DNA of 64,000 nt from Rhodothermales bacterium (GTDB lineage Bacteria; Bacteroidota; Rhodothermia; Rhodothermales; JABDKH01): contig JABDKO010000227.1 in NCBI GenBank assembly GCA_013002165.1, positions 5,142 to 69,141 of the forward strand, given 5' to 3'. This document shows positions 1 to 64,000 of the stretch, one piece after another; the first letter of the stretch is position 1; every line of letters begins with the position of its first letter. The notes below the pieces were generated by a model. It saw nothing but the letters and a program-made list of their open reading frames with translations, was not told where the DNA came from and made no database searches. The position numbers and the translations under genes were made by a program.

Positions 1-1
1 C

Positions 2-1096
2 TTCCCCCCGTCAATCGACGGGATCGGAGACTATACCTCCCGGATTGCGGAAGCACTTGGCACACAGGCAGAAGTGCACGTCCTGACAGGGCCAAAACCG
101 CATGCAACAATTGCGGGAGTACGAGTAGAGACAACCTTCGATCAAGACCCACGGCTTTCCGGTGAAATGCTGGTTGCGGCAGTTGATCGGATTCAACCCG
201 ACTGGGTGCTGGTTCAATACAATCCGTTCAGCTACGGCAAGTGGGGTTACAATCCACACCTGCCGCGATCAATCAGGCAAATCGCAGAAGCTCCCGGTCG
301 CAAGGTCGCATTGATGATTCACGAGCCATATGTGCCCCCGGAAAATCTTCGTTTTCACGTAATGCGGCTCTGGCAGCTGCGGCAGTTTAATTCGCTGATC
401 AACTCGGCTGCGCTCGTGTTCTTCTCCATATCCGCGTGGACTGAGGAGTTTCGCCTAAAATATCCCGACAAGCGCATTGTTCACCTGCCCATCGGGTCAA
501 ACATTCCGTTAGTACCCGGGAATCGATCGCACGTCAGATCGACATATGGAATTAGTGACGATACAATCCTTCTGGGCCTATTCGGAAGCGGTCATCCCAA
601 TAGACTTTTCAACTATATTCATGCGTCCATCAAACAGCTGCGCGATGACGGGGTAGAGGCGCCCCTGTTATACGTTGGCGGTTCGGCTGAAAAACTCCAG
701 GCTGCCATGGCGGGCGCCACCTTTATAGATGGAGGGAAGCTGCCAGCGGATGATGTCTCGAGGCACCTGAGCGCCATGGACATTTATTTATGCCCGTTCG
801 GAAAGGGAGTCTCGTCCCGACGCGGATCGTTTATGGCGGGAATACAACATGGCCTGCCCTGCGTAACAACGACCGGGTCCCAGACCGACAGCTTTTTCAA
901 GAATTATGATGGAGAAGCATTTATCGCATCTCCGGATTCGAGTATTGAAGATTTCTGCCAAAATGTTCGTAGAGTCATTGAGGATGTAACACTTCGCCAT
1001 CGCCTCGCCGAGGGTGGTCGACGTCTTTATACTGAAAGATTCAAGTGGGAAACAATCGCTACCCGGGCGATGAACGCAATGGCCGGCCAGGAGTAA
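2..1096 (+). CDS. Glycosyltransferase, GT4/GT-B fold, 5' end cut by window edge
   Basis: The frame is open from nt 2 (FPPSIDGIGDYTSRIAEALG..., a typical GT4 N-terminal region), so the track start (GTG 74) is probably internal. The C-terminal half has a GT-B donor-pocket-like pattern (RRGSFMAGIQHGLPCVTT). Confidence 0.8.
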   Translation, partial: FPPSIDGIGDYTSRIAEALGTQAEVHVLTGPKPHATIAGVRVETTFDQDPRLSGEMLVAAVDRIQPDWVLVQYNPFSYGKWGYNPHLPRSIRQIAEAPGRKVALMIHEPYVPPENLRFHVMRLWQLRQFNSLINSAALVFFSISAWTEEFRLKYPDKRIVHLPIGSNIPLVPGNRSHVRSTYGISDDTILLGLFGSGHPNRLFNYIHASIKQLRDDGVEAPLLYVGGSAEKLQAAMAGATFIDGGKLPADDVSRHLSAMDIYLCPFGKGVSSRRGSFMAGIQHGLPCVTTTGSQTDSFFKNYDGEAFIASPDSSIEDFCQNVRRVIEDVTLRHRLAEGGRRLYTERFKWETIATRAMNAMAGQE

Positions 1097-1103
1097 TGCC
1101 AGG

Positions 1104-2543
1104 ATGAGCACAGCAAACGCAACCATATCATCTTACGAGGAAACAAGAGCACTCCTTATAACAGCGGGAGTCGTTCTTCTGTCATTTGCCTTTTTTATCG
1201 GTCTCGCCCTGGCGCGGGAGTTCGTGCTAATCAATTACATGCTTCCCGTTTTTCTCGTCGGGATTGGCGCGTGGTTGTATGCAACGCATCCTCCGTACTT
1301 CATTGGCTTCCTGTTATGGGCGTACCTGATCAGTCCGTTCCTGAGACGAGTCCTCGACTATGCCGTCGGTGAGTTCTCCACCAGAAGTACGATGAGTGTC
1401 GCGCCTGTTATTATTGGAGGTTTGCTTGGACTGACGTTCATCCGTTTTTCGGCACATCTGAGAAAGGATGATGTAAGGCCCTTCTTGTATATCGCTATAG
1501 GCGTACTGTACGGGTTCATGATTGGAATTGTAAAGGTTGGCGCTTTTAGTGCAACATGGGACCTTTTCAACTACCTGTTCCCGCTGTTCATCGGCATTCA
1601 GTTTACCATCTTCTGGCAGGACTACCCCCGGTATGTTCGTGTCTTCCGGTCTGTCTTGATCTGGATGGTTCCAATTCTCGGTACGTACGCTGCTTATCAG
1701 TACTTCTTTGCTCCCCCCTGGGATATGTTCTGGCTCGAGGAATCGGGGATGACGAGTTCCATGGGTAAGGCGGAGGCAACTGAGTTTCGGGTATTCAGCA
1801 CACTCAATGCTACCGGACCATTTGCAATCATCATGATGGCAGGCTTGCTTGCGCTATTTGACGGCAAGGGCCTGATGGCACGTTTGTCGGCATTGCCCGG
1901 CTACGGGTCATTTCTGTTAACACTCGTGCGAGCAGCCTGGGGCGGATGGCTCGTTGCTCTGTGTATTATCATTGTGCGCTTTCGATCTCGCCTCCGACAG
2001 CGGCTTGTAGTGGTCCTTCTGGTCGGAGCTGTGTTCGTCACGCCGGCCATGTTCGTTGGGCCGATCGCCGATTCGGTCAATTCGCGAATGGAATCAATCG
2101 GGAGCCTCGAGGATGATGGGAGTGCTTCCGCACGCATCGGATTATTCCAGACCGCATCCAGGACAGTTCTGACGGACCCCATCGGGCAGGGACTTGGCTC
2201 TCTCGGGACCGCGGCCAAATTGAGCACCGGTAGCACGGTAAACTTCGATTCGGGTATTCTGGCGATCCCTGTTACGCTTGGCTGGCCCGGGACGATACTC
2301 TTCATTATGGGCGTCGTGTCGCTTTTGCGGATTACGGTGCCCCTAACGCTAGATAACACTGATCAATTTGCAATAATACTGAATGCGATCGCATGCGCGT
2401 TCCTCACGATGATGGTCTTTGCAAATCAAATCACAAGTATAAAGGGTGTAATCGTTTGGGGGTGCCTTGGTCTTGCAGTGGCCTCCAAGAGATACTATAG
2501 CCACTATCCGCATCTCAAGCCTGAACAGCATATCTCTTCGTGA
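1104..2543 (+). CDS. Polytopic membrane protein, O-antigen ligase/Wzy-type polymerase-like
   Basis: 479 aa with many hydrophobic spans and one large hydrophilic loop (SRMESIGSLEDDGSASARIGLFQ). It sits between glycosyltransferase and sulfotransferase genes. The start is 7 nt after the upstream stop, and it has a 4-nt ATGA overlap with the next gene. Confidence 0.65.
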   Translation: MSTANATISSYEETRALLITAGVVLLSFAFFIGLALAREFVLINYMLPVFLVGIGAWLYATHPPYFIGFLLWAYLISPFLRRVLDYAVGEFSTRSTMSVAPVIIGGLLGLTFIRFSAHLRKDDVRPFLYIAIGVLYGFMIGIVKVGAFSATWDLFNYLFPLFIGIQFTIFWQDYPRYVRVFRSVLIWMVPILGTYAAYQYFFAPPWDMFWLEESGMTSSMGKAEATEFRVFSTLNATGPFAIIMMAGLLALFDGKGLMARLSALPGYGSFLLTLVRAAWGGWLVALCIIIVRFRSRLRQRLVVVLLVGAVFVTPAMFVGPIADSVNSRMESIGSLEDDGSASARIGLFQTASRTVLTDPIGQGLGSLGTAAKLSTGSTVNFDSGILAIPVTLGWPGTILFIMGVVSLLRITVPLTLDNTDQFAIILNAIACAFLTMMVFANQITSIKGVIVWGCLGLAVASKRYYSHYPHLKPEQHISS

Positions 2544-3499
2544 TGGATCGTTTTAGTGAACCGATCAACTTGATATTTGTCGCAAGCATAGGTCGCAGTG
2601 GCTCAACGCTGCTCGAGTCTATGCTTGGAGCGCACTCCGAGATTGAGACAACCGGAGAAGTGCAGATCTGGCCGCACGAAATAATCCAGGGTGGAGTATT
2701 GCCGGTCGGGTCAGGGTTGATGATAGATGAATGCCCTTTCTGGATTGAGATGAAAAAACGTCTTGATCCGCTGGCACAACCGTTTCCGCAAATTCACCAC
2801 TTTCGTGAAAAACATTACGCGGGACGGACCCTGCGACTCGATCGGATCGGGGACCTCCAGAATCGACCTCTTCCTCCGGAAACGCACGCACTGATGATGC
2901 AGTATGCCCGAAACAACTACGAGTTGTTCGCCGCTTTTGCTAATGTAGTTGCAGATACGTCCGGAAAACGGCCCTCATGGTTGGTTGATGCATCAAAAGA
3001 TGCATACCGGTTGATTTGGCTTCTCCGATCTGGCTTATTCAATATCAAAGTCATACAACTGGTCAAGTCGCCGAGGGGTTTTGTTTATTCGGTGACGAAG
3101 CAGTTTCTTGACAAGTCCGTTCCAAATCATACTGCTAAACGACTCTACTTCGGCGCGAGGCAGTCACTGGCCTGGAGTATCCAGAACGAGTTGTTTCATA
3201 AGGTTGCCGAGAACTATCTCGACGAATCCACTTATTCGCTTATCAAGTACGAAACGCTTGCGGCTGATCCGTACAATACATTTAAACAGGTTTGTAATCT
3301 TGTGGGCGTTGATTACGAAAAGGAGGCTGTCGATTCGTTCCGGGATGGCAGTCCTTATTCTATGGCCGGTAATCCGATGAGACACCGATCCGGGGGCATA
3401 GTACTCGACGAAAAGTGGAAGGCATTGCTACCGAACTCCAGCAAACAGGTGGCACAACTGGTCACGTCTTTTAACAGACGGCGATTCGGTTACGAATAG
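2540..3499 (+). CDS. Sulfotransferase family protein
   Basis: It has an N-terminal PAPS-binding loop (IFVASIGRSGSTLLESML) and a later KSPRGFVYS region typical of the 3'-phosphate-binding segment. Confidence 0.8.
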   Translation: MMDRFSEPINLIFVASIGRSGSTLLESMLGAHSEIETTGEVQIWPHEIIQGGVLPVGSGLMIDECPFWIEMKKRLDPLAQPFPQIHHFREKHYAGRTLRLDRIGDLQNRPLPPETHALMMQYARNNYELFAAFANVVADTSGKRPSWLVDASKDAYRLIWLLRSGLFNIKVIQLVKSPRGFVYSVTKQFLDKSVPNHTAKRLYFGARQSLAWSIQNELFHKVAENYLDESTYSLIKYETLAADPYNTFKQVCNLVGVDYEKEAVDSFRDGSPYSMAGNPMRHRSGGIVLDEKWKALLPNSSKQVAQLVTSFNRRRFGYE

Positions 3500-3546
3500 G
3501 CGAACAGCTCGCCCTGAATGATTTTGATTTTCTCACGACGCGAACT

Positions 3547-5451
3547 ATGTGTGGCATAATCGGACAAGTCGGATACGACGGATTGCCTGATACGGAGGGA
3601 TTCGAGGCAGCTCGCGACCTGATGACTCACCGCGGTCCAGACGACGCTGGGATCGACCGGATAGGACCGGCATGTTTTGCATTCAGACGCCTGTCCATTA
3701 TTGACCTGTCTGCCGACGGGCATCAGCCTATGATGTCAACGGACGGCTCCGTCATGCTGCTCTTCAATGGCGAGATCTACAATTACGTAGAGCTGCGCCA
3801 ACGGTTGGTAGCCAGGCGGCAATTCAGATCTCATACAGATTCCGAAGTGATCCTCAACGGATACCTCGAATGGGGATGGGAGAAAATGCTCAGCCTGATT
3901 AATGGAATGTTTGGGATCGCCATCTGGGACAACAATACGGGCATGTTCTATGCGGCACGGGATCGCGTAGGAAAGAAGCCGTTCTTTTTTCGGCGCACGG
4001 CAGACGGACTCGCGTTTTCGTCAACCCTGAATGCGGTCGTTGCTCTGTCGCCTGATAAGCCCGAAGTCGATGCCTCAGCGCTCGACGCATACCTTGTCTA
4101 TCAGGCTGTCCCGTCGCCGGAAACGATTTTCAAGGGATATGATCAGTTGGCTCCAGCGCATCAGATAACATTCGACTGGAACAACAACTCGTTTGAGACC
4201 TCACGCTACTGGGATGTTGATTATTCGAACAAGATAGTCCGTTCGGAAAAGCAAATTCTCGACGACATGGATACGTTGATACGGACCGCGGTCCGGGAGC
4301 GCCTGATGAGTGACGTTCCGCTGGGTGCGTTTCTTTCCGGTGGAGTTGATTCGAGTCTTGTTGTATCGCTCATGGCGCAGGAGGACACCTCGCCGGTGGA
4401 AGCTGTGATCATGGGATTTGAGGACCCGGCCTTTGACGAGCGGCCCTATGCCAGGCAGGTTGCAGAGAAGTGGGGAGTCAGGCTGCATGAACATGTCCTC
4501 GAACCAAACGCAATCGAGGATCTTCCACAAATAGTCTGGCACTATGGTCAGCCGGTCGCTGATGTTTCAATTGTGCCGACATACTATGTTGCGCAAGCGG
4601 CGCGGGAGCACGTAACAGTCGTCCTGAACGGCGACGGTGGAGATGAAGTGTTTGGAGGGTATGCTCGGCCGGTTGTCGCACGGGCAGCCCAGAATTATAG
4701 AAGAGTTTTTCCGGCTGTAGCCAGGCGGGCAATTGCACAAACCTTTAAAGGCGTTAAGAGCGGTCCACTCAAGAAGCTAGCGATGCTTGCCGCGGCCGGT
4801 GGTGGAAGTGCTGAAGAGTCGTTCGTCTATGATCGTGCATTCAGACCGTTCCGGGACTCGGGATACTCTGATCAGCTCATTGCTCAGCTGAACGGCAACC
4901 CCGATCGTTTCTACCGCGATGTCTGGAGATCCGCCGCAGCAACGGATGATACTGATCGAGCGCTCTATGGCGACCTGACGACGTATTTGCCGGATCAGCT
5001 GCTCGCCAAAATGGATGTCTCGACGATGGCACATTCTCTGGAAGCAAGGGCCCCGTTGCTGGACATGAGATTGATTGAGTATGCTGCTACAATTCCGACG
5101 AAGCAGCGTATCAAGCAGTATCGAACTAAGCACTTGCTCAAGAAGCTTGCTGAACGGTACGTTCCTCGCGAAGTGTTGTATCGTCGCAAGAAAGGATTTG
5201 TGATGCCTGCTGCTGACTGGCTTCGTGGTGAACTTAGTCCATTCTTGAAAGCAACTGTTGGATCAAGCCCGTTTCTCGACCGCGGTTGGATCGATCCGGA
5301 TTTTACCCGAATGATGATCGATGAGCACCTGTCCGCGAAGACAAACTGGGGCGAGCAGCTGTGGACTCTTTTTGTTCTGGAGTTGTGGGCGCGCATGATG
5401 ATCGACGGCACTCTGGGGCCCGCAGACAGTCTGGAGGGATTGCTCCAGTGA
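3547..5451 (+). CDS. asnB: Asparagine synthase (glutamine-hydrolysing)-type amidotransferase
   Basis: It starts MCGIIG (Cys2 Ntn glutaminase nucleophile) and has the SGGVDSS PP-loop. At 634 aa it is embedded in a glycan operon, as are polysaccharide-associated AsnB homologs. Confidence 0.9.
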   Translation: MCGIIGQVGYDGLPDTEGFEAARDLMTHRGPDDAGIDRIGPACFAFRRLSIIDLSADGHQPMMSTDGSVMLLFNGEIYNYVELRQRLVARRQFRSHTDSEVILNGYLEWGWEKMLSLINGMFGIAIWDNNTGMFYAARDRVGKKPFFFRRTADGLAFSSTLNAVVALSPDKPEVDASALDAYLVYQAVPSPETIFKGYDQLAPAHQITFDWNNNSFETSRYWDVDYSNKIVRSEKQILDDMDTLIRTAVRERLMSDVPLGAFLSGGVDSSLVVSLMAQEDTSPVEAVIMGFEDPAFDERPYARQVAEKWGVRLHEHVLEPNAIEDLPQIVWHYGQPVADVSIVPTYYVAQAAREHVTVVLNGDGGDEVFGGYARPVVARAAQNYRRVFPAVARRAIAQTFKGVKSGPLKKLAMLAAAGGGSAEESFVYDRAFRPFRDSGYSDQLIAQLNGNPDRFYRDVWRSAAATDDTDRALYGDLTTYLPDQLLAKMDVSTMAHSLEARAPLLDMRLIEYAATIPTKQRIKQYRTKHLLKKLAERYVPREVLYRRKKGFVMPAADWLRGELSPFLKATVGSSPFLDRGWIDPDFTRMMIDEHLSAKTNWGEQLWTLFVLELWARMMIDGTLGPADSLEGLLQ

Positions 5452-6608
5452 ACGAGCCCGACTTGTTGAACATATACCAGACCGGGATGAGCTGGTTGCC
5501 CGAACAGCCGGGTAATGGCCTTGATCGCGTCTATCATGCACTCTTTGAGAACTTGCCACACGCAAACGTTCAGGCTTACGGCTCGGTAGCCGGGTCCCGG
5601 GCGGTAGCGGAGCAGTCAGGGGGTATGATTGTCGCCTTTGACAGCGATAAAGCCTCGCTTGCAACTCGACTGATGAAGCAGCGATTGCTGGTTCGCGCAG
5701 AACTCAAGAAACGGAACTACGATCTCATCGCTTCGCACTTCGCGCTGTACACTTACCCGATACTCGGGCTAATCAAACCGTTTCCGCTTGTAGTGCATTT
5801 TCACGGGCCATGGGCAGATGAGAGTCGAGTCGAGGGCGAGGGAAACAAGGCATACAATTTCAAGAAGTACATTGAGCGCCGGGTATATCGACAGGCGGAC
5901 ATGTTCATTGTTTTGTCAACAGCATTTCGTGATGTGCTCATAGAACACTTTGGAGTTCCCGCGAAAAAAATACGCATAGTACCCGGCGGTGCAGATCTAG
6001 ACCGTTTTGACGTCGGTGGGGATCAGCTGGCTGCCCGCAATCGTCTTGGCTGGGAGAGTGACAAGACAATAATTGTGTCAGTACGCCGTCTCGCCAGGCG
6101 GATGGGTTTGGAGCACTTGATCGATTCCGTGAGTACGCTGTCCGCGCAGTTCCCGGATCTACGACTTAAGATTGCCGGCAAGGGTCCAATCCAGGACGAA
6201 CTGCAGCAACGAATAATTGACCGTAACGCCGGCGATGTGATCGAACTGCTGGGATACGTTCCGGAGGAATTACTTCCGTCGATCTATTCAGCAGCTGACC
6301 TGTCGGTTGTCCCGACGGTCAGTCTGGAAGGTTTCGGCTTGATTACGGTCGAATCACTGGCATCTGGCACTCCATGTCTCGTGACTCCGGTCGGAGGGTT
6401 ACCCGAAGTGGTCCGAGACCTGTCAGCAGACCTTATCACCAGTGACACAACAACAGAATCATTGACAGATTCCCTGGCACGGATCCTCTCCAGAGAGATC
6501 TCCCTCCCTGACTCTCAAATGTGTATCGCTTTCGCGCGTGAACACTACGACTGGAAAGCCGTTGCCCGCAAAACTCGAAAGGTTTATGATGAGGTCCTGT
6601 CACAATGA
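5448..6608 (+). CDS. Glycosyltransferase family 4
   Basis: In-frame GTG 5448 overlaps the asnB stop (GTGA). The track start at 5361 would overlap asnB by 91 nt. It carries a GT4 C-terminal signature (VPTVSLEGFGLITVESLASGTPCLVTPVGGLPEVV). Confidence 0.85.
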   Translation: MNEPDLLNIYQTGMSWLPEQPGNGLDRVYHALFENLPHANVQAYGSVAGSRAVAEQSGGMIVAFDSDKASLATRLMKQRLLVRAELKKRNYDLIASHFALYTYPILGLIKPFPLVVHFHGPWADESRVEGEGNKAYNFKKYIERRVYRQADMFIVLSTAFRDVLIEHFGVPAKKIRIVPGGADLDRFDVGGDQLAARNRLGWESDKTIIVSVRRLARRMGLEHLIDSVSTLSAQFPDLRLKIAGKGPIQDELQQRIIDRNAGDVIELLGYVPEELLPSIYSAADLSVVPTVSLEGFGLITVESLASGTPCLVTPVGGLPEVVRDLSADLITSDTTTESLTDSLARILSREISLPDSQMCIAFAREHYDWKAVARKTRKVYDEVLSQ

Positions 6609-7750
6609 AGCGGGTCCTTTTCGTTGATCAGTCGCAGGTGCTCGGTGGTGCAGAGTTATCATTGATTGATCTGAGCAAGCAGTTTCCAGGATGTGCTGTG
6701 GCGGTCTTCAGCCGTGGTGAGTTTTCGGACAGACTGGAGGAGCTACAGATCAAAATGGTCGATCTCGATGTTGCAAAGGGCCTGAAGGAAGTGAAACGGT
6801 CCGGCGGCAGAATCACCGAGGTTGCCGCAATACCTGCGCTTTTCAGTGCATCTGTCAAACTGTCCCGGGCCGCTAAAGACTTCGATGTGATATATGCGAA
6901 TACCCAGAAGGCAATGCTGGTCGCCGGGATAGCGGGTAAACTATCAGGCAAGCCAGTGATATGGCATCTTCGTGATCTCTTGACGACGGATCACTTCAGC
7001 AATAAACTCATCCGGATATCCGTGTCTGCTGCCAACCATCTTGTTTTAAAGGTGATCGCAAACTCGCATGCAACGGCCGCGAGCTTCATCGATGCAGGTG
7101 GTGACCCGACCAGAGTGAGTGTCATCCACAATGGTGTTGACTCAAGTGCATTCACGGACTTGAGTACTGACGAGTCGACCAGAATACGGAACGACCTTGG
7201 AATCGGGGATGCGCCTGTGGCTGGCATCTTCAGTAGAATTGCCGCCTGGAAGGGCCAACATGTAATGTTGGAGGCTGCCTCCAAATTGCCCGACTGGCAC
7301 GTACTTGTCGTAGGCGACGCACTTTTTCAGAATGATCAAGAGTACAAGGACAGCCTCTTCAGAATCGTGCAGAAAAACGGTATGGACAATCGAGTGCACT
7401 TTCTCGGATTTCGAAATGATGTGCCCGCTCTCATGGCAGCTTGCGACGTAGTCGTCCACACCTCGACCTCACCTGAGCCATTTGGAAGAGTCATCGTTGA
7501 GGGGATGCTTGCACGGACACCTGTCATCGCAGCGCAGGGTGGTGGAGCGAGCGAGATCGTCAGGCACGGAGAGAACGGTTTTCTCTTTGATCCCGACAAT
7601 CCGATTGAACTACGGCAATTGTTATACCAGGTCGCCAGCGACGATACATCCGGTCTGTTAGAAAGCGCATTCGCTGAAGCTGTCGACTACTACTCCGTCG
7701 ACAGGCTTGTCCGCGATGTCCGGGACGTAATAACCTCACTGAATTCGTAA
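6605..7750 (+). CDS. Glycosyltransferase family 4
   Basis: It has an ATGA overlap with the upstream gene and the signature HTSTSPEPFGRVIVEGMLARTPVIAAQGGGASEIV. Confidence 0.9.
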   Translation: MKRVLFVDQSQVLGGAELSLIDLSKQFPGCAVAVFSRGEFSDRLEELQIKMVDLDVAKGLKEVKRSGGRITEVAAIPALFSASVKLSRAAKDFDVIYANTQKAMLVAGIAGKLSGKPVIWHLRDLLTTDHFSNKLIRISVSAANHLVLKVIANSHATAASFIDAGGDPTRVSVIHNGVDSSAFTDLSTDESTRIRNDLGIGDAPVAGIFSRIAAWKGQHVMLEAASKLPDWHVLVVGDALFQNDQEYKDSLFRIVQKNGMDNRVHFLGFRNDVPALMAACDVVVHTSTSPEPFGRVIVEGMLARTPVIAAQGGGASEIVRHGENGFLFDPDNPIELRQLLYQVASDDTSGLLESAFAEAVDYYSVDRLVRDVRDVITSLNS

Positions 7751-8454
7751 TGGCGATAAAAACATGGCTGCTTCGTAAGAAGTTCGACGTACGTTCTGCG
7801 ATAGCAAGGGAGTCCTGGCTCTTCATTCCTCACAATCTCATTGTATGGTGGACCCAGTACAAGGTGAGGAACCATATCGACACTTCGGAATGTCGCGTCG
7901 ATGGGAAAACGGAGTTTGTGCTTGACGGCTTTCAGGGTTCGGGTAACAGCTTCGCAACAGTCACCTTCAAGAACACCCAGGACCATAAGGTTCGTCTCGC
8001 TCATCATCTTCATTCGCCTGCACAGATCATCAAGGCAGTGCAGGCCGGACTTCCGGTGCTGGTTACCATCCGCGAACCGGGTGGAGGAGTCGTATCGTTG
8101 ACCAGTCGATGGACATACGTTACGCTTGAGCAGGGATTGAAAGGTTACATACAGTTCTACGGCAAGCTGATCCCGTTCAGAGATCAGTTCGTTGTCAGTA
8201 CATTCGAGGACACGATCCACTCCTTTGACGACGTTATTCGCCGCGTCAACGACAGGTTTGAAACCGATTTTCAGATTCTGGATTACAGTTCCGGTCTGAC
8301 GAAACCCAGGGCGACTTCCGAAACGGCTTCCTGGGAGACCGAGCGGAATAAGATCAAGGATCAGAAACAGGAGGAACTGAAAGATCCCCGGTATGCCGAT
8401 CTTCTTGCTGAAGCAAGAGGCATTTATTCGCAACTAACAGGCGAAACGGTATAA
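7750..8454 (+). CDS. Hypothetical protein (possibly sulfotransferase/P-loop-like), last gene of the glycan operon
   Basis: Its start overlaps the upstream stop by 1 nt (TAATG). It has a glycine-rich loop (GFQGSGNSFATV). A 247-aa antisense ORF also exists, but that one is Cys/Arg-rich and has no operon logic. Confidence 0.55.
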   Translation: MAIKTWLLRKKFDVRSAIARESWLFIPHNLIVWWTQYKVRNHIDTSECRVDGKTEFVLDGFQGSGNSFATVTFKNTQDHKVRLAHHLHSPAQIIKAVQAGLPVLVTIREPGGGVVSLTSRWTYVTLEQGLKGYIQFYGKLIPFRDQFVVSTFEDTIHSFDDVIRRVNDRFETDFQILDYSSGLTKPRATSETASWETERNKIKDQKQEELKDPRYADLLAEARGIYSQLTGETV

Positions 8455-8525
8455 CCTTTGCCACTGGTATCGTAAAACACGATGTGCCAATTATGACCAG
8501 CCAGGGCATCATGCCTGAAATTTGA

Positions 8526-10652
8526 GTGTCAACCATAGACTACAGAATAAACATAGGATTGCTGGTTGCCGGAGTCTTGCTCTCGGCGCTTGCTTTTTCA
8601 GGCTGGTTCTCCGCTGGCAGCGGATTTGACCCGGTCGATAAGCCACAAATTATTCTGCCTGTCGAGGTTCTGGGTTCGACCGGTCTAACACGAGTCGTCG
8701 AGGTGGTCGTGGACGAAGCCGCCGACATTGATCGACTATACCTGCAAGTCCATTCCCCCGGCTACAAATATGGAGCGGGGGACAAGGTTAGTGTGCAGGT
8801 CAACAGCTCACCATGGATCGACATATCCAACAAGACTGTGACCTGCTATTATCCAGAGTCACACTACGAATGCGTTGGCGGAGCATTCGCAACTGTCCGA
8901 TTTACAATTCCGGCGAAGGATGTCTCACGGGGACTGAATACGGTGCGATTTCGGTTTAACGGAACCGACGGGATCACCTCGGGATTCCGCGTGCTTGATT
9001 TCAATTTCCTTCGGTCCGATGGCTCACCGGTGCTTCCTCCCGAGATGTTTGCATACGAAGACCCTGCTGGTTGGCAACCACCATCGAACAGAGAGGAAGA
9101 CATTGCTGCCGGTCGACGACTGTGGCATGAAGCCGTTCTTGCCGACAATCCATTGAACGAAAACCATACTATTCGTGCCGCGTGTTCTGATTGTCATGCG
9201 ACGTCTGGAATGGACTTGAAGTATTTCGGCTATTCGAACGAGTCTATCATAGCACGCAGTGTTTTTCATGCCTTGTCCGAGGAAGAGGGAGAGCAGATTG
9301 CGAGCTACATTCGAACGCTTCCCGGTAAATCGTACGGCACGCCGTGGGACCCTCCGTATCAACCGGGACCCGGGATCGATTCACGGCCGGCGAGTGCCTG
9401 GGCTGCCGGGGCTGGACTTGAGGCCGTTCTCGAGCACGATTCTGATGCAATACCGTACATGTTTCCCAACGGCATTCGATGGCAAGAGATAGCAGCCGAC
9501 AGTACGATCAATATCCGTGAGATCCCGATTGCAATTCAATTGCCTGATTGGAATGAGTGGCTTCCGCGGGTTCATCCAGTCGATGCGTGGGGAGATGCCT
9601 TCGCCCGATCTGCGACTGCCACCGGGTACGAGCAGACCGTCCAGCCACTAATTGATGGAAATGCCAGCACACAGCAGGCGCTGCGATCGCTCGAGCGCTG
9701 GAACAGGAGTTTTCGAAGAGATCGGTCAGACGGACTTAACGAGGATGCATTTGGTGGATACGATTCGGATGGGGTGGTTGCTGATTATACTCTCGGCTTG
9801 CATCAGTGGCAGGCCGTTAAAACGTTCGAAGTAATGGTCGGCGGGTCATATCAGGATAAGGCCTACGAAGTCTACGGCGATGATGCGGAGCCGCTATCGT
9901 GGTTCGGCAACTCTCGTTCACTTTTTGACGTCGGCCCCCATATTTCCGGTCCGGTCCAGGTAAGTCCATACCCGCACGGATCGCCGCTCCAGAATATTTT
10001 CATGACCACGGCATGGTACGAACTTCAACTCATAGTTAATTCCGGCAACCGCCATGGATTGTCGATTCGCCCGATGGACTGGAAGTATCATTACGGGCAT
10101 ATCGCGGATATTTCAAAGTGGTCAGGCATCGATGAACCCGTCCGGTATCTCAAATCGTACGTCAAGAACATGCAGGAGGCCACAAACAGTCGATGCGGTC
10201 CCGGCTCCGACTGCGGCTTTTATTTCAGGCACCTTACGCCGGCAAGGCTCGTGGTTTCCCAATCGGAGGTTGCACAGAAAGGTGCGGGCCGATCAGCTCG
10301 TGGACGGCAGCGTGATGCAGGCGGTTCCGACAAGAATCTTTTCGACACCCTTCCGGTCGATGTCAAGACCCAATTGATTGAAGCAGTCCTTCGCGTACAC
10401 GTTAAGGAGCTGTTGAGGTATCCGACCTCGGCCTGGCCCCGAGGTGATGATCGTCAGGCACTGCCTGGTCAGGAAACTATTCCGACTCTCCAATCCGGCA
10501 GAAAACAATTCGACATGACGTCTTATGCAGATCATTACTACCGGTCAATACCAATTTTCAAAAATATTGGGGTCTCTCCAACTTTAATTGACTCGTTATC
10601 TGGCTGGGGTCAGACCATGTGGCCAGAAGCGGACTGGCAGTTCAAAAATTAG
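8526..10652 (+). CDS. Exported or membrane-anchored protein of unknown function with a single CxxCH motif (paralog A)
   Basis: It has a GTG start and an N-terminal hydrophobic anchor (INIGLLVAGVLLSALAF). It aligns by eye along its full length with the N-terminal ~690 aa of the next gene. Confidence 0.75.
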   Translation: MSTIDYRINIGLLVAGVLLSALAFSGWFSAGSGFDPVDKPQIILPVEVLGSTGLTRVVEVVVDEAADIDRLYLQVHSPGYKYGAGDKVSVQVNSSPWIDISNKTVTCYYPESHYECVGGAFATVRFTIPAKDVSRGLNTVRFRFNGTDGITSGFRVLDFNFLRSDGSPVLPPEMFAYEDPAGWQPPSNREEDIAAGRRLWHEAVLADNPLNENHTIRAACSDCHATSGMDLKYFGYSNESIIARSVFHALSEEEGEQIASYIRTLPGKSYGTPWDPPYQPGPGIDSRPASAWAAGAGLEAVLEHDSDAIPYMFPNGIRWQEIAADSTINIREIPIAIQLPDWNEWLPRVHPVDAWGDAFARSATATGYEQTVQPLIDGNASTQQALRSLERWNRSFRRDRSDGLNEDAFGGYDSDGVVADYTLGLHQWQAVKTFEVMVGGSYQDKAYEVYGDDAEPLSWFGNSRSLFDVGPHISGPVQVSPYPHGSPLQNIFMTTAWYELQLIVNSGNRHGLSIRPMDWKYHYGHIADISKWSGIDEPVRYLKSYVKNMQEATNSRCGPGSDCGFYFRHLTPARLVVSQSEVAQKGAGRSARGRQRDAGGSDKNLFDTLPVDVKTQLIEAVLRVHVKELLRYPTSAWPRGDDRQALPGQETIPTLQSGRKQFDMTSYADHYYRSIPIFKNIGVSPTLIDSLSGWGQTMWPEADWQFKN
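9183..9197 (+). other. CSDCH heme-c attachment-type motif in paralog A
   Basis: The codons tgt tct gat tgt cat are in frame with the 8526 CDS. Confidence 0.6.
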
Positions 10653-11034
10653 CATTGCAGTCTCAATTCCAATTCCCTCAAGTTACCCTCGTTGTCGCCT
10701 CACTTCTCCTTCGGGTGTACACCGGAAAATCTTGACAGGATCTACACTGGATGACCGTTGTCCGTTCTTTTACCGACATCCAATTTACCTTAAGTTGTTA
10801 TTTCTAAAAGCCGATAATGCTGTCGAATCGTGTTAACAGTTAGCCCATTGTTAACTCGTCCCACAATAAGATTCGGCAGAAAGATTAACGTCATCTAGCC
10901 ACTGTAAGCGACCCAGAGACTGCCACCACAGTCTGATTGAACACCGGTTAGCATGAAGACTGGTTGATGCGGGAGACCACCCGTTATTGGCCGGGACATC
11001 TGTATGCTGGTTGAAAGCCGCGCTTACATACGAG

Positions 11035-14000
11035 ATGATTATAAAAACTACTGTATCCCACTTGTACAGATTAGCAGTTGCCGCGATCTTCGCCGGCACT
11101 TTCCTTTTGGGGCCATCCGCTCAGGCCCAGATCAAAGTTCCAATCGAGGTCATCGGACCCGACGGCTATACACAGTCGGTGAACGTAAACGTCACTTCGG
11201 CATCCGAAGTCAGCCGGCTCTGGTTGCAGGTTCACTCCCCTGGATACAAGTACGGGGAGGGAAACAAGATGAGCGTCCGGATAAACGGCGGTGCCTGGAC
11301 CGACGTTAACAACCAGATCGCTATATGCGAAGCTCCTGAATCATCGTACGAATGTATCGGTGGAGCTTTTGCTACTGTCCGATTCACAATTCCTGCGACG
11401 GGAGTCATCTCGGGGAATAACACGATCGATTTTCGTTTCAATGGGACCGAAGGGTTGACAATTGGCTACCGTGTTCTGGCGTTCAATTTTGTACGCAGTG
11501 ACAACAGCAAGATTCTGCCCGAGTCTACCTTCTATTATGACGATCCTTCCCTGTGGACCGCTCCACTGACAAGCCAGAGTGACATCGATCGCGGAAAACA
11601 ACTGTGGGAGTCAGAACCGCTTCTCGACTTCGGGAATGTATCGATTACTGCGACATGCGCAGACTGCCATGCAAAAGACGGTCGGGATTTGCAGTACTTC
11701 GCGTACTCGAATCATTCGATCATCGAACGAAGCAAGTTCCATGGAATGTCTCAGACCGAGGGCGAGCAGGTGGCAAGCTATATCCGGAATCTTGCCGTTG
11801 CCAGTCATGGAACACCGTGGGATCCGCCATATCAGCCGGGACCCGGACTTGACGATAAGCCAGCTGAGGAATGGGCCGCAGGTGCCGGGCTCGAATGGGT
11901 TCTTGAAGAAGATGAACAGATGATCCCGCACATGTTTCCCGACGGATTTTCTTCCGATCAGATCTTGACGTCAAACGATTTGAACATGAGGGAGATTCCA
12001 ATCGGTATTCAACTTCCTGATTGGAACGAATGGCTTCCACGTGTCCATCCCAAAGATGCCTGGGGCTCTGTGTTCACAACATCGTCCGTCTACACAATCT
12101 ATGCTACCAGCATCCCGAGCACACTGGCCGGCGGAGTACAGAATGCCATAAACAGTGGAAGCATCCTTTCAGTCATGGATAGTTGGGGCGCCGCAATTCG
12201 TGATGGGCGTGGATCGTCCACGTTTAACCCCGACTTTTTCGGCGGATGGGGCTCCGATGGCACCGTTGCCGACTACCAGCTCGGTTATCAGCAGTGGCAG
12301 GCCGTGAAGACGTGGGAGATCATGAACACCTACGAAGGGCTGCAGGAAGCGGCTCCTACGCTGTATCCGGGAGTCGGAGAAGCCAGATCATGGTTCGGCA
12401 ATACGCGATCCGTTTTCGACGTGGCTCCTCACATTTCCGGTCCGCCGCAAACGGGTTCATACCCACACGGCGATCCTCTGCAGAATTTCTTCATGTCGTC
12501 GGCATGGTACGAGCTCCAGCTCATTCTCAACTCGGGCAACCGCAACGGTGTCTCCATCCGGCCGCATGACTGGAAATACCATTACGGTCATATCGGTGAT
12601 ATCATGAAAGAGTCTGGCCGCCGCGAGCCGATGCGCCATCTTAAAGCATATGCTAAAAATATGCAGATGGCTGACAATCGCTATGGCGTTGGCACCGCGA
12701 ATGGCTTCTATCTCCGACACGTAACTCCGAGTCGAATGGTCGGTACCCCCGGCGCAAAGAATCCATTTGAAGACCTTGATTCGGCAACACGGAGAGCCGT
12801 AACTGAGCCGATACTTCGGGCGTTAGTGGTCAAACTGCTTGAGCACGACATCAGTGAATGGTCGCGTCAGACAGGACTGTACGGAATAGAACCGGCTTCG
12901 ACAGTTCCGACTCCCGGTAACGGATTCGATACGTCTACGTACATCGACCACTTCTACCACGCAATACCCGTATTCAATTCAATTGGTGTCGCTCCGACGC
13001 TGTTGGATTCCCTCGCTACCTGGGCAGAATCGGCATGGCCATTGGGTGACTGGCATTCGTTGTATGATTACAATCAGTCAAACAATCCGCCTTCAATTAC
13101 GCTTACGAGTCCTGCAAATGGAACGACCTATACAGAACCGGCAACCATCGCAATGTCCGCGAGTGCATCCGACATTGACGGTTCAGTAGTAAGCGTCAAG
13201 TTCTTCCAGAACGGAATTCAGATTCATGAAGATAATTCAGCTCCGTATTCCTATACGTGGTCTGGTGTTGTTCCAGGAACGTACACAATCTCGGCCCTCG
13301 CCGAGGACAATTCGAGTGCGACCGCTGTCTCCGGATCTGTTAGCGTGACCGTTAACAGTGACAACCCCGGTCCGCCACCTTCAAACAATGACCCGACAGT
13401 TGCAATTACCAGCCCTCTCGCAGGAGCGAGCTACGATGAAGGAGACAACATTGTTATAGAGGCGAACGCTTCGGATTCTGACGGATCTGTGTCCGTCGTC
13501 CAATTCTATCAGAACAACATTCTGCTCGGTCAGGATACGTCTGCTCCGTACTCGTTTACATGGTCGAATGTGCAGGAAGGCGCGTATGCGCTGTCCGCCG
13601 TAGCAACCGATAATGACGGCGCATCCACGACATCAAACTCGATAGTCGTCACGGCAGGTGATAATCCGGGTCCGCCGCCGACAATCACTGAGACACAGAC
13701 TATTGATCTGGTTGTTGGTTGGAATCAAGTCTCCACCTACGTTGCACCGCAGGTAAGCGAGATTGCTTCGATCTTCCAGCCGATTGTGTCCGATATTTTC
13801 CTTGTCAAGGATGTTGTGGGCAACTCATACCACCCGGCACTCGGAATTAATACGATCGAAAACTGGAATTCACTTGAGTCCTATCAAGTGTATGCGAATG
13901 CTGCTTCGACATTCGATGTAGAGGGAGCCGTTCTCGATCCTTCCACGACTGCAGTCCCGATCGTCGAAGGTTGGAACTACATTCCATACCTGCGCAAGAC

Positions 14001-14841
14001 GAATATGTCGATTGATGAGGCGTTGGTCAATGTTACGTCTGATGTCGTCATGGTAAAAGACTACGCTGGCCGTGTTTATTTCCCTGATTTCCAGATTAAT
14101 GAAATCGGAGATTTGGAGCCGGGCCAGGGTTACAAGCTGTTCGTAAATTCCGGTGGGACACTGACCTATCCAGCGAATGCCGCCGGTGTGGCGAGTCGAT
14201 CCAAGGAAGAGTCTGGTCAGGTTCTCGTCGGCATAGCGAGCTCGTCGCTTGTAGTCGTTGATGCCTCAAAACTTCCGGGTGCCCGCAGAGTTTTCGCGGT
14301 TCTTGAGAACGGAACCCGGATTGGTGAGGCGTGGATCTCATCGGTTACAAATCAGGCCTATGTCAAGGTAAGAGGTGACGATGACGTGACCATCGATCTC
14401 GTCGAGGGAGCACTCAACGGAGATCGAATCATTCTTGAAGCGGAGTTTGGTACGGGCGATGTCAAGCGCGTATCGGCCTCCAATATTCAAGATATCCTTG
14501 GCTCAAATACAAGAAGTGTTCTATCCCTGTCCTACAAGACTGATTCGGCGTACCTGGTTGAACTGGGCGAGATTCCAGGAGACTATGTCCTCGAACAGAA
14601 CTATCCGAATCCCTTCAACCCGTCTACAACGATTCGGTATGAGTTACCGGACGATGAGTTCGTCAAGATTGAAGTGTTCAACATGCTTGGTGAGCGTGTC
14701 GCTACACTCGTGAACGAGGAAGTCAGTGCCGGTTCGCATACTGCTACCTTCGAGGCAGACAATATATCAAGCGGCCTTTATGTCTATCGCTTGATCGCTG
14801 GAAGCTATATCGAAGACAGAGCAATGATGTTCTTGAAATAG
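11035..14841 (+). CDS. Secreted multidomain protein: CxxCH module (paralog B), two Ig-like domains, further beta-rich domains and a T9SS C-terminal sorting domain
   Basis: ATG 11035 gives the signal peptide MIIKTTVSHLYRLAVAAIFAGTFLLGPSAQAQ. The track start is TTG 10987. The C-terminus reads NYPNPFNPSTTIRYELP... Confidence 0.85.
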   Translation: MIIKTTVSHLYRLAVAAIFAGTFLLGPSAQAQIKVPIEVIGPDGYTQSVNVNVTSASEVSRLWLQVHSPGYKYGEGNKMSVRINGGAWTDVNNQIAICEAPESSYECIGGAFATVRFTIPATGVISGNNTIDFRFNGTEGLTIGYRVLAFNFVRSDNSKILPESTFYYDDPSLWTAPLTSQSDIDRGKQLWESEPLLDFGNVSITATCADCHAKDGRDLQYFAYSNHSIIERSKFHGMSQTEGEQVASYIRNLAVASHGTPWDPPYQPGPGLDDKPAEEWAAGAGLEWVLEEDEQMIPHMFPDGFSSDQILTSNDLNMREIPIGIQLPDWNEWLPRVHPKDAWGSVFTTSSVYTIYATSIPSTLAGGVQNAINSGSILSVMDSWGAAIRDGRGSSTFNPDFFGGWGSDGTVADYQLGYQQWQAVKTWEIMNTYEGLQEAAPTLYPGVGEARSWFGNTRSVFDVAPHISGPPQTGSYPHGDPLQNFFMSSAWYELQLILNSGNRNGVSIRPHDWKYHYGHIGDIMKESGRREPMRHLKAYAKNMQMADNRYGVGTANGFYLRHVTPSRMVGTPGAKNPFEDLDSATRRAVTEPILRALVVKLLEHDISEWSRQTGLYGIEPASTVPTPGNGFDTSTYIDHFYHAIPVFNSIGVAPTLLDSLATWAESAWPLGDWHSLYDYNQSNNPPSITLTSPANGTTYTEPATIAMSASASDIDGSVVSVKFFQNGIQIHEDNSAPYSYTWSGVVPGTYTISALAEDNSSATAVSGSVSVTVNSDNPGPPPSNNDPTVAITSPLAGASYDEGDNIVIEANASDSDGSVSVVQFYQNNILLGQDTSAPYSFTWSNVQEGAYALSAVATDNDGASTTSNSIVVTAGDNPGPPPTITETQTIDLVVGWNQVSTYVAPQVSEIASIFQPIVSDIFLVKDVVGNSYHPALGINTIENWNSLESYQVYANAASTFDVEGAVLDPSTTAVPIVEGWNYIPYLRKTNMSIDEALVNVTSDVVMVKDYAGRVYFPDFQINEIGDLEPGQGYKLFVNSGGTLTYPANAAGVASRSKEESGQVLVGIASSSLVVVDASKLPGARRVFAVLENGTRIGEAWISSVTNQAYVKVRGDDDVTIDLVEGALNGDRIILEAEFGTGDVKRVSASNIQDILGSNTRSVLSLSYKTDSAYLVELGEIPGDYVLEQNYPNPFNPSTTIRYELPDDEFVKIEVFNMLGERVATLVNEEVSAGSHTATFEADNISSGLYVYRLIAGSYIEDRAMMFLK
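11656..11670 (+). other. CADCH heme-c attachment-type motif in paralog B
   Basis: The codons tgc gca gac tgc cat are in frame, at the position homologous to CSDCH of paralog A. Confidence 0.6.
13081..13680 (+). repeat. Two tandem Ig-like (bacterial Ig / chitobiase-type) domain repeats, each followed by a DNPGPPP linker
   Basis: Repeat 1 is NNPPSITLTSPANGTTY...SAPYSYTWSGVVPGTYTISALAEDN. Repeat 2 is NNDPTVAITSPLAGASY...SAPYSFTWSNVQEGAYALSAVATDN. Confidence 0.75.
14584..14838 (+). other. T9SS (Por) C-terminal sorting domain
   Basis: YVLEQNYPNPFNPSTTIRYELPDDEFVKIEVFNMLGERVATLV...GLYVYRLIAGSYIEDRAMMFLK. Confidence 0.85.
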
Positions 14842-14855
14842 AGCATCGAGTCTTG

Positions 14856-14896
14856 ACAGTCCGGCGCCGGAAACGGCAAGCGGTGAGCCGGACTGT
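14856..14896 (+). terminator. Possible terminator hairpin after paralog B
   Basis: A 10-bp stem ACAGTCCGGC/GCCGGACTGT has a 21-nt loop and starts 15 nt after the stop. It is followed only by TTTCC, a weak T tract. Confidence 0.3.
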
Positions 14897-14959
14897 TTCC
14901 GCCACGGAAGCATCCCACTACAGGCGGTTTCCAAACTGCCCGTCTAACCCACCCAGAAA

Positions 14960-17900
14960 ATGGAAAGAGTACTCGGCCTAGTGGCACTTCTGTGCCTTGC
15001 TACCGGTGTAACTGGTACGGTGCAAGCCCAAACGCATTTCACCGGATGCGTTTCATCAACCGGTGAAAATGCAACGGTGCTTGTTAACGATACGATCGGG
15101 CCATCGATTGATGGTGTTGCACTGGCTAGCGGAGATGAGATTGCCGTCTTTACGACGGAAGGACTATGTGTCGGTGTTGAGGTCTGGACGGGTATCAACA
15201 TCGCACTTACCGTTTGGGGAGACAATTCCCTGACCACAGAAAAAGACGGGTTGTCTGCCAGTGAGCAGATGAATTTTGTGGTCTGGGATGCGTCCTCTCA
15301 AACGGAATTTGGAAACAGTTACGGATCCGTTGATGTGGCATACAGTTCAGTTTCGCCATATAACGGCACCGGTCTCTATGACTCGGATGCCATATACCAG
15401 TTGACTCTGCTAGCGGCCAGCACACCGCGACATCCGGTGGCCGCAGCTTCGGCAACCCCGACTTCGGGAAGCACACCGCTACTCGTCACGTTCGATGCAA
15501 GCGCGTCTTCTGATGAAGATGGATCGATTATTTCATACGCATGGGACTTCGGCGATGGCGGATCCGGGTCGGGCGTTGGCACAACCAATACCTTCATGTC
15601 TGCCGGCACCTATCCGGTTGTCTTGACCGTGACCGACGATGATGCCTACTCCTCCACAGACACGGTAACGATCGTCGTTTCGCCTGCTCCTACAAACGTG
15701 CCGCCCACAGCTTCCTTTTCCCTGACTCCTGATTCCGGCCAGGCACCTCTTACTGTCACCGTCGATGCATCAGGGAGTTCTGACTCCGATGGATCCATCG
15801 TCTCGTACACATGGACATTTGGTGATGGAAGCTCTGCGACGGGTGTCAGCGCATCCCACGAGTATAGCCAGGCAGGTACATTCAGCGTCGTGCTGACTGT
15901 TACTGACGATGATGGAGCAACGGCGTCAGAAACCCGAACAGTAAGCGTTCTGGAGCCGAACAATCAGCCGCCAGCGGCTGCCTTCTCTGCCTCCACGTCT
16001 ACGGGAGTTATTCCACTTCTCGTTACATTCGATGCCTCATCCAGTACTGATCCCGACGGGTCAATTGCTACGTACACCTGGAATTTTGGAGATGGAAGTG
16101 CGGCTACCGGTGTCTCGACATCAAAGACATATACTGTCGCAGGAAGCTACATTGTCACTCTTACCGTCACCGACGACGATGGCGCATCTTCATTAACGCA
16201 GCAGACTATACTTGCTTCGGCAGGCACCTCGAATTTGCCACCGGTAGCAGCATTCACGCTGACACCTAGTGTAGGTACGGCACCTGTCACCGTCGCAACC
16301 GACGGTAGTGCCTCAACGGATTCAGACGGAACGATTTCTTCGTACGCATGGGACTATGGTGACGGCGCTACTGGAACCGGCGTTACTGATTCGCACACCT
16401 ATTCAACGTCGGGCACGTACACAGTCACACTTACCGTCAGCGACAACAATGGTGCAACTGGAAGTTCGTCACAGACGGTAACAGTCTCGTCTCCACCCAC
16501 CGCCGGACCTCTGGTTATGCACCTGACATTCGATGAGTCGTCGGGACAAAACGCAACTGATGTTTCCACGAACGGCAATGATGGTACGTTGCAGGGCGGG
16601 GCGGAGTTTGCGACAGCTGGCATACTATCAGGAGCAGTTCTGCTGAATGGTGGCGACGCTTATGTCGATGTGGCTGACAATGCAGTGCTTAATCAGCAGA
16701 TTGTGAGTAAACGAACGATTTCCATTTGGTTCAGGGCGGATGACGTCTCTGTATCGTCTCGGAAACAGGTCATCTGGGAAGAGGGAGGTCAGCAGAAAGG
16801 CCTTTCGATCTATCTTTTCAATGGATCCCTGTACGTGGGTGGCTGGAACAAATCCACTTCCGAAAGTGGTTGGGACGGCACGTTCCTTTCGACAAGTGCC
16901 GTTCAGTCAAATACGTGGAATCATGTTGCACTTGTGCTCAATGGTGGGCCCACTGTCAGCCCGGGCGCATTGCTGGGATATCTCAATGGGGCTTCCATCG
17001 GAAACGGTACCGCTTCCCAGGTCTGGTCTCACAATGATGACATTGGCATCGGGCGCGTAGATGGCGATACCTGGTTTCATGACGCTACCAATAAGAGCGG
17101 ACAAACACACGGATTCTCTGGGTATATCGATGATGTTCGCGTCTATAACCAGGTACTGACGCAGCCTGAGATCAACGATCTGGCGAATGGCGGCGGGGCA
17201 TCACAGAATCTGCCTCCGAACGCCGTGATTGATGTCGATCAGCAGAGCGGACCTGCGCCACTCCAGGTAAATTTTTCGGCAACGCGTTCTTCCGATAACG
17301 ATGGCAGCATTCAAAGTTACTCGTGGACTCTGGGTAATGGTGAATTCGGAACGGGCCCGACAGTGGCGGCATCGTATACGACGGCCGGGACGTACTCCGT
17401 GACTCTCACAGTGATTGACAACGATGGTGCAACATCCTCCGCGAATGCGACGATTACAGTCGAGCAAACCGTTGGAAATGCACCCCCTCGAGCAGAGATA
17501 GTCGAAACTCTGGGTCGGCGAAACTCCATGTCGATTTCGCTGAACGGAGAGTCATCTTCCGATCCCGACGGGTCGATTGTTCACTACGACTGGGACTTTG
17601 GTGATGGGGCTACAAGCACGGGGCCGTCCGCAACGCATGAGTACTCATCACCCGGATCGTTTCAGGTAATTCTTACCGTGACGGATGACGTGGGACTACA
17701 GGGATCATCAACTTTCTGGGTTTCCGTCTACGATCTGCTTCCAGAAGGAACCGGAAGCAGCCTCGTGGGAGCCGGACAGGGTCAGGACCCGGGCTTTGCC
17801 AGCTACGACGGAGAGACACTGACGCTGCGATCGTCGGCCGCAGTTCCTTCAGCATCTTCCGATGTGTTTCGATTTGTTCATGAGACGGTATCTGGTGACG

Positions 17901-18574
17901 CAACGATCACAGTAAGAATTGAAGAGATCAGTTCCGGTCAGAGCTCTGCACGCATCGGCGTGATGCTTCGCAGTCAGCTCACGCCGGCTGCAACCATGGC
18001 ACATTTGACCATCGATGGCACGGGGCAGGCACATCTCGAGAGTCGCCCCGTAGCAGGTGCTCCGGCGACCTTCTCATCGGCTGGTAGCTTCGGGATTCCC
18101 GGGTGGATCCGGATTAGCCGTCAGGGCAATACATTCAGAACCTTTGCTTCGGTAGATGGTGCAGTATGGACGCCGACAGGGCAGGTCGAGATAGGAATGC
18201 CGGAAACTGTATTTATGGGTGTGACCGCGTCATCCCAATCGGGGTCATCGTTTGACGCCAGTCTTGACAACGTCGCATTCGAGTCGACCGATGAAGCCCT
18301 GCCGGCTGGATACCTTCTGTCTGAAGCCTACCCGAACCCGTTTAATCCGGCCTCGCAGATAACCCTGGTGGTAGACCAGGCGCAGGAGATAAGCGTTTCC
18401 GTGTACAGTGTTACCGGTGTTTTAGTCCAGCAATTGTTCATCGGTGAAGTCGCCGCAAACCAGCTGTACGAATACAGATTTGCTGCGACGGATGGACTTG
18501 CCAGTGGCACTTATTTCTTGCGGGTTTACGGAGAATCCTTTGCGGCAACGAGAGCCGTGGTTTTACTCAAATAA
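14960..18574 (+). CDS. Secreted 1204-aa adhesin-like protein: six PKD domains, a LamG/ConA-like domain, a second ConA-like domain and a T9SS sorting domain
   Basis: It has the signal peptide MERVLGLVALLCLATGVTGTVQAQ, PKD signatures (FDASxSxDxDGSIxSYxWxFGDG...YxVxLTVTDDDG) and a C-terminal YPNPFNPASQITLVV. Confidence 0.9.
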   Translation: MERVLGLVALLCLATGVTGTVQAQTHFTGCVSSTGENATVLVNDTIGPSIDGVALASGDEIAVFTTEGLCVGVEVWTGINIALTVWGDNSLTTEKDGLSASEQMNFVVWDASSQTEFGNSYGSVDVAYSSVSPYNGTGLYDSDAIYQLTLLAASTPRHPVAAASATPTSGSTPLLVTFDASASSDEDGSIISYAWDFGDGGSGSGVGTTNTFMSAGTYPVVLTVTDDDAYSSTDTVTIVVSPAPTNVPPTASFSLTPDSGQAPLTVTVDASGSSDSDGSIVSYTWTFGDGSSATGVSASHEYSQAGTFSVVLTVTDDDGATASETRTVSVLEPNNQPPAAAFSASTSTGVIPLLVTFDASSSTDPDGSIATYTWNFGDGSAATGVSTSKTYTVAGSYIVTLTVTDDDGASSLTQQTILASAGTSNLPPVAAFTLTPSVGTAPVTVATDGSASTDSDGTISSYAWDYGDGATGTGVTDSHTYSTSGTYTVTLTVSDNNGATGSSSQTVTVSSPPTAGPLVMHLTFDESSGQNATDVSTNGNDGTLQGGAEFATAGILSGAVLLNGGDAYVDVADNAVLNQQIVSKRTISIWFRADDVSVSSRKQVIWEEGGQQKGLSIYLFNGSLYVGGWNKSTSESGWDGTFLSTSAVQSNTWNHVALVLNGGPTVSPGALLGYLNGASIGNGTASQVWSHNDDIGIGRVDGDTWFHDATNKSGQTHGFSGYIDDVRVYNQVLTQPEINDLANGGGASQNLPPNAVIDVDQQSGPAPLQVNFSATRSSDNDGSIQSYSWTLGNGEFGTGPTVAASYTTAGTYSVTLTVIDNDGATSSANATITVEQTVGNAPPRAEIVETLGRRNSMSISLNGESSSDPDGSIVHYDWDFGDGATSTGPSATHEYSSPGSFQVILTVTDDVGLQGSSTFWVSVYDLLPEGTGSSLVGAGQGQDPGFASYDGETLTLRSSAAVPSASSDVFRFVHETVSGDATITVRIEEISSGQSSARIGVMLRSQLTPAATMAHLTIDGTGQAHLESRPVAGAPATFSSAGSFGIPGWIRISRQGNTFRTFASVDGAVWTPTGQVEIGMPETVFMGVTASSQSGSSFDASLDNVAFESTDEALPAGYLLSEAYPNPFNPASQITLVVDQAQEISVSVYSVTGVLVQQLFIGEVAANQLYEYRFAATDGLASGTYFLRVYGESFAATRAVVLLK
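15434..16490 (+). repeat. Four tandem PKD domain repeats (protein-level repeats)
   Basis: Four roughly 88-aa units each contain the D-x-DG-S-I pattern, W-x-FGDG and LTVTDDDG-like motifs. Confidence 0.85.
16505..17195 (+). other. LamG / concanavalin-A-like lectin domain
   Basis: The region runs LVMHLTFDESSGQNATDVSTNGNDGTLQGGAEF...WNHVALVLNG...GYIDDVRVYNQVLTQPEINDL. Confidence 0.7.
17211..17730 (+). repeat. Two further PKD domain repeats
   Basis: Supporting segments are SSDNDGSIQSYSWTLGNGEFG...TLTVIDNDG and SSDPDGSIVHYDWDFGDGAT...ILTVTDDVG. Confidence 0.8.
18313..18571 (+). other. T9SS C-terminal sorting domain
   Basis: LLSEAYPNPFNPASQITLVVDQAQEISVSVYSVTGVLVQQL...GTYFLRVYGESFAATRAVVLLK. Confidence 0.85.
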
Positions 18575-18720
18575 GATTTCGTTTGAGAAAACTGGATGTG
18601 GGTCGATTCTTGTCAATAAGTAGTGAAGGGCTCGTTACATGTCGCAAGTAGACGGAAAATATCGTATAACTTTAAGTCGATATTCTCAACTTTCTGACGG
18701 CTCTTTCCGTCCAACCCCTT

Positions 18721-19035
18721 ATGATTGCTGAAGCTGAAATGATCTCCGAAAAAGCGTATATAATCGTAAGTAAAGATCTTCTATCATCGAGGCTGGGCGA
18801 CGAGATTGTAATCCTTAGTGTCAACGGTGGGAAATACTACGGTCTCAATCCTCTCGCGGCGTTCGTCTGGGGCCTGCTTGCAGATCCAGTCAAATTCAAT
18901 GACTTGAAGATGGCTGTCCTGCAAGAGTATGAAGTCCCTGAAGATAAATGTGTCGCCGATCTGAACAAGCTGATCGTCGATCTACAGAAAGAAGGCCTCG
19001 TCAGCATTGCTGAAGAGAATCCGGTCACGTCCTGA
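18721..19035 (+). CDS. PqqD-like RiPP recognition element (lasso peptide B1 protein)
   Basis: 104 aa with the pattern LGDEIVILSVNGGKYYGLNPLAAFVWGLL...LQEYEVPEDKCVADLNKLIVDLQKEGLV, typical of PqqD/RRE proteins. The start could also be the Met at 18739. Confidence 0.85.
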   Translation: MIAEAEMISEKAYIIVSKDLLSSRLGDEIVILSVNGGKYYGLNPLAAFVWGLLADPVKFNDLKMAVLQEYEVPEDKCVADLNKLIVDLQKEGLVSIAEENPVTS

Positions 19036-19101
19036 GGCTCCGGTTGACCTTCACATTTCGTGACCGCTCGAGACACTTCGAGACCGTCAATCGGGCATAG
19101 C

Positions 19102-20004
19102 ATGAAACACTATTCGGTCTACGGCCTCAACATTTCGTCAGAATTCGAACTCCTCGGCGCACGCACTACAACCCCGTCTCCGGTACCAGATGTCGTGGTG
19201 ACGCGGACCAGTCTTGATTTGCCGTCATCCGAATCTTTTGAAGATGGAAGGTATTCGTCCGCCACAATGTACGAGGCCTTACTTGCCTGGGAAAAGGTTG
19301 GCTGCATACGGATCTTGAGTGGGAAGGAGATACAGGTCGCGCCGATCGCAGGTATTCCCGATGCTGTTGTCAGCCTTTTCATAACGGGTGTAGCGATGGG
19401 TGTTTTGCTTCACCAACGAGGTTTTCTCGTATTGCACGCGAGCGCCGTCCGCATTCAGGACAAAGTCGCTGCATTCATCGGTTTCAAGGGCATGGGTAAA
19501 TCAACGACCGCCGCTGCCATGGTCGGTCAGGGCGCATCGCTGGTCTCTGATGACATCCTTGCAATCGACGGTGATTTCCTTGCGCGTCCAGGCTCCGATC
19601 TTGTCAAATTGTGGCCGCGTGCACTCAGCGCCGCTCTCGAAGATGATCCTGAAGAGAGTCCTGCCTTGTATCCCGGGATTGAAAAGCGTGCAAAGGTATT
19701 TCCAGACTCAGTTGTCGCTGAGCCGTTTCCACTCAGGGCGATCTACGTGCTCGATTCCGGCAACACAGTATCCATTCAAGATGTTGCGCCTGCCGCTGCG
19801 TTCCTTGAGATCATGCGTCATACCTACGCTCCACGTTTTGTGGGTACAGATGGGACGCCGCCGGAATTGTTTGCACAGTGCACACGTTTGGTATCGCAGA
19901 TTCCGGTATTCCGACTGCATCGAAAGCCGGACCTTGCTGAGTTGTCGTCTGTTGCTGTTGCGGTTGAAAGCCACTTCTCGGATCTTCTAGTACAGAATGA
20001 GTGA
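19102..20004 (+). CDS. HPr kinase/phosphorylase-like serine kinase (lasso-peptide tailoring kinase type)
   Basis: MKHYSVYGLNISSEFEL... then LLHQRGFLVLHASAV...AFIGFKGMGKSTTAAAMVGQGASLVSDDI (P-loop). It has an 8-nt overlap with the B2 gene. The track start at 19060 is a probable 5' over-extension. Confidence 0.8.
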   Translation: MKHYSVYGLNISSEFELLGARTTTPSPVPDVVVTRTSLDLPSSESFEDGRYSSATMYEALLAWEKVGCIRILSGKEIQVAPIAGIPDAVVSLFITGVAMGVLLHQRGFLVLHASAVRIQDKVAAFIGFKGMGKSTTAAAMVGQGASLVSDDILAIDGDFLARPGSDLVKLWPRALSAALEDDPEESPALYPGIEKRAKVFPDSVVAEPFPLRAIYVLDSGNTVSIQDVAPAAAFLEIMRHTYAPRFVGTDGTPPELFAQCTRLVSQIPVFRLHRKPDLAELSSVAVAVESHFSDLLVQNE

Positions 20005-20464
20005 TGAGAAAACATCGTACGAAGGTCGCTTCGATCGAAAATTTGCAGGCGATGGGATTCTCTTCGTCCGGGCACTACTCTTACTAGTCGTTGCCAGGCT
20101 GAGTCTCGCCGCAACAGACTATGTCCGGACAGCGAAGCTATTCGGAGAACAGGATTCCTTTGACAGCGACAGGGGGCAAGCTCAAGGCCTTGCCACTTTC
20201 AGATATCGCGCCGCCTGGGCAGTCTCAAAAGCCTCGCGTATCGTTAGATATGACCGTCCATGCCTTGCTCAGGCACTCGTGCTTCGTTTTATCCTTAGAA
20301 GAAAAGGAATATCATCTGACCTGCGCATCGGCGTAAAGAAAAATGACGACCTGTCGATTCGAGCACATGCGTGGGTCGAGAAGGACGGAATTGTTCTGAT
20401 AGGAGGTGCGTCCTCTCCGTTCAGATACACGATGCTCACCCCGGAAGATCAGATAACGCTATGA
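19997..20464 (+). CDS. Lasso peptide leader peptidase B2 (transglutaminase-like Cys protease)
   Basis: 155 aa with the catalytic Cys context RPCLAQALVLRFILRRKGI and His context IRAHAWVEKDGIVLIG. Confidence 0.85.
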   Translation: MSDEKTSYEGRFDRKFAGDGILFVRALLLLVVARLSLAATDYVRTAKLFGEQDSFDSDRGQAQGLATFRYRAAWAVSKASRIVRYDRPCLAQALVLRFILRRKGISSDLRIGVKKNDDLSIRAHAWVEKDGIVLIGGASSPFRYTMLTPEDQITL

Positions 20465-22443
20465 GTGGTCTGGCAGGAATTGTGTTCCGTGATGACCGCC
20501 ACGGGGCTGCCAATTTGATTGACAACATGGTTCAGTCAATGCAATATCGTGGGCCAGACGGGATTGACATCTGGACGAACGCGCATGCAATGCTGGGCCA
20601 GTGCACCCTTCAATCTTCCTCATTCTCTGGATCCGCAATTGCCACGGGCCAGAGCAATGATCGTTTCGTGGTCGTTGGTGATGTGCGCATTGATAACAGA
20701 GATGAACTCCTTAAAATCTGTGGTCATCCGGGAAGTGGACACCCTGCGTCGAAGTCGGACCTTGCACTCGTGAAGTTATTGTTTGAGTCGAGCGGAGATG
20801 CCTTCATTGATTCTATTGAAGGAGATTTTGCATTCGTCCTGTACGATGTTGCCGAGAGAACTATTCGCTGCTACCGCGATCATTTTGGTACGCGCCCGTT
20901 TTACTATTTCCTGAATCGAGACCTGTTTGTTTGTGCATCAGATATCAAGGGAATAATAGCATCGGGTCTGGTTGAGGACACAATCGACACCGACAAACTA
21001 GAGGACTATCTTGTCGGGAATCTTGCGAACCAGGAGAGAACGTTTTATAAAAACATCCGGCGACTGCCACCGGCAAGCGTCATGCTGGTCGACCCGGAAA
21101 ACGTGAAGTTGCATAAGTACTGGAGCGTCGACCAGGTTGAAACGATCGATGCACCGGAGGATCAGATGATCGCCGGTTTTCGCAGCCGATTTCTCACTGC
21201 TGTCAAGAATCGTATCGGATCAGCAGGCGATACTGCATTCATGCTGAGCGGCGGACTTGACTCATCGTCGGTGGTATCCAGTGCAGCCCACATTGCTGCC
21301 GGTAACACGAAAAGATTCAAAACCTATTCCGTCGAATTTCCCTATCTGCCTGACAAGATTAGAAGTCGTACCGATGAAACGGAATATGTAGATGCGGTAG
21401 TTGGTAGCAGCGGTTTGGTCAGTAGTCGGCTCGCAGGTGACACCCAGACGCCACTATCGAGCCTGCAAAGAATGCTGGAGATACACGACGAACCATTTCT
21501 CGTCCCAAATGCTTACCTCGACGCTATCGCTTTGTCTGCAGTACATCACGATGGATGCAAGGTGTTGCTCACCGGACTGGAAGGAGATCTGACTATATCG
21601 CATGGCGATTGGTACTTGAAAGAATTAGGATTCAAAGGTGAGTGGCAGTCGTTCGTCCGCGAGAGCCGTGCCCTGGCAGCCAGAACGGAGAGCGAGCCAG
21701 AGTTGTTTTTTGAACGGTATGCTGTGCCTACTCTCCAGGAACTGGCTCGCTCCGGAGAATGGGGAGCCTTCCGGCGTGGCGCTTCTTCAATGGGACAAGA
21801 ATACGGAGATTCAACCGCGGGCCTGATCTGGCGTCTTGGAATGAGACCCACTTTAGCATCAATATTCAGGAGATTCTCTCAGCGCGAGACACTGGAGGAT
21901 GAGCGGGCATTAAGATTTGTAAGTAGAAAATACCCTGGTCGGAAGGACATCATCGCCCGAATTAACGAAAGTTCACACGAGATGGACCATTCGCGGACCC
22001 AATTTGACCATCATGTTGGTCAGCTGCAGTCCGGGTATCCGGCTTCGCTGCTCGAATTTGCCGAAAAAAACGCCGCAAACTGGCAAATCGACGTTCGTCA
22101 TCCGTTTTTTGACCGCCGACTGGTCGAGTACTCCGTCGGCCTCCCCGGGAGCGCTAAATTATCTGACGGATGGGCCCGATATATACTGCGGGCATCTATG
22201 GAACAGATATTGCCTGATAAAGTACGTTGGAGGGCTCAGAAAGCGGCTCTCGGGCCCAATTTTGCCTATTTGATGGGTAAGGAGTCCGAGGATCGCATAC
22301 GTGCCCTCGCTGAAACGGCAATACAGTATTTTCCGTATATCATTGATAAATCAAGTGTTAGCAACTTGATAAATCGACAGAAATACGCTACTTTGTGGAG
22401 AATACTGGTACTGGGAGGCTGGGTTTTGCAGAAACGATCCTGA
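20461..22443 (+). CDS. Lasso peptide cyclase (asparagine-synthetase-like, C protein)
   Basis: ATG 20461 overlaps the B2 stop (ATGA). It starts MSGLAGIV, so the Cys2 glutaminase nucleophile is absent, but it keeps the PP-loop FMLSGGLDSSSV. The track start at 20371 is an over-extension. Confidence 0.9.
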   Translation: MSGLAGIVFRDDRHGAANLIDNMVQSMQYRGPDGIDIWTNAHAMLGQCTLQSSSFSGSAIATGQSNDRFVVVGDVRIDNRDELLKICGHPGSGHPASKSDLALVKLLFESSGDAFIDSIEGDFAFVLYDVAERTIRCYRDHFGTRPFYYFLNRDLFVCASDIKGIIASGLVEDTIDTDKLEDYLVGNLANQERTFYKNIRRLPPASVMLVDPENVKLHKYWSVDQVETIDAPEDQMIAGFRSRFLTAVKNRIGSAGDTAFMLSGGLDSSSVVSSAAHIAAGNTKRFKTYSVEFPYLPDKIRSRTDETEYVDAVVGSSGLVSSRLAGDTQTPLSSLQRMLEIHDEPFLVPNAYLDAIALSAVHHDGCKVLLTGLEGDLTISHGDWYLKELGFKGEWQSFVRESRALAARTESEPELFFERYAVPTLQELARSGEWGAFRRGASSMGQEYGDSTAGLIWRLGMRPTLASIFRRFSQRETLEDERALRFVSRKYPGRKDIIARINESSHEMDHSRTQFDHHVGQLQSGYPASLLEFAEKNAANWQIDVRHPFFDRRLVEYSVGLPGSAKLSDGWARYILRASMEQILPDKVRWRAQKAALGPNFAYLMGKESEDRIRALAETAIQYFPYIIDKSSVSNLINRQKYATLWRILVLGGWVLQKRS

Positions 22444-22456
22444 ATTTTTACTTTTG
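22425..22456 (+). promoter_or_regulatory. Candidate Bacteroidetes-type promoter (TTTG-N20-TACTTTTG) for the precursor gene
   Basis: TTTG at 22425-22428 and TAnnTTTG at 22449-22456, spaced 20 nt apart, lie 66 nt upstream of the precursor ATG. This is meaningful only if the host uses the Bacteroidetes sigma-A consensus. Confidence 0.3.
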
Positions 22457-22522
22457 GATCGTACTCAAAGCTAGGTGATTCAGTACAGTACATAACATCA
22501 AGCCTTAATTAAGGAATAAGAC

Positions 22523-22681
22523 ATGTCAAACAACGAGAAAAAGGCTTACGAAGCTCCGGCTTTGACCGTCTATGGCAATGTCGAGGAGATCACAAGCTCA
22601 AAGACGTGGCACGCTGCGTCTGACTGGCTTGGCGAAATCGTCGATTACATGTCGCCAAAAGACAACGACTTCTCGTCCTAA
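22523..22681 (+). CDS. Lasso peptide precursor (A), 52 aa; not in the supplied ORF track
   Basis: It translates as MSNNEKKAYEAPALTVYGNVEEITSSKTWHAASDWLGEIVDYMSPKDNDFSS. AAGGA lies 7 nt upstream of the ATG. The leader fits YxxPxLx3Gx5Tx exactly (Y9 P12 L14 G18 T24). The predicted core has Ser1...Asp9. Confidence 0.85.
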   Translation: MSNNEKKAYEAPALTVYGNVEEITSSKTWHAASDWLGEIVDYMSPKDNDFSS

Positions 22682-22694
22682 GTAAAATTGGGCA

Positions 22695-22710
22695 GGGGCA
22701 TCAGTGCCCC
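22695..22710 (+). terminator. Small GC hairpin just after the precursor stop
   Basis: GGGGCA-tcag-TGCCCC starts 14 nt after the stop codon. Confidence 0.4.
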
Positions 22711-22740
22711 TTAACGGATTCGTTCCGGCTTACGTAAGTA

Positions 22741-22780
22741 AAGCCTCGAGAGATCTCTCTCGAGGCTTTTCTATTTTATT
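22741..22780 (+). terminator. Rho-independent terminator
   Basis: A perfect 12-bp stem AAGCCTCGAGAG / CTCTCGAGGCTT with an ATCT loop is followed by TTCTATTTTATT. Confidence 0.85.
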
Positions 22781-22884
22781 AACGTCCGCTGCACATCAAA
22801 ACTTTTGATTCTGAGCCACATTGAACGATACTTTCTTAATGGAGTGTCGTTTTAACATCAAGCAGAATCTGGGCCTGAATAATC

Positions 22885-24732
22885 ATGATTCCCGAATTCG
22901 GTAAAGATCCGATCAAGGAATGGCGTAAGCTTCGCCGAGCGCTGAGGCTGGTATGGGAGTCGTCCCGGTCGTGGACGACGGCCTGGGGGATTCTGCTTGT
23001 CGTCCAGGGCCTCCTGCCGGCGGCCACGGTGTACCTGATTAAACTTCTGGTGGATGCCCTCGTCGCTACAATGCAAGCCGGAGGCTCAGGAGATACTATT
23101 GCGCCGCTCGTGACGTATGCCCTGTTGATGGCCGCGACACTGTTGGCAACGCAGCTGATGCAGCAAATCCAAAGCTGGATCCGCCTTGCACAGGCCGAAC
23201 ATGCATCTGACTACATCAGAGCAGTTATTCATGACAAGGCTGTAGAGGTCGACTACGGGTTCTATGAGACGCCGCGATACTTTGACCGACTTCATCGGGC
23301 GATATCCGATGCAGGGTCCAAGCCACTGGCGTTGCTCGAGTCTCTTGGCCTGCTTGCGCGGAACGCGATCACCTTGCTGGCAATGGCGGCCATAATCCTG
23401 CCTTACGGATGGTGGCTTCCGGCCCTGCTGATTCTCAGTACAATTCCGGCGTTTCTCGTAATCCTCCGTTACAATCGGAAAACGCACGCATGGTGGGAGT
23501 CGAGGACGACTGATCGCCGGTGGGCCCACTACTTTGATACGTTGCTGACGCACAGTTCGATGGCGGCTGAGGTCAGGCTGTTTAATCTTGGGCCCAACTA
23601 CTCATCCTTGTATCAGGATGTCAGAAAGGTTCTGCGCCGTGAACGTATTGACATCGAACGGCGAAATGTAGTTGCTCGAGGCAGCGCAGCACTCCTTGGT
23701 CTTCTTGTTCTGGCATTCGCGATGGGATGGATGGGCCTGCGTGCCATTAGAGGTGAGGTAACGCTAGGTGATATCGCGCTCTTCTACCAGGCATTCAATC
23801 AGGGTCAACAGCTGCTGAAGGGACTTCTGGGCTCCGTCGGGCAGATCTACAACAGCAGCCTGTTTCTCGACAACTTGTACGACTTTCTCGATCAGGAGCC
23901 ATCCATCGCCCATGAAGAAAATGCTCCACCGTTTCCATCCGAAGTTTCAGAGATCGAGTTTCGCGATATAACATTCCACTACCCCGAGTCAGCGCGAGCG
24001 GCACTGACTGGATTCAATCTTCGTATTGATGGTACGTCTTCAACGGCAATTGTCGGTCAGAACGGGGCCGGGAAAAGCACGCTTCTCAAACTTCTCTGCC
24101 GGTTCTACGACCCGCAGCAGGGAAGTGTTATGGTTAACGGTCGAGACATTCGCGAATATAATCTTCGAAGTCTTCGAGATTCGATTGCTGTTCTTTTTCA
24201 GTTCCCCGTCAACTTTCACGCAACGGTTGAAGAATCGATACACCTTGGCAGTATCGCACAGCCGGTAGACACGACGAGGGTTGAAGAAGCGGCGGTTGTA
24301 GCCGGAGCGGATTCGTTCATCAAGTCGCTTCCTGCAGGGTACGGTTCATTGCTCGGTAAATGGTTTGTAGACGGGCAGGAACTGAGTGGTGGAGAATGGC
24401 AGCGACTGGCAATGGCAAGGGCAATTTACCGGGACGCGCCAATAGTACTGCTGGACGAGCCGACCAGCATGATGGATTCGTGGAGTGAGGCAGACTGGTT
24501 CAATCGTCTGCTCTCACATTCGGATGGAAAGGCCTTGTGCGTAATCACGCATAGGCTCACAATCGCGAAGAGGGCAGCTACAATTGTTGTCATGCATCAG
24601 GGCAACATCGTGGAGCGAGGAACCCACGATGAACTGATCGCAAGAAATGGTCGCTACGCAGAGTCCTGGTTCGAACAACATTCGGAGGATGTGGAGGGCA
24701 GTCCTCGCGAAGTCGGGGGTGCTGGCGGATGA
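22885..24732 (+). CDS. ABC transporter, fused permease/ATPase (lasso peptide exporter/immunity type, McjD-like)
   Basis: The N-terminal half has six hydrophobic spans. It has Walker A GQNGAGKST, signature LSGGEWQR and Walker B IVLLDEPTS. Confidence 0.9.
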   Translation: MIPEFGKDPIKEWRKLRRALRLVWESSRSWTTAWGILLVVQGLLPAATVYLIKLLVDALVATMQAGGSGDTIAPLVTYALLMAATLLATQLMQQIQSWIRLAQAEHASDYIRAVIHDKAVEVDYGFYETPRYFDRLHRAISDAGSKPLALLESLGLLARNAITLLAMAAIILPYGWWLPALLILSTIPAFLVILRYNRKTHAWWESRTTDRRWAHYFDTLLTHSSMAAEVRLFNLGPNYSSLYQDVRKVLRRERIDIERRNVVARGSAALLGLLVLAFAMGWMGLRAIRGEVTLGDIALFYQAFNQGQQLLKGLLGSVGQIYNSSLFLDNLYDFLDQEPSIAHEENAPPFPSEVSEIEFRDITFHYPESARAALTGFNLRIDGTSSTAIVGQNGAGKSTLLKLLCRFYDPQQGSVMVNGRDIREYNLRSLRDSIAVLFQFPVNFHATVEESIHLGSIAQPVDTTRVEEAAVVAGADSFIKSLPAGYGSLLGKWFVDGQELSGGEWQRLAMARAIYRDAPIVLLDEPTSMMDSWSEADWFNRLLSHSDGKALCVITHRLTIAKRAATIVVMHQGNIVERGTHDELIARNGRYAESWFEQHSEDVEGSPREVGGAGG

Positions 24733-25970
24733 TCAAGACGCACGCTATTCACGAAAACGGGCACGACTCGACAGTGAAGACTGCACGGGAAGGTCCGATC
24801 GTCTCTGGCGCTTCGAGGGAGATGGAATTTATTCTTACCGTTCTTCACGCGAATTGGCCCGAAGCAGGACCCGCTCGTGCGGGCACGTTGATCGAGATAG
24901 GACTCGATTGGCGTTTAGTGCTGCGTCTGGCCATTCATCACGGAGTGATAGATCTCTTTTTTGATAACCTGCGTGGTACAATTGTCGATTTGCTGCCGCA
25001 GAGTCTCACCGATAGCCTTCAGGCCAACAGCCAACTGTCAGCGCACAAGAACCTCTACTTCTCATCAGAGCTGATTCACATTGTCAGCCTTCTGGAGCGC
25101 GGCGGCATTCCGGTAATCTCACTAAAGGGCCCCCTGCTGGGTTCTTACCTGTACGACAATATCTCGCTTCGTCCATTCGGTGACCTGGATCTCGTAGTGC
25201 GCAAAGAGGATATACTTCGAGCCAAAACGATTCTGGTGGAAGAGGGATTCCGGCCGATTTCGATGTTGAGTGCAGATGACGAGAAGGACTACATTGAAAG
25301 TCAATTCGCTCTGACGCTTACTCGCAAACGCGGAGATTTTCAAACTGTGGCTGAGCTTCACTGGGCACTGACTCACAGGTTTTTCTCTTTCAAGTTCGAT
25401 CCGGAAAATGTCTGGACCATGACCGAGCATTTGAAGTTGTCGGACACGACGATAACCACGCTGGCGCGACCTCTGCTGCTACTGTTCCTGTGCGTTCACG
25501 GCGCGAAGCATGACTGGAATCGTATCATATGGCTTTGCGACGTCGTGCGCCTTGCTCAGCGTATGACCGATGAAGACTGGAAAACATTCGAGCACCTCGC
25601 AAACCAAACCCGGTCGGTCAGGATGGCGACAGTCGGATTGGGTCTGGGGCAGCAACTGATGGGTTACACATATCCAGAAGGGATCCTGACACTCATCAAT
25701 TCGGATGCCAGAGGCCAGAAATGGACGACGCGTCTTGCACAGCATTTCAAGAGTGGCGAGACAAACAAGCTGCCAAAGCTGGTGTCGATGCGATTCCAGA
25801 CAGGCGTGCGCGAAAGCGTCCGGGACCGTTGGGGATCTTACTGGCAGCAGTTCAAGCTGCTAATTAGTCCTACTGAGTCGGACAGGAGTTTTATCAAGCT
25901 GCCGAGACTTCTATATCCTCTGTACTATGTCGTACGACCGTTACGTGTAATTCTACAACGTACGCGGTAA
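24729..25970 (+). CDS. Nucleotidyltransferase-fold protein (NTP_transf_5-like), putative lasso tailoring enzyme
   Basis: It has an ATGA overlap with the exporter gene and the Pol-beta-type NTase motif LRPFGDLDLVVRKED. Confidence 0.75.
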   Translation: MIKTHAIHENGHDSTVKTAREGPIVSGASREMEFILTVLHANWPEAGPARAGTLIEIGLDWRLVLRLAIHHGVIDLFFDNLRGTIVDLLPQSLTDSLQANSQLSAHKNLYFSSELIHIVSLLERGGIPVISLKGPLLGSYLYDNISLRPFGDLDLVVRKEDILRAKTILVEEGFRPISMLSADDEKDYIESQFALTLTRKRGDFQTVAELHWALTHRFFSFKFDPENVWTMTEHLKLSDTTITTLARPLLLLFLCVHGAKHDWNRIIWLCDVVRLAQRMTDEDWKTFEHLANQTRSVRMATVGLGLGQQLMGYTYPEGILTLINSDARGQKWTTRLAQHFKSGETNKLPKLVSMRFQTGVRESVRDRWGSYWQQFKLLISPTESDRSFIKLPRLLYPLYYVVRPLRVILQRTR

Positions 25971-25999
25971 GCTTGATAGGGTTGGTGCCGGAGAATAGA

Positions 26000-26434
26000 T
26001 CAGGCGGCCGGCTTTTCTGACTGGACAACCGTTGGTTGAAAACCAGTTGGAACCGAAATTGGACTCTCTTTCGCCGACGAATCTTCCACGAGCAGTGTAG
26101 GGTAGGCGCCGAGGTCAAAGTCGCGTACAAATCGACGAAGTACCTCGGGCAATGAAACGACTATGTTGTCATTTACCTCGCGTATCTCGGATTGCCAGGC
26201 GCGGGCAACAGATGCCGCTTTCGACGGGTCTTTGAAGCAAACACCATCCACGCCCACCATTCGCGAAAGACTACGCGAAACAGGGCACGAATATAGCTTA
26301 CCTCTGATGCCGGAAGGAATAGAGTCGAGGCTATTCATATCCAACGCTGAGCGCGCATCATTCAGGGCGCAGAGTACCTTTCTACGGCTGGGCCGAAAGG
26401 GGAATACCATCATAGCAGTAAGTATCCTATGCAT
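26000..26434 (-). CDS. Hypothetical protein (weak call)
   Basis: It is the only long ORF in the 0.9-kb gap after the lasso cluster. I recognised no motif, and it may be non-coding. Confidence 0.3.
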   Translation of the reverse strand: MHRILTAMMVFPFRPSRRKVLCALNDARSALDMNSLDSIPSGIRGKLYSCPVSRSLSRMVGVDGVCFKDPSKAASVARAWQSEIREVNDNIVVSLPEVLRRFVRDFDLGAYPTLLVEDSSAKESPISVPTGFQPTVVQSEKPAA

Positions 26435-26849
26435 TACGATAAGCAGTTCAGAAACACTCCTTTGAAGCCCGGTCTAGGCACCTTATTAGAGTATTCTATC
26501 GTCCAAAAAGCTTAAAATGTTAAACAACAAGTCAATTGGTTCACATCCACGCGACGGATGGAAGCGCACTGATTCATCGTTAGTCGTAACGATCGTTCCT
26601 TTTATATTGCCTGTACTAACCACGGACAGCGGCGAAACTGACACGGGGCGGGGGAAACTGGAGCCGAAATCCTCATTTATGGTGGACTACAGGAAACCGG
26701 CACATACCAATAAAAAGAATTTCGGATGACTTTGTTTCATGGAGATTGATTATTTCTTGCCAAATAATCGGAATTAGCTATGTAAACCCACTATAAACAC
26801 AAAATTATCAACACATTAGCATTTACGATATAACCAACCACTTTCACAG

Positions 26850-27410
26850 ATGGCCTGGATACGAACCATACCACATGAAGAAGCCACAGATGACCTTCTG
26901 GAAATCTATGATGAGATCATTCGCAAGAGGGGCAAGCTGTCGAACATTATGCGCATTCAGAGCCTGAACCCGAAGGTCATGCGTTCACATATGGCGTTGT
27001 ACCTCGACATATTGTTCGGGAAATCTGACATTCGACGCGCTGATCGCGAATTGATCGCCACGGTTGTCTCCATGCAAAATGACTGCTCGTATTGCACGCG
27101 ACACCACGCTGAAGCATTACAACACTACTGGAAGGATGAATGGCGGATAGAGAAATTGCTTGCACGAGATTTTGATGGTGCTGATCTGACGGATGTACAG
27201 AGGTCAATGGTGACGTATGCCGAGAGCCTGACTATACGTCCAACGAATGTTGATGCGGGTGCTATTGATGAGCTTCGGGACGCGGGACTGAATGACAAGG
27301 CCATACTGGATCTGAATCTTATCGTAGCTTATTTCAACTTTGTCAATCGTATCGCTGAAGGATTAGGCGTCACCTTCGATGAGAACGAGGTCGGAGGTTA
27401 CAACTACTAA
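26850..27410 (+). CDS. Carboxymuconolactone decarboxylase/AhpD-like peroxidase-related protein
   Basis: It has the CxxC motif context MQNDCSYCTRHHAEAL and a C-terminal LIVAYFNFVNRIAEGLGV. Confidence 0.8.
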   Translation: MAWIRTIPHEEATDDLLEIYDEIIRKRGKLSNIMRIQSLNPKVMRSHMALYLDILFGKSDIRRADRELIATVVSMQNDCSYCTRHHAEALQHYWKDEWRIEKLLARDFDGADLTDVQRSMVTYAESLTIRPTNVDAGAIDELRDAGLNDKAILDLNLIVAYFNFVNRIAEGLGVTFDENEVGGYNY

Positions 27411-27499
27411 GACCCGGTGCGGTAACACATCTGAAGGCATACATACTAATCCAATAAGTACAATTCTCTTACAACAACAGAACTTGCCAGTCCCCGAAG

Positions 27500-28591
27500 A
27501 TGAGGTTTTTATCATTAGTAGTAGCCATAACTTTCGTCCCGATTCTGGTGTCCGCGCAACCAGTCCAGGGATGGAAGACAGATTGGAATAATCGATCTAT
27601 CGACTTATCTGAGATTATTTCGGGGGGAGTGCCCAAAGACGGTATTCCACCTGTCGATTCGCCTGAATATGTCCCGGTTGAGGATGCACGCAATTGGATT
27701 GACGATCGTGAGCCGGTAGTTCTTGTTACGGTTGGCGGGGAATCGCGTGCTTATCCACTTCAGATTCTCACATTCCACGAGATAGTCAACACCGAAGTTG
27801 GCGGCAAGCCTGTCGCGGTTACTTTTTGTCCTCTCTGTTACAGCACGCTTGTATTTGACAGAGAGCTGGAGGGTGTCATATATGATTTTGGCGTTTCGGG
27901 TATGCTTCGGTTCTCAGATCTTCTCATGTACGACAGGCAGACTGAATCATTGTGGCAGCAAATTCTGGGGACGGCTGTCGTCGGAGAGTTGAACGGCAAA
28001 CAGCTGCACACTTTTCCATCTCAAATCATCTCGTTCAAGCAATTCTACGAAAGACATCCGGATGCCCTCGTGTTGTCGCGCAACACCGGTCACACGAGAG
28101 ACTACGGTACGAATCCGTATCCCGGATACGATGATATTGATGATCGTCCATTCCTCTTCCGTGGCGAAATCGATGATCGCCTCCCGCCGATGGAGCGTGT
28201 AGTCACGGTTAGCATTGCGGATGCAGCGAAAGCATATCCGTATCGTGTTACCCGAAAAAGGAACGTTATCAATGACGAAGTCGGGACAATCAAGCTTGTC
28301 GTATTTCATACCAAAGGCGCGACGTCTGCGCTGGATAAGAGCAACATCAAAAAATCCGAAGAAATCGGCTCGACGGGTGTCTTTGAACGAATGCTGGATG
28401 GACAATTGTTGACTTTCTCATATCAAAAGAAGCGCATCGTCGATACTGAGACGAACAGTGTATGGGATATCACGGGCCGTTCGGTTGAGGGACCTCTTGC
28501 CGGGCGCCAACTAACCCCGGTCACTCACGGCAACTACTTCTCGTTTGCGTGGTTCGCTTTCAAGCCGGGTACCGGGGTATATCGCGAATAG
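27500..28591 (+). CDS. DUF3179 family secreted protein
   Basis: It has the signal peptide MRFLSLVVAITFVPILVSAQ and the conserved VTFCPLCYS motif context. Confidence 0.7.
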   Translation: MRFLSLVVAITFVPILVSAQPVQGWKTDWNNRSIDLSEIISGGVPKDGIPPVDSPEYVPVEDARNWIDDREPVVLVTVGGESRAYPLQILTFHEIVNTEVGGKPVAVTFCPLCYSTLVFDRELEGVIYDFGVSGMLRFSDLLMYDRQTESLWQQILGTAVVGELNGKQLHTFPSQIISFKQFYERHPDALVLSRNTGHTRDYGTNPYPGYDDIDDRPFLFRGEIDDRLPPMERVVTVSIADAAKAYPYRVTRKRNVINDEVGTIKLVVFHTKGATSALDKSNIKKSEEIGSTGVFERMLDGQLLTFSYQKKRIVDTETNSVWDITGRSVEGPLAGRQLTPVTHGNYFSFAWFAFKPGTGVYRE

Positions 28592-28603
28592 TAGCTGGTA
28601 TTT

Positions 28604-28619
28604 TGTAATATTGGACCGA
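28604..28619 (+). repeat. Intergenic 16-mer TGTAATATTGGACCGA (copy 1)
   Basis: It is identical to 38423..38438. It lies 58 nt upstream of the SCP2 gene start. Confidence 0.5.
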
Positions 28620-28677
28620 ACGGTGAAATTCAGCGTTCAGAGTTCCGGAGCTATCAGTTACTACGGTTTATTTGCCA

Positions 28678-29004
28678 ATGGCGCGTGTTAATAACATCAG
28701 TGATCTCCTCGAAGTGTACGAGGAGCGATTCAAACCTGAGAAGACAAAAGGGCTGGACGCTATTATTCAGCTGCTGATTTCTGGTGAGGCGGGCGGAAAC
28801 TATATTCTCAAGATTGTCGACGGTACGTTTGCGTACGAACCCGGAATCGCGGAAGAACCCGACATTACGGTCGAGAGTTCTTTCGATGACTGGCTGAAAG
28901 TCAATAAGGGCGAAGCCAACGCCTTGACAATGATGATGAAGGGGAAGGTGAAGATAAAGGGGTCAGTGCCGCTTGCGATGAAATTCCAATCGATCTTTTT
29001 CTAG
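28678..29004 (+). CDS. SCP2 sterol/lipid-binding domain protein
   Basis: Supporting sequence is DWLKVNKGEANALTMMMKGKVKIKGSVPLAMKFQSIF. ATG 28678 is preferred over TTG 28672. Confidence 0.8.
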   Translation: MARVNNISDLLEVYEERFKPEKTKGLDAIIQLLISGEAGGNYILKIVDGTFAYEPGIAEEPDITVESSFDDWLKVNKGEANALTMMMKGKVKIKGSVPLAMKFQSIFF

Positions 29005-29005
29005 C

Positions 29006-29833
29006 ATGATTACAAATTGGTTACCACCAGACCTTCTCGCGGAAAAGGTTGTATTCGTAACCGGCGGCGGTAGCGGAATCAATCTGGGTATCGCAAAATC
29101 GTTTGCTCGAGTGGGTGCAAACGTTGCAATCTGTGGTCGAACACCCGAACGTCTTGAAAGCGCAAAGCTCGAGATCGAAGAAAACGGCGCGCAGGTCGTG
29201 ACTGCTGTTGCAGATGTACGCGACTTCGACGCGTTGTCGGTCGCTTTCGAAAAGACACGCAAGGAACTCGGCGACATTGACTGTCTCGTGTGTGGTGCCG
29301 CCGGCAACTTCCTATCACCGGCAGAGGCGCTGAGTCCAAATGGCTTCAAGTCTGTAGTAGACATCGACCTCGTTGGCTCCTTCAATGCTTGCCGTGGCTC
29401 GTTCGAACAGCTGAAGAAGCAAGCGGGCAACATCATCTTTATTTCAGCCGGACAATCATTTACCCCTTACATCGGACAGGCGCATGCCGGAGCGGCGAAA
29501 GCAGGTGTCGACAATCTTATGAAGAACCTGGCACTGGAGTGGGGCCACTACGGTATTCGCTCCAACAGTATTGCACCCGGACCCATAGAAGGTACGGAAG
29601 GCATGAAGCGCCTTGCACCCGGTGCTGTTGGCGAACGACTTAAGGCTACGATTCCCCTCGGTCGATTCGGTCAGCCCGAAGAAATCGGATATGCAGCGGT
29701 ATTTCTTGCGTCTCCACTGGCAGCGTACATTACAGGTACACGTCTCGTCGTGGATGGAGGGCAGAACCTCGGTGGTTCAGCCATTTTCAGTCAGGCGATC
29801 CTGCGAAGCAGCAGTGGTAGCGACAGCCGATAG
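29006..29833 (+). CDS. SDR oxidoreductase, 2,4-dienoyl-CoA reductase-like
   Basis: It has the Rossmann motif VFVTGGGSGINLGIAKSFARVGANVAICGR and an HAGAAKAG active-site region. The start is 1 nt after the SCP2 stop. Confidence 0.8.
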   Translation: MITNWLPPDLLAEKVVFVTGGGSGINLGIAKSFARVGANVAICGRTPERLESAKLEIEENGAQVVTAVADVRDFDALSVAFEKTRKELGDIDCLVCGAAGNFLSPAEALSPNGFKSVVDIDLVGSFNACRGSFEQLKKQAGNIIFISAGQSFTPYIGQAHAGAAKAGVDNLMKNLALEWGHYGIRSNSIAPGPIEGTEGMKRLAPGAVGERLKATIPLGRFGQPEEIGYAAVFLASPLAAYITGTRLVVDGGQNLGGSAIFSQAILRSSSGSDSR

Positions 29834-29864
29834 TTCCCCACACTTACCAAAAACCCGGCGAGTT

Positions 29865-30287
29865 ATGTCAATCTGGTTTCAGCGCCCGCCTGTCGAACAA
29901 CTAAATACGATGTGTCAGGGCAACATGCTGGGACATGTAGGCATAGCTATCGTTTCGATCGATGACTCCGGATTGACGGGAACCATGCCTGTGGACGAAC
30001 GAACAAGACAGCCCTTCGGCATTCTGCATGGAGGGGCATCGGTTGTGTTGGCAGAAACTCTCGCAAGCATGGCGGCCACATTTACGATTGATATTGCGAA
30101 ATACTCGGCGGTAGGACTCGAAGTGAATGCCAACCATATTCGGGCGATCAAGTCCGGGTTTGTCACCGGCCGCGCTGAGCCGATTCATATTGGCAAATCT
30201 ACGCAGGTATGGGAGGTTAGAGTAACGGCAGAAGAGAAACTGGCGTCAATACATCGAATCACAATGGCAGTGCTGGAACGGAACTAG
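29865..30287 (+). CDS. Hotdog-fold thioesterase (PaaI/YbdB family)
   Basis: MSIWFQRPP...PFGILHGGASVVLAETLAS...STQVWEVRV. The track ORF start at 29613 overlaps the SDR gene and is rejected. Confidence 0.8.
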   Translation: MSIWFQRPPVEQLNTMCQGNMLGHVGIAIVSIDDSGLTGTMPVDERTRQPFGILHGGASVVLAETLASMAATFTIDIAKYSAVGLEVNANHIRAIKSGFVTGRAEPIHIGKSTQVWEVRVTAEEKLASIHRITMAVLERN

Positions 30288-31705
30288 AATCTCCTCAGCA
30301 GGCGCTCCAGAAGTGTGCCCACTTTGTCAGAGTATGGAGCGTACACCGATTCCAGCGGGCTCCGGAACAGTTTCCGGTTTTTCAGAATCGTTCGCTCATT
30401 GGAGAAGGTCTGAAAACCTGCGTAGCCATGTGCACGACCAAATCCACTGGCACCGCATCCTCCAAACGGCAACTCTGGATGCACGAAGTGGGATAGTACA
30501 TCATTCGTGACGATCGCCCCTGAACGAACAGCAGCGCGAATCCGGCGATCGTCATCCTTCGCATCCGAAAAAACATAGACCGCTAACGGTGTCGGAATAT
30601 CACGAGCAATTTTAATCGAACCCTCAATTGATTTTGTTCGGATGACCGGTAGTATCGGGCCAAATATTTCATCCGACATCAGTGCGCTGTCAGATTTAAC
30701 ATTGGTGACAACAGTGGGTGCAACGAATCTGAGCGCAACGTCTGAATGTCCTCCGAAGACCACTGTACCTCCTTCCGAAATTGAGTCTTCAATCAGATTA
30801 CGCAATCGGGAAACATGGTCCCCGGAGACTATTCTACTTAGCGATGGGCTTGACAGCCACTCATCTTTAGAGGAACCGTATATCATCTTCAGGCGGTCCT
30901 GAAGTTTTTCTATAAAGTGATCAAAAACGGAGTCGTCTACCAGGGCATAGTCAACTCCTATGCACGTTTGTCCGGCATTCAGAAATTTGCCGGCAGCAAT
31001 TTTGCGAACGGCAAGGTCAATGTCAGCTTTTGCACAAACCACAGCTGGAGATTTTCCTCCGAGTTCGAGTGTGACTGGTGTTGCAAATTTCGCCGCGTCA
31101 GACATCACGATTCTGCCGACCCGATTACTTCCTGAAAAGAAGATGTGATCAAATGGAAGCTCCAACAGGCTACGGGCCGTCTCTTTGTCTCCAAGAGCTA
31201 CAGCAGCAACAGAATCCGGAAGCGCGCGACTAACGATGTCAGAGACCACCTGAGATGTAGCCGGAGTCAACTCGGAAGGTTTTATTACCGCGCGATTGCC
31301 GGCAGCCAGCGCTGACACTAGAGGTCCCACTGACAAATTGAATGGATAATTAAAGGGGGACAGGATCAGCGCCAGGCCTTTAGGCTCAAACGCCACAGCT
31401 GCAGATGATCCGGGCATAAAGAACGGGTTCTTACGACGTTGAACGCGTGACCATCGGGCGACGTGTTTCAGTGCATGCCGAATCTCAAGGATGATCGGAG
31501 CAACTTCAGACGAGTCTGTCTCAAGGCTATGCTTGCCAAGATCCTCGCGCAGAGCTGTTCGCAGGGCAGGTAATGATTCAGAAATTCCGGACTTGAGCGA
31601 CCTCAGATGCGCAATACGCTCCGGGATCTCGATCAGCGGTTCATTCGAGACTGCGGCCCGAAGTCTTTCGTAGTCTGCGATGTGCCCGTCACGCCTCTGG
31701 ACCAT
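30284..31705 (-). CDS. Aldehyde dehydrogenase (class 3 / fatty aldehyde type)
   Basis: It has ELGGKSP and a catalytic Cys context NAGQTCIGVDY. It is 473 aa. Confidence 0.9.
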   Translation of the reverse strand: MVQRRDGHIADYERLRAAVSNEPLIEIPERIAHLRSLKSGISESLPALRTALREDLGKHSLETDSSEVAPIILEIRHALKHVARWSRVQRRKNPFFMPGSSAAVAFEPKGLALILSPFNYPFNLSVGPLVSALAAGNRAVIKPSELTPATSQVVSDIVSRALPDSVAAVALGDKETARSLLELPFDHIFFSGSNRVGRIVMSDAAKFATPVTLELGGKSPAVVCAKADIDLAVRKIAAGKFLNAGQTCIGVDYALVDDSVFDHFIEKLQDRLKMIYGSSKDEWLSSPSLSRIVSGDHVSRLRNLIEDSISEGGTVVFGGHSDVALRFVAPTVVTNVKSDSALMSDEIFGPILPVIRTKSIEGSIKIARDIPTPLAVYVFSDAKDDDRRIRAAVRSGAIVTNDVLSHFVHPELPFGGCGASGFGRAHGYAGFQTFSNERTILKNRKLFRSPLESVYAPYSDKVGTLLERLLRRF

Positions 31706-31720
31706 GTGTCTTTTCTCGAA

Positions 31721-32494
31721 TTATTTCGGACCCATCCTGATGGCTCCGTCCAGCCGGATGACCTCCGCGTTGATGTACTGGTTTTCGACAATGTGAGCTG
31801 CCAGGCTGCCGTACTCTTCAGGTCGGCCGAGTCGAGACGGAAATGGGACCTGGGATTCCAGAGATGACCGAACCTCGTCTGTCATTCCAGCCATCATGGG
31901 CGTCTCCATAATACCCGGAGCGATCGTGACGACGCGAATTCCGGTGCGAGAAAGATCTCGCGCAATTGGAAGCGTCATTCCGACAACTCCGCCTTTGGAG
32001 GCAGAGTATGCCGCCTGCCCGATCTGGCCATCGTATGCTGCGATGGAGGCAGTACTGATAATTACTCCCCGTTCTCCTGAGGTGCCGGGCTCGTTCTCTG
32101 CGATTGCAGCGGCCGCCAGTCTCGTTACGTTAAACGTTCCGACTAAATTGATATTGATAACCTTCTTGAAGCTTTCGAGGTCATGCGTACCACGACTTCC
32201 AAATGTTTTCCGTCCCAGTACGATTCCTGCACAGTTTACTGCACCGTTAATCGTTCCAAACCTGTCCATCCCTTTATTTATTGCAGCCTGAACATCCTCC
32301 TCACTTGTGACATCCGTCTTTGCGAACACGGCCTGATCGCCGAGTTCGTCCGATCGGGCCTGCCCGTCAACTTCATTGATATCTGCGAGTATCACATTAG
32401 CGCCCAGTTCGACGAAAACACGAGCTGTGCCAAGCCCAAGTCCCGAACTACCGCCGGTAATAAAGAAAGTCGATGAAGATAGCTTCATAGTCAC
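31721..32494 (-). CDS. SDR, 3-hydroxyacyl-CoA dehydrogenase type II-like
   Basis: Motifs are [34 protein letters not shown] and a C-terminal [13 protein letters not shown]-like tail. Confidence 0.85.
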
Positions 32495-32568
32495 TCGAAG
32501 TTTTTATTCTACGTGCCTCGAAGATAGCACAACGCGGCTATGTCCTTCGTTAGTTTTACGCAAACCTG

Positions 32569-33198
32569 ATGTACTCGATCAAGGAAACATATTACACAAT
32601 TCAAGGCGAAGGTCACCACACCGGTCGGCCTGCTGTCTTTCTTAGGTTTGCCGGTTGCAATCTGTGGACGGGGAGAGAGGAGGATCGGGCAAACGCAACC
32701 TGCCGATTCTGTGACACAGAGTTCTTCGGAGTAGATGGGCCGGGCGGAGGGAAGTTCACGTCAGCCTCGGATCTGGCATCTCACGTATCTACATACTGGC
32801 CTGATTCCGAAGATGACAAATTTGTCGTCTGTACAGGGGGTGAACCTGCTCTTCAGATGGATACCGAACTTGTCCGATGTCTTCAAGGTTCAGGTTTTAC
32901 CGTCGCCATTGAAACGAACGGGACACTCCAGATACCTGGCTCAATCGACTGGGTCTGCGTCAGTCCGAAAGCAAATACGGATGTTGTACTCCGGAGCGGG
33001 AACGAGCTGAAGGTTGTCGTACCACAGGATGGAATTGTCCCGGACATGTTCGCGGACTGGGATTTCGATCACTTCTATATCCAGCCGATGGACAGTCCCG
33101 AGCGGGATCAGAATACAGCCTCAGCGCTTGAGTACTGCATGACGCATCCGAAATGGAAGCTCAGTCTTCAGATGCACAAATTTCTTGGAATACCGTAG
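32569..33198 (+). CDS. queE: 7-carboxy-7-deazaguanine synthase (radical SAM)
   Basis: It starts MYSIKETYYTIQGEGHHTGRPAVFLRFAGCNLW and has a Cx14Cx2C cluster motif (C-NLWTGREEDRANAT-C-RF-C). Confidence 0.85.
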   Translation: MYSIKETYYTIQGEGHHTGRPAVFLRFAGCNLWTGREEDRANATCRFCDTEFFGVDGPGGGKFTSASDLASHVSTYWPDSEDDKFVVCTGGEPALQMDTELVRCLQGSGFTVAIETNGTLQIPGSIDWVCVSPKANTDVVLRSGNELKVVVPQDGIVPDMFADWDFDHFYIQPMDSPERDQNTASALEYCMTHPKWKLSLQMHKFLGIP

Positions 33199-33200
33199 GT

Positions 33201-33244
33201 GTTGATAAGGCGTGCCCCAGACGAGGCACGCCCGATTTATCAAC
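33201..33244 (+). other. Long imperfect hairpin directly after the queE stop (possible terminator or structured RNA)
   Basis: GTTGATAA+GGCGTGCC pairs with GGCACGCC+(bulge)+TTATCAAC. No T tract follows. Two further short hairpins follow up to about 33305. Confidence 0.4.
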
Positions 33245-33536
33245 CCCGTACCGGTACCGGCTAATACCGGTTCGGGAAAATGCACGGCCCGGAGGCCGTG
33301 GCACGTATGGCTCGCATCACAACTAAGGCGGTGCGGCGCTGCCTGTGATGCAATGATGAGCCACACAATTGGACAGTGGAACTCCTTACACCGTCCGATA
33401 CTTCTAAGCTCTATATTCTCTTCTTCCAAACCTTGTGCCAAACCTGTAAACAGGTCCAAAAACGTTCACCAGACATGGTTGCTGTTGCAAAACGAATCAG
33501 CCTGTTTCATTATCAATCAGCCACCTCGCTGCGCAT

Positions 33537-34757
33537 ATGAGATTATTCCGATATGTCATTCTTGCCTGTTTCATTGCCGTGCTAGCCTCCTGTCAGGGGC
33601 CGGGAGAGCGAATTATCTTCAGTGACGTTGTGCGGGTGGTGACCTACAACATTGAAGACATTCGCACCGACGATCTAACAGGTAATATTAGACCGAGGCT
33701 CGTCGAGGCGGCCACAACAATCCAGACGTTGTCTCCGGATATTCTTTTGATCAACGAGATGACCTACGATATGCTTGATCCTGAGGGAGTGCGCCCGGGT
33801 CAGAACGCTGCTCGCTTCGCCGAAAAGTATCTATCCAGAGAATGGATACCCGGCGTTCCCGGCATTCAATATTCCACCTGGATGCCGTCGACGAACACAG
33901 GTATCACGAGCGGTTACGACCTTGACAACGATGGCACAGTTGTTACCAGGTATCCACAGATTGCGCAATCCGATGAGGCAGGGAATCCGCCTCGACAAAC
34001 AGCAGCTGAGCGGGCGTTTGGAAACGATTCATGGGGCTTTGGTACCTTCCCGGGTCAATACGGAATGGCGTTGTTCGTCAGGGAAGGGCTTCGAATTGAC
34101 TCGAGTCGGATTCTGACATTTCAGTCCTATCGATGGTCCGATTTGCCAGACGCATTTCAACCGGTGGACGACTTCGGAAACCCGTGGTATTCGGAAGATG
34201 AATGGAAGGCAATGCGCCTTAGCTCAAAAAACCACATTATCGTGCCCGTTGAATTTCCCGATGGAAGGCAGCTGAAGGTCGTTGCAGCGCACCCTACTCC
34301 ACCCGCGTTTGACGGTTCGGAAATGCGGAACAAGAAGAGAAACCACGACGAAATTCGACTTCTTAAGGAAATTCTTCAGCCGGATAGCAGAATCATCAGC
34401 GATCAGGGAGTGACCGGTGCGATCAAGCGGGGCGACCTATACGTTGTCATGGGTGATTTGAACTCTGATCCCGATGAAGGAAGCTCGTTTGGAAACCCGA
34501 TTCTCAATCAACTTCTGGAATCTGGACTCGTCGATTCAGCACTAACACCAGTAGCGCACGACAGCACACTTTCATACTATCCGAACCTTGATCCTGATGA
34601 TACAGCGCAGTGGGGACTCCGTGTCGATTACGTGCTGCCGTCGCCAAATCTGGAAGTTGCCGCGTCTGGTATTATGCGAACCCGCGCCACGGACGGGATT
34701 GAGGTGAGTGATCACTTTCCTGTCTGGGTCGACTTGCGTATCCCCAAAACTCAATGA
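33537..34757 (+). CDS. Endonuclease/exonuclease/phosphatase (EEP) family lipoprotein
   Basis: It has the lipobox FIAVLASC. EEP-like motifs are VVTYNIED, LLINEM, MGDLNSDP and SDHFPVWVDL. Confidence 0.8.
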   Translation: MRLFRYVILACFIAVLASCQGPGERIIFSDVVRVVTYNIEDIRTDDLTGNIRPRLVEAATTIQTLSPDILLINEMTYDMLDPEGVRPGQNAARFAEKYLSREWIPGVPGIQYSTWMPSTNTGITSGYDLDNDGTVVTRYPQIAQSDEAGNPPRQTAAERAFGNDSWGFGTFPGQYGMALFVREGLRIDSSRILTFQSYRWSDLPDAFQPVDDFGNPWYSEDEWKAMRLSSKNHIIVPVEFPDGRQLKVVAAHPTPPAFDGSEMRNKKRNHDEIRLLKEILQPDSRIISDQGVTGAIKRGDLYVVMGDLNSDPDEGSSFGNPILNQLLESGLVDSALTPVAHDSTLSYYPNLDPDDTAQWGLRVDYVLPSPNLEVAASGIMRTRATDGIEVSDHFPVWVDLRIPKTQ

Positions 34758-35194
34758 TGAAAGTTGTTCAACATACCGTGCAGTTGTCCGCAGTACCTCG
34801 CGGCATCCATTTGATAAGCTCGGAAGTGATACGCAGCATTCCCGAACTTGAACATTGTTCTGCAGGATTGCTGTCGGTGTTTATCTGTCACACGTCTGCT
34901 TCGCTATCGATCAATGAGAATGCAAGCCCGGAGGTGCGTACTGATCTCGATTACTTTCTCGACCGGCTTGTTCCTGATGGATTCGACGGATTCAAACATA
35001 CCCTTGAAGGCTCCGATGACATGCCGGCTCACGTAAAAGCAGCGCTGCTTGGTACTAACCTCACGATTCCGGTCTCGGACGGTCGCCTGAGCCTCGGGAC
35101 ATGGCAGGGAATCTATCTTTGTGAGCATCGGAATAGCGGGGGGAGGCGAACGTTGAAGCTCACTTTGACCGGCGACTTTTCGCGAAGCATCTAG
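34754..35194 (+). CDS. yjbQ: YjbQ/UPF0047 family protein (secondary thiamine-phosphate synthase-like)
   Basis: Supporting motifs are HTSASLSINENASPEVRTDL, PAHVKAALLG and LGTWQGIYLCEHR. Confidence 0.85.
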   Translation: MMKVVQHTVQLSAVPRGIHLISSEVIRSIPELEHCSAGLLSVFICHTSASLSINENASPEVRTDLDYFLDRLVPDGFDGFKHTLEGSDDMPAHVKAALLGTNLTIPVSDGRLSLGTWQGIYLCEHRNSGGRRTLKLTLTGDFSRSI

Positions 35195-36621
35195 TCCTCA
35201 ATACCGTACTTCCGCATCAAACGGTAGACTGTCGACCGGGTAACTCCAAGTTTCTCTGCCGTCTTGTTGATGTTGCCGTTGCATGCCTTGTAGGCCTGCT
35301 CAATGGCGAGTTTCTTGACATCTTCCAGAGAAATAATACTGTCCGGATCAATCGCTGCTGATAAGTTGTGGACCAACTGATTGTCAGTATCACTCGTACC
35401 AGCTGCTTCGGGCGCAGGTCCTGTCGATGTTGTGCGCTTCTTGTTGTGACGCGCGGGTAGCATCAAGTCTTCAACAATGATCTCCGGTGTGTCTGAGATG
35501 AGCAGCGCCCGCTCGATGGTGCTCTTCAGTTCCCGGACGTTTCCCGGCCAGGAGTACGACTCAAGCGCAATGGAGGCAGAGCGAGACAATTTCTTATTCT
35601 CGATGTCCGGATGTGCCTCCAGAAATCGTTTGCGGAAATGCTCCGCAAGTGATTCGACGTCGTTACCACGCTTTCTGAGTGGCGGCAACTCTACAGGAAA
35701 TTGGAAAAGCCTGTAGTACAAATCCTCCCGGAACAGCCCCTCGTCCAGCATCTTGTCAATGTCCCTGTTCGTTGCACAAATTACGCGGACGTCTATCCGG
35801 ATAGTGTCAGCACCGCCAACGCGTTGCAGCTCCTGATTTTGAAGTACCCGGAGCAGTTTTGCCTGGAGGCTGAGGTCGAGTTCGCCGATCTCATCCAGAA
35901 AAATCGTCCCGGTATCAGCTTGCTCAAACTTGCCAATCTTCCTTGCATGTGCACCGGTAAACGAGCCCTTCTCGTGACCAAAGAATTCAGATTCAATCAG
36001 TTCAGAAGGAATTGCTGCGCAGTTGACCAGAACGTAGGGTTGGTGACGTCGGGACGAATTGTAGTGAATCGCTTGTGCGACTAATTCCTTTCCTGTTCCG
36101 CTTTCTCCCATAATTGCAACTGTAAGGTCGCCCCGGAGAGTTTTCTTGATCAGCGTAAATACGCGGGCCATTTCGGCACTATGTCCGACCATCCCCTGAA
36201 ATGTGCGGGGTGAGGGAAGCTGATCCTGTAACGACTGAACATGCCGTTTGAGTCGGATTGTCTCGCCTACGTTGCCAGCAATCGTTCTCAGTTTGACGAT
36301 GTCATCATGCCCTTTTGTCACATAGTCAAAAGCGCCTAGCTTGATTGCTTCCAGAGCGACGTTGACAACAGATTGAGCTGAGATCATCACGACGGGAATC
36401 TCCGGGCGGGACTCTTTGATTTTGCGCAGGGTTTCGAGACCTCCCTGACCGGGCATCACAACGTCCAGAAATATCAGATCGGGCTGTTCTTCGAGAGCCG
36501 CGATCGCTTTTTCGCCCGTTTCATAATGGTCGATTCTGTGCTTGCCGCTTTTCCGAAGTTGATAGCGGACAAGCTCAGCGTAGTCTGGGTCGTCGTCGAC
36601 GATAAAAAAGTGGAGCTGCAT
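35191..36621 (-). CDS. Sigma-54-dependent response regulator (REC + AAA+ + Fis HTH, NtrC family)
   Basis: The REC domain has [10 protein letters not shown]. The AAA+ domain has GESGTGKE and a GSFTGA loop (GAFTGA variant). The C-terminal HTH reads [24 protein letters not shown]. Confidence 0.9.
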
Positions 36622-36639
36622 TGAAATTCAGTTAGTGCA

Positions 36640-37791
36640 TCAGGCCATGGCAACGGAGGGTTTGGGTAGTTCGAACCAGAACAAAGAACCGCCTTCCTTT
36701 TGCGGCTCGTATCCTATGTTACCACCCCATCCTTCGACTGTAATCCGGCAAAAGTAGAGGCCGAGGCCTTGCTTGCCGGAATGTTGGTTTCCACGGCCAA
36801 ACTTCTGAAAAAGTCTCGGCATCACGTCTGCCTCGACACCGGGACCCTGGTCCGCGATTCCCGTCCATACGGAGCCGCCTCGATCTTCCACTTTGAGTCG
36901 AATTTCAGACTGCTCTGGAGAATGCCGAATTGCGTTCTCAACGAGATTGAAAATTACTCGCTCCAGGCGCGGCGAATCTGCTACCACACGCGTTTCTGTC
37001 GAGTCGACGTCATCGGTTTCCACAAGCATCGAGACTCGCTCGATATCAGCGACCGGCTTCATCACATTCGCGACTTCCGAGACACATGTAAGAAGACTTG
37101 GCGCCTCGGACGCTGGAACAACATGTGGCAAAAGGGGCTCGACATCACGAGCGAAGGTCGATAGAATTTCTCTGATCAGCTCCTGCATTTTTCCGACCTG
37201 GTTCAATCCAATTTGCAGGAGTTCGGTGCCGTCCGGGGCAACGTGATTATCCTCATCAAGAAGCGTCAGACTACCTTTTATCGAAGCAAGCGGAGTTGAC
37301 AGGTCGTGGACGATGCAATGAAGCAACACTTCTCTCTTGTTAACTTCCTTCAGCAATCGGCTGTACTCGAGACCCTGGTTGCGCCCTTCCTGAAGAAGGC
37401 CCCGGACCGTCGAGTGATCGGTAGTCGGGAATTTGATAAGAAGTAACTGCGTCTTGTTAACTGTCAGTGCGACAGCCTCGAGGACCCAATCCGTGCCATC
37501 AGCATCAACTTCAGTCCATGGTCCCGAAGAAAGCCATTTTGATTCCGCGTGATTCCAATGTTCGAGAGCATCGTCAATGAAATGCTCCAGATATAAAAAG
37601 TCTTTTGCGGGGTACAGGCGTCCAGTGTGCTTCACGGCTGGCCAGATTCTTGGAAGCCATTCCGGAGTTTCACCAACCAATTCAAACGCCATGTCTCCAC
37701 GATGCTTGAGTACCGCGACATCGAGGCTTGACAGAACGCTCGCAGGGACAGACTGTGACAATAGTAACTCTGAGGGTTCTATTCTATTCAT
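36640..37791 (-). CDS. Soluble sensor histidine kinase (HisKA + HATPase_c) with an N-terminal domain of unknown function
   Basis: It has the H-box HCIVHDLSTPLASIKGSL, N-box LVENAIRHSP, DQGPGV and GKQGLGLYF, with no hydrophobic span. ATG 37791 overlaps the GTPase stop by 8 nt. The track GTG 37854 would overlap it by 71 nt. Confidence 0.85.
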   Translation of the reverse strand: MNRIEPSELLLSQSVPASVLSSLDVAVLKHRGDMAFELVGETPEWLPRIWPAVKHTGRLYPAKDFLYLEHFIDDALEHWNHAESKWLSSGPWTEVDADGTDWVLEAVALTVNKTQLLLIKFPTTDHSTVRGLLQEGRNQGLEYSRLLKEVNKREVLLHCIVHDLSTPLASIKGSLTLLDEDNHVAPDGTELLQIGLNQVGKMQELIREILSTFARDVEPLLPHVVPASEAPSLLTCVSEVANVMKPVADIERVSMLVETDDVDSTETRVVADSPRLERVIFNLVENAIRHSPEQSEIRLKVEDRGGSVWTGIADQGPGVEADVMPRLFQKFGRGNQHSGKQGLGLYFCRITVEGWGGNIGYEPQKEGGSLFWFELPKPSVAMA

Positions 37792-38284
37792 TGGGCACGA
37801 GCATTGAGGCAAGGGTTTCGAATGCCTCCTCAACTCCCGTTCCGGTTTTTGCACTTGTCAGGAAAATTTTCCAACCTTCTGACTTTAAGTTGGCCAGATC
37901 GTCGTCCGAAATCTCCCAGTCCTCCTGAAGATCCGCTTTATTTAGCAGTAGGCAAACCGCTAATTTACCTACATCTCCGGAAACCCGCCGGTAGATTAAT
38001 TTTGCCGATTCGAGCGTATCGGCTCGCGAGCCGTCTGCAACCATAAAAATGCCCGACGCACCCCGCAGGTAACTGGTGGACAACTTCTGGAAGCGATCTT
38101 CACCGTTCAGATCCCAAATAAGCATTTCGACTCTGTTAGAGTCAATTTGGATTGTTTTCTTGGAGATCCTGACGCCAACGGTAGTCAGATATTTTTCCGA
38201 AAAGGCATTGTTCACAAAGCGATTGACAAGACTGGTTTTGCCTACTGCGGATGTACCGAGCAGGCAAATCTTCTTTCGGACCAT
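37784..38284 (-). CDS. Ras-superfamily small GTPase (166 aa, G domain only)
   Basis: G1 is GTSAVGKTS, G2 is YLTTVGV, G3 is WDLNGED, G4 is NKAD and G5 is TSAK. ATG 38284 places the P-loop at residues 10-17 as in Ras. The track GTG 38389 extension is rejected. Confidence 0.85.
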   Translation of the reverse strand: MVRKKICLLGTSAVGKTSLVNRFVNNAFSEKYLTTVGVRISKKTIQIDSNRVEMLIWDLNGEDRFQKLSTSYLRGASGIFMVADGSRADTLESAKLIYRRVSGDVGKLAVCLLLNKADLQEDWEISDDDLANLKSEGWKIFLTSAKTGTGVEEAFETLASMLVPNE

Positions 38285-38422
38285 GGAGCGAAATAACGTA
38301 AGAGCCGGGGTAAACGGGATGAGATGGTTAATAAATGCCGATTTGGCTGCGTTTGTGTAGCAAATAACACAATTTGAATGGTTAATCACATATAGTGGAA
38401 TATATCAATATTATACACCCTG

Positions 38423-38438
38423 TGTAATATTGGACCGA
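38423..38438 (+). repeat. Intergenic 16-mer TGTAATATTGGACCGA (copy 2)
   Basis: It is identical to 28604..28619. It lies in the divergent promoter region between the GTPase operon and the coiled-coil gene. Confidence 0.5.
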
Positions 38439-38539
38439 GTTTCATCATCTCGACTCCGTTTCGCAATCAAAGTTGTATTTTGACTTTTTGCAGTGGGATG
38501 CATGTCCCTTCGGGGCAGATCATTAAAACAGTTTTTCCA

Positions 38540-39112
38540 ATGGAAACAAAGAAATATCCGGGCAGCGTGGATGCTGGCTCAAGCCCTGACAATAATGGCA
38601 CTTCAATCCACGACCTGACCGCTCCGGAGGCCCTGCAGCGCATTCGCGCCATCCTTTTCGGCGAAGAGAGTCAGAAAAATGACGCCCGATTTCAACAGAT
38701 TGCACAGCTGATTGACAAGCGACTCGGTGATCTCAAAAGCGACATGGACTCCCGATTGGCGGATGTTGCGACAAGCATCGGGGAAGCTCAGGCCCGCAAT
38801 GCCGAGAGGATCAGCGAAGAGGCAAAGCAGCGGTCGGAGATACTGAACAGACTCGAGCATCTGATTGCTGACGTTGACGCCCGTACAAGTAGTCGTATCG
38901 ATGCTGCTGAAACACGCGTGAACGAAGTCGCTGAAATCAGTCGTCGTGATCTTGCTGAAACCCGCGACCACATGACTGCCGGCGTATCATATCAAATCGA
39001 GCAGCTAAAAGGTTTTGTGGATGATGCCGTTGCCGGCCTCGCCCATGGAAAGGCTGACAAGCAGGCTCTTGCGGATTGGTTCGAGCAGCTATCGTCGCGT
39101 CTTCGAGACTAG
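38540..39112 (+). CDS. Coiled-coil protein of unknown function
   Basis: 190 aa from METKKYPG and rich in heptad-like E/R/L/A stretches. The track start at 38480 is less likely. Confidence 0.6.
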   Translation: METKKYPGSVDAGSSPDNNGTSIHDLTAPEALQRIRAILFGEESQKNDARFQQIAQLIDKRLGDLKSDMDSRLADVATSIGEAQARNAERISEEAKQRSEILNRLEHLIADVDARTSSRIDAAETRVNEVAEISRRDLAETRDHMTAGVSYQIEQLKGFVDDAVAGLAHGKADKQALADWFEQLSSRLRD

Positions 39113-39131
39113 TTCGCCCAAAGATGCAGCT

Positions 39132-40886
39132 ATGAACGACGAGAGTCATATCGAAGAATCATCCACCAATGGCAACAGCGTATTTTCCGAATTCTCGGAG
39201 CTACGCGATCTGTTGCTCGAACCGGAACACAACAAGCTGGAGAGGGCCGACGAGCGCCTCAAGAGACTTGAGGACCGAAAAGTCGATGTCACGGTAGATC
39301 AAGTCAGTCATTTGCTGCCGGAAGCGATTGTACACCGCTCGAAGCAGGATCAAAAGCTTGCCAGCGCGCTCGCGCCGACGGTAGAAAAGACTATCCAGGT
39401 ATCCGTTCGTAGAGATCCTCGTCCAATTGTTGATGCAATCTTTCCGATCATCGGTCCAGCTATTCGAAAGTCCATAGCGGAGGCCCTGTCATCGACCCTT
39501 GAGTCAATAAATCAGTCGATGGAGCATCGTTTCTCATTGACGGCAATTAAGTGGCGCTTGGAGGCTAGGCGGTCGGGGCGGACATTCTCTGAGGTTGCGT
39601 TGAGCCATACGCTGCTGTACCGCATCGAAGAGATCTTTGTGATTGACCGGCAGACCGGCGTATCGCTGGTTCACGTAAGTACAGAGGCCGCAGAATTGCA
39701 CGACGGTTCAGTTGTTTCAAGTATGCTGACGGCCATCCAGGATTTCGTTAAAGACTCGTTTGGGTCAGAAGAAGACGAAGTCCTTGAAACTCTTGAAGTC
39801 GGTGATGTCAACGTCTGGTTTGAGCCGGGTCCACACGCAACAGTAGCTGCCGTCATCCGCGGGATACCGCCACGTTCTTTAAGGGATCACCTCAAGGAGC
39901 TTGTCGAAGTTTTTCATCTCAACTATGCTGATGAACTTGCCACGTTCGAAGGCGATGTGGATCCCTTTCAGGGATCAGTTGCGTTCCTTACATCCGGGCT
40001 GCTTGAACAAAAGCAGGAACGAGAAAAGAAGACAAGCCCATTACTGTGGCTGTTTCTGATCGCTGCTATTTGTGTACTCGGCTGGCTAATCTACCGCGGC
40101 ATAGACGCGCGAAGTGATAAGAACAACCTTCTTGATGCGCTTGACAGTCAGCCTGGCATTGTAGTAACAGACTCGTACACGAAAAGTGGCTACCTGTATG
40201 TCAACGGGTTGAAGGATCCTCTTTCCCGGAGTGTAGAGGAAATCGTTTCTCTGAGTGATGTTAATCCGGAACGAATTGTATTCGACTGGGAGCCGTACCA
40301 CACCCTGTCCCCGGATGTAGTTCGCCAGCGCGCTATTGCGTTGCTTGAGCCACCGGCAACGGTAGAGTTAATGGTTGACGACGGTGTGGTTTTCGCATCC
40401 GGATTTGCTTCCACGAGCTGGATCGAACTTGCATCGGAGCAAGCAAAGTATCTTGCTCCCACGGTACTTTACAATGATGTTGCAGTCGTACATCTCGAGG
40501 ACATTGCAATAGCAGATGCAAGAGATGCTATTGAGTCACTGTGGGTCGGGTTTGCGTTTGGATCATCTGACATTGCCGAAACGGAGCTCGCAAGAATTGA
40601 CAGGTTGACAGGACATATTGCTTCGCTTTCCGCAGCAGCAGAAATCCGCGACATCCCTTTCGCGATACTTGTTTTGGGAGGTGCCAGCGGCAACGCGGAC
40701 GCTGCGACCAACAGGCTGCTAATGGATGAAAGATCTGATAGTGTCAGCCGTGCTCTCGTGGCTCGAGGCATTGACCCAGCCTTGCTCGTGTCACAACAGA
40801 AGAGTGAGGAGTCGAACCTTGAGTATGAGGATGTCGGGCGTGCAAGAAGTGTTGAGCTTCGCGTTCAGCTTGGTGCCCGGCCCTAG
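39132..40886 (+). CDS. Single-pass membrane protein with a cytoplasmic Roadblock/LC7-like region and a periplasmic OmpA/MotB-like C-terminal domain
   Basis: ATG 39132 (MNDESHIEE) is preferred. The TM span is [18 protein letters not shown]. The mid region is [22 protein letters not shown]...[15 protein letters not shown]...[17 protein letters not shown]. The C-terminus reads FAFGSSDI...[34 protein letters not shown]. Confidence 0.7.
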
Positions 40887-42757
40887 GAGGCGTTTCGTTC
40901 GTAAATCACCATTCCGAGTGGCGGAAGGTCAAAGACACCGGCGAAGCGCTCATCGTCATTTTGCTCTTCGCATACTACAGTTTGCGGCACAGAAGTACCG
41001 GATCCCCCGTATGTGCTGTTGTCTGAGCTCAACAGAAGCGACCATTCTCCGGCAGGACAGTTTAGCTCATATCCAGGACGCGGCACCGGTGTGAAGTTGA
41101 AAACGAACAGCAGTTGCTCGTCACCGCTGCGTCGAACGTAGGAAGCAATGCTTTCGCCATGATCCTCGAAAAGGACCCACTCAAAAGATTCACCGGTATC
41201 CTTCTGGAGTGACGGGCGGGTTGTGTACAGGGAATTCAGTTCCGAGACGAGTGCCGCGATCCCGGCATGCAAGACGTCGTCGTAGAGATGCCAGTCAAGT
41301 TCTCCATCCGCGTTCCATTCGCGGATCTGTCCGAATTCGCCTCCCATAAAGAGTAATTTCTTGCCAGGGTGTCCAAACTGATGGGCGAGGAGAAGTCTCA
41401 GGTTTGCAGATTTCTGCCAGGCGTCGCCGGGCATCTTGTTCCACAGACTTCCTTTGCCGTGGACGACCTCGTCATGAGATAGCGGAAGAATGAAATGTTC
41501 GCTGAAAGCGTACCAGAGAGGGAAGGTGAGGTCGTTGTTATGATGTTTACGATTGACAGGATCCTGACTCATGTACCGCAGAGTATCGTGCATCCAACCC
41601 ATATTCCACTTGTGCAGGAAGCCCAGTCCTCCTTCGTAAGTTGGCCTCGTAACCTTGGGCCACGCGGTTGATTCCTCCGCAATCATGTGGACAGACTCGA
41701 AGCGGGAGTACACTATGTCGTTGACTTTTTTCAGGGTCTCAATCGCTTCAAGATTGTCCCTTCCACCATATTGATTCGGTCTCCATTCGTCCCGCGAATA
41801 ATCTCGATACAACATCGAAGCGACCGCATCCACGCGGAGACCGTCAATATGAAACTTGTCTAACCAGAACACTGCGTTTGAGACAAGAAAACTTTGAACA
41901 CCTCCTTTTCCGTAGTCAAAAACATATGTGCCCCAGTCGGGATGTGTTCGCATAAGCGGGTCGGTGTATTCGTACAATGTTGATCCATCGAAGAATACCA
42001 GACCCTGGGAATCCGTTGCAAAGTGGGCTGGAACCCAGTCCAGCAGTACTCCGATTCCTTCCCTGTGCAGATAGTTGATGAGATACTGAAGATCAGCGGG
42101 TGTTCCGTATCGGTATGTCGTCGCGAAATACCCGACAACCTGGTAACCCCACGAACCATAGTACGGGTGTTCCATGACCGGCAGCAGCTCAACATGAGTG
42201 AATCCCAGCTTCTTGACGTGCTTGGCGAGTGGCTCCGCGATTTCACGGAACGTCATAGAGTAGCCGTCATCCCTTTTTCGCCACGAACCGAGGTGGACTT
42301 CGTAGATCGACATTGGCTGATCGAGCTCCTCAGGCCCGGTCCGTGTCGCCATCCAATCGTCGTCGGTCCATTGGTAGTCCAATTCGGAGATGATCGCGGA
42401 CATACCGACCACCGGATTTCCTCCGTGGGCAGGTGCCTCCATTGCAAATGCAAAAGGGTCAGTTTTATCGACGAGATATTTACCGCGCCTGATGCGATAC
42501 TTGTAGTGTTGTCCCGGTTTCGCCGACCTGATATAGGCCTCCCAGAAACCTCCCTCACCACGGTTAGCATGTTTTAGCATGCCCGATTTCTCATTCCAGT
42601 CGTTGAAATCTCCTACCACAGATACGCTGGTAGCGTGAGGAGCCCAGACGCAAAACCAGGTACCCCGTTTATTGGGATGAGCCCCAAGGCGGTCGTATGC
42701 ACCATCATGCGATCCGGCATACCACTTTTCTACATCTGACTTTTTCAGGAATGGCAT
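40883..42757 (-). CDS. glgB: 1,4-alpha-glucan branching enzyme
   Basis: GH13 motifs are [18 protein letters not shown] and AEESTAWP, with an N-terminal CBM48-like region. It is 624 aa. Confidence 0.95.
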
Positions 42758-42863
42758 ATTGTTTTCAAGGACTGCATAATGATCAGATTTCTGGTATATA
42801 TATTGAGCGTTCGGCCGAAATGATGACTATCATCTTACGAATAAGATAATTGCCTTTCGCGGC

Positions 42864-45014
42864 ATGACAAAACCCACCGTTCCTCCGGGAAAGACAAGAC
42901 TACTGCCAGGCAAACCTTACCCGTTAGGTGCTACCTGGGATGGATTAGGAGTTAACTTCGCTATTTACTCTGCGTTTGCCGAGCGAGTCGAACTTGTTCT
43001 GTTTGCCTCTGCTGACTCCGAATTGAACGAATCCGTGATTCTGATCGACAAGACTGGTCCGATCTGGCACGGATATCTTCCCAAACTTCAGCCGGGCCAG
43101 CTATATGGATATCGTGTTCATGGTCCGTACCGGCCCGATCAAGGGCACCGATTCAACCCATACAAGTTGCTGCTCGATCCGTATGCTCACGCAATAGGTC
43201 GATCGCTGAGGCATTCTGACACGTTATACGGGTATGACCTCAACCATCCTGACGCAGACAAGTCAATATCTCGAACGGATAGCGGAGCAGATGCCCCACT
43301 CGGTGCTGTTATTGATGGTACATTCAAGTGGGAGGGCGACGTGCGTCCAAATACTCCGTGGGAAAACACGGTAATTTACGAGACGCACGTGCGCGGGATT
43401 AGCATGCAGCATCCGGGGGTCAGACCGGACCTTCGAGGAACATACCTCGGATTGATATCCGATCCGATTCTGGATCATATAAAAGATCTCGGGATAACTA
43501 CTGTCCAGCTTCTGCCGGTTCATGCAAAAGTTTCAGAACGCCATCTCGTCGAGAAAGGACTTTCGAACTACTGGGGCTATAATACGCTGTCTTACTTCGC
43601 TCCAGAGCCCTCGTACGCAAGCGGCGGTGGTATCAGCGCTGTGCGCGAATTCAAGATGATGGTTCGCGGACTGCACGCCGCAGGCCTTGAGGTCATAATT
43701 GACGTGGTCTATAACCACACCGGAGAGGGAAACAGGCTTGGTCCTACACTTTCCTTCAGAGGAATCGACAGTATGTCGTATTACAAAGAGGATCCGAGTG
43801 ATCTGAGTCGGTTGATTGATTACACCGGGACCGGCAATACGCTCGACGTTGGCAATCCGCAAGTCCTGCAACTGATGATGGACAGTATGCGATACTGGGT
43901 TCAGGAGATGCACGTCGATGGTTTTCGATTTGATCTTGCCGCTGCACTCGCACGGGACCTGTTTGACATCAACATGCTCTCATCTTTCTTCCAGGTTATT
44001 CAACAGGACCCCGTACTCAGTCAGGTAAAACTTATCGCAGAACCCTGGGATGTCGGGCCGGGTGGCTATCAGGTTGGCTCATTTCCGTGGCAGTGGGCCG
44101 AGTGGAATGGTAAATACCGTGATGCTGTTCGGCGTTACTGGATTGCGGACCAGGATGTTGTCGGTGAGTTTGCCTCACGAATCTCCGGTTCGAGCGATTT
44201 GTATGAGCTTTCCGGTAGAAAACCGTTCGCATCTATCAACTTTGTAACCGCGCATGACGGTATGACGCTTGATGATCTTGTCAGCTACGAGCGAAAACAC
44301 AACGAGGCCAATCTGGAGGGCAACCGGGATGGTCATGAGCCATCATACAGTCAGAACTTTGGAGTTGAAGGTCCATCTCGCAAGAAAAAAGTCATCACGG
44401 AGAGAGAGGCCCTGAAGCGCGCCTTGATAGGTACATTGTTTCTATCACAGGGCGTCCCGATGCTCCTTGGAGGAGATGAAATCGGCCGCACGCAAGAGGG
44501 TAACAATAACGCATACTGCCACGACAGCCCGCTGACCTGGTACGATTGGGATCTAGACGAAAGGGATAAACAATTTCTTTCGTTTGTCCGAGATGCCATT
44601 AAATTCAGGAAGCATCACCCTAACTTCAGAAGGCACCGCTTCCTGACGGGGCAAGCAGACGAAAGTGGGGCCAAGGATGTAATGTGGTGGCATCATAGCG
44701 GCCGTGAGATGACGGGCGATGACTGGAGTTCTGGCGGGGTGCTTTCGTTTGGAATGATTCTCCGTGGAGACATGATCCTGGACAGGGATGACAAGGGTGT
44801 CGCGATCGGCGACAGCACATTTCTGGTATTGTTCAACTCGAGAGATCAGTCAGCAATTTTTGACCTGCCGGATCCGGCTCGTTTCGGCGGAACACAGTGG
44901 ACGGTTGTTGACGCAGCTGCGGGTTCGATCATTCGAAAACGTCGCATAAAAGAGTATAGGGTCGAACTCCGGCGCCATGCCATGACTGCCCTGGAATTGA
45001 TAATCGAAGGCTAG
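42864..45014 (+). CDS. glgX: Glycogen debranching enzyme
   Basis: Supporting motifs are [36 protein letters not shown] and LIAEPWD. Confidence 0.95.
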
Positions 45015-46555
45015 GCGTCGACGTCGGTATTCGTTCGGGCGCGACCGAAAGTCACAGTCAGGTGCCGCAGTTTTTCGATTGCATCTTCATTGAGTTGTTC
45101 GTCTTTCAGGCGCCAGACCCAGTTACCATCTGTCTTCCCGGGTGTATTCATTCTGGATGAACTGTCCAGGCCAAGCATGTCTTGTACCGGAACGATCGCG
45201 AGGTCCGCAACTGATGCCATTAACGCACGCACAAAACTTTCGCTGATAGAAGTCGCCTTCAAGGATGTGAATCCGAGATAATCCCGGCAGTAATTGCGCG
45301 CGGTCTCCGCAATTTCGGCGGCCTGTGTACCATTCGCTGCATGATACCAGCCGACGACAGAATCGTTGTCATGTGTACCGGTGTACGCAACAAGGTTTCG
45401 TTCAAAATTGTGCGGCAGAAAATTGCCCGATGGGCCTTCATCAAAACCGAATTGAAGAATGGCCATCCCCGGAAATCGATACCGTTCCATTAAACTTACA
45501 ACCTCCTTCGTAATCACCCCCAGGTCTTCGGCTACGATTGGCGGTACTCCGTTGAATACAGTCGCGAAGTGATCGAAGAGTGCTGCACCAGGTCCTTTTA
45601 TCCACTGGCCGTTGACTGCAGTGGTTTCTGTTGCCGGGACAGCCCAGAACGCCTCGAATCCTCGAAAGTGATCGAGCCGTACGATATCGACCATACGTAA
45701 GATGGCGCGAAGGCGCAGCGTCCACCACTGAAATCCACGACGTTGCATAAGGGCCCAGTCATAGATCGGGTTTCCCCATCGCTGGCCGGTTTCACTGAAG
45801 TAGTCAGGCGGGACTCCTGCAACGGAAGTAGGATTACCCGAATCGTCTAACAAGAAGAGTTCGGGATTCGCCCATACGTCCGCACTGTCATGAGCAACAT
45901 AGATTGGCAGGTCTCCAAAAATTTGGATGCCGTTCTGCCCGGCATAGCTTTTCAAACGATGCCACTGGCGATGGAACAGGAACTGCCAGAACTTGCTCAT
46001 CCGAATCCGTTTGTCATTATTAGTGGCAAACTGTTGGAGCGCTTCCTTGTCACGGCTGGCATACTTGTCCGGCCATGACGTCCACGCCTTGTCCTCAAAC
46101 GTTTCTTTGAGCGTCACGAAATGGCAGAAGTCATCGAGCCAGAATGTGTTCTCAAGGCAGAAATCATCAAACTCTTGCTCATCAATATCCGAACTACCAC
46201 GATCAAAGTTTTTGAAAGCGAGCTCAAGCATTTTGCGCTTGGAGTGGGTGACCTTCTCAAAGTCCACGTTGCCCGAATTCTCAAAAGAGACTTCGGTAAG
46301 GTAGGACGCTGGAAGCAACCTGTCTTCGACGAGCAGTTCGGGCGAAATCAACAGGCTGCTACCGGCAAACGTTGAGGGACTGGCATATGGAGAATTACCG
46401 TAACCTACAGGTACCAGAGGCAATACCTGCCAGATCGACTGCTCAGCATCGACGAGCTTATCGACAAAAGCATACGCTTCCGGCCCGAGGTCACCGATTC
46501 CGTGAGATCCTGGAAGCGAGGTGATGTGCAGAAGTACTCCACTACTCCTTGTCAT
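45011..46555 (-). CDS. malQ: 4-alpha-glucanotransferase (amylomaltase)
   Basis: It starts [24 protein letters not shown] and has YTGTHDND. The start at Met15 of the track ORF is preferred. Confidence 0.9.
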
Positions 46556-46631
46556 AAACCCAACCCCACAGTCGATCGTAACAACAATAAATGACAAAGC
46601 GTAGATGCTACCATAAATTTCCCGAGGGTGT

Positions 46632-47396
46632 ATGCAAGAACTGTTCGAAGGCTTTCAAGCGGAGGATTTTGCCTTTATTGCCGGTTTACTTGAAAGTCGG
46701 GTCAATTTCTCTGATGATCGTGAACTGAAACGTCTTCTCGACGCATCTTCGGAAGATACCACGAATGCAGATAAAAGAGACGATCTGATCGCAAAGATGC
46801 GCGATGAGATACGATATGCCGGAAGTTCCGACCTGGCATATTTCTACCGCTGGATGAGAGGTGGTACACCCGGAGTACCAGTCAAGCAGGTTTTCAAGGA
46901 CGTCAGTTCGCAACTGGATATTCCGGTCGATTCTGTTTTGACCGAACGGGAAATGGTTGCCCACATTGCCAGGGAATACGCTGAGCGTGAATTTGCCAGT
47001 TTGCCCGACGATGACAAGATTCAAATGCTTGAACAGCTCGGGGTCGCATCAGAAAAAGCAACGGAATTTGTTAAACGATCCGCCGGTGTATATACGATCC
47101 CGGTCTTGATCAAAACGTTTAGTGTCGTCGTCGTTGACGGCTTGATCAAGCGCGTTTTGTTCGGCACGATCGCTCGTATCATCGGAAAGGCGGTTGCCGA
47201 CCGGCTGTTTGCACTTCTACTGACCAGAATACCCTGGTGGGTAGGCTGGATAGGGCCGGCAGCATGGACCGCATCCTTATCGTGGACGGCAGTGGACGTT
47301 GCCGGACCCGCCTACAGGAAAACGATACCGATAACGCTCTACCTTGGACTCAACTCGATCAGTCTGGATTCTGATTCGGTTGAATCGCCGAAGTAG
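46632..47396 (+). CDS. YaaW-like (UPF0174) protein
   Basis: The C-terminal GPAYRKTIPITLYL resembles the E. coli YaaW tail (SAYRVTIPAVL). This is by-eye similarity only. Confidence 0.55.
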   Translation: MQELFEGFQAEDFAFIAGLLESRVNFSDDRELKRLLDASSEDTTNADKRDDLIAKMRDEIRYAGSSDLAYFYRWMRGGTPGVPVKQVFKDVSSQLDIPVDSVLTEREMVAHIAREYAEREFASLPDDDKIQMLEQLGVASEKATEFVKRSAGVYTIPVLIKTFSVVVVDGLIKRVLFGTIARIIGKAVADRLFALLLTRIPWWVGWIGPAAWTASLSWTAVDVAGPAYRKTIPITLYLGLNSISLDSDSVESPK

Positions 47397-48886
47397 CCCT
47401 GGAATGATCCATAGAGTGTTTCCATCAGTTCATCCGCAGCATCAGCAGGCATGTCCACGATCGACGGCGACGAGACAGGTGACGCCCCCGCCGTATCCAC
47501 ATACAACGTCTTGATGCCGTATCGTCTTTGAAAGATAGATTGTCGGAGATAGAAGACGTGCGATTTGTCTATCGATGTGCTCCATTCTACGTGCTTGATT
47601 ACACCCTTGCGAATTCCCAGTACCTTACCGTCAAACGAATAACCGAGGTTTCGGTATCGGAGTATTGCATACCAAACGATCAGCGGCAACAAACACAACG
47701 CCCACAATGCGGGCCTCCAGAAGTATGCGGTTGGGGAAACGACAATTGTAAGGGCGACCGTCAGCCGTACAATCATCCTCCTGATCGTGTATCTGGAGAC
47801 GTTCAAATACCTCGACGGTAGGTCTATAGGAAACAACTTGTGTGCAATGCTAACAGTTTCTTCCGCCGTGCCAAACGGAACAGCTAGCTTGTGACGCTGC
47901 TCATTAACATCGTGTCCCATTGTCTGAACGCCAAGCGACCACCAACCATACCTGCGCATGACCGGGTTCGTTCTTCGAATCAGAGCCTGAATTTTGGCCA
48001 GCGGAATTGTCCCTTCGGAAATAGTAAGCAGTCCGGATCTTTTATGTATTCGCCCATCATCCATATCAAGTTGGAAATTAAAGAACCGATTGATGTTGAC
48101 CAGGATGCCGCTAATCCAGGAAATCAGGGCTGCGACGATAACCAGGAGTGTCGCTGCAAAAAACGGCGATTCGAGGATCGCACTCACGAATGGTTCAAGC
48201 GACCCGCCTTCGATCCAGTCTATGACTCCCTCGGGATCCGGTTCGAACAGCTGTAACGTCGAAAAGATGATGGCTATGTAGAACAGGGAGAATCTGAAGA
48301 CGCCGGATAGGATGACACGCCCGGCTGACATTCGATATAGAATACTTGAGCCCGATTTGGACTCTACGTTTCCTTCTACTTCTATTGTTTGCTCCGTGCC
48401 CGTCGAATCGATCGGCTTCTGTATGCCCTGGTACGAGCGAACCACCTGCCTGATTCTATGCGCTTCCTTCAGCGAGACAAATTCAAGGACACCCTCCGTT
48501 GTTGTACTTCCTGCTGTGACCACATTGACTTTCGCTGTCCCGAACATGCGGGGTAGGAGCCTCTGGATAATCTCAACGTTTTGAATACGTTCGATTGGAA
48601 TATTGCGGTGCTTCCGCGTGAAGACACCGCTGTGGATAATGATCTCTTTCGGAGTGATCCAGTATCGAAACCGGCGGTACTGAAGGACGATAATCGGGAG
48701 TCCAAGTAAACCTACTGCCATCGCGATATACAGAGTAACCAGACTTCCCGTGTCACCTGAACGAAGCGCCGGGATGATTATCAGGAAGAACCCGGGAATG
48801 CCGAGGATCATCCGGTGAGCCATAGTCAACGGATGTAATCGATGTGAATCCGCGTCGGGCAGGTTGTTCTTCTTCTCTACATCCAC
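47339..48886 (-). CDS. Membrane protein with three bacterial PH (bPH_2) domains, YdbT-like
   Basis: TM hairpin pairs alternate with repeated bPH_2-like segments (for example RNIPIERIQNVEI). It has a 58-nt convergent overlap with the previous gene. Confidence 0.75.
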   Translation of the reverse strand: MDVEKKNNLPDADSHRLHPLTMAHRMILGIPGFFLIIIPALRSGDTGSLVTLYIAMAVGLLGLPIIVLQYRRFRYWITPKEIIIHSGVFTRKHRNIPIERIQNVEIIQRLLPRMFGTAKVNVVTAGSTTTEGVLEFVSLKEAHRIRQVVRSYQGIQKPIDSTGTEQTIEVEGNVESKSGSSILYRMSAGRVILSGVFRFSLFYIAIIFSTLQLFEPDPEGVIDWIEGGSLEPFVSAILESPFFAATLLVIVAALISWISGILVNINRFFNFQLDMDDGRIHKRSGLLTISEGTIPLAKIQALIRRTNPVMRRYGWWSLGVQTMGHDVNEQRHKLAVPFGTAEETVSIAHKLFPIDLPSRYLNVSRYTIRRMIVRLTVALTIVVSPTAYFWRPALWALCLLPLIVWYAILRYRNLGYSFDGKVLGIRKGVIKHVEWSTSIDKSHVFYLRQSIFQRRYGIKTLYVDTAGASPVSSPSIVDMPADAADELMETLYGSFQGYFGDSTESESRLIELSPR

Positions 48887-48892
48887 CGTTCC

Positions 48893-49405
48893 TTACAAGG
48901 TATCTTCGAGGATATAGTCCTTTACTGTATCGCGAAGCGTTTCCGCTACGTCGATAGCCAGCCCCGGTACAATGACGTCACTGCTACGCGTGCCAGCCGT
49001 ATGGACGATCAGCTTACCCAGCGCAAACTCTTTTTCGATGATGTCTTGAGATACGTCGAGGTGCTGAATTCTCCGCAAAGGGACGATCGTGCTGACTCTG
49101 TTAATGATGCCTCTGCGCAAAAACAGCTCCTGATCGCGAAGTTCATACCTCCAGAAACGGTATCGTAATCTGGGGATGAAAATCGCCATGACGACTGAGA
49201 GTAACAAAACCGACCCCGAAATTACAAAGGGTATCCGTGCTGTCCCCTTTACGAACCATATGAGCTCGACGATCAGAGCCGCTATGCACAGGAGCGCCAT
49301 TCCAAGTCCGATTTTTATCCCCCAGACTCGTACCACCGCCGGGTCGAGCGGCTTCAGATCGTCTTTGGGCGCGAGAACTGCAGGCGCCTCAGTCGGGTCT
49401 TCCAT
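48893..49405 (-). CDS. Membrane bPH_2 domain protein, YdbS-like
   Basis: It has two TM spans followed by RVSTIVPLRRIQHLDVSQDIIEKEFALGKLIVHTAG. It lies 6 nt upstream of the YdbT-like gene. Confidence 0.75.
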   Translation of the reverse strand: MEDPTEAPAVLAPKDDLKPLDPAVVRVWGIKIGLGMALLCIAALIVELIWFVKGTARIPFVISGSVLLLSVVMAIFIPRLRYRFWRYELRDQELFLRRGIINRVSTIVPLRRIQHLDVSQDIIEKEFALGKLIVHTAGTRSSDVIVPGLAIDVAETLRDTVKDYILEDTL

Positions 49406-49581
49406 GCTGTGAATTAGGGCTTTGCGCGATTAAAGTGCAGGTTGTGAAAAGACGGGCGGTTTGCTACCAATGAATCGATTCACAAAAAAATGCAAAAATT
49501 GGGCAGTATAGTTCCAAACATTCAGCTTGCTGACCAGTAACTCCAAACTCTCGATACTGTTCATAGCCTGAAATATACTTC

Positions 49582-50874
49582 ATGTTGGTTGAGTCGCTAA
49601 CTGAATCGCAGCAACCCTTGCCGAAACGTTCTCCATCTGCAATCCTGGAACGATACCTGGCAGTCAGACACCAGACCGACACACTCTGCGATCCCCTGGA
49701 GGTCGAAGATTACGTTGTTCAGAGTATGGAAGATGCGAGCCCGGTACGGTGGCACATCGCCCACACGACGTGGTTCTTCGAAACGTTTGTGCTAAGGCCG
49801 TATCTCTCCGGCTATACAGAATACAACACCCGGTTCCAGTACTTATTCAACTCATACTATGTGCAGGCGGGAGAACGGTTCAGCAGACCTGACCGGGGAA
49901 TGCTCTCCCGACCGACGGTCAGGGAAATCGGGGCCTACCGGTCGCACGTGGATCACCACATGACAGAGCTTCTATCGTCTGTCAGTGACGATGAGGTGTT
50001 GAGGGTAGTAGAGATTGGTCTAAATCATGAGCAACAGCATCAGGAGTTAATACTTACCGATCTCAAACACATGTTGTCCAGAAATCCGCTGTATCCGGCG
50101 TATCGAAATATAGAGTCGTCTTCAGACCAGGACCCCGGCGCCATCGAGTGGACCCGGTTTGACGGGGGGCTTGTAGAGGTTGGGACTAACGGCCCCGGAT
50201 TCTTTTTTGATAACGAGGGACCGCGGCACAAGGTATATCTGGAGCCTTTCAAATTGGCTAACCGACTTGTTACGAATGGCGAGTTTGTGGAATTTGTTGA
50301 AGCAGGCGGTTACGATCATGCACCGTACTGGTTGTCGGAAGGATTTGCGACTAGAGAACGTGAGGGGTGGACTTGTCCACCGTACTGGTCGAAAAGAGAT
50401 GACGAATGGCACAGGTTCACCTTGGGCGGTCTCCAGCCGGTGAATCCTAACGAACCGGTCAGTCAGATAAGCTATTTTGAAGCCGATGCATTTGCCAGAT
50501 GGGCCGGTGCTCGCCTGGCAACGGAGTTTGAGTGGGAACATGCCTCAATGACGGTATCGCATGACGGTAACTTTGTCGATAATGGCAAATATTCTGTCGA
50601 GACAGCGGACCCGGGAAGATCTTCTGAGCTTCAGGGCATGTTTGGAAATTTGTGGGAATGGACTAGAAGTCAGTACAGTCCGTATCCCGGCTATGAGGCC
50701 GAGCCTGGTGCGCTTGGAGAGTACAACGGCAAGTTCATGAGCAACCAGTTCGTTCTTCGGGGCGGATCATTTGCTACGGCCCGATCTCATATTCGAGCTA
50801 CTTATCGCAACTTTTTTCCGGCGTATGCTCGATGGCAATTTACCGGTATAAGGCTCGCACGAGACGTTCGTTAA
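49582..50874 (+). CDS. egtB: Ergothioneine biosynthesis sulfoxide synthase EgtB (DinB_2 + FGE-sulfatase domains)
   Basis: Supporting motifs are SPVRWHIAHTTWFFETF, LNHEQQHQELILTD, GNLWEWT and RGGSFAT. Confidence 0.85.
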   Translation: MLVESLTESQQPLPKRSPSAILERYLAVRHQTDTLCDPLEVEDYVVQSMEDASPVRWHIAHTTWFFETFVLRPYLSGYTEYNTRFQYLFNSYYVQAGERFSRPDRGMLSRPTVREIGAYRSHVDHHMTELLSSVSDDEVLRVVEIGLNHEQQHQELILTDLKHMLSRNPLYPAYRNIESSSDQDPGAIEWTRFDGGLVEVGTNGPGFFFDNEGPRHKVYLEPFKLANRLVTNGEFVEFVEAGGYDHAPYWLSEGFATREREGWTCPPYWSKRDDEWHRFTLGGLQPVNPNEPVSQISYFEADAFARWAGARLATEFEWEHASMTVSHDGNFVDNGKYSVETADPGRSSELQGMFGNLWEWTRSQYSPYPGYEAEPGALGEYNGKFMSNQFVLRGGSFATARSHIRATYRNFFPAYARWQFTGIRLARDVR

Positions 50875-50903
50875 GTTTTCCCACCTGACATTAGTATTTA
50901 ACA

Positions 50904-51869
50904 TTGAGTTCAGCAACAGATTGTCTCGAAGTCGGGACGGCACAGGCATCACTTCACTCTGACGTTATTAGCGGACTATCGCAGCCGCAGAAGACCATTC
51001 CTTCGAAGTATTTCTACGACGAGCGCGGCTCGCAACTCTTCGACGAGATAACAACGCTTCCGGAGTATTATCCGACCCGAACCGAGGAAGCAATAATGCG
51101 CAAGTTTGCACCGGATATTATCAACCTGATCGGTCCGGATGCGCTCTTAATCGAGCTTGGCAGCGGCAGCAGCACCAAGACCAGAATCCTTCTTGACCGG
51201 CTCACCACGCTGAAAGCGTATGTACCGATCGACATATCCTCAGAATTCCTGGAAGCGACGGCAGAACGCCTGCGCGACCGCTACCCGCACCTGACAATCC
51301 GGCCGCTTGCCGAAGACTACACCAAGGAACTGTGGCTCCCTACGGAAGGGTTATCGTATGACAGAAAGGTAGCTTTTTATCCCGGCTCAACAATTGGCAA
51401 CTTTGATCCAGATGATGCACGCGATTTCATGCGTCGCGTCCGGGTAATGGTAGGCGACAAGGGTGGGTTTCTCATCGGGGTCGACCTGGTAAAGGATCCC
51501 CGGATACTAGAAGCCGCATACAACGATTCAAAGGGAGTGACAGCCGAGTTCAACCTCAATCTGCTGAATCGGATCAATCGTGAGCTGGATGCAAACTTTG
51601 ATCTGACAGCATTTGAACATCGTGCGGTCTACAACGAGCAGGAAAGCAGGATCGAGATGCACCTCGTCAGTACAATCGAACAGCTTGTATCAGTGGGAAA
51701 TAGCGAATTTGAATTCGCCGAGGGAGAGTATATTTATACTGAAAGTTCTTATAAGTATACTGTTGATGATTTCGCATCGATGGCTGAAGCCGCCGGTTTT
51801 CGACTCACGCATACCTGGACGGACGACGCACGCTTGTTCAGCACCCATTTCCTCGATTCTAACCTTTGA
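50904..51869 (+). CDS. egtD: L-histidine N-alpha-methyltransferase EgtD
   Basis: Supporting motifs are KTIPSKYFYDERGSQLFDEITTLPEYYPTRTE, ELGSGSSTKTRILL and FYPGSTIGNF. The TTG start is uncertain. Confidence 0.85.
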   Translation: MSSATDCLEVGTAQASLHSDVISGLSQPQKTIPSKYFYDERGSQLFDEITTLPEYYPTRTEEAIMRKFAPDIINLIGPDALLIELGSGSSTKTRILLDRLTTLKAYVPIDISSEFLEATAERLRDRYPHLTIRPLAEDYTKELWLPTEGLSYDRKVAFYPGSTIGNFDPDDARDFMRRVRVMVGDKGGFLIGVDLVKDPRILEAAYNDSKGVTAEFNLNLLNRINRELDANFDLTAFEHRAVYNEQESRIEMHLVSTIEQLVSVGNSEFEFAEGEYIYTESSYKYTVDDFASMAEAAGFRLTHTWTDDARLFSTHFLDSNL

Positions 51870-51873
51870 TACT

Positions 51874-53265
51874 ATGCTACGACTTGCCACTCTCGCCGTA
51901 ACCGGAGCACTTGTGTTCATCACTACTGGAATCCTCAGTGGTGGTGAGATATTCCCTGATTCAGACGATTCAATTGCAGCGATGTACCGGGCAGACGCGG
52001 ATAAGCTGATTGATGCTGCTCTCGCAGACAGTTCGACCTATGATCGCCTGGCATATCTGGGTGATACCTTCGGTGCGCGTTTCTCCGGATCTCAGAATCT
52101 GGAAGATGCAATCGACTGGATTCTAGATGAAATGAGGAAAGACGGCCTTGAGAATGTTCGTGGTGAGGAGGTGATGGTGCCTCACTGGGTCAGGGGTGAG
52201 GAGTCACTTTCACTGGTATCGCCACGTGGTGGCAAGATGGCTATACTTGGTCTCGGAGGCAGCATTGGTACGGAACCCGAAGGGATTACCGCCGAGGTTC
52301 TTGTCGTCAGCTCGTTTGATGATCTCGCTGACAGAGGATCCGAGGCTGAAGGCAAGATTGTCCTTTTCAATGTGCCGTTTACAACATACGGTAGAACCGT
52401 GCAGTACCGCGTTACCGGTGCCAACCGTGCGTCCGAAGCGGGTGCCGTTGCCAGCCTTGTTCGGTCGGTGGGTCCGGCCTCAATGTATACGCCCCACACT
52501 GGCGTCATGCGTTACGAAGAAGGTGTTCGCCAGATCCCGCATGCTGCTGTGACCCTCGAGGATGCAATGATGATGCAGCGAATGCAGGATCGGGGACAGA
52601 AGATTGTCGTGACGCTCAAGATGGGCGCTGAAACATTTCCGGATGTCGTCTCGCGCAATGTAGTAGCCGAAATTGTCGGTTCGGAGTTCCCCGAAGAAGT
52701 CGTCGTATTTGGCGGGCACATAGACTCGTGGGATGTCGGTCAGGGCGTCATGGACGACGCCGGCGGTTGCGTGGCTGCCTGGCAAGCGCTCGTGCTGATG
52801 AAGCGCCTCGGTCTGCGTCCCAAGCGTACGATTCGGGTCGTCATGTGGACCAATGAAGAAAATGGCCTTCGTGGAGGAACCGGCTACGCAGAACGTCATG
52901 CGGATCAAGTCGCAAACCATGTGCTGGCAATGGAGTCCGACGCCGGTGTCTTCAAGCCTCAGGGTTTCGGGTTTACGGGTTCAGATAGTGCTTTCGAAAT
53001 CGTAACGGAGATCGGAACGTTGCTTGATCGAATTGAATCAGGAACGATCACGCGCGGAGATGGAGGTGCCGACATCGGGCCTCTCATGCAGCAGGGAGTG
53101 CCCGGAATGGGACTTAGAGTTGACGGAACAGAATATTTCTGGTACCATCATACCGAAGCCGATACCATGGACAAGTTGGATCCGCATGAGATAAATCTGT
53201 GTGTTGCCACGATGGCAGTCATGGCCTATGTCGCGGCAGACCTTGACGAACGAATCCCCCGGTAG
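51874..53265 (+). CDS. M28 family metallopeptidase with PA domain, exported
   Basis: ATG 51874 gives MLRLATLAVTGALVFITTGIL. Zn-ligand regions are FGGHIDSWDVGQGVMDDAGG and WTNEENGLRG. The track start at 51613 overlaps egtD. Confidence 0.8.
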   Translation: MLRLATLAVTGALVFITTGILSGGEIFPDSDDSIAAMYRADADKLIDAALADSSTYDRLAYLGDTFGARFSGSQNLEDAIDWILDEMRKDGLENVRGEEVMVPHWVRGEESLSLVSPRGGKMAILGLGGSIGTEPEGITAEVLVVSSFDDLADRGSEAEGKIVLFNVPFTTYGRTVQYRVTGANRASEAGAVASLVRSVGPASMYTPHTGVMRYEEGVRQIPHAAVTLEDAMMMQRMQDRGQKIVVTLKMGAETFPDVVSRNVVAEIVGSEFPEEVVVFGGHIDSWDVGQGVMDDAGGCVAAWQALVLMKRLGLRPKRTIRVVMWTNEENGLRGGTGYAERHADQVANHVLAMESDAGVFKPQGFGFTGSDSAFEIVTEIGTLLDRIESGTITRGDGGADIGPLMQQGVPGMGLRVDGTEYFWYHHTEADTMDKLDPHEINLCVATMAVMAYVAADLDERIPR

Positions 53266-53369
53266 AGCTATTGTCATTTCTTATAGCAGGCACTCCAGAC
53301 GTATCGTACATTTAGTGTCGTTGCCGGGTCAATAAGAAACGTCAAAGAAGTGTACAGGACTTCTGCACT

Positions 53370-54092
53370 ATGAAACGAATATGTTTGTGGTCCGGTCCGC
53401 GTAACGTTTCTACCGCTCTCATGTACGCCTTTGCTCAGCGCTCCGACACGACCGTCGTTGACGAGCCCTTGTACGGTGCATATCTAAGTTTAACCGGGTT
53501 ACCTCATCCGGGAGCGCAGGTTGTTGTCGACAACATGCAAAATGATGCCTCGAAGGTAATCAAAGAAGTGTTTCTTGGTGACTACGAGACCGAGGCGGTG
53601 TTTATCAAAAGTATGGCTCACCACCTGTTCGGTTTGCCTTCCGATTTCCTGGATCACATGGAGAACGTAATCCTGACAAGGGATCCAGAAGAAATGCTTC
53701 CGTCGCTGATAAATCAGATTCCAGAACCGGAGTTGCGTGATACCGCACTGCCGGCTCAGATTGAGCTATTGCAGCGCGACCTTGACGCAGGGAAGAAGCC
53801 GATCGTTCTGGACGCGCGAGAATTGTTACTCGATCCGGGAGGAGTACTCACTCAGTTGTGTAACATACTTGACGTGGACTTCCTGGATCACATGCTGCAT
53901 TGGGAAGCCGGTCCAAAATCTTACGACGGAGTTTGGGCGCCATTCTGGTATCATAACGTACACCGGTCGACCGGATTTGCCGAGTATAAACGAAAGGAGG
54001 ATCCGTTTCCGGACCGGCTTCGACCGCTGCTCGAACAAACAGCGCCGATGTACGACCAGCTGTATGCATACGCGCTTCGTGCAAGTAACTGA
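53370..54092 (+). CDS. Sulfotransferase-like P-loop-fold protein (family of the N-terminal domain of plant BCAT-like proteins)
   Basis: It starts MKRICLWSGPRNVSTALMYAFAQRSDTTVVDEPLYGAYL. Confidence 0.6.
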   Translation: MKRICLWSGPRNVSTALMYAFAQRSDTTVVDEPLYGAYLSLTGLPHPGAQVVVDNMQNDASKVIKEVFLGDYETEAVFIKSMAHHLFGLPSDFLDHMENVILTRDPEEMLPSLINQIPEPELRDTALPAQIELLQRDLDAGKKPIVLDARELLLDPGGVLTQLCNILDVDFLDHMLHWEAGPKSYDGVWAPFWYHNVHRSTGFAEYKRKEDPFPDRLRPLLEQTAPMYDQLYAYALRASN

Positions 54093-54105
54093 TGGGAGAG
54101 TAGAT

Positions 54106-54555
54106 ATGAAAATTCGACCGGTGCGTTCCCACGACAGTGAGCGGATTAACAGGCTGCTTGAAAATGCAAAGCTGCCACCGCAAGATCTTTCTGTCGATCA
54201 CGTGCAGGCCGTCGTCGCCACAATCGGCGAACACATTGTCGGTCATGCGGCGGTGGAGGTGCATGGTCAGCACGGACTTCTGCGATCAGTCGTTACCGAC
54301 CCGGAGGTCCAGCGGCAGGGTATTGCGTCTGCGCTGGTAACTCATTTGGAAAAGAGTGCATCGGATGCAGGGCTTGATAGCTTGTTTCTTCTGACAGAAA
54401 CAGCGTTCGACTATTTTAGCAGGTTGGGCTACGAAGCCAGGGAAAGGGATACGGCGCCAGATTCCATTCGGGAGTCCAGTGAGTATTCGATCGTCTGTCC
54501 GAGTTCAGCGGCTTTGATGATTAAGCAATTAAAAAAGAAAGATGGACACGGGTAG
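54106..54555 (+). CDS. GNAT family N-acetyltransferase
   Basis: It begins MKIRPVRSHD and has the acetyl-CoA loop LLRSVVTDPEVQRQGIASALVTHLE. The track start at 53737 overlaps the previous gene. Confidence 0.8.
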   Translation: MKIRPVRSHDSERINRLLENAKLPPQDLSVDHVQAVVATIGEHIVGHAAVEVHGQHGLLRSVVTDPEVQRQGIASALVTHLEKSASDAGLDSLFLLTETAFDYFSRLGYEARERDTAPDSIRESSEYSIVCPSSAALMIKQLKKKDGHG

Positions 54556-55078
54556 GGCTGTAATCATTGAATTCAAGGCAGCATGTTCTGACCTCGATGC
54601 TGCCCGAAAGATCGTCAATGCCCATGAACCACGGTATGTTGGCAAAGACCAACAGGTAGACGCATACTACATCGTGCCGGCTGGACGCCTGAAATTGAGG
54701 ACAGGGCCAATAGAGAATACGCTGATATTCTATAACCGTCCCGACGGAAACGCACCCAAGCAATCCGACGTCCACTTGTACAAACCGGCTGAGGTTGGAC
54801 ACCTGAAGAACCTGCTAGATGCAGCACTTGAGTCGGATGTCGTTGTGCGCAAAACCCGGGAAATATATTTCGTCGGTAATGTGAAGATTCATCTAGATGA
54901 CGTGGAGGAACTGGGCACTTTCATTGAAGTGGAGGCGATTGACGAGGACGGATCTGTTTCAGTGGATCGACTCAAGTCGCAATGTCGACATTTTTTCGAC
55001 GCATTTGGTATTACTGAAGATGACCTGATTGCGGTATCCTATTCTGACCTGATACGAGCCTGGCACGCTAATTCGTAA
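54542..55078 (+). CDS. CYTH domain protein (class IV adenylate cyclase/triphosphatase family)
   Basis: The ExExK-like start is VIIEFKA, followed by RLKLRTG, VRKTREIYFVGNVKIHLDDVEELGTFIEVEA. It has a 14-nt overlap with the GNAT gene. Confidence 0.75.
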   Translation: MDTGRAVIIEFKAACSDLDAARKIVNAHEPRYVGKDQQVDAYYIVPAGRLKLRTGPIENTLIFYNRPDGNAPKQSDVHLYKPAEVGHLKNLLDAALESDVVVRKTREIYFVGNVKIHLDDVEELGTFIEVEAIDEDGSVSVDRLKSQCRHFFDAFGITEDDLIAVSYSDLIRAWHANS

Positions 55079-55148
55079 AGTAACCCGGATTTGCGTCCGA
55101 TACTCATGAGGCTGAAGGTTCTCCATCTTACAGTCCTCAACAGGTCAA

Positions 55149-57290
55149 ATGAGTCTCAAATACAAAAGTGCGTTCGGGAATCAGTTCCTTCGCAAGCCTC
55201 CCTCGCAGGAAGAGGAAGGGCGAGCAGCCGTTGCTGGCCTGCTGGACCTTGGAAGCGACGGGACCGTCATCAGTGTAAACGCGGCCTTTGCCTCGCTCTT
55301 CGGCTTGAGCAGCCATCCTGACGCCTGTCTCAGCCAGCATTATCAGAAGCTGAGTGCGTCTCTATCTACGGCAGCATCCGCAATCGTTGAGAGCCTGATC
55401 GAAATACGACTGCGCCAATCCAGTTCTTGTGATTCACAAGACGTCATGCTGCAAGACGGCAGACTGCTTTCGATCGACTATATACCCATAGAAAACGGCA
55501 GCAATGCTGGCGGTCACAGGTGGATATTTACCGACGTTTCAGAGCAACGAAAGCACGAACAGAATCTCAAATTCAACGCCAACCTGCTTTCACAGGTAAC
55601 TGATGCAGTCGTGACAATCGACAAGAACTTGTCGATCACATTCTGGAACAAGGGAGCGGAAGATCTGACCGGCTATTCTGCAGCGGCTGCGATAGGAAAA
55701 AGTCCGGCTGATATTTTGACGTTCCGATTCAATACGCAGCAGGATGAAGTCGGCGCATGGAAGATGTTAACGGAAACAGGATCATGGTCGGGTGATTTAG
55801 TAATATCAACACCGTATACCGCAAGCGAGAAACATATCTCGGCCTCTGCTACAGTCCTGAAAGATGATGATGGAAGCTATGGTGGCATTCTTGCAATTGT
55901 GCGTGACGAGACAGACCGTCGCGAAATGCAAGACCAGCTAATCCATCATGCCTACCATGATTTACTGACTGGACTTCCAAACCGGATGATGCTGCTCCGA
56001 ACGCTCGACGGTCTTACTTCGGGTGAAGAGTCGGGGCGCAAATTTTCGCTGCTGTTTCTCGATCTGGATCGGTTCAAAATGGTAAATGACTCGATGGGGC
56101 ATCACGCCGGAGACGCCTTGCTCAAGAAAATGGCAGACCGACTCCTCGATTGTGTTCGCGATGACGACATCGTGGCCCGGCTAGGGGGAGATGAATTTGC
56201 AATCCTGCTGCATGACCACGACACAGCCGAGATTACGTGTGAGGTAGCCGACCGGATAATGGCCAAATTAAAGCAGCCCTTTATTGTAGAGGCCCTCGAA
56301 ATATTCAGCGAAGGCAGCATCGGTATCGTTGTCGGCGGTGAACACTACGACCTTGCCGAGGATATTCTACGGGATGCCGATGCCGCCATGTATCAGGCAA
56401 AAAGAGCCGGCAGGGCTCGCTATGAGATCTTCGACCGTAGCCAGCAGATGAAAGCGACAGAACGATTCCAACTTGAATCTGAACTGCGTCGGGCGATCGA
56501 ACGAGATGAGTTAAGAGCCTACTTCCAGCCGATCGTAGACATCTCGGCTGGTGAGCTTGTCGGGTTTGAGGCTCTCCTCCGTTGGGCTCACCCCTCCAAA
56601 GGTATTATGACTCCTCACCAGTTCATCTCGATCGCTGAGGAATCGGATTTGATAATCGATTTGGACAAGTGGTTATGGAAAACTGCAGTTGACAAACTCG
56701 CGATCTGGACGCAACAGTTTGACGCAGCGCGTGAGCTTACGATAAGTCTTAACTGCAGCAACAGGACCTTCAATGCACCGGATCTTGCCGAATACGTGGG
56801 TGAGATATTGTCAGATTCAGGCATCGACGGGTCAAGGCTATTTATCGAGGTGACGGAGGGGGTGATTATAAACGATCCCGAAGCCGCTGTGGCTGAAATG
56901 ATAAAGATCAAGAACTGCGGTGTTCGCATCAGCATCGACGACTTCGGCACCGGCTACGCGTCCCTCAGCGTTTTGCATCAACTTCCCATCGATATTTTGA
57001 AGATAGACAGGTCGTTTATCAAGCGGATGGATCGGCGCGATTCAGGCGGTACCATGCTGAAAACAATTGTCGATCTCGGCAACTCTCTCAAACTCGACTG
57101 TGTGGCCGAAGGTATTGAGACTCAGCGACAACTGGCTGTGCTTCGGGAAATGAAGTGTCGGTATGGGCAAGGCTATCTGTTCTCAAAACCACTCGACGGT
57201 GAACTGTCAGCTTCACTTATAGAGAAGAGCGAGCAATGGATCTCGGAAATATTCATTGAAGCTCGCAGAACACGAGAGTTCAAACTTTAA
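55149..57290 (+). CDS. PAS-GGDEF-EAL signalling protein
   Basis: Supporting motifs are RLGGDEFAILL, GFEALLRW, DDFGTGYASL and EGIETQ. The N-terminal half is PAS-like. Confidence 0.9.
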   Translation: MSLKYKSAFGNQFLRKPPSQEEEGRAAVAGLLDLGSDGTVISVNAAFASLFGLSSHPDACLSQHYQKLSASLSTAASAIVESLIEIRLRQSSSCDSQDVMLQDGRLLSIDYIPIENGSNAGGHRWIFTDVSEQRKHEQNLKFNANLLSQVTDAVVTIDKNLSITFWNKGAEDLTGYSAAAAIGKSPADILTFRFNTQQDEVGAWKMLTETGSWSGDLVISTPYTASEKHISASATVLKDDDGSYGGILAIVRDETDRREMQDQLIHHAYHDLLTGLPNRMMLLRTLDGLTSGEESGRKFSLLFLDLDRFKMVNDSMGHHAGDALLKKMADRLLDCVRDDDIVARLGGDEFAILLHDHDTAEITCEVADRIMAKLKQPFIVEALEIFSEGSIGIVVGGEHYDLAEDILRDADAAMYQAKRAGRARYEIFDRSQQMKATERFQLESELRRAIERDELRAYFQPIVDISAGELVGFEALLRWAHPSKGIMTPHQFISIAEESDLIIDLDKWLWKTAVDKLAIWTQQFDAARELTISLNCSNRTFNAPDLAEYVGEILSDSGIDGSRLFIEVTEGVIINDPEAAVAEMIKIKNCGVRISIDDFGTGYASLSVLHQLPIDILKIDRSFIKRMDRRDSGGTMLKTIVDLGNSLKLDCVAEGIETQRQLAVLREMKCRYGQGYLFSKPLDGELSASLIEKSEQWISEIFIEARRTREFKL

Positions 57291-59617
57291 GCTTCTTTGC
57301 TTTCTTGTTCGGCAACCGGTCCCGACCGTATTATTATCGAGGATGCGTTAAAGCCGAAAAGGTCCTCTTCAGAAAACACCTGACGGAAATGATGCTCCTC
57401 AAAGAAGGGCTCAAATTTCGACGCGAACTCGTCCAGGCGTTTAAGATAGTAGGACGTGTCCTCATCAGGGTCCAGAGTAGTCCAATCTTCAGCCGGAGCG
57501 GCAGTTTCAAATGCCGGTGACGAGGTCGATCCACTTCGTCGTATGTAGTACTTGATCTGATCGCCGCTGACGGCTTGACGATCTCGACGTCTGGCGAGCT
57601 GGAGTGCAACTTCATAGGCTGCAGCTCTGCTCCGTTTCCCGTCACGTACATCCTTCTCATACTGCTCCAGTGAGTCGTGGAGTGTCTCAGATCTCGAGAA
57701 TTCGTCCACAGAATCCCACGAATGTGACGTGATTTTTGAACGTTCTTCGAGAAACCGATCGTGCAGTGCCTGGACATCCCGGCGCAGTAGAGCACGTACT
57801 GAATCATAGACAAAGTCCCGGCCAAATCGTTCTGTCGCGCGGGAAATCAGCGACGACCCTTTGTACTTGATTGAGCCGTCGTCAGACAAAAGTGCGTAGT
57901 TCTTGATCTTGTACGACAGCATTCTGTCAAAAAAACCATCCACAACGAGATTGATCTGCTCGGGCAGGTGCGTATTCAAGCTGCCGACAAATGCCGATGC
58001 ATCCGCCATCGAGACAATATCATCTGGCGGTTTGAAAAAGACGCCGTCAGTATCGACCTCGGCGACTATTCCGCCACGTCGTTCAATCTCGGCGACGATG
58101 ATCTTCATGATCGATCTGCCGGTACGAGTTACCCGGTCTGCTTCGTCAAAGTCATTGAACAGTGCCAGCGAAAACCCAAGGTAGCCGTAAAATGCATTGA
58201 TTAGAATCTTATAAGACGTCTGTCGGGCATCCAGCTCAGTTCGAATGATGTCGTCCTGCTCATCGCGCATTCTCTTCTTCGTCGACAGACGCAGATCCGT
58301 CAGCTCGCGGAGGAGCTTCTGGAACACTCCGAGGATATCATTGGCCGGCTCGATATTATACGAGAGCATTATCGACGGATACAGACTCTCCACATCGGCA
58401 TACACAATGGGTCCCAGTATTCCCTGGAAATTGAGCGAAGTATAACCTCCGGAGATGGGTCTGCCCGAAGATGGTCGGGCAACAGACGTACGAGATTTGA
58501 GGTACTCAGACAACATCAGGGACTCGATCTTGATGCCGGGTCCTGTACGCGCCAACCTGCCATATTGAATCGGGACTTGCCTCGCCATATAAAAGTGTGC
58601 TCCAGACAGCCGTTCCGAAATCTGCTGTGTTTCGATCACATCATCAAGAGCGTACGACAAGACTCTGTCCGGATCCGTTTGCCAGGTCTCAGCAATTTTA
58701 TCTCCGTCAATGTAGGTTCGATTACTTGCAGCAACACCAAAATGCCGAGCGATGTCCTTCAAGCCATAGCCCGGAAGATCGCGTTTGGACACGTCGTGTT
58801 GGAGTGCAAGAAAAAACGTATCAATCACATGGCGTCCCGGAATGTGGATGGCGGGAAAAGACATCATGCGTTCGGCGAATCGAATCGACGAGTCGAAATA
58901 GCGGTGGGGCAATCCTGTCCGGCCGATCTGGAAATCGATTTTGTACCGATCACAACGTTTTCGGATATAATCGAAATCAAACTTGAAGATGTTGTGTCCC
59001 TCAATGACATCGGGGTCTCGATCGATGATGTTCCTCATCATCTCCTGCAGCAGCTCGGGCTCTTCATGATCCAACGCTGACAGAACCAATTCCCAGCCAC
59101 GGTTGTCGATCATCGAAACGATAATGATTCGGTCCGTTGGGTTAGCTGCGTTGGGGAATCCGTTTGGCGCATAAACCTCTATATCAAGCTGCAGGCGATG
59201 CAAATCGTCGAATGTCATTCCACCGAATGACATAATTTCATTCGACATCTGAAATTGAGAGACGCGGTCGTTCAAGAGATAGGAAGACAGGTTTGCCTGC
59301 CCGGCACGCGTTGGGCGTTCGTCAAGATAATCGAGCCCCCGCCAGAGCGACTCCCACGAATTGAAATGCGCCAGCCCGCGATAGTAATTCTCTCCTTCAA
59401 GCTTCTCAACGACGGGCGCTGTCCCACGAAAATCTTCGAACGCCTCAATCGATCGTACGAATAGAAACGGGTCGAACGAAATGTCCTCGTAAGACACCTT
59501 TTGATCGGAGCCGCGATAGAATACACGGTAGACCGCTCCCGAGTCAGATCGATCGCCAAGGGAGTGTATCGCTACAACGTGATTTGCCTGAACGACTGCG
59601 TCTGATTTGGATTCCAA
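57287..59617 (-). CDS. polB: Family B DNA polymerase (Pol II-like)
   Basis: Exo I is LDIEVY, Exo II is HNIFKFDFDYI, motif A is DVESLYPSIM and motif C is VDTDGVFF. It is 776 aa. Confidence 0.9.
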   Translation of the reverse strand: MESKSDAVVQANHVVAIHSLGDRSDSGAVYRVFYRGSDQKVSYEDISFDPFLFVRSIEAFEDFRGTAPVVEKLEGENYYRGLAHFNSWESLWRGLDYLDERPTRAGQANLSSYLLNDRVSQFQMSNEIMSFGGMTFDDLHRLQLDIEVYAPNGFPNAANPTDRIIIVSMIDNRGWELVLSALDHEEPELLQEMMRNIIDRDPDVIEGHNIFKFDFDYIRKRCDRYKIDFQIGRTGLPHRYFDSSIRFAERMMSFPAIHIPGRHVIDTFFLALQHDVSKRDLPGYGLKDIARHFGVAASNRTYIDGDKIAETWQTDPDRVLSYALDDVIETQQISERLSGAHFYMARQVPIQYGRLARTGPGIKIESLMLSEYLKSRTSVARPSSGRPISGGYTSLNFQGILGPIVYADVESLYPSIMLSYNIEPANDILGVFQKLLRELTDLRLSTKKRMRDEQDDIIRTELDARQTSYKILINAFYGYLGFSLALFNDFDEADRVTRTGRSIMKIIVAEIERRGGIVAEVDTDGVFFKPPDDIVSMADASAFVGSLNTHLPEQINLVVDGFFDRMLSYKIKNYALLSDDGSIKYKGSSLISRATERFGRDFVYDSVRALLRRDVQALHDRFLEERSKITSHSWDSVDEFSRSETLHDSLEQYEKDVRDGKRSRAAAYEVALQLARRRDRQAVSGDQIKYYIRRSGSTSSPAFETAAPAEDWTTLDPDEDTSYYLKRLDEFASKFEPFFEEHHFRQVFSEEDLFGFNASSIIIRSGPVAEQESKEA

Positions 59618-59622
59618 TCTTT

Positions 59623-62187
59623 CTACCGGACTCGGAGAACAGAGCCCTCGGCAACAACGAGTTCCGAATTCCCGCTCTCCGTTATCCGGATAAGATAAAC
59701 GCCCGATGCTGATAATCCAGATTCGCGGGTTGTTACATCAATCGTTACGATCGGTCCTCGCACATCGTCGCTGAACCAAACACGCCGACCCATCAGATCG
59801 TAGATCGTCACGTCCATTGGCTGTGCGTGCGTCGGTATCTCAATGTTGACTGAAGAACTGAATGGATTCGGATACACCGAGACTTCGCCAGCTAACGGGA
59901 CGGGATTATTGTCGATCGCGGTACTCAACTGCGTGACGTCCAGTCGATACATCGACCTGCCATGAGTACCCGCAAGAATATCCATAGTGGACTTGACATA
60001 CTTCAGGTCATAAACGGGGACTGCCGGGAGACCATCGCCAAGGACGGACCATGAGAGGCCACCGTCTTCGGTGACAAACGCGCCGATGTCTGTGCCGACA
60101 TATATGATGTCCTCCATAAAGGCATCGAGTGCAAGGGCGTTGATTGGCAGATCTGGCAGGTCAGAACTGATGTCCTCCCACGTGGCGCCGGCGTTGCGAG
60201 TCCTGAAAATATGTGGCTGCGGATCCCGCCACTTCAATCCTGAGAATGTTACGTAGGCTGTCTGCGGATCCGTTTCAGATACTGCTACCCGTGTTACCCA
60301 GCGCCGGGGGAGTCCTGCTGTGACATCAGTCCAGATATCGCCATAGTCCTGTGTGGTCCAAACCTTGCCATCATCAGTTCCCGCATAGATTGTATTTGCG
60401 TCGGACGGCGCAACTGCGATGGTTGTTACGCTTCCGAGGCGTGAACCCTGAGGGGAGGCAACAATGACCGGACTGACAGGTGACCAGGAGCCGGCTCGAT
60501 TTGTCGACCGGTAAATCTTGTCTGTACCGAAGTAAAGCACGGTTGGGTCATGTGGATCCAAAATTGCCGGCGTCGACCAGTTCCGTTTCTCCGTCGACGA
60601 AATTCCGTTCGTTGCTCCTATGAAGGATGCGCCTCCGTTCGTCGATCGGGCGAAGTTTCCGTTCTGACTTTCAGCGTAGATATAATTGGGGTCCGTTGGA
60701 TCGAGGATGGAATAGAAGCCATCGCCTCCGAAAATGAAGTCCCAGGTGCCATCCTCTTTGAGCCATGTGCCGTTGTCCTGGGTACCGCCAACGAGTCGAT
60801 CAGGATTACTGGCGTCAAAGTTTATTTCGTAAAACTGCGTAATCGGGAGACCGTTTACCGGAATCCATGAGCTGCCCCCGGAGGTTGAAATGGCGATGCC
60901 TCCGTCATTGCCGGCAAGTATCCGATCGGGGTCAGAAGGATCGAACGCTAGTGCGTGGTAATCCACATGTGTTCCCGATGTTGAAGACCAGGTGTTTGAT
61001 CCATTCGTTGACCTTCCGATCAGACCGTCGAGCACAAACACATGGTTCGGATCGGCCGGATCAACTCTTACCTGTCCAAAATACCAGCTGAACCCGAAAC
61101 CGGCGCTGATGCCAGTAACCTGTGAGCCGGAGTCCACCCTGGACCACGCAAGTCCGGCATCAAACGATCTGTATAATCCAATGATTGTAAAGCCGTCCGT
61201 ATAAAGTGCATATACCAGATCGGGCGAGCTTTCGCTGAACGACAGCCCGATTCGCCCGATCTGGGTCCGACCGGTTCCATCCTGCAGCGTAGCGGGATCG
61301 GGTAAACCGTTGTCAAATCCCAGTTCCTGCCAGCTTTCGCCCCCGTCAGCACTGCGATAGATGCCGCTGCTGTTACCGTAAAGAAATACTGAACCTTCGG
61401 GTCGTCGAACACGCTCCCAGGTTGCTGCCAGGAGCACATCTGCATCGTCAGGTTTCTGTGCGATATCAATGACTCCTGTAGAGTCGTTGACGAAGAGAAC
61501 CTTTTCCCACGAGGCTCCAGCATTGTCGCTGCGGTAGACACCACGGTCGGGGTCTGGGGAGAAATACGAGCCAACGGCCGCGACAAAAATCCGGTCATGA
61601 TTTTCTCTGTCAACAATGACACGACCGATGCTGGTGGTTTCTACGAGGCCCGACAGCTGCCACGAAGTACCGGCGTCGACTGACTTGAACAGGCCACCGC
61701 CAGCAAAATTATTGTGGCCGCCATTCGCTTCTCCCGTGCCGACGTAGACGATGTCGGAGTTTACCGGATCGACGGCGATGTCACCGACTGTCAGGATGTT
61801 CTGATCATCGAAAACAGGCAGCCACGAAATACCTCCGTCAACAGATTTCAGGACGCCACCTGTGGCCGCTCCCGCGTATACTGTGTCCGGCCGAAGAGGA
61901 TCGAATTCGATGTCAACGATACGACCTCCGACATTTGACGGGCCTTCGAAATCCCAGCTGCCCGGAGCCTGCTTGGCACTTCTTTTTTTGCGCTCTATTG
62001 TATCCAGGGCATCACGATATACGAATTTGTCTGCCTGATAAAACGGAAATGTTCGCTGAATGAAATGCCAGTCTGACGGAAACGATTTGTCGACGGATGA
62101 AACGGGTGCGTCGTCGCTGTCACCAGTATTACAGCCTGCAACGGAGAAGAACAACAGCGCGAAGAGTGTAGGGCGTAGTAATTTCAT
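59623..62187 (-). CDS. BNR/Asp-box (sortilin-VPS10 / GH74-like) tandem beta-propeller lipoprotein with T9SS sorting domain
   Basis: It has the lipobox LLFFSVAGC. About 12 Asp-box repeats are present (SVDGGISW, SVDAGTSW, SDNAGASW, SADGGESW, TEDGGLSW...). The C-terminus reads VSVYPNPFSSSVNIEIP. Confidence 0.85.
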   Translation of the reverse strand: MKLLRPTLFALLFFSVAGCNTGDSDDAPVSSVDKSFPSDWHFIQRTFPFYQADKFVYRDALDTIERKKRSAKQAPGSWDFEGPSNVGGRIVDIEFDPLRPDTVYAGAATGGVLKSVDGGISWLPVFDDQNILTVGDIAVDPVNSDIVYVGTGEANGGHNNFAGGGLFKSVDAGTSWQLSGLVETTSIGRVIVDRENHDRIFVAAVGSYFSPDPDRGVYRSDNAGASWEKVLFVNDSTGVIDIAQKPDDADVLLAATWERVRRPEGSVFLYGNSSGIYRSADGGESWQELGFDNGLPDPATLQDGTGRTQIGRIGLSFSESSPDLVYALYTDGFTIIGLYRSFDAGLAWSRVDSGSQVTGISAGFGFSWYFGQVRVDPADPNHVFVLDGLIGRSTNGSNTWSSTSGTHVDYHALAFDPSDPDRILAGNDGGIAISTSGGSSWIPVNGLPITQFYEINFDASNPDRLVGGTQDNGTWLKEDGTWDFIFGGDGFYSILDPTDPNYIYAESQNGNFARSTNGGASFIGATNGISSTEKRNWSTPAILDPHDPTVLYFGTDKIYRSTNRAGSWSPVSPVIVASPQGSRLGSVTTIAVAPSDANTIYAGTDDGKVWTTQDYGDIWTDVTAGLPRRWVTRVAVSETDPQTAYVTFSGLKWRDPQPHIFRTRNAGATWEDISSDLPDLPINALALDAFMEDIIYVGTDIGAFVTEDGGLSWSVLGDGLPAVPVYDLKYVKSTMDILAGTHGRSMYRLDVTQLSTAIDNNPVPLAGEVSVYPNPFSSSVNIEIPTHAQPMDVTIYDLMGRRVWFSDDVRGPIVTIDVTTRESGLSASGVYLIRITESGNSELVVAEGSVLRVR
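59626..59886 (-). other. T9SS C-terminal sorting domain
   Basis: GEVSVYPNPFSSSVNIEIPTHAQPMDVTIYDLMGRRV...GVYLIRITESG. Confidence 0.8.
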
Positions 62188-62294
62188 GACCGTAAGTATC
62201 TGAAATCTCAGCTAATGTTTCCTGCTGTGCACGTCGAAGTACCCGCGTCCTAAGGTTTGTCCGTAATAAGCGATACATACCGTATCTTAGTCCC

Positions 62295-62951
62295 ATGATC
62301 GACTCACAAGTTAACATAGTTCTTGATGCAATCGGCAAACGATTTAGAAATCGCGTGCTGTTCGAAGATGTCAACCTGAACATTGTATCGGGTGAGCGTG
62401 TGGCGATTACCGGGTCCAACGGTTCCGGAAAATCGACGTTGCTGAAAATAATCGGCGGTTTATTGCGGCCGACGGCAGGTGCTGTATCTATCCATGTCGA
62501 CGGTACAATTGTTGATCCCGAACAGCACAGCCTTGCGTTCGGGTATGTGGCCCCGGCATCGAATGTGTACTCCGGTTTGTCGGGCCGCGAAAACATCGAG
62601 TTCATTCAGTCCTTCTATTCGCGATCCAATGCGACCGCAGACGAGATCCTGGAACGTGTTGGTCTTGGTGATGCAGGTGATCGTGCCGTCGGTGAGTATT
62701 CTTCCGGGATGATTCAACGCGTCAAACTTGCCTGTGCCATGGTTGGAAATCCTGATGCCCTGCTGCTCGATGAACCATTTTCGAACCTTGACTCGCAGGG
62801 TGTCGACGTCGTTGAAGGTATCATCGAAGAGTTTGTGGCGAGCGGCAAACCGGTCATGATCGCCACTAATGTTGGTGATGAGGCAGCCCGCTGCGACCGG
62901 CGAGTAGACATTGAAGATTACAAACGTGTCCCGGTCAGCAAGGGCGGGTAA
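62295..62951 (+). CDS. ABC transporter ATP-binding protein
   Basis: It has Walker A GSNGSGKST, signature YSSGMIQR and Walker B LLLDEPFSNLD. Confidence 0.85.
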   Translation: MIDSQVNIVLDAIGKRFRNRVLFEDVNLNIVSGERVAITGSNGSGKSTLLKIIGGLLRPTAGAVSIHVDGTIVDPEQHSLAFGYVAPASNVYSGLSGRENIEFIQSFYSRSNATADEILERVGLGDAGDRAVGEYSSGMIQRVKLACAMVGNPDALLLDEPFSNLDSQGVDVVEGIIEEFVASGKPVMIATNVGDEAARCDRRVDIEDYKRVPVSKGG

Positions 62952-63663
62952 ATCCTACCGCCGCAAGTCGAACGGTCCGTGCACCCGCTTCCAGCAGCGG
63001 AACAGCCAAGTGCGATGCAGTGGCACCCGTAGTAACAATATCGTCTACAATAATTACGTCTTTGCCACGTATTGTGTCGACCTTGTCCACCGAAAATGCA
63101 TCTGTCAGATTTCGCTGGCGTTCCTCATGCGAAAGGCCTATCTGAGTTCTTGCATAGGCAACTCGACTGACTGCATCAACTACGCACGCGATGCACAGCT
63201 TCGATGCGAACCCCTCCGCGATGTATGCGCTCTGGTTATACCCTCTCTCCAACAGTCTCAACCGGTGGACCGGTACCGGAATTACAAGTGGATCGAGGTA
63301 GTCAGTCCAGGTCTCTGGGAGGGATGCGGCAAGATCGTCGCCCAACAGCGTGCCTATGTACGGTCGGTTTTCATACTTCAGGTACTGATGCAGTTTGCGA
63401 AGGGGCCCAAACTTGTCAAAGAAGAATTTGACGAAAATGTCTGAGAAAAGACCTTCTGAAATGATATGATCAAGGTCTTCAAGAAGCTCGTAGCGGTCGA
63501 CTTGCTCAATATCTCCAAAGCATTTCCGGCACAACACCGCGTCAGGATGGACCGGTTTACGACAGTAGTAGCACAAAGACGGGTAGACAAGGCTTTTGAA
63601 GGCAGTGAGGTCGAATGCGGGCGGTCTGTCACCTTCTGAAGTCAGCCTTAGTCGGTTTTCCAT
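62935..63663 (-). CDS. comF: ComF family phosphoribosyltransferase-like protein
   Basis: It has N-terminal Cys pairs (CYYCRKP...CRKC) and a PRTase loop VIIVDDIVTTGATA. Confidence 0.85.
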   Translation of the reverse strand: MENRLRLTSEGDRPPAFDLTAFKSLVYPSLCYYCRKPVHPDAVLCRKCFGDIEQVDRYELLEDLDHIISEGLFSDIFVKFFFDKFGPLRKLHQYLKYENRPYIGTLLGDDLAASLPETWTDYLDPLVIPVPVHRLRLLERGYNQSAYIAEGFASKLCIACVVDAVSRVAYARTQIGLSHEERQRNLTDAFSVDKVDTIRGKDVIIVDDIVTTGATASHLAVPLLEAGARTVRLAAVGFTRPC

Positions 63664-63823
63664 GTCGTTATGACATTAATTATGTCACTTCGTACCCTGA
63701 CAGCGTCCGGATTCAGGTAATCTTGATTTAGTGTCACACTATATTGAGACAGATAGGGGAGTCTACGTACTGGCACGGCGATTGCTGTTCCTTTGACCGT
63801 CCAGAGAATCAATAAGGAGTTTT

Positions 63824-64000
63824 ATGGCAACCAGAGAGCGACGGGGAATGGTAATCAAGAATACGGATACCCGACCTGTGACTATCGCGATGACTACCAG
63901 AACGATCGAACTTCCGCCCGGCGGCGAAAAACCTGTCACGGCAGATGAAGTGAAAGATGGCACACTGCGTGACCTGCTGCAGGTCCGGGCGATCTCAATT
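63824..64000 (+). CDS. Hypothetical protein, 3' end cut by window edge (not in ORF track)
   Basis: The ATG is preceded by AAGGAG with a 4-nt spacer. The frame stays open for 59 codons to the window end (MATRERRGMVIKNTDTRPVTIAM...). Confidence 0.5.
   Translation, partial: MATRERRGMVIKNTDTRPVTIAMTTRTIELPPGGEKPVTADEVKDGTLRDLLQVRAISI

What the first reader, a model, noticed from the sequence alone, without database searches (positions are those of the whole stretch)
35191..40886. Ras-like GTPase hard-wired to a two-component system, facing a Roadblock-like/OmpA-like membrane protein: candidate uncharacterised signalling module
On the minus strand, a 166-aa Ras-superfamily GTPase is followed by a histidine kinase whose ATG overlaps the GTPase stop (AATGAATAG, 8-nt overlap). 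That kinase has no TM segment and carries an unassigned ~170-aa N-terminal domain. A sigma-54 NtrC-type regulator follows 18 nt later. Divergently transcribed are a coiled-coil protein and a single-pass membrane protein. The cytoplasmic part of the membrane protein contains a segment that by eye resembles Roadblock/LC7 (MglB-like) domains. These domains serve as GAP/GEF platforms for small GTPases in Myxococcus and eukaryotes. Its periplasmic part ends in an OmpA/MotB-like peptidoglycan-binding domain. Taken together, the GTPase may gate kinase activity and sigma-54 transcription in response to an envelope-anchored partner. Prokaryotic small GTPases linked to two-component systems have been predicted bioinformatically but are essentially uncharacterised.
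Basis: partly seen in the sequence, partly recalled or inferred. Interest (0 to 1): 0.65.

Follow-up and report, generated by a model that had tools for sequence, protein, structure and literature searches.

The report
Group 1 Rup GTPase signalling module
This locus is a clear example of a bacterial Rab/Ras-like GTPase signalling module that was predicted from genomes in 2014 but never tested; here it feeds a histidine kinase and a sigma-54 regulator, and its membrane partner is predicted to carry the longin/roadblock fold that regulates small GTPases in eukaryotes.

Summary

The module is not new as a gene set. It matches the 'Group 1 Rup' system of Wuichet & Søgaard-Andersen (2014, PMC4316618) on every defining feature I tested:
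- a Rup GTPase lacking the G3 glutamine;
- a coiled-coil protein;
- a protein with an unknown domain, a TM helix and an OmpA-like domain;
- an output protein whose N-terminus carries an invariant glutamine.

The gene set recurs in many phyla. The gene after the GTPase varies: kinases, sigma-54 activators, cyclases, HD-GYP proteins and PAS-only proteins. I found no experimental study of it.

- The 'unknown' cytoplasmic domain of the membrane protein is predicted to be a longin/roadblock fold. The best match is the Rab-GEF Mon1-Ccz1, and weak Pfam hits point to the same longin families.
- The kinase N-terminus is a PAS-like domain followed by one long helix carrying Gln134 and the phospho-His.
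- The GTPase's nearest solved relatives are Rabs.

Verdict: a real, ordinary member of a known but uncharacterised kind. The mechanism is inferred.

The parts
37784..38284 (-). Rup-type (Rab/Ras-like) small GTPase, 166 aa. G3 reads WDLNGE, with Glu where Ras has the catalytic Gln61. The P-loop is GTSAVGKT.
   Evidence: Pfam Ras E 1.8e-33. The closest solved proteins are Rab5, Rab21, Rab35, Rab1, Sec4 and Rab8 at about 1e-25. It is 49% identical over 162 aa, without gaps, to the Mesorhizobium GTPase in the equivalent locus. Across 70 orthologues the G3 Asp is invariant, and the Gln position is Glu in 44, Ala in 9 and Gln in only 3.
36640..37791 (-). Soluble histidine kinase, 383 aa. It has a PAS-like N-domain (aa ~17-120), one long helix (aa 126-174) carrying invariant Gln134 and phospho-acceptor His162, then the rest of the DHp and the catalytic ATPase domain. 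Its ATG overlaps the GTPase stop by 8 nt.
   Evidence: HisKA and HATPase_c at aa 158-378. The AlphaFold2 model of aa 1-175 has pLDDT 85. Foldseek hits are all PAS/LOV, including the LOV-kinase chimera YF1, 4gcz. No TM segment.
37390..37392 (-). Codon of Gln134 in the kinase. This is the glutamine that is invariant in the N-terminal module of the GTPase-linked output proteins.
   Evidence: Gln134 is the only invariant column in 54 N-terminal modules taken from kinases, cyclases, HD-GYP proteins and PAS-only proteins. It is also retained in stand-alone N-domains and in an N-domain fused to a sigma-54 ATPase. The 2014 paper reports the same invariant Gln.
35191..36621 (-). NtrC-type sigma-54 enhancer-binding response regulator, 476 aa (REC, AAA+, HTH_8), starting 18 nt after the kinase stop.
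   Evidence: Pfam. An orthologue directly follows the kinase in every Rhodothermales locus long enough to show it: L001, L004, L005 and L006.
38540..39112 (+). Cytoplasmic coiled-coil protein, 190 aa, with a conserved N-terminal motif (consensus KIRDILFG..Q....E.RF..LE).
   Evidence: No Pfam family is assigned; the only hits are weak, sub-threshold matches to coiled-coil and helical families. A family HMM finds it in 81 of 84 loci, almost always immediately upstream of the membrane protein gene.
39132..40886 (+). Single-pass membrane protein, 584 aa: a cytoplasmic helical region, a longin/roadblock-like domain, a TM helix and a periplasmic region ending in an OmpA-like domain.
   Evidence: Identical to the public protein HKN43_12700. 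TM helix at aa 304-321. Domain evidence is given in the sub-parts below.
39573..40001 (+). Longin/roadblock-superfamily domain (aa ~148-290) of the membrane protein, on the cytoplasmic side.
   Evidence: AlphaFold2 model from a 59-sequence alignment; pLDDT mostly above 90 for this region. Foldseek against the PDB: top hit Mon1-Ccz1 5ldd_B at E 2.3e-4; Sec22b longin at target TM-score 0.69-0.74; MglB at 2e-3; and the top 50 are almost all from this superfamily. Weak recurrent Pfam hits to Fuz_longin_1 (5 of 27 members, best E 0.059) and Intu_longin_1 (best E 0.022), all below threshold. No Robl_LC7 hit and no PDB sequence hit.
40041..40094 (+). Transmembrane helix, aa 304-321 ([18 protein letters not shown]).
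   Evidence: Hydropathy maximum of 2.36.
40497..40883 (+). Divergent OmpA-like (peptidoglycan-binding type) domain, aa ~456-584. It is preceded by a conserved periplasmic module at aa ~330-455 that may be BON-like.
   Evidence: Pfam OmpA E 0.0094 for this protein, but 57 of 59 relatives match. The family profile hits solved OmpA-like domains at 4e-15. It also aligns to Rv0899 over residues 103-280; Rv0899 has a BON-plus-OmpA architecture by my recollection. Two to four relatives carry a Pfam BON hit.

Best explanation
The locus is a Group 1 Rup ('Rup1') small-GTPase signalling system with a two-component, sigma-54 output.

Shown here (computational evidence):
- Conserved core. A coiled-coil protein, a membrane protein and a Rab/Ras-like GTPase that lacks its own catalytic glutamine recur together in many bacterial phyla.
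- Membrane protein. Its cytoplasmic part is predicted to hold a longin/roadblock-like domain. Its periplasmic part ends in an OmpA-like cell-wall-binding domain.
- Output gene. The gene that follows the GTPase, usually with overlapping or nearly touching stop and start codons, encodes an output protein. That protein almost always begins with the same module: a PAS-like domain plus a helix carrying an invariant glutamine. It ends in interchangeable output domains.
- This window. The output is a soluble histidine kinase followed by its NtrC-type partner.

Inferred mechanism, step by step:
1. The periplasmic part of the membrane protein reports some state of the cell wall or envelope.
2. Its cytoplasmic longin/roadblock domain, probably as a dimer and together with the coiled-coil protein, sets the nucleotide state of the GTPase. 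It would act as an exchange factor or as a GTPase activator, as such domains do for Rab7 (Mon1-Ccz1), Rag (Ragulator) and MglA (MglB).
3. GTP-bound Rup binds the PAS-like domain and helix of the kinase. It thereby changes the register of the helix that runs straight into the phospho-acceptor His162. This switches autophosphorylation in the same way PAS/LOV sensors switch their kinases.
4. The invariant Gln134 may be inserted into the GTPase active site to supply the missing catalytic glutamine. Binding of the output would then also terminate the signal. This idea was already proposed in 2014.
5. The kinase phosphorylates the NtrC-type regulator, which activates sigma-54 promoters. The regulon is unknown.
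For: Identity as a Group 1 Rup system:
- The published description matches component for component.
- The G3 Asp is kept and the G3 Gln is absent, both in the window and in 67 of 70 orthologues.
- Gln134 is invariant in 54 of 54 N-modules.

Functional linkage:
- The core genes co-occur in 75-81 of 84 loci from many phyla. Two gene layouts occur: 64 same-strand and 7 divergent.
- The GTPase-to-output junction overlaps in 26 of 59 pairs and is 0-30 nt in 29 more.
- Outputs vary while the N-module is constant. Of 60 output proteins, 29 are kinases (20 of them hybrids with a REC domain); 4 are sigma-54 AAA+ activators, of which only one (L064) has a clear N-module; 3 are cyclases, 3 are HD-GYP proteins, and several carry only PAS domains.
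- Iterative searches from the kinase-type and from the cyclase-type N-terminus converge on overlapping sets.

Folds:
- Longin/roadblock for the membrane protein.
- PAS plus a continuous helix into the DHp for the kinase.

Other support:
- The GTPase's closest solved relatives are Rabs.
- Sigma-54 output arises independently. In Desulfobacterales a receiver-less sigma-54 activator sits directly after the GTPase with an 8-nt overlap, and in L064 the N-module is fused to a sigma-54 ATPase.
- The kinase and the regulator carry their usual catalytic motifs on reading the sequence: H-box, N, G1, F and G2 boxes; receiver Asp; Walker A; GSFTGA.
Against: - No physical or functional interaction has been tested, here or in the literature I could search.
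- Fold matches are of modest significance. The best Foldseek E-value is 2.3e-4 for the longin-like domain and 1.1e-3 for the PAS-like domain. Both rest on predicted structures. Sequence-level support for longin is below threshold.
- The direction of signal flow, and whether the longin-like domain acts as exchange factor or activator, cannot be read from sequence.
- Gln134 lies in a helix, so its invariance could be structural rather than catalytic. Arg137, invariant in the kinase subgroup, is not conserved in the other output classes.
- A few Bacteroidota have the membrane protein without an adjacent GTPase (L071, L081, L082).
- Two loci have a PP2C phosphatase without the N-module after the GTPase.
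- No sigma-54 promoter was found in the divergent intergenic region.
Confidence: 0.6

Rival explanations
1. Signal flow is reversed. The PAS-containing proteins are the sensors and regulators of the GTPase: their N-module would act as a GAP through Gln134. The OmpA-anchored membrane protein, with the coiled-coil protein, would be the effector. For example, it might change envelope tethering or localise a structure, as MglA directs polar machines.
For: - Stand-alone N-modules of 146-164 aa with no output domain exist in four loci, so the module has a role of its own.
- Many output proteins carry extra PAS or GAF domains that could sense signals.
- The membrane protein and the coiled-coil protein are the most constant parts of the system.
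- MglB-type roadblock proteins act on a GTPase that positions machinery rather than controlling transcription (established knowledge; papers listed).
Against: - The variable C-terminal domains are classic transmitter or output domains: kinase, cyclase, HD-GYP and sigma-54 ATPase. A constant input combined with variable outputs is the usual design of bacterial signalling proteins.
- Apart from the wall-binding domain, the membrane protein has no enzymatic or motor domain.
Confidence: 0.15
2. The longin/roadblock-like domain is only a membrane scaffold. The nucleotide state of Rup would be set by other parts: the coiled-coil protein, the invariant helical segments of the membrane protein (IFPxIGPAIRK and KWRLEA), or intrinsic slow cycling.
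For: - The most conserved residues of the cytoplasmic part include P105, P109-I111, R112, W141 and R142. These lie in helices N-terminal to the longin-like domain.
- The coiled-coil protein is as conserved in occurrence as the membrane protein.
Against: - Invariant or nearly invariant positions also lie inside the longin-like domain: M198, F205, G224, G233, A236, R243, G244 and H262.
- In the characterised examples I know of, a longin or roadblock domain encoded or assembled with a small GTPase contacts that GTPase: MglB, Ragulator, Mon1-Ccz1 and TRAPP (structures listed).
Confidence: 0.12
3. The adjacency is inherited gene order without any functional coupling between the GTPase, the kinase and the membrane protein.
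For: Within Rhodothermales the wider synteny is also conserved. The short-chain dehydrogenase, radical SAM, exo/endonuclease-phosphatase-family and glycogen genes flank the module both in the window and in L001.
Against: The core set recurs in distant phyla with different flanking genes, two different layouts and different output proteins, and with overlapping stop and start codons.
Confidence: 0.02

Closest known systems
Group 1 Rup (Rup1) GTPase system, predicted by Wuichet & Søgaard-Andersen 2014 (Genome Biol Evol 7:57, PMC4316618)
   Same: All four published components are present:
- a small Rup GTPase without the G3 Gln;
- a coiled-coil cytoplasmic protein;
- a protein with a conserved unknown domain, a TM helix and an OmpA domain;
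- an output protein (here a histidine kinase, one of the two typical types named in the paper) whose N-terminus has an invariant Gln.

The published hypothesis, a conservon-like membrane signalling complex with the Gln supplied in trans, is the one adopted here.
   Different: The paper left the membrane protein's cytoplasmic domain and the output N-terminus as 'unknown', and counted 0 of 121 Rup GTPases as coupled to MglB homologues.

Here the first is predicted to be longin/roadblock-like and the second PAS-like.

Outputs seen here but not named in the passages I read include cyclases, HD-GYP proteins, receiver-less sigma-54 activators, PAS-only proteins and stand-alone N-modules. The NtrC gene downstream is a feature of the Rhodothermales lineage.
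Actinobacterial conservon / actinobacterial G protein system (CvnA-D; e.g. PMC13343842)
   Same: A small Ras-superfamily GTPase is encoded with a histidine kinase and a roadblock-type domain. The set is thought to form a membrane-associated signalling complex, and its signal path is also poorly understood.
   Different: - The conservon GTPase belongs to the MglA family (Group 2), not to Rup.
- Its roadblock protein is a separate small MglB-type protein that is detectable by sequence.
- Its kinase is itself the membrane sensor.
- It has a DUF742 protein, and no OmpA or coiled-coil partner.
- It is confined to Actinomycetota.
MglA-MglB polarity module of Myxococcus and Thermus
   Same: A small GTPase is paired with a roadblock-superfamily regulator. 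MglB is among the structural matches of the membrane protein's domain (3t12_C at E 2e-3, 3t1s).
   Different: - MglA lacks the G3 Asp, which is invariant here.
- By my recollection MglA has its own catalytic Gln, which this GTPase lacks.
- MglB is a soluble dimer, not a membrane-anchored multi-domain protein.
- There is no kinase output.
- The 2014 tree separates the Rup and MglA families.
Eukaryotic Rab with longin-domain exchange factors (Mon1-Ccz1, Fuzzy-Inturned, BLOC-3, TRAPP, DENN)
   Same: The GTPase's closest solved relatives are Rabs. The best structural match of the partner's domain is Mon1-Ccz1 bound to Ypt7. The only recurrent weak Pfam hits are to the first longin domains of the FUZ/MON1/HPS1 and INTU/CCZ1/HPS4 families.
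   Different: There is a single longin-like domain on a wall-anchored bacterial membrane protein, not a tri-longin heterodimer. There is no membrane traffic; the output is a kinase or a nucleotide-signalling enzyme. Homology as opposed to fold resemblance is not established.
PAS/LOV-histidine kinases (e.g. YF1, 4gcz) and NtrB-NtrC type sigma-54 two-component systems
   Same: A PAS-like core is followed by a continuous helix into the DHp phospho-acceptor helix. The cognate REC, AAA+ and HTH regulator is encoded next door.
   Different: The PAS-like domain matches no Pfam PAS model, and I saw no sign of a cofactor site. Its proposed ligand is a GTPase rather than a small molecule or light.

Membership tests
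Group 1 Rup GTPase system (Wuichet & Søgaard-Andersen 2014) | Small (150-240 aa) Ras-superfamily GTPase of the Rup clade, with the conserved Asp kept in G3, unlike MglA | tested here: met
   166 aa, Pfam Ras 1.8e-33. G3 is DLNG. The Asp is invariant in 70 orthologues. The best PDB relatives are Rabs, not MglA. It is 49% identical to the GTPase of the equivalent Mesorhizobium locus; a Mesorhizobium loti GTPase (mll3243) was the paper's Rup reference sequence. No phylogenetic tree with the published set was built.
Group 1 Rup GTPase system (Wuichet & Søgaard-Andersen 2014) | Catalytic Gln of the G3 motif absent | tested here: met
   The window has Glu at that position. Across 70 orthologues it is Glu in 44, Ala in 9, Thr in 4 and Gln in only 3.
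Group 1 Rup GTPase system (Wuichet & Søgaard-Andersen 2014) | Adjacent gene for a cytoplasmic coiled-coil protein | tested here: met
   38540-39112 (+). Found in 81 of 84 loci.
Group 1 Rup GTPase system (Wuichet & Søgaard-Andersen 2014) | Adjacent gene for a protein with a conserved unknown domain, a TM helix and a C-terminal OmpA domain | tested here: met
   39132-40886 (+). TM helix at aa 304-321. The OmpA match is weak in this protein but found in 57 of 59 relatives.
Group 1 Rup GTPase system (Wuichet & Søgaard-Andersen 2014) | Adjacent signal-output protein (GGDEF/EAL or histidine kinase) whose N-terminal region has an invariant Gln | tested here: met
   The histidine kinase overlaps the GTPase stop. 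Gln134 is invariant in 54 of 54 N-modules.
MglA/MglB module | GTPase of MglA type (no G3 Asp; own catalytic residues), coupled to a separate MglB protein detectable as Robl_LC7 | tested here: not met
   The G3 Asp is present. No Robl_LC7 hit in any of the five proteins or in 59 relatives of the membrane protein.
Actinobacterial conservon (CvnA-D) | Membrane HAMP histidine kinase, MglB-type protein, DUF742 protein and MglA-type GTPase in one operon | tested here: not met
   The kinase is soluble and has no HAMP hit. None of the five proteins of the module matches DUF742. The GTPase is Rup-type.
Longin/roadblock structural superfamily | Five-stranded antiparallel sheet packed against helices, in the order b-b-a-b-b-b-a(-a), matching solved longin or roadblock domains | tested here: met
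Longin/roadblock structural superfamily | Sequence-level homology to a curated longin or roadblock family | tested here: inconclusive
   Only sub-threshold Pfam hits: Fuz_longin_1 in 5 of 27 members (best E 0.059) and Intu_longin_1 (best E 0.022). The domain profile found nothing relevant among PDB sequences.
Longin/roadblock structural superfamily | Direct binding to, and regulation of, a small GTPase | not testable with these tools
   No multimer prediction or experiment was available.
PAS domain | PAS fold (b-b-a-a-a-b-b-b) followed by a C-terminal signalling helix | tested here: met
   This rests on a predicted structure. The model has pLDDT 85. All top Foldseek hits are PAS/LOV, best E 1.1e-3. 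No Pfam PAS hit.
NtrC-type sigma-54 two-component system | HisKA and HATPase_c kinase, plus a REC, sigma-54 AAA+ and Fis-type HTH regulator | tested here: met
   Pfam. The GAFTGA-type loop reads GSFTGA in the sequence. Phosphotransfer was not tested.
OmpA-like peptidoglycan-binding domain | Match to the OmpA C-terminal-like family above the curated threshold | tested here: inconclusive
   The window protein scores 16.7 bits against a cut-off of 27.2. Relatives and the family profile match clearly. The peptidoglycan-contact residues of this copy look degenerate by eye and were not analysed further.

The most novel reading that the evidence does not exclude
The Rup1 GTPase and the longin-like domain of its membrane partner may be true homologues of the eukaryotic pairing of Rab GTPases with longin-domain exchange factors (Mon1-Ccz1, Fuzzy-Inturned, BLOC-3). 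On this reading a 'Rab-like GTPase plus longin regulator' unit existed in bacteria, wired to cell-envelope sensing and to transcriptional or second-messenger outputs, before or independently of its use in eukaryotic membrane traffic. The output protein's invariant Gln would act as a catalytic finger supplied in trans, making each output protein both effector and GAP.
Probability: 0.2. Interest if true: 0.8.

Novelty: new member of a known kind. Interest (0 to 1): 0.5.

Why it matters
- **No experimental study found.** Rup1 GTPases are the bacterial group that published trees and clustering place with eukaryotic Rab/Ras/Rho/Ran and Asgard RasL. I found no experimental study of them in the open literature I could search.
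- **It is a major signalling design.** The membrane partner's domain family has about 5,600 cluster representatives at 50% identity, and it occurs in at least 591 species-level genomes.
- **Possible unifying rule.** If the partner's domain really is a longin/roadblock platform, the rule 'small GTPases are regulated on longin/roadblock platforms' would extend to the one prokaryotic Ras-superfamily group that was reported to lack such a partner. That would give a bacterial system in which Rab-type regulation could be dissected.
- **What the window itself offers.** It provides a compact, fully soluble kinase version of the output. It sits next to its sigma-54 regulator, which suits in-vitro reconstitution.

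Tried and rejected
- **Word-indexed homologue search with the kinase N-terminus alone (aa 1-158).** It found nothing, not even the protein itself. The full-length kinase was then used.
- **Pairwise BLASTP of the kinase N-terminus against the Mesorhizobium cyclase N-terminus.** No similarity. The link appears only through iterative profile searches over 64 output proteins and in the shared invariant Gln.
- **Profile of the longin-like region against PDB sequences.** No relevant hit.
- **Possible shared N-terminal motif** between the coiled-coil protein (IRxILFG) and the membrane protein (LRxLLL). hhalign aligns them in register, but P is 0.054 and probability 1%, so it is not significant.
- **Sigma-54 promoter scan.** There were 38 near-matches against 27 +/- 5 expected, which is no real enrichment. 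None lies in the module's intergenic region. The one perfect site is 23 kb away.
- **N-termini of the Desulfobacterales sigma-54 activators** match the N-module profile only marginally (E 0.002-0.01 in a tiny database). The PP2C proteins do not match at all.
- **MglA/MglB and conservon membership** were considered and rejected on defining features.

Full report
**1. The observation**

On the minus strand:
- A 166-aa GTPase lies at 37784-38284.
- A 383-aa histidine kinase follows. Its ATG at 37791 lies inside the last codons of the GTPase gene (CCC AAT GAA TAG read as A ATG AAT AGA), giving an 8-nt overlap.
- A 476-aa regulator at 35191-36621 starts 18 nt after the kinase stop.

On the plus strand, divergently transcribed:
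- A 190-aa protein lies at 38540-39112.
- A 584-aa protein lies at 39132-40886.

Pfam assigns:
- Ras (E 1.8e-33) to the GTPase;
- HisKA and HATPase_c to kinase aa 158-378, and nothing before that;
- REC, Sigma54_activat (1.4e-69), AAA lid and HTH_8 to the regulator;
- only sub-threshold hits, to coiled-coil and helical families, for the 190-aa protein;
- a sub-threshold OmpA match (E 0.0094) to the C-terminus of the 584-aa protein.

Hydropathy shows one TM helix in the 584-aa protein, at aa 304-321. The kinase has none. Two of the products are identical to public annotations of a Rhodothermales metagenome-assembled genome. This also supports the start codons chosen.

**2. Conservation of the neighbourhood**

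The membrane protein has more than 1,800 database relatives.
- A relative with 44% identity, on a 2.2-Mb contig, has the same five-gene layout as the window.
- In Mesorhizobium the order is: coiled-coil-like protein, a longer OmpA-family membrane protein, a 164-aa Ras-like GTPase, an adenylate/guanylate cyclase, then a cyclic-nucleotide-gated channel. That GTPase is 49% identical to the window's over 162 aa, without a gap.

A scan of one genome per species found at least 591 species encoding the cytoplasmic domain. I fetched the 80 best loci. They come from Acidobacteriota, Rhodothermales, Dehalococcoidia, Desulfobacterales, Planctomycetota, Gloeobacterales, Gemmatimonadales, Mariprofundaceae, Gammaproteobacteria and Bacteroidota.

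With family HMMs built from these loci:
- The coiled-coil gene is present in 81 of 84 loci.
- The GTPase is present in 74, plus one frameshifted copy.
- Of the remaining loci, six end at or next to the membrane gene. Three Bacteroidota loci truly lack an adjacent GTPase.

The usual layout is coiled-coil, membrane protein, GTPase, then output, all on one strand (64 loci). The divergent layout of the window occurs in 7 loci, from Rhodothermales and Desulfobacterales. The GTPase and the following gene overlap in 26 of 59 pairs and are 0-30 nt apart in 29 more.

**3. The variable output and its constant N-terminus**

The gene after the GTPase encodes very different proteins. Of 60:
- 29 are histidine kinases, 20 of them hybrids with a receiver domain and 19 with an Hpt domain.
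- About a dozen have only PAS domains.
- 4 are sigma-54 AAA+ activators.
- 3 are cyclases.
- 3 are HD-GYP-type (HD_5) proteins.
- 2 are PP2C phosphatases.

Pfam assigns nothing to the first ~150 residues of these proteins. Two sequence types of N-terminus are apparent: kinase-like and cyclase-like. They show no pairwise BLAST similarity. However, jackhmmer runs started from each type converge on overlapping sets. In the joint alignment of 54 N-termini the only invariant column is Gln134 (window kinase numbering), followed by Leu141 at 98%.

The same module also occurs alone, as 146-164 aa proteins upstream of the coiled-coil gene in four loci. In L064 it is fused, via PAS domains, to a sigma-54 ATPase. 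In Desulfobacterales a receiver-less sigma-54 activator follows the GTPase with an 8-nt overlap; its N-terminus matches the module only marginally. In Rhodothermales the kinase is always followed by the NtrC-type gene.

**4. This is the published Group 1 Rup system**

Wuichet & Søgaard-Andersen (2014) divided prokaryotic Ras-superfamily small GTPases into the MglA and Rup families. For Group 1 Rup they described a conserved neighbourhood with four parts:
- the rup gene;
- a coiled-coil cytoplasmic protein;
- an output module, typically GGDEF/EAL or a histidine kinase, whose N-terminal region has an invariant glutamine.

They noted that Group 1 Rup lacks the catalytic G3 glutamine and proposed that it is supplied in trans. 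They compared the system to the actinobacterial conservon. They counted none of 121 Rup proteins as coupled to MglB homologues, and stated that no Rup protein had been characterised.

The window meets each defining feature. The G3 Asp is kept: it is invariant in 70 orthologues, whereas MglA lacks it. The Gln position is Glu in the window and is Gln in only 3 of 70. The three partner genes are as described.

Later papers use 'Rup1' only as a phylogenetic label. They place it with eukaryotic Rab/Ras/Rho/Ran and Asgard RasL. My searches found no functional or structural study. The library holds open-access papers and preprints only.

**5. What the 'unknown' domains look like**

*Membrane protein.* An AlphaFold2 model of aa 1-300, built from a 59-sequence alignment (mean pLDDT 80), shows long helices up to aa 160. 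These are followed by a compact b-b-a-b-b-b-a-a unit at aa 161-288, with pLDDT mostly above 90.

Foldseek against the PDB returns, in its top 50, almost only longin or roadblock proteins:
- Mon1-Ccz1 in complex with Ypt7 (E 2.3e-4);
- AP-complex sigma subunits and zeta-COP;
- Sec22b and VAMP7 longin domains (target TM-score up to 0.74);
- TRAPP subunits, Rag C-terminal domains and LAMTOR;
- the CPLANE complex;
- MglB (2e-3) and an Asgard roadblock protein.

I therefore treat the fold as well supported for a prediction, and homology as open.

*Kinase N-terminus.* The model of aa 1-175 (pLDDT 85) is a PAS-type b-b-a-a-a-b-b-b core followed by a single helix, aa 126-174. The helix contains Gln134 and runs into the H-box with His162, 28 residues later. 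All top structural matches are PAS or LOV domains, including short LOV proteins with their J-alpha helix and the LOV-kinase chimera YF1.

The segment 134-140 (Q-x-A-R-D/N-x-x) is polar, whereas the positions after it show a hydrophobic repeat. This neither proves nor excludes a catalytic role for the glutamine.

*Periplasmic part.* The OmpA-like domain is clear at family level. The conserved module before it aligns with the region preceding the OmpA-like domain of Rv0899, and a few relatives have Pfam BON hits.

*GTPase.* Its closest solved relatives are Rab5, Rab21, Rab35, Rab1, Sec4 and Rab8 (about 1e-25). The residue aligned with Ras Gly12 is Phe in 54 of 70 orthologues and Ser in the window. 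Together with the missing Gln, this argues by inference for slow intrinsic hydrolysis and a non-canonical activation mechanism.

**6. Most likely mechanism**

Shown by computation:
- the conserved gene set;
- the tight coupling of the GTPase gene to an output gene;
- the constant N-module with its invariant Gln;
- the predicted folds;
- the intact kinase and regulator motifs.

Inferred:
- The wall-anchored membrane protein, with the coiled-coil protein, sets the nucleotide state of Rup through its longin/roadblock-like domain.
- Rup-GTP binds the PAS-like domain and helix of the kinase and switches it through the continuous helix.
- Gln134 may complete the GTPase active site, so that the output protein also ends the signal.
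- The NtrC-type protein then activates sigma-54 promoters.

Which way the longin-like domain acts (exchange or activation), what the periplasmic part senses, and what the regulon is all remain unknown.

The main rival reverses the flow, making the PAS proteins the inputs and the envelope protein the effector. The stand-alone N-modules give it some support. The catalogue of classic output domains argues against it.

**7. Comparison, novelty and verdict**

The locus is a member of the Group 1 Rup system, with all tested defining features met. It works like, but is not a member of, the conservon or the MglA/MglB module; defining features of both are not met.

As a gene set it is already described, so the finding is a new member of a known kind. 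The parts that I did not find in the literature are:
- the longin/roadblock prediction for the partner protein;
- the PAS-plus-helix architecture of the output N-module;
- the wider range of outputs.

These make a ten-year-old hypothesis directly testable and hint at a Rab-plus-longin pairing in bacteria. They remain predictions. Interest is moderate, at 0.5.

Noticed in passing
window 63771-63786 (+), with ATG at 63825: A perfect sigma-54 promoter consensus (TGGCACGGCGATTGCT) lies in an intergenic stretch 38 nt upstream of an ATG preceded by AAGGAG. The gene (MATRERRGMVIKNTDTRPV...) runs off the end of the window. It is the only exact match in 64 kb and could be a target of one of the genome's sigma-54 activators. 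Nothing links it to this module.
   Followed up: partly
L002 and L003 (Mesorhizobium), 7307-13471: In Mesorhizobium the Rup GTPase is followed by an adenylate/guanylate cyclase and then a cyclic-nucleotide-binding ion channel. This suggests a GTPase to cNMP to channel pathway. The membrane protein there carries three tandem copies of the ~125-aa periplasmic module.
   Followed up: partly
L021, L022, L029, L035 (Dehalococcoidia): In these loci the partner protein is only 336-348 aa, too short to include the periplasmic and OmpA-like part. The output is an N-module plus HD-GYP (HD_5) protein, followed by a separate histidine kinase gene.
   Followed up: partly
L071, L081, L082 (Bacteroidota and Rhodothermaceae): The membrane protein occurs without an adjacent GTPase or output gene. 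In L082 it sits between rpsP-rimM and a solute-binding protein gene. Either the partners are encoded elsewhere or the protein has a GTPase-independent role.
   Followed up: partly
L026 and L074: A PP2C-type phosphatase without the PAS-like N-module follows the GTPase gene. This is an exception to the constant N-module rule.
   Followed up: no
window 38540-38700 and 39190-39290: The coiled-coil protein (consensus KIRDILFG.Q....E.RF..LE) and the N-terminus of the membrane protein (consensus ELR.LLL.PEQ..L..L..RL..LE) carry a similar short motif. hhalign aligns them in register, but the match is not significant (P 0.054).
   Followed up: yes
P0241 (database protein, 2171 aa): The best hit of the longin-like domain profile is a 2171-aa protein with three matching stretches. 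It may be a multi-copy or fusion architecture of this domain.
   Followed up: no
membrane protein aa 105-115 and 141-144 (window 39444-39476 and 39552-39563): The invariant residues outside the longin-like domain cluster in two helices: IFPxIGPAIRK (P105, P109, A110, I111, R112, I115) and KWRLEA (W141, R142, E144). R142 is a possible arginine finger.
   Followed up: no
window 31721-35194 and 40883-45014, compared with L001: The genes flanking the module are in the same order in a 44%-identity relative. They are a short-chain dehydrogenase, a radical-SAM enzyme that looks QueE-like by eye, an exo/endonuclease-phosphatase-family protein, and alpha-amylase-family enzymes that look like the glycogen enzymes GlgB and GlgX. 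This is lineage synteny, not part of the system.
   Followed up: yes
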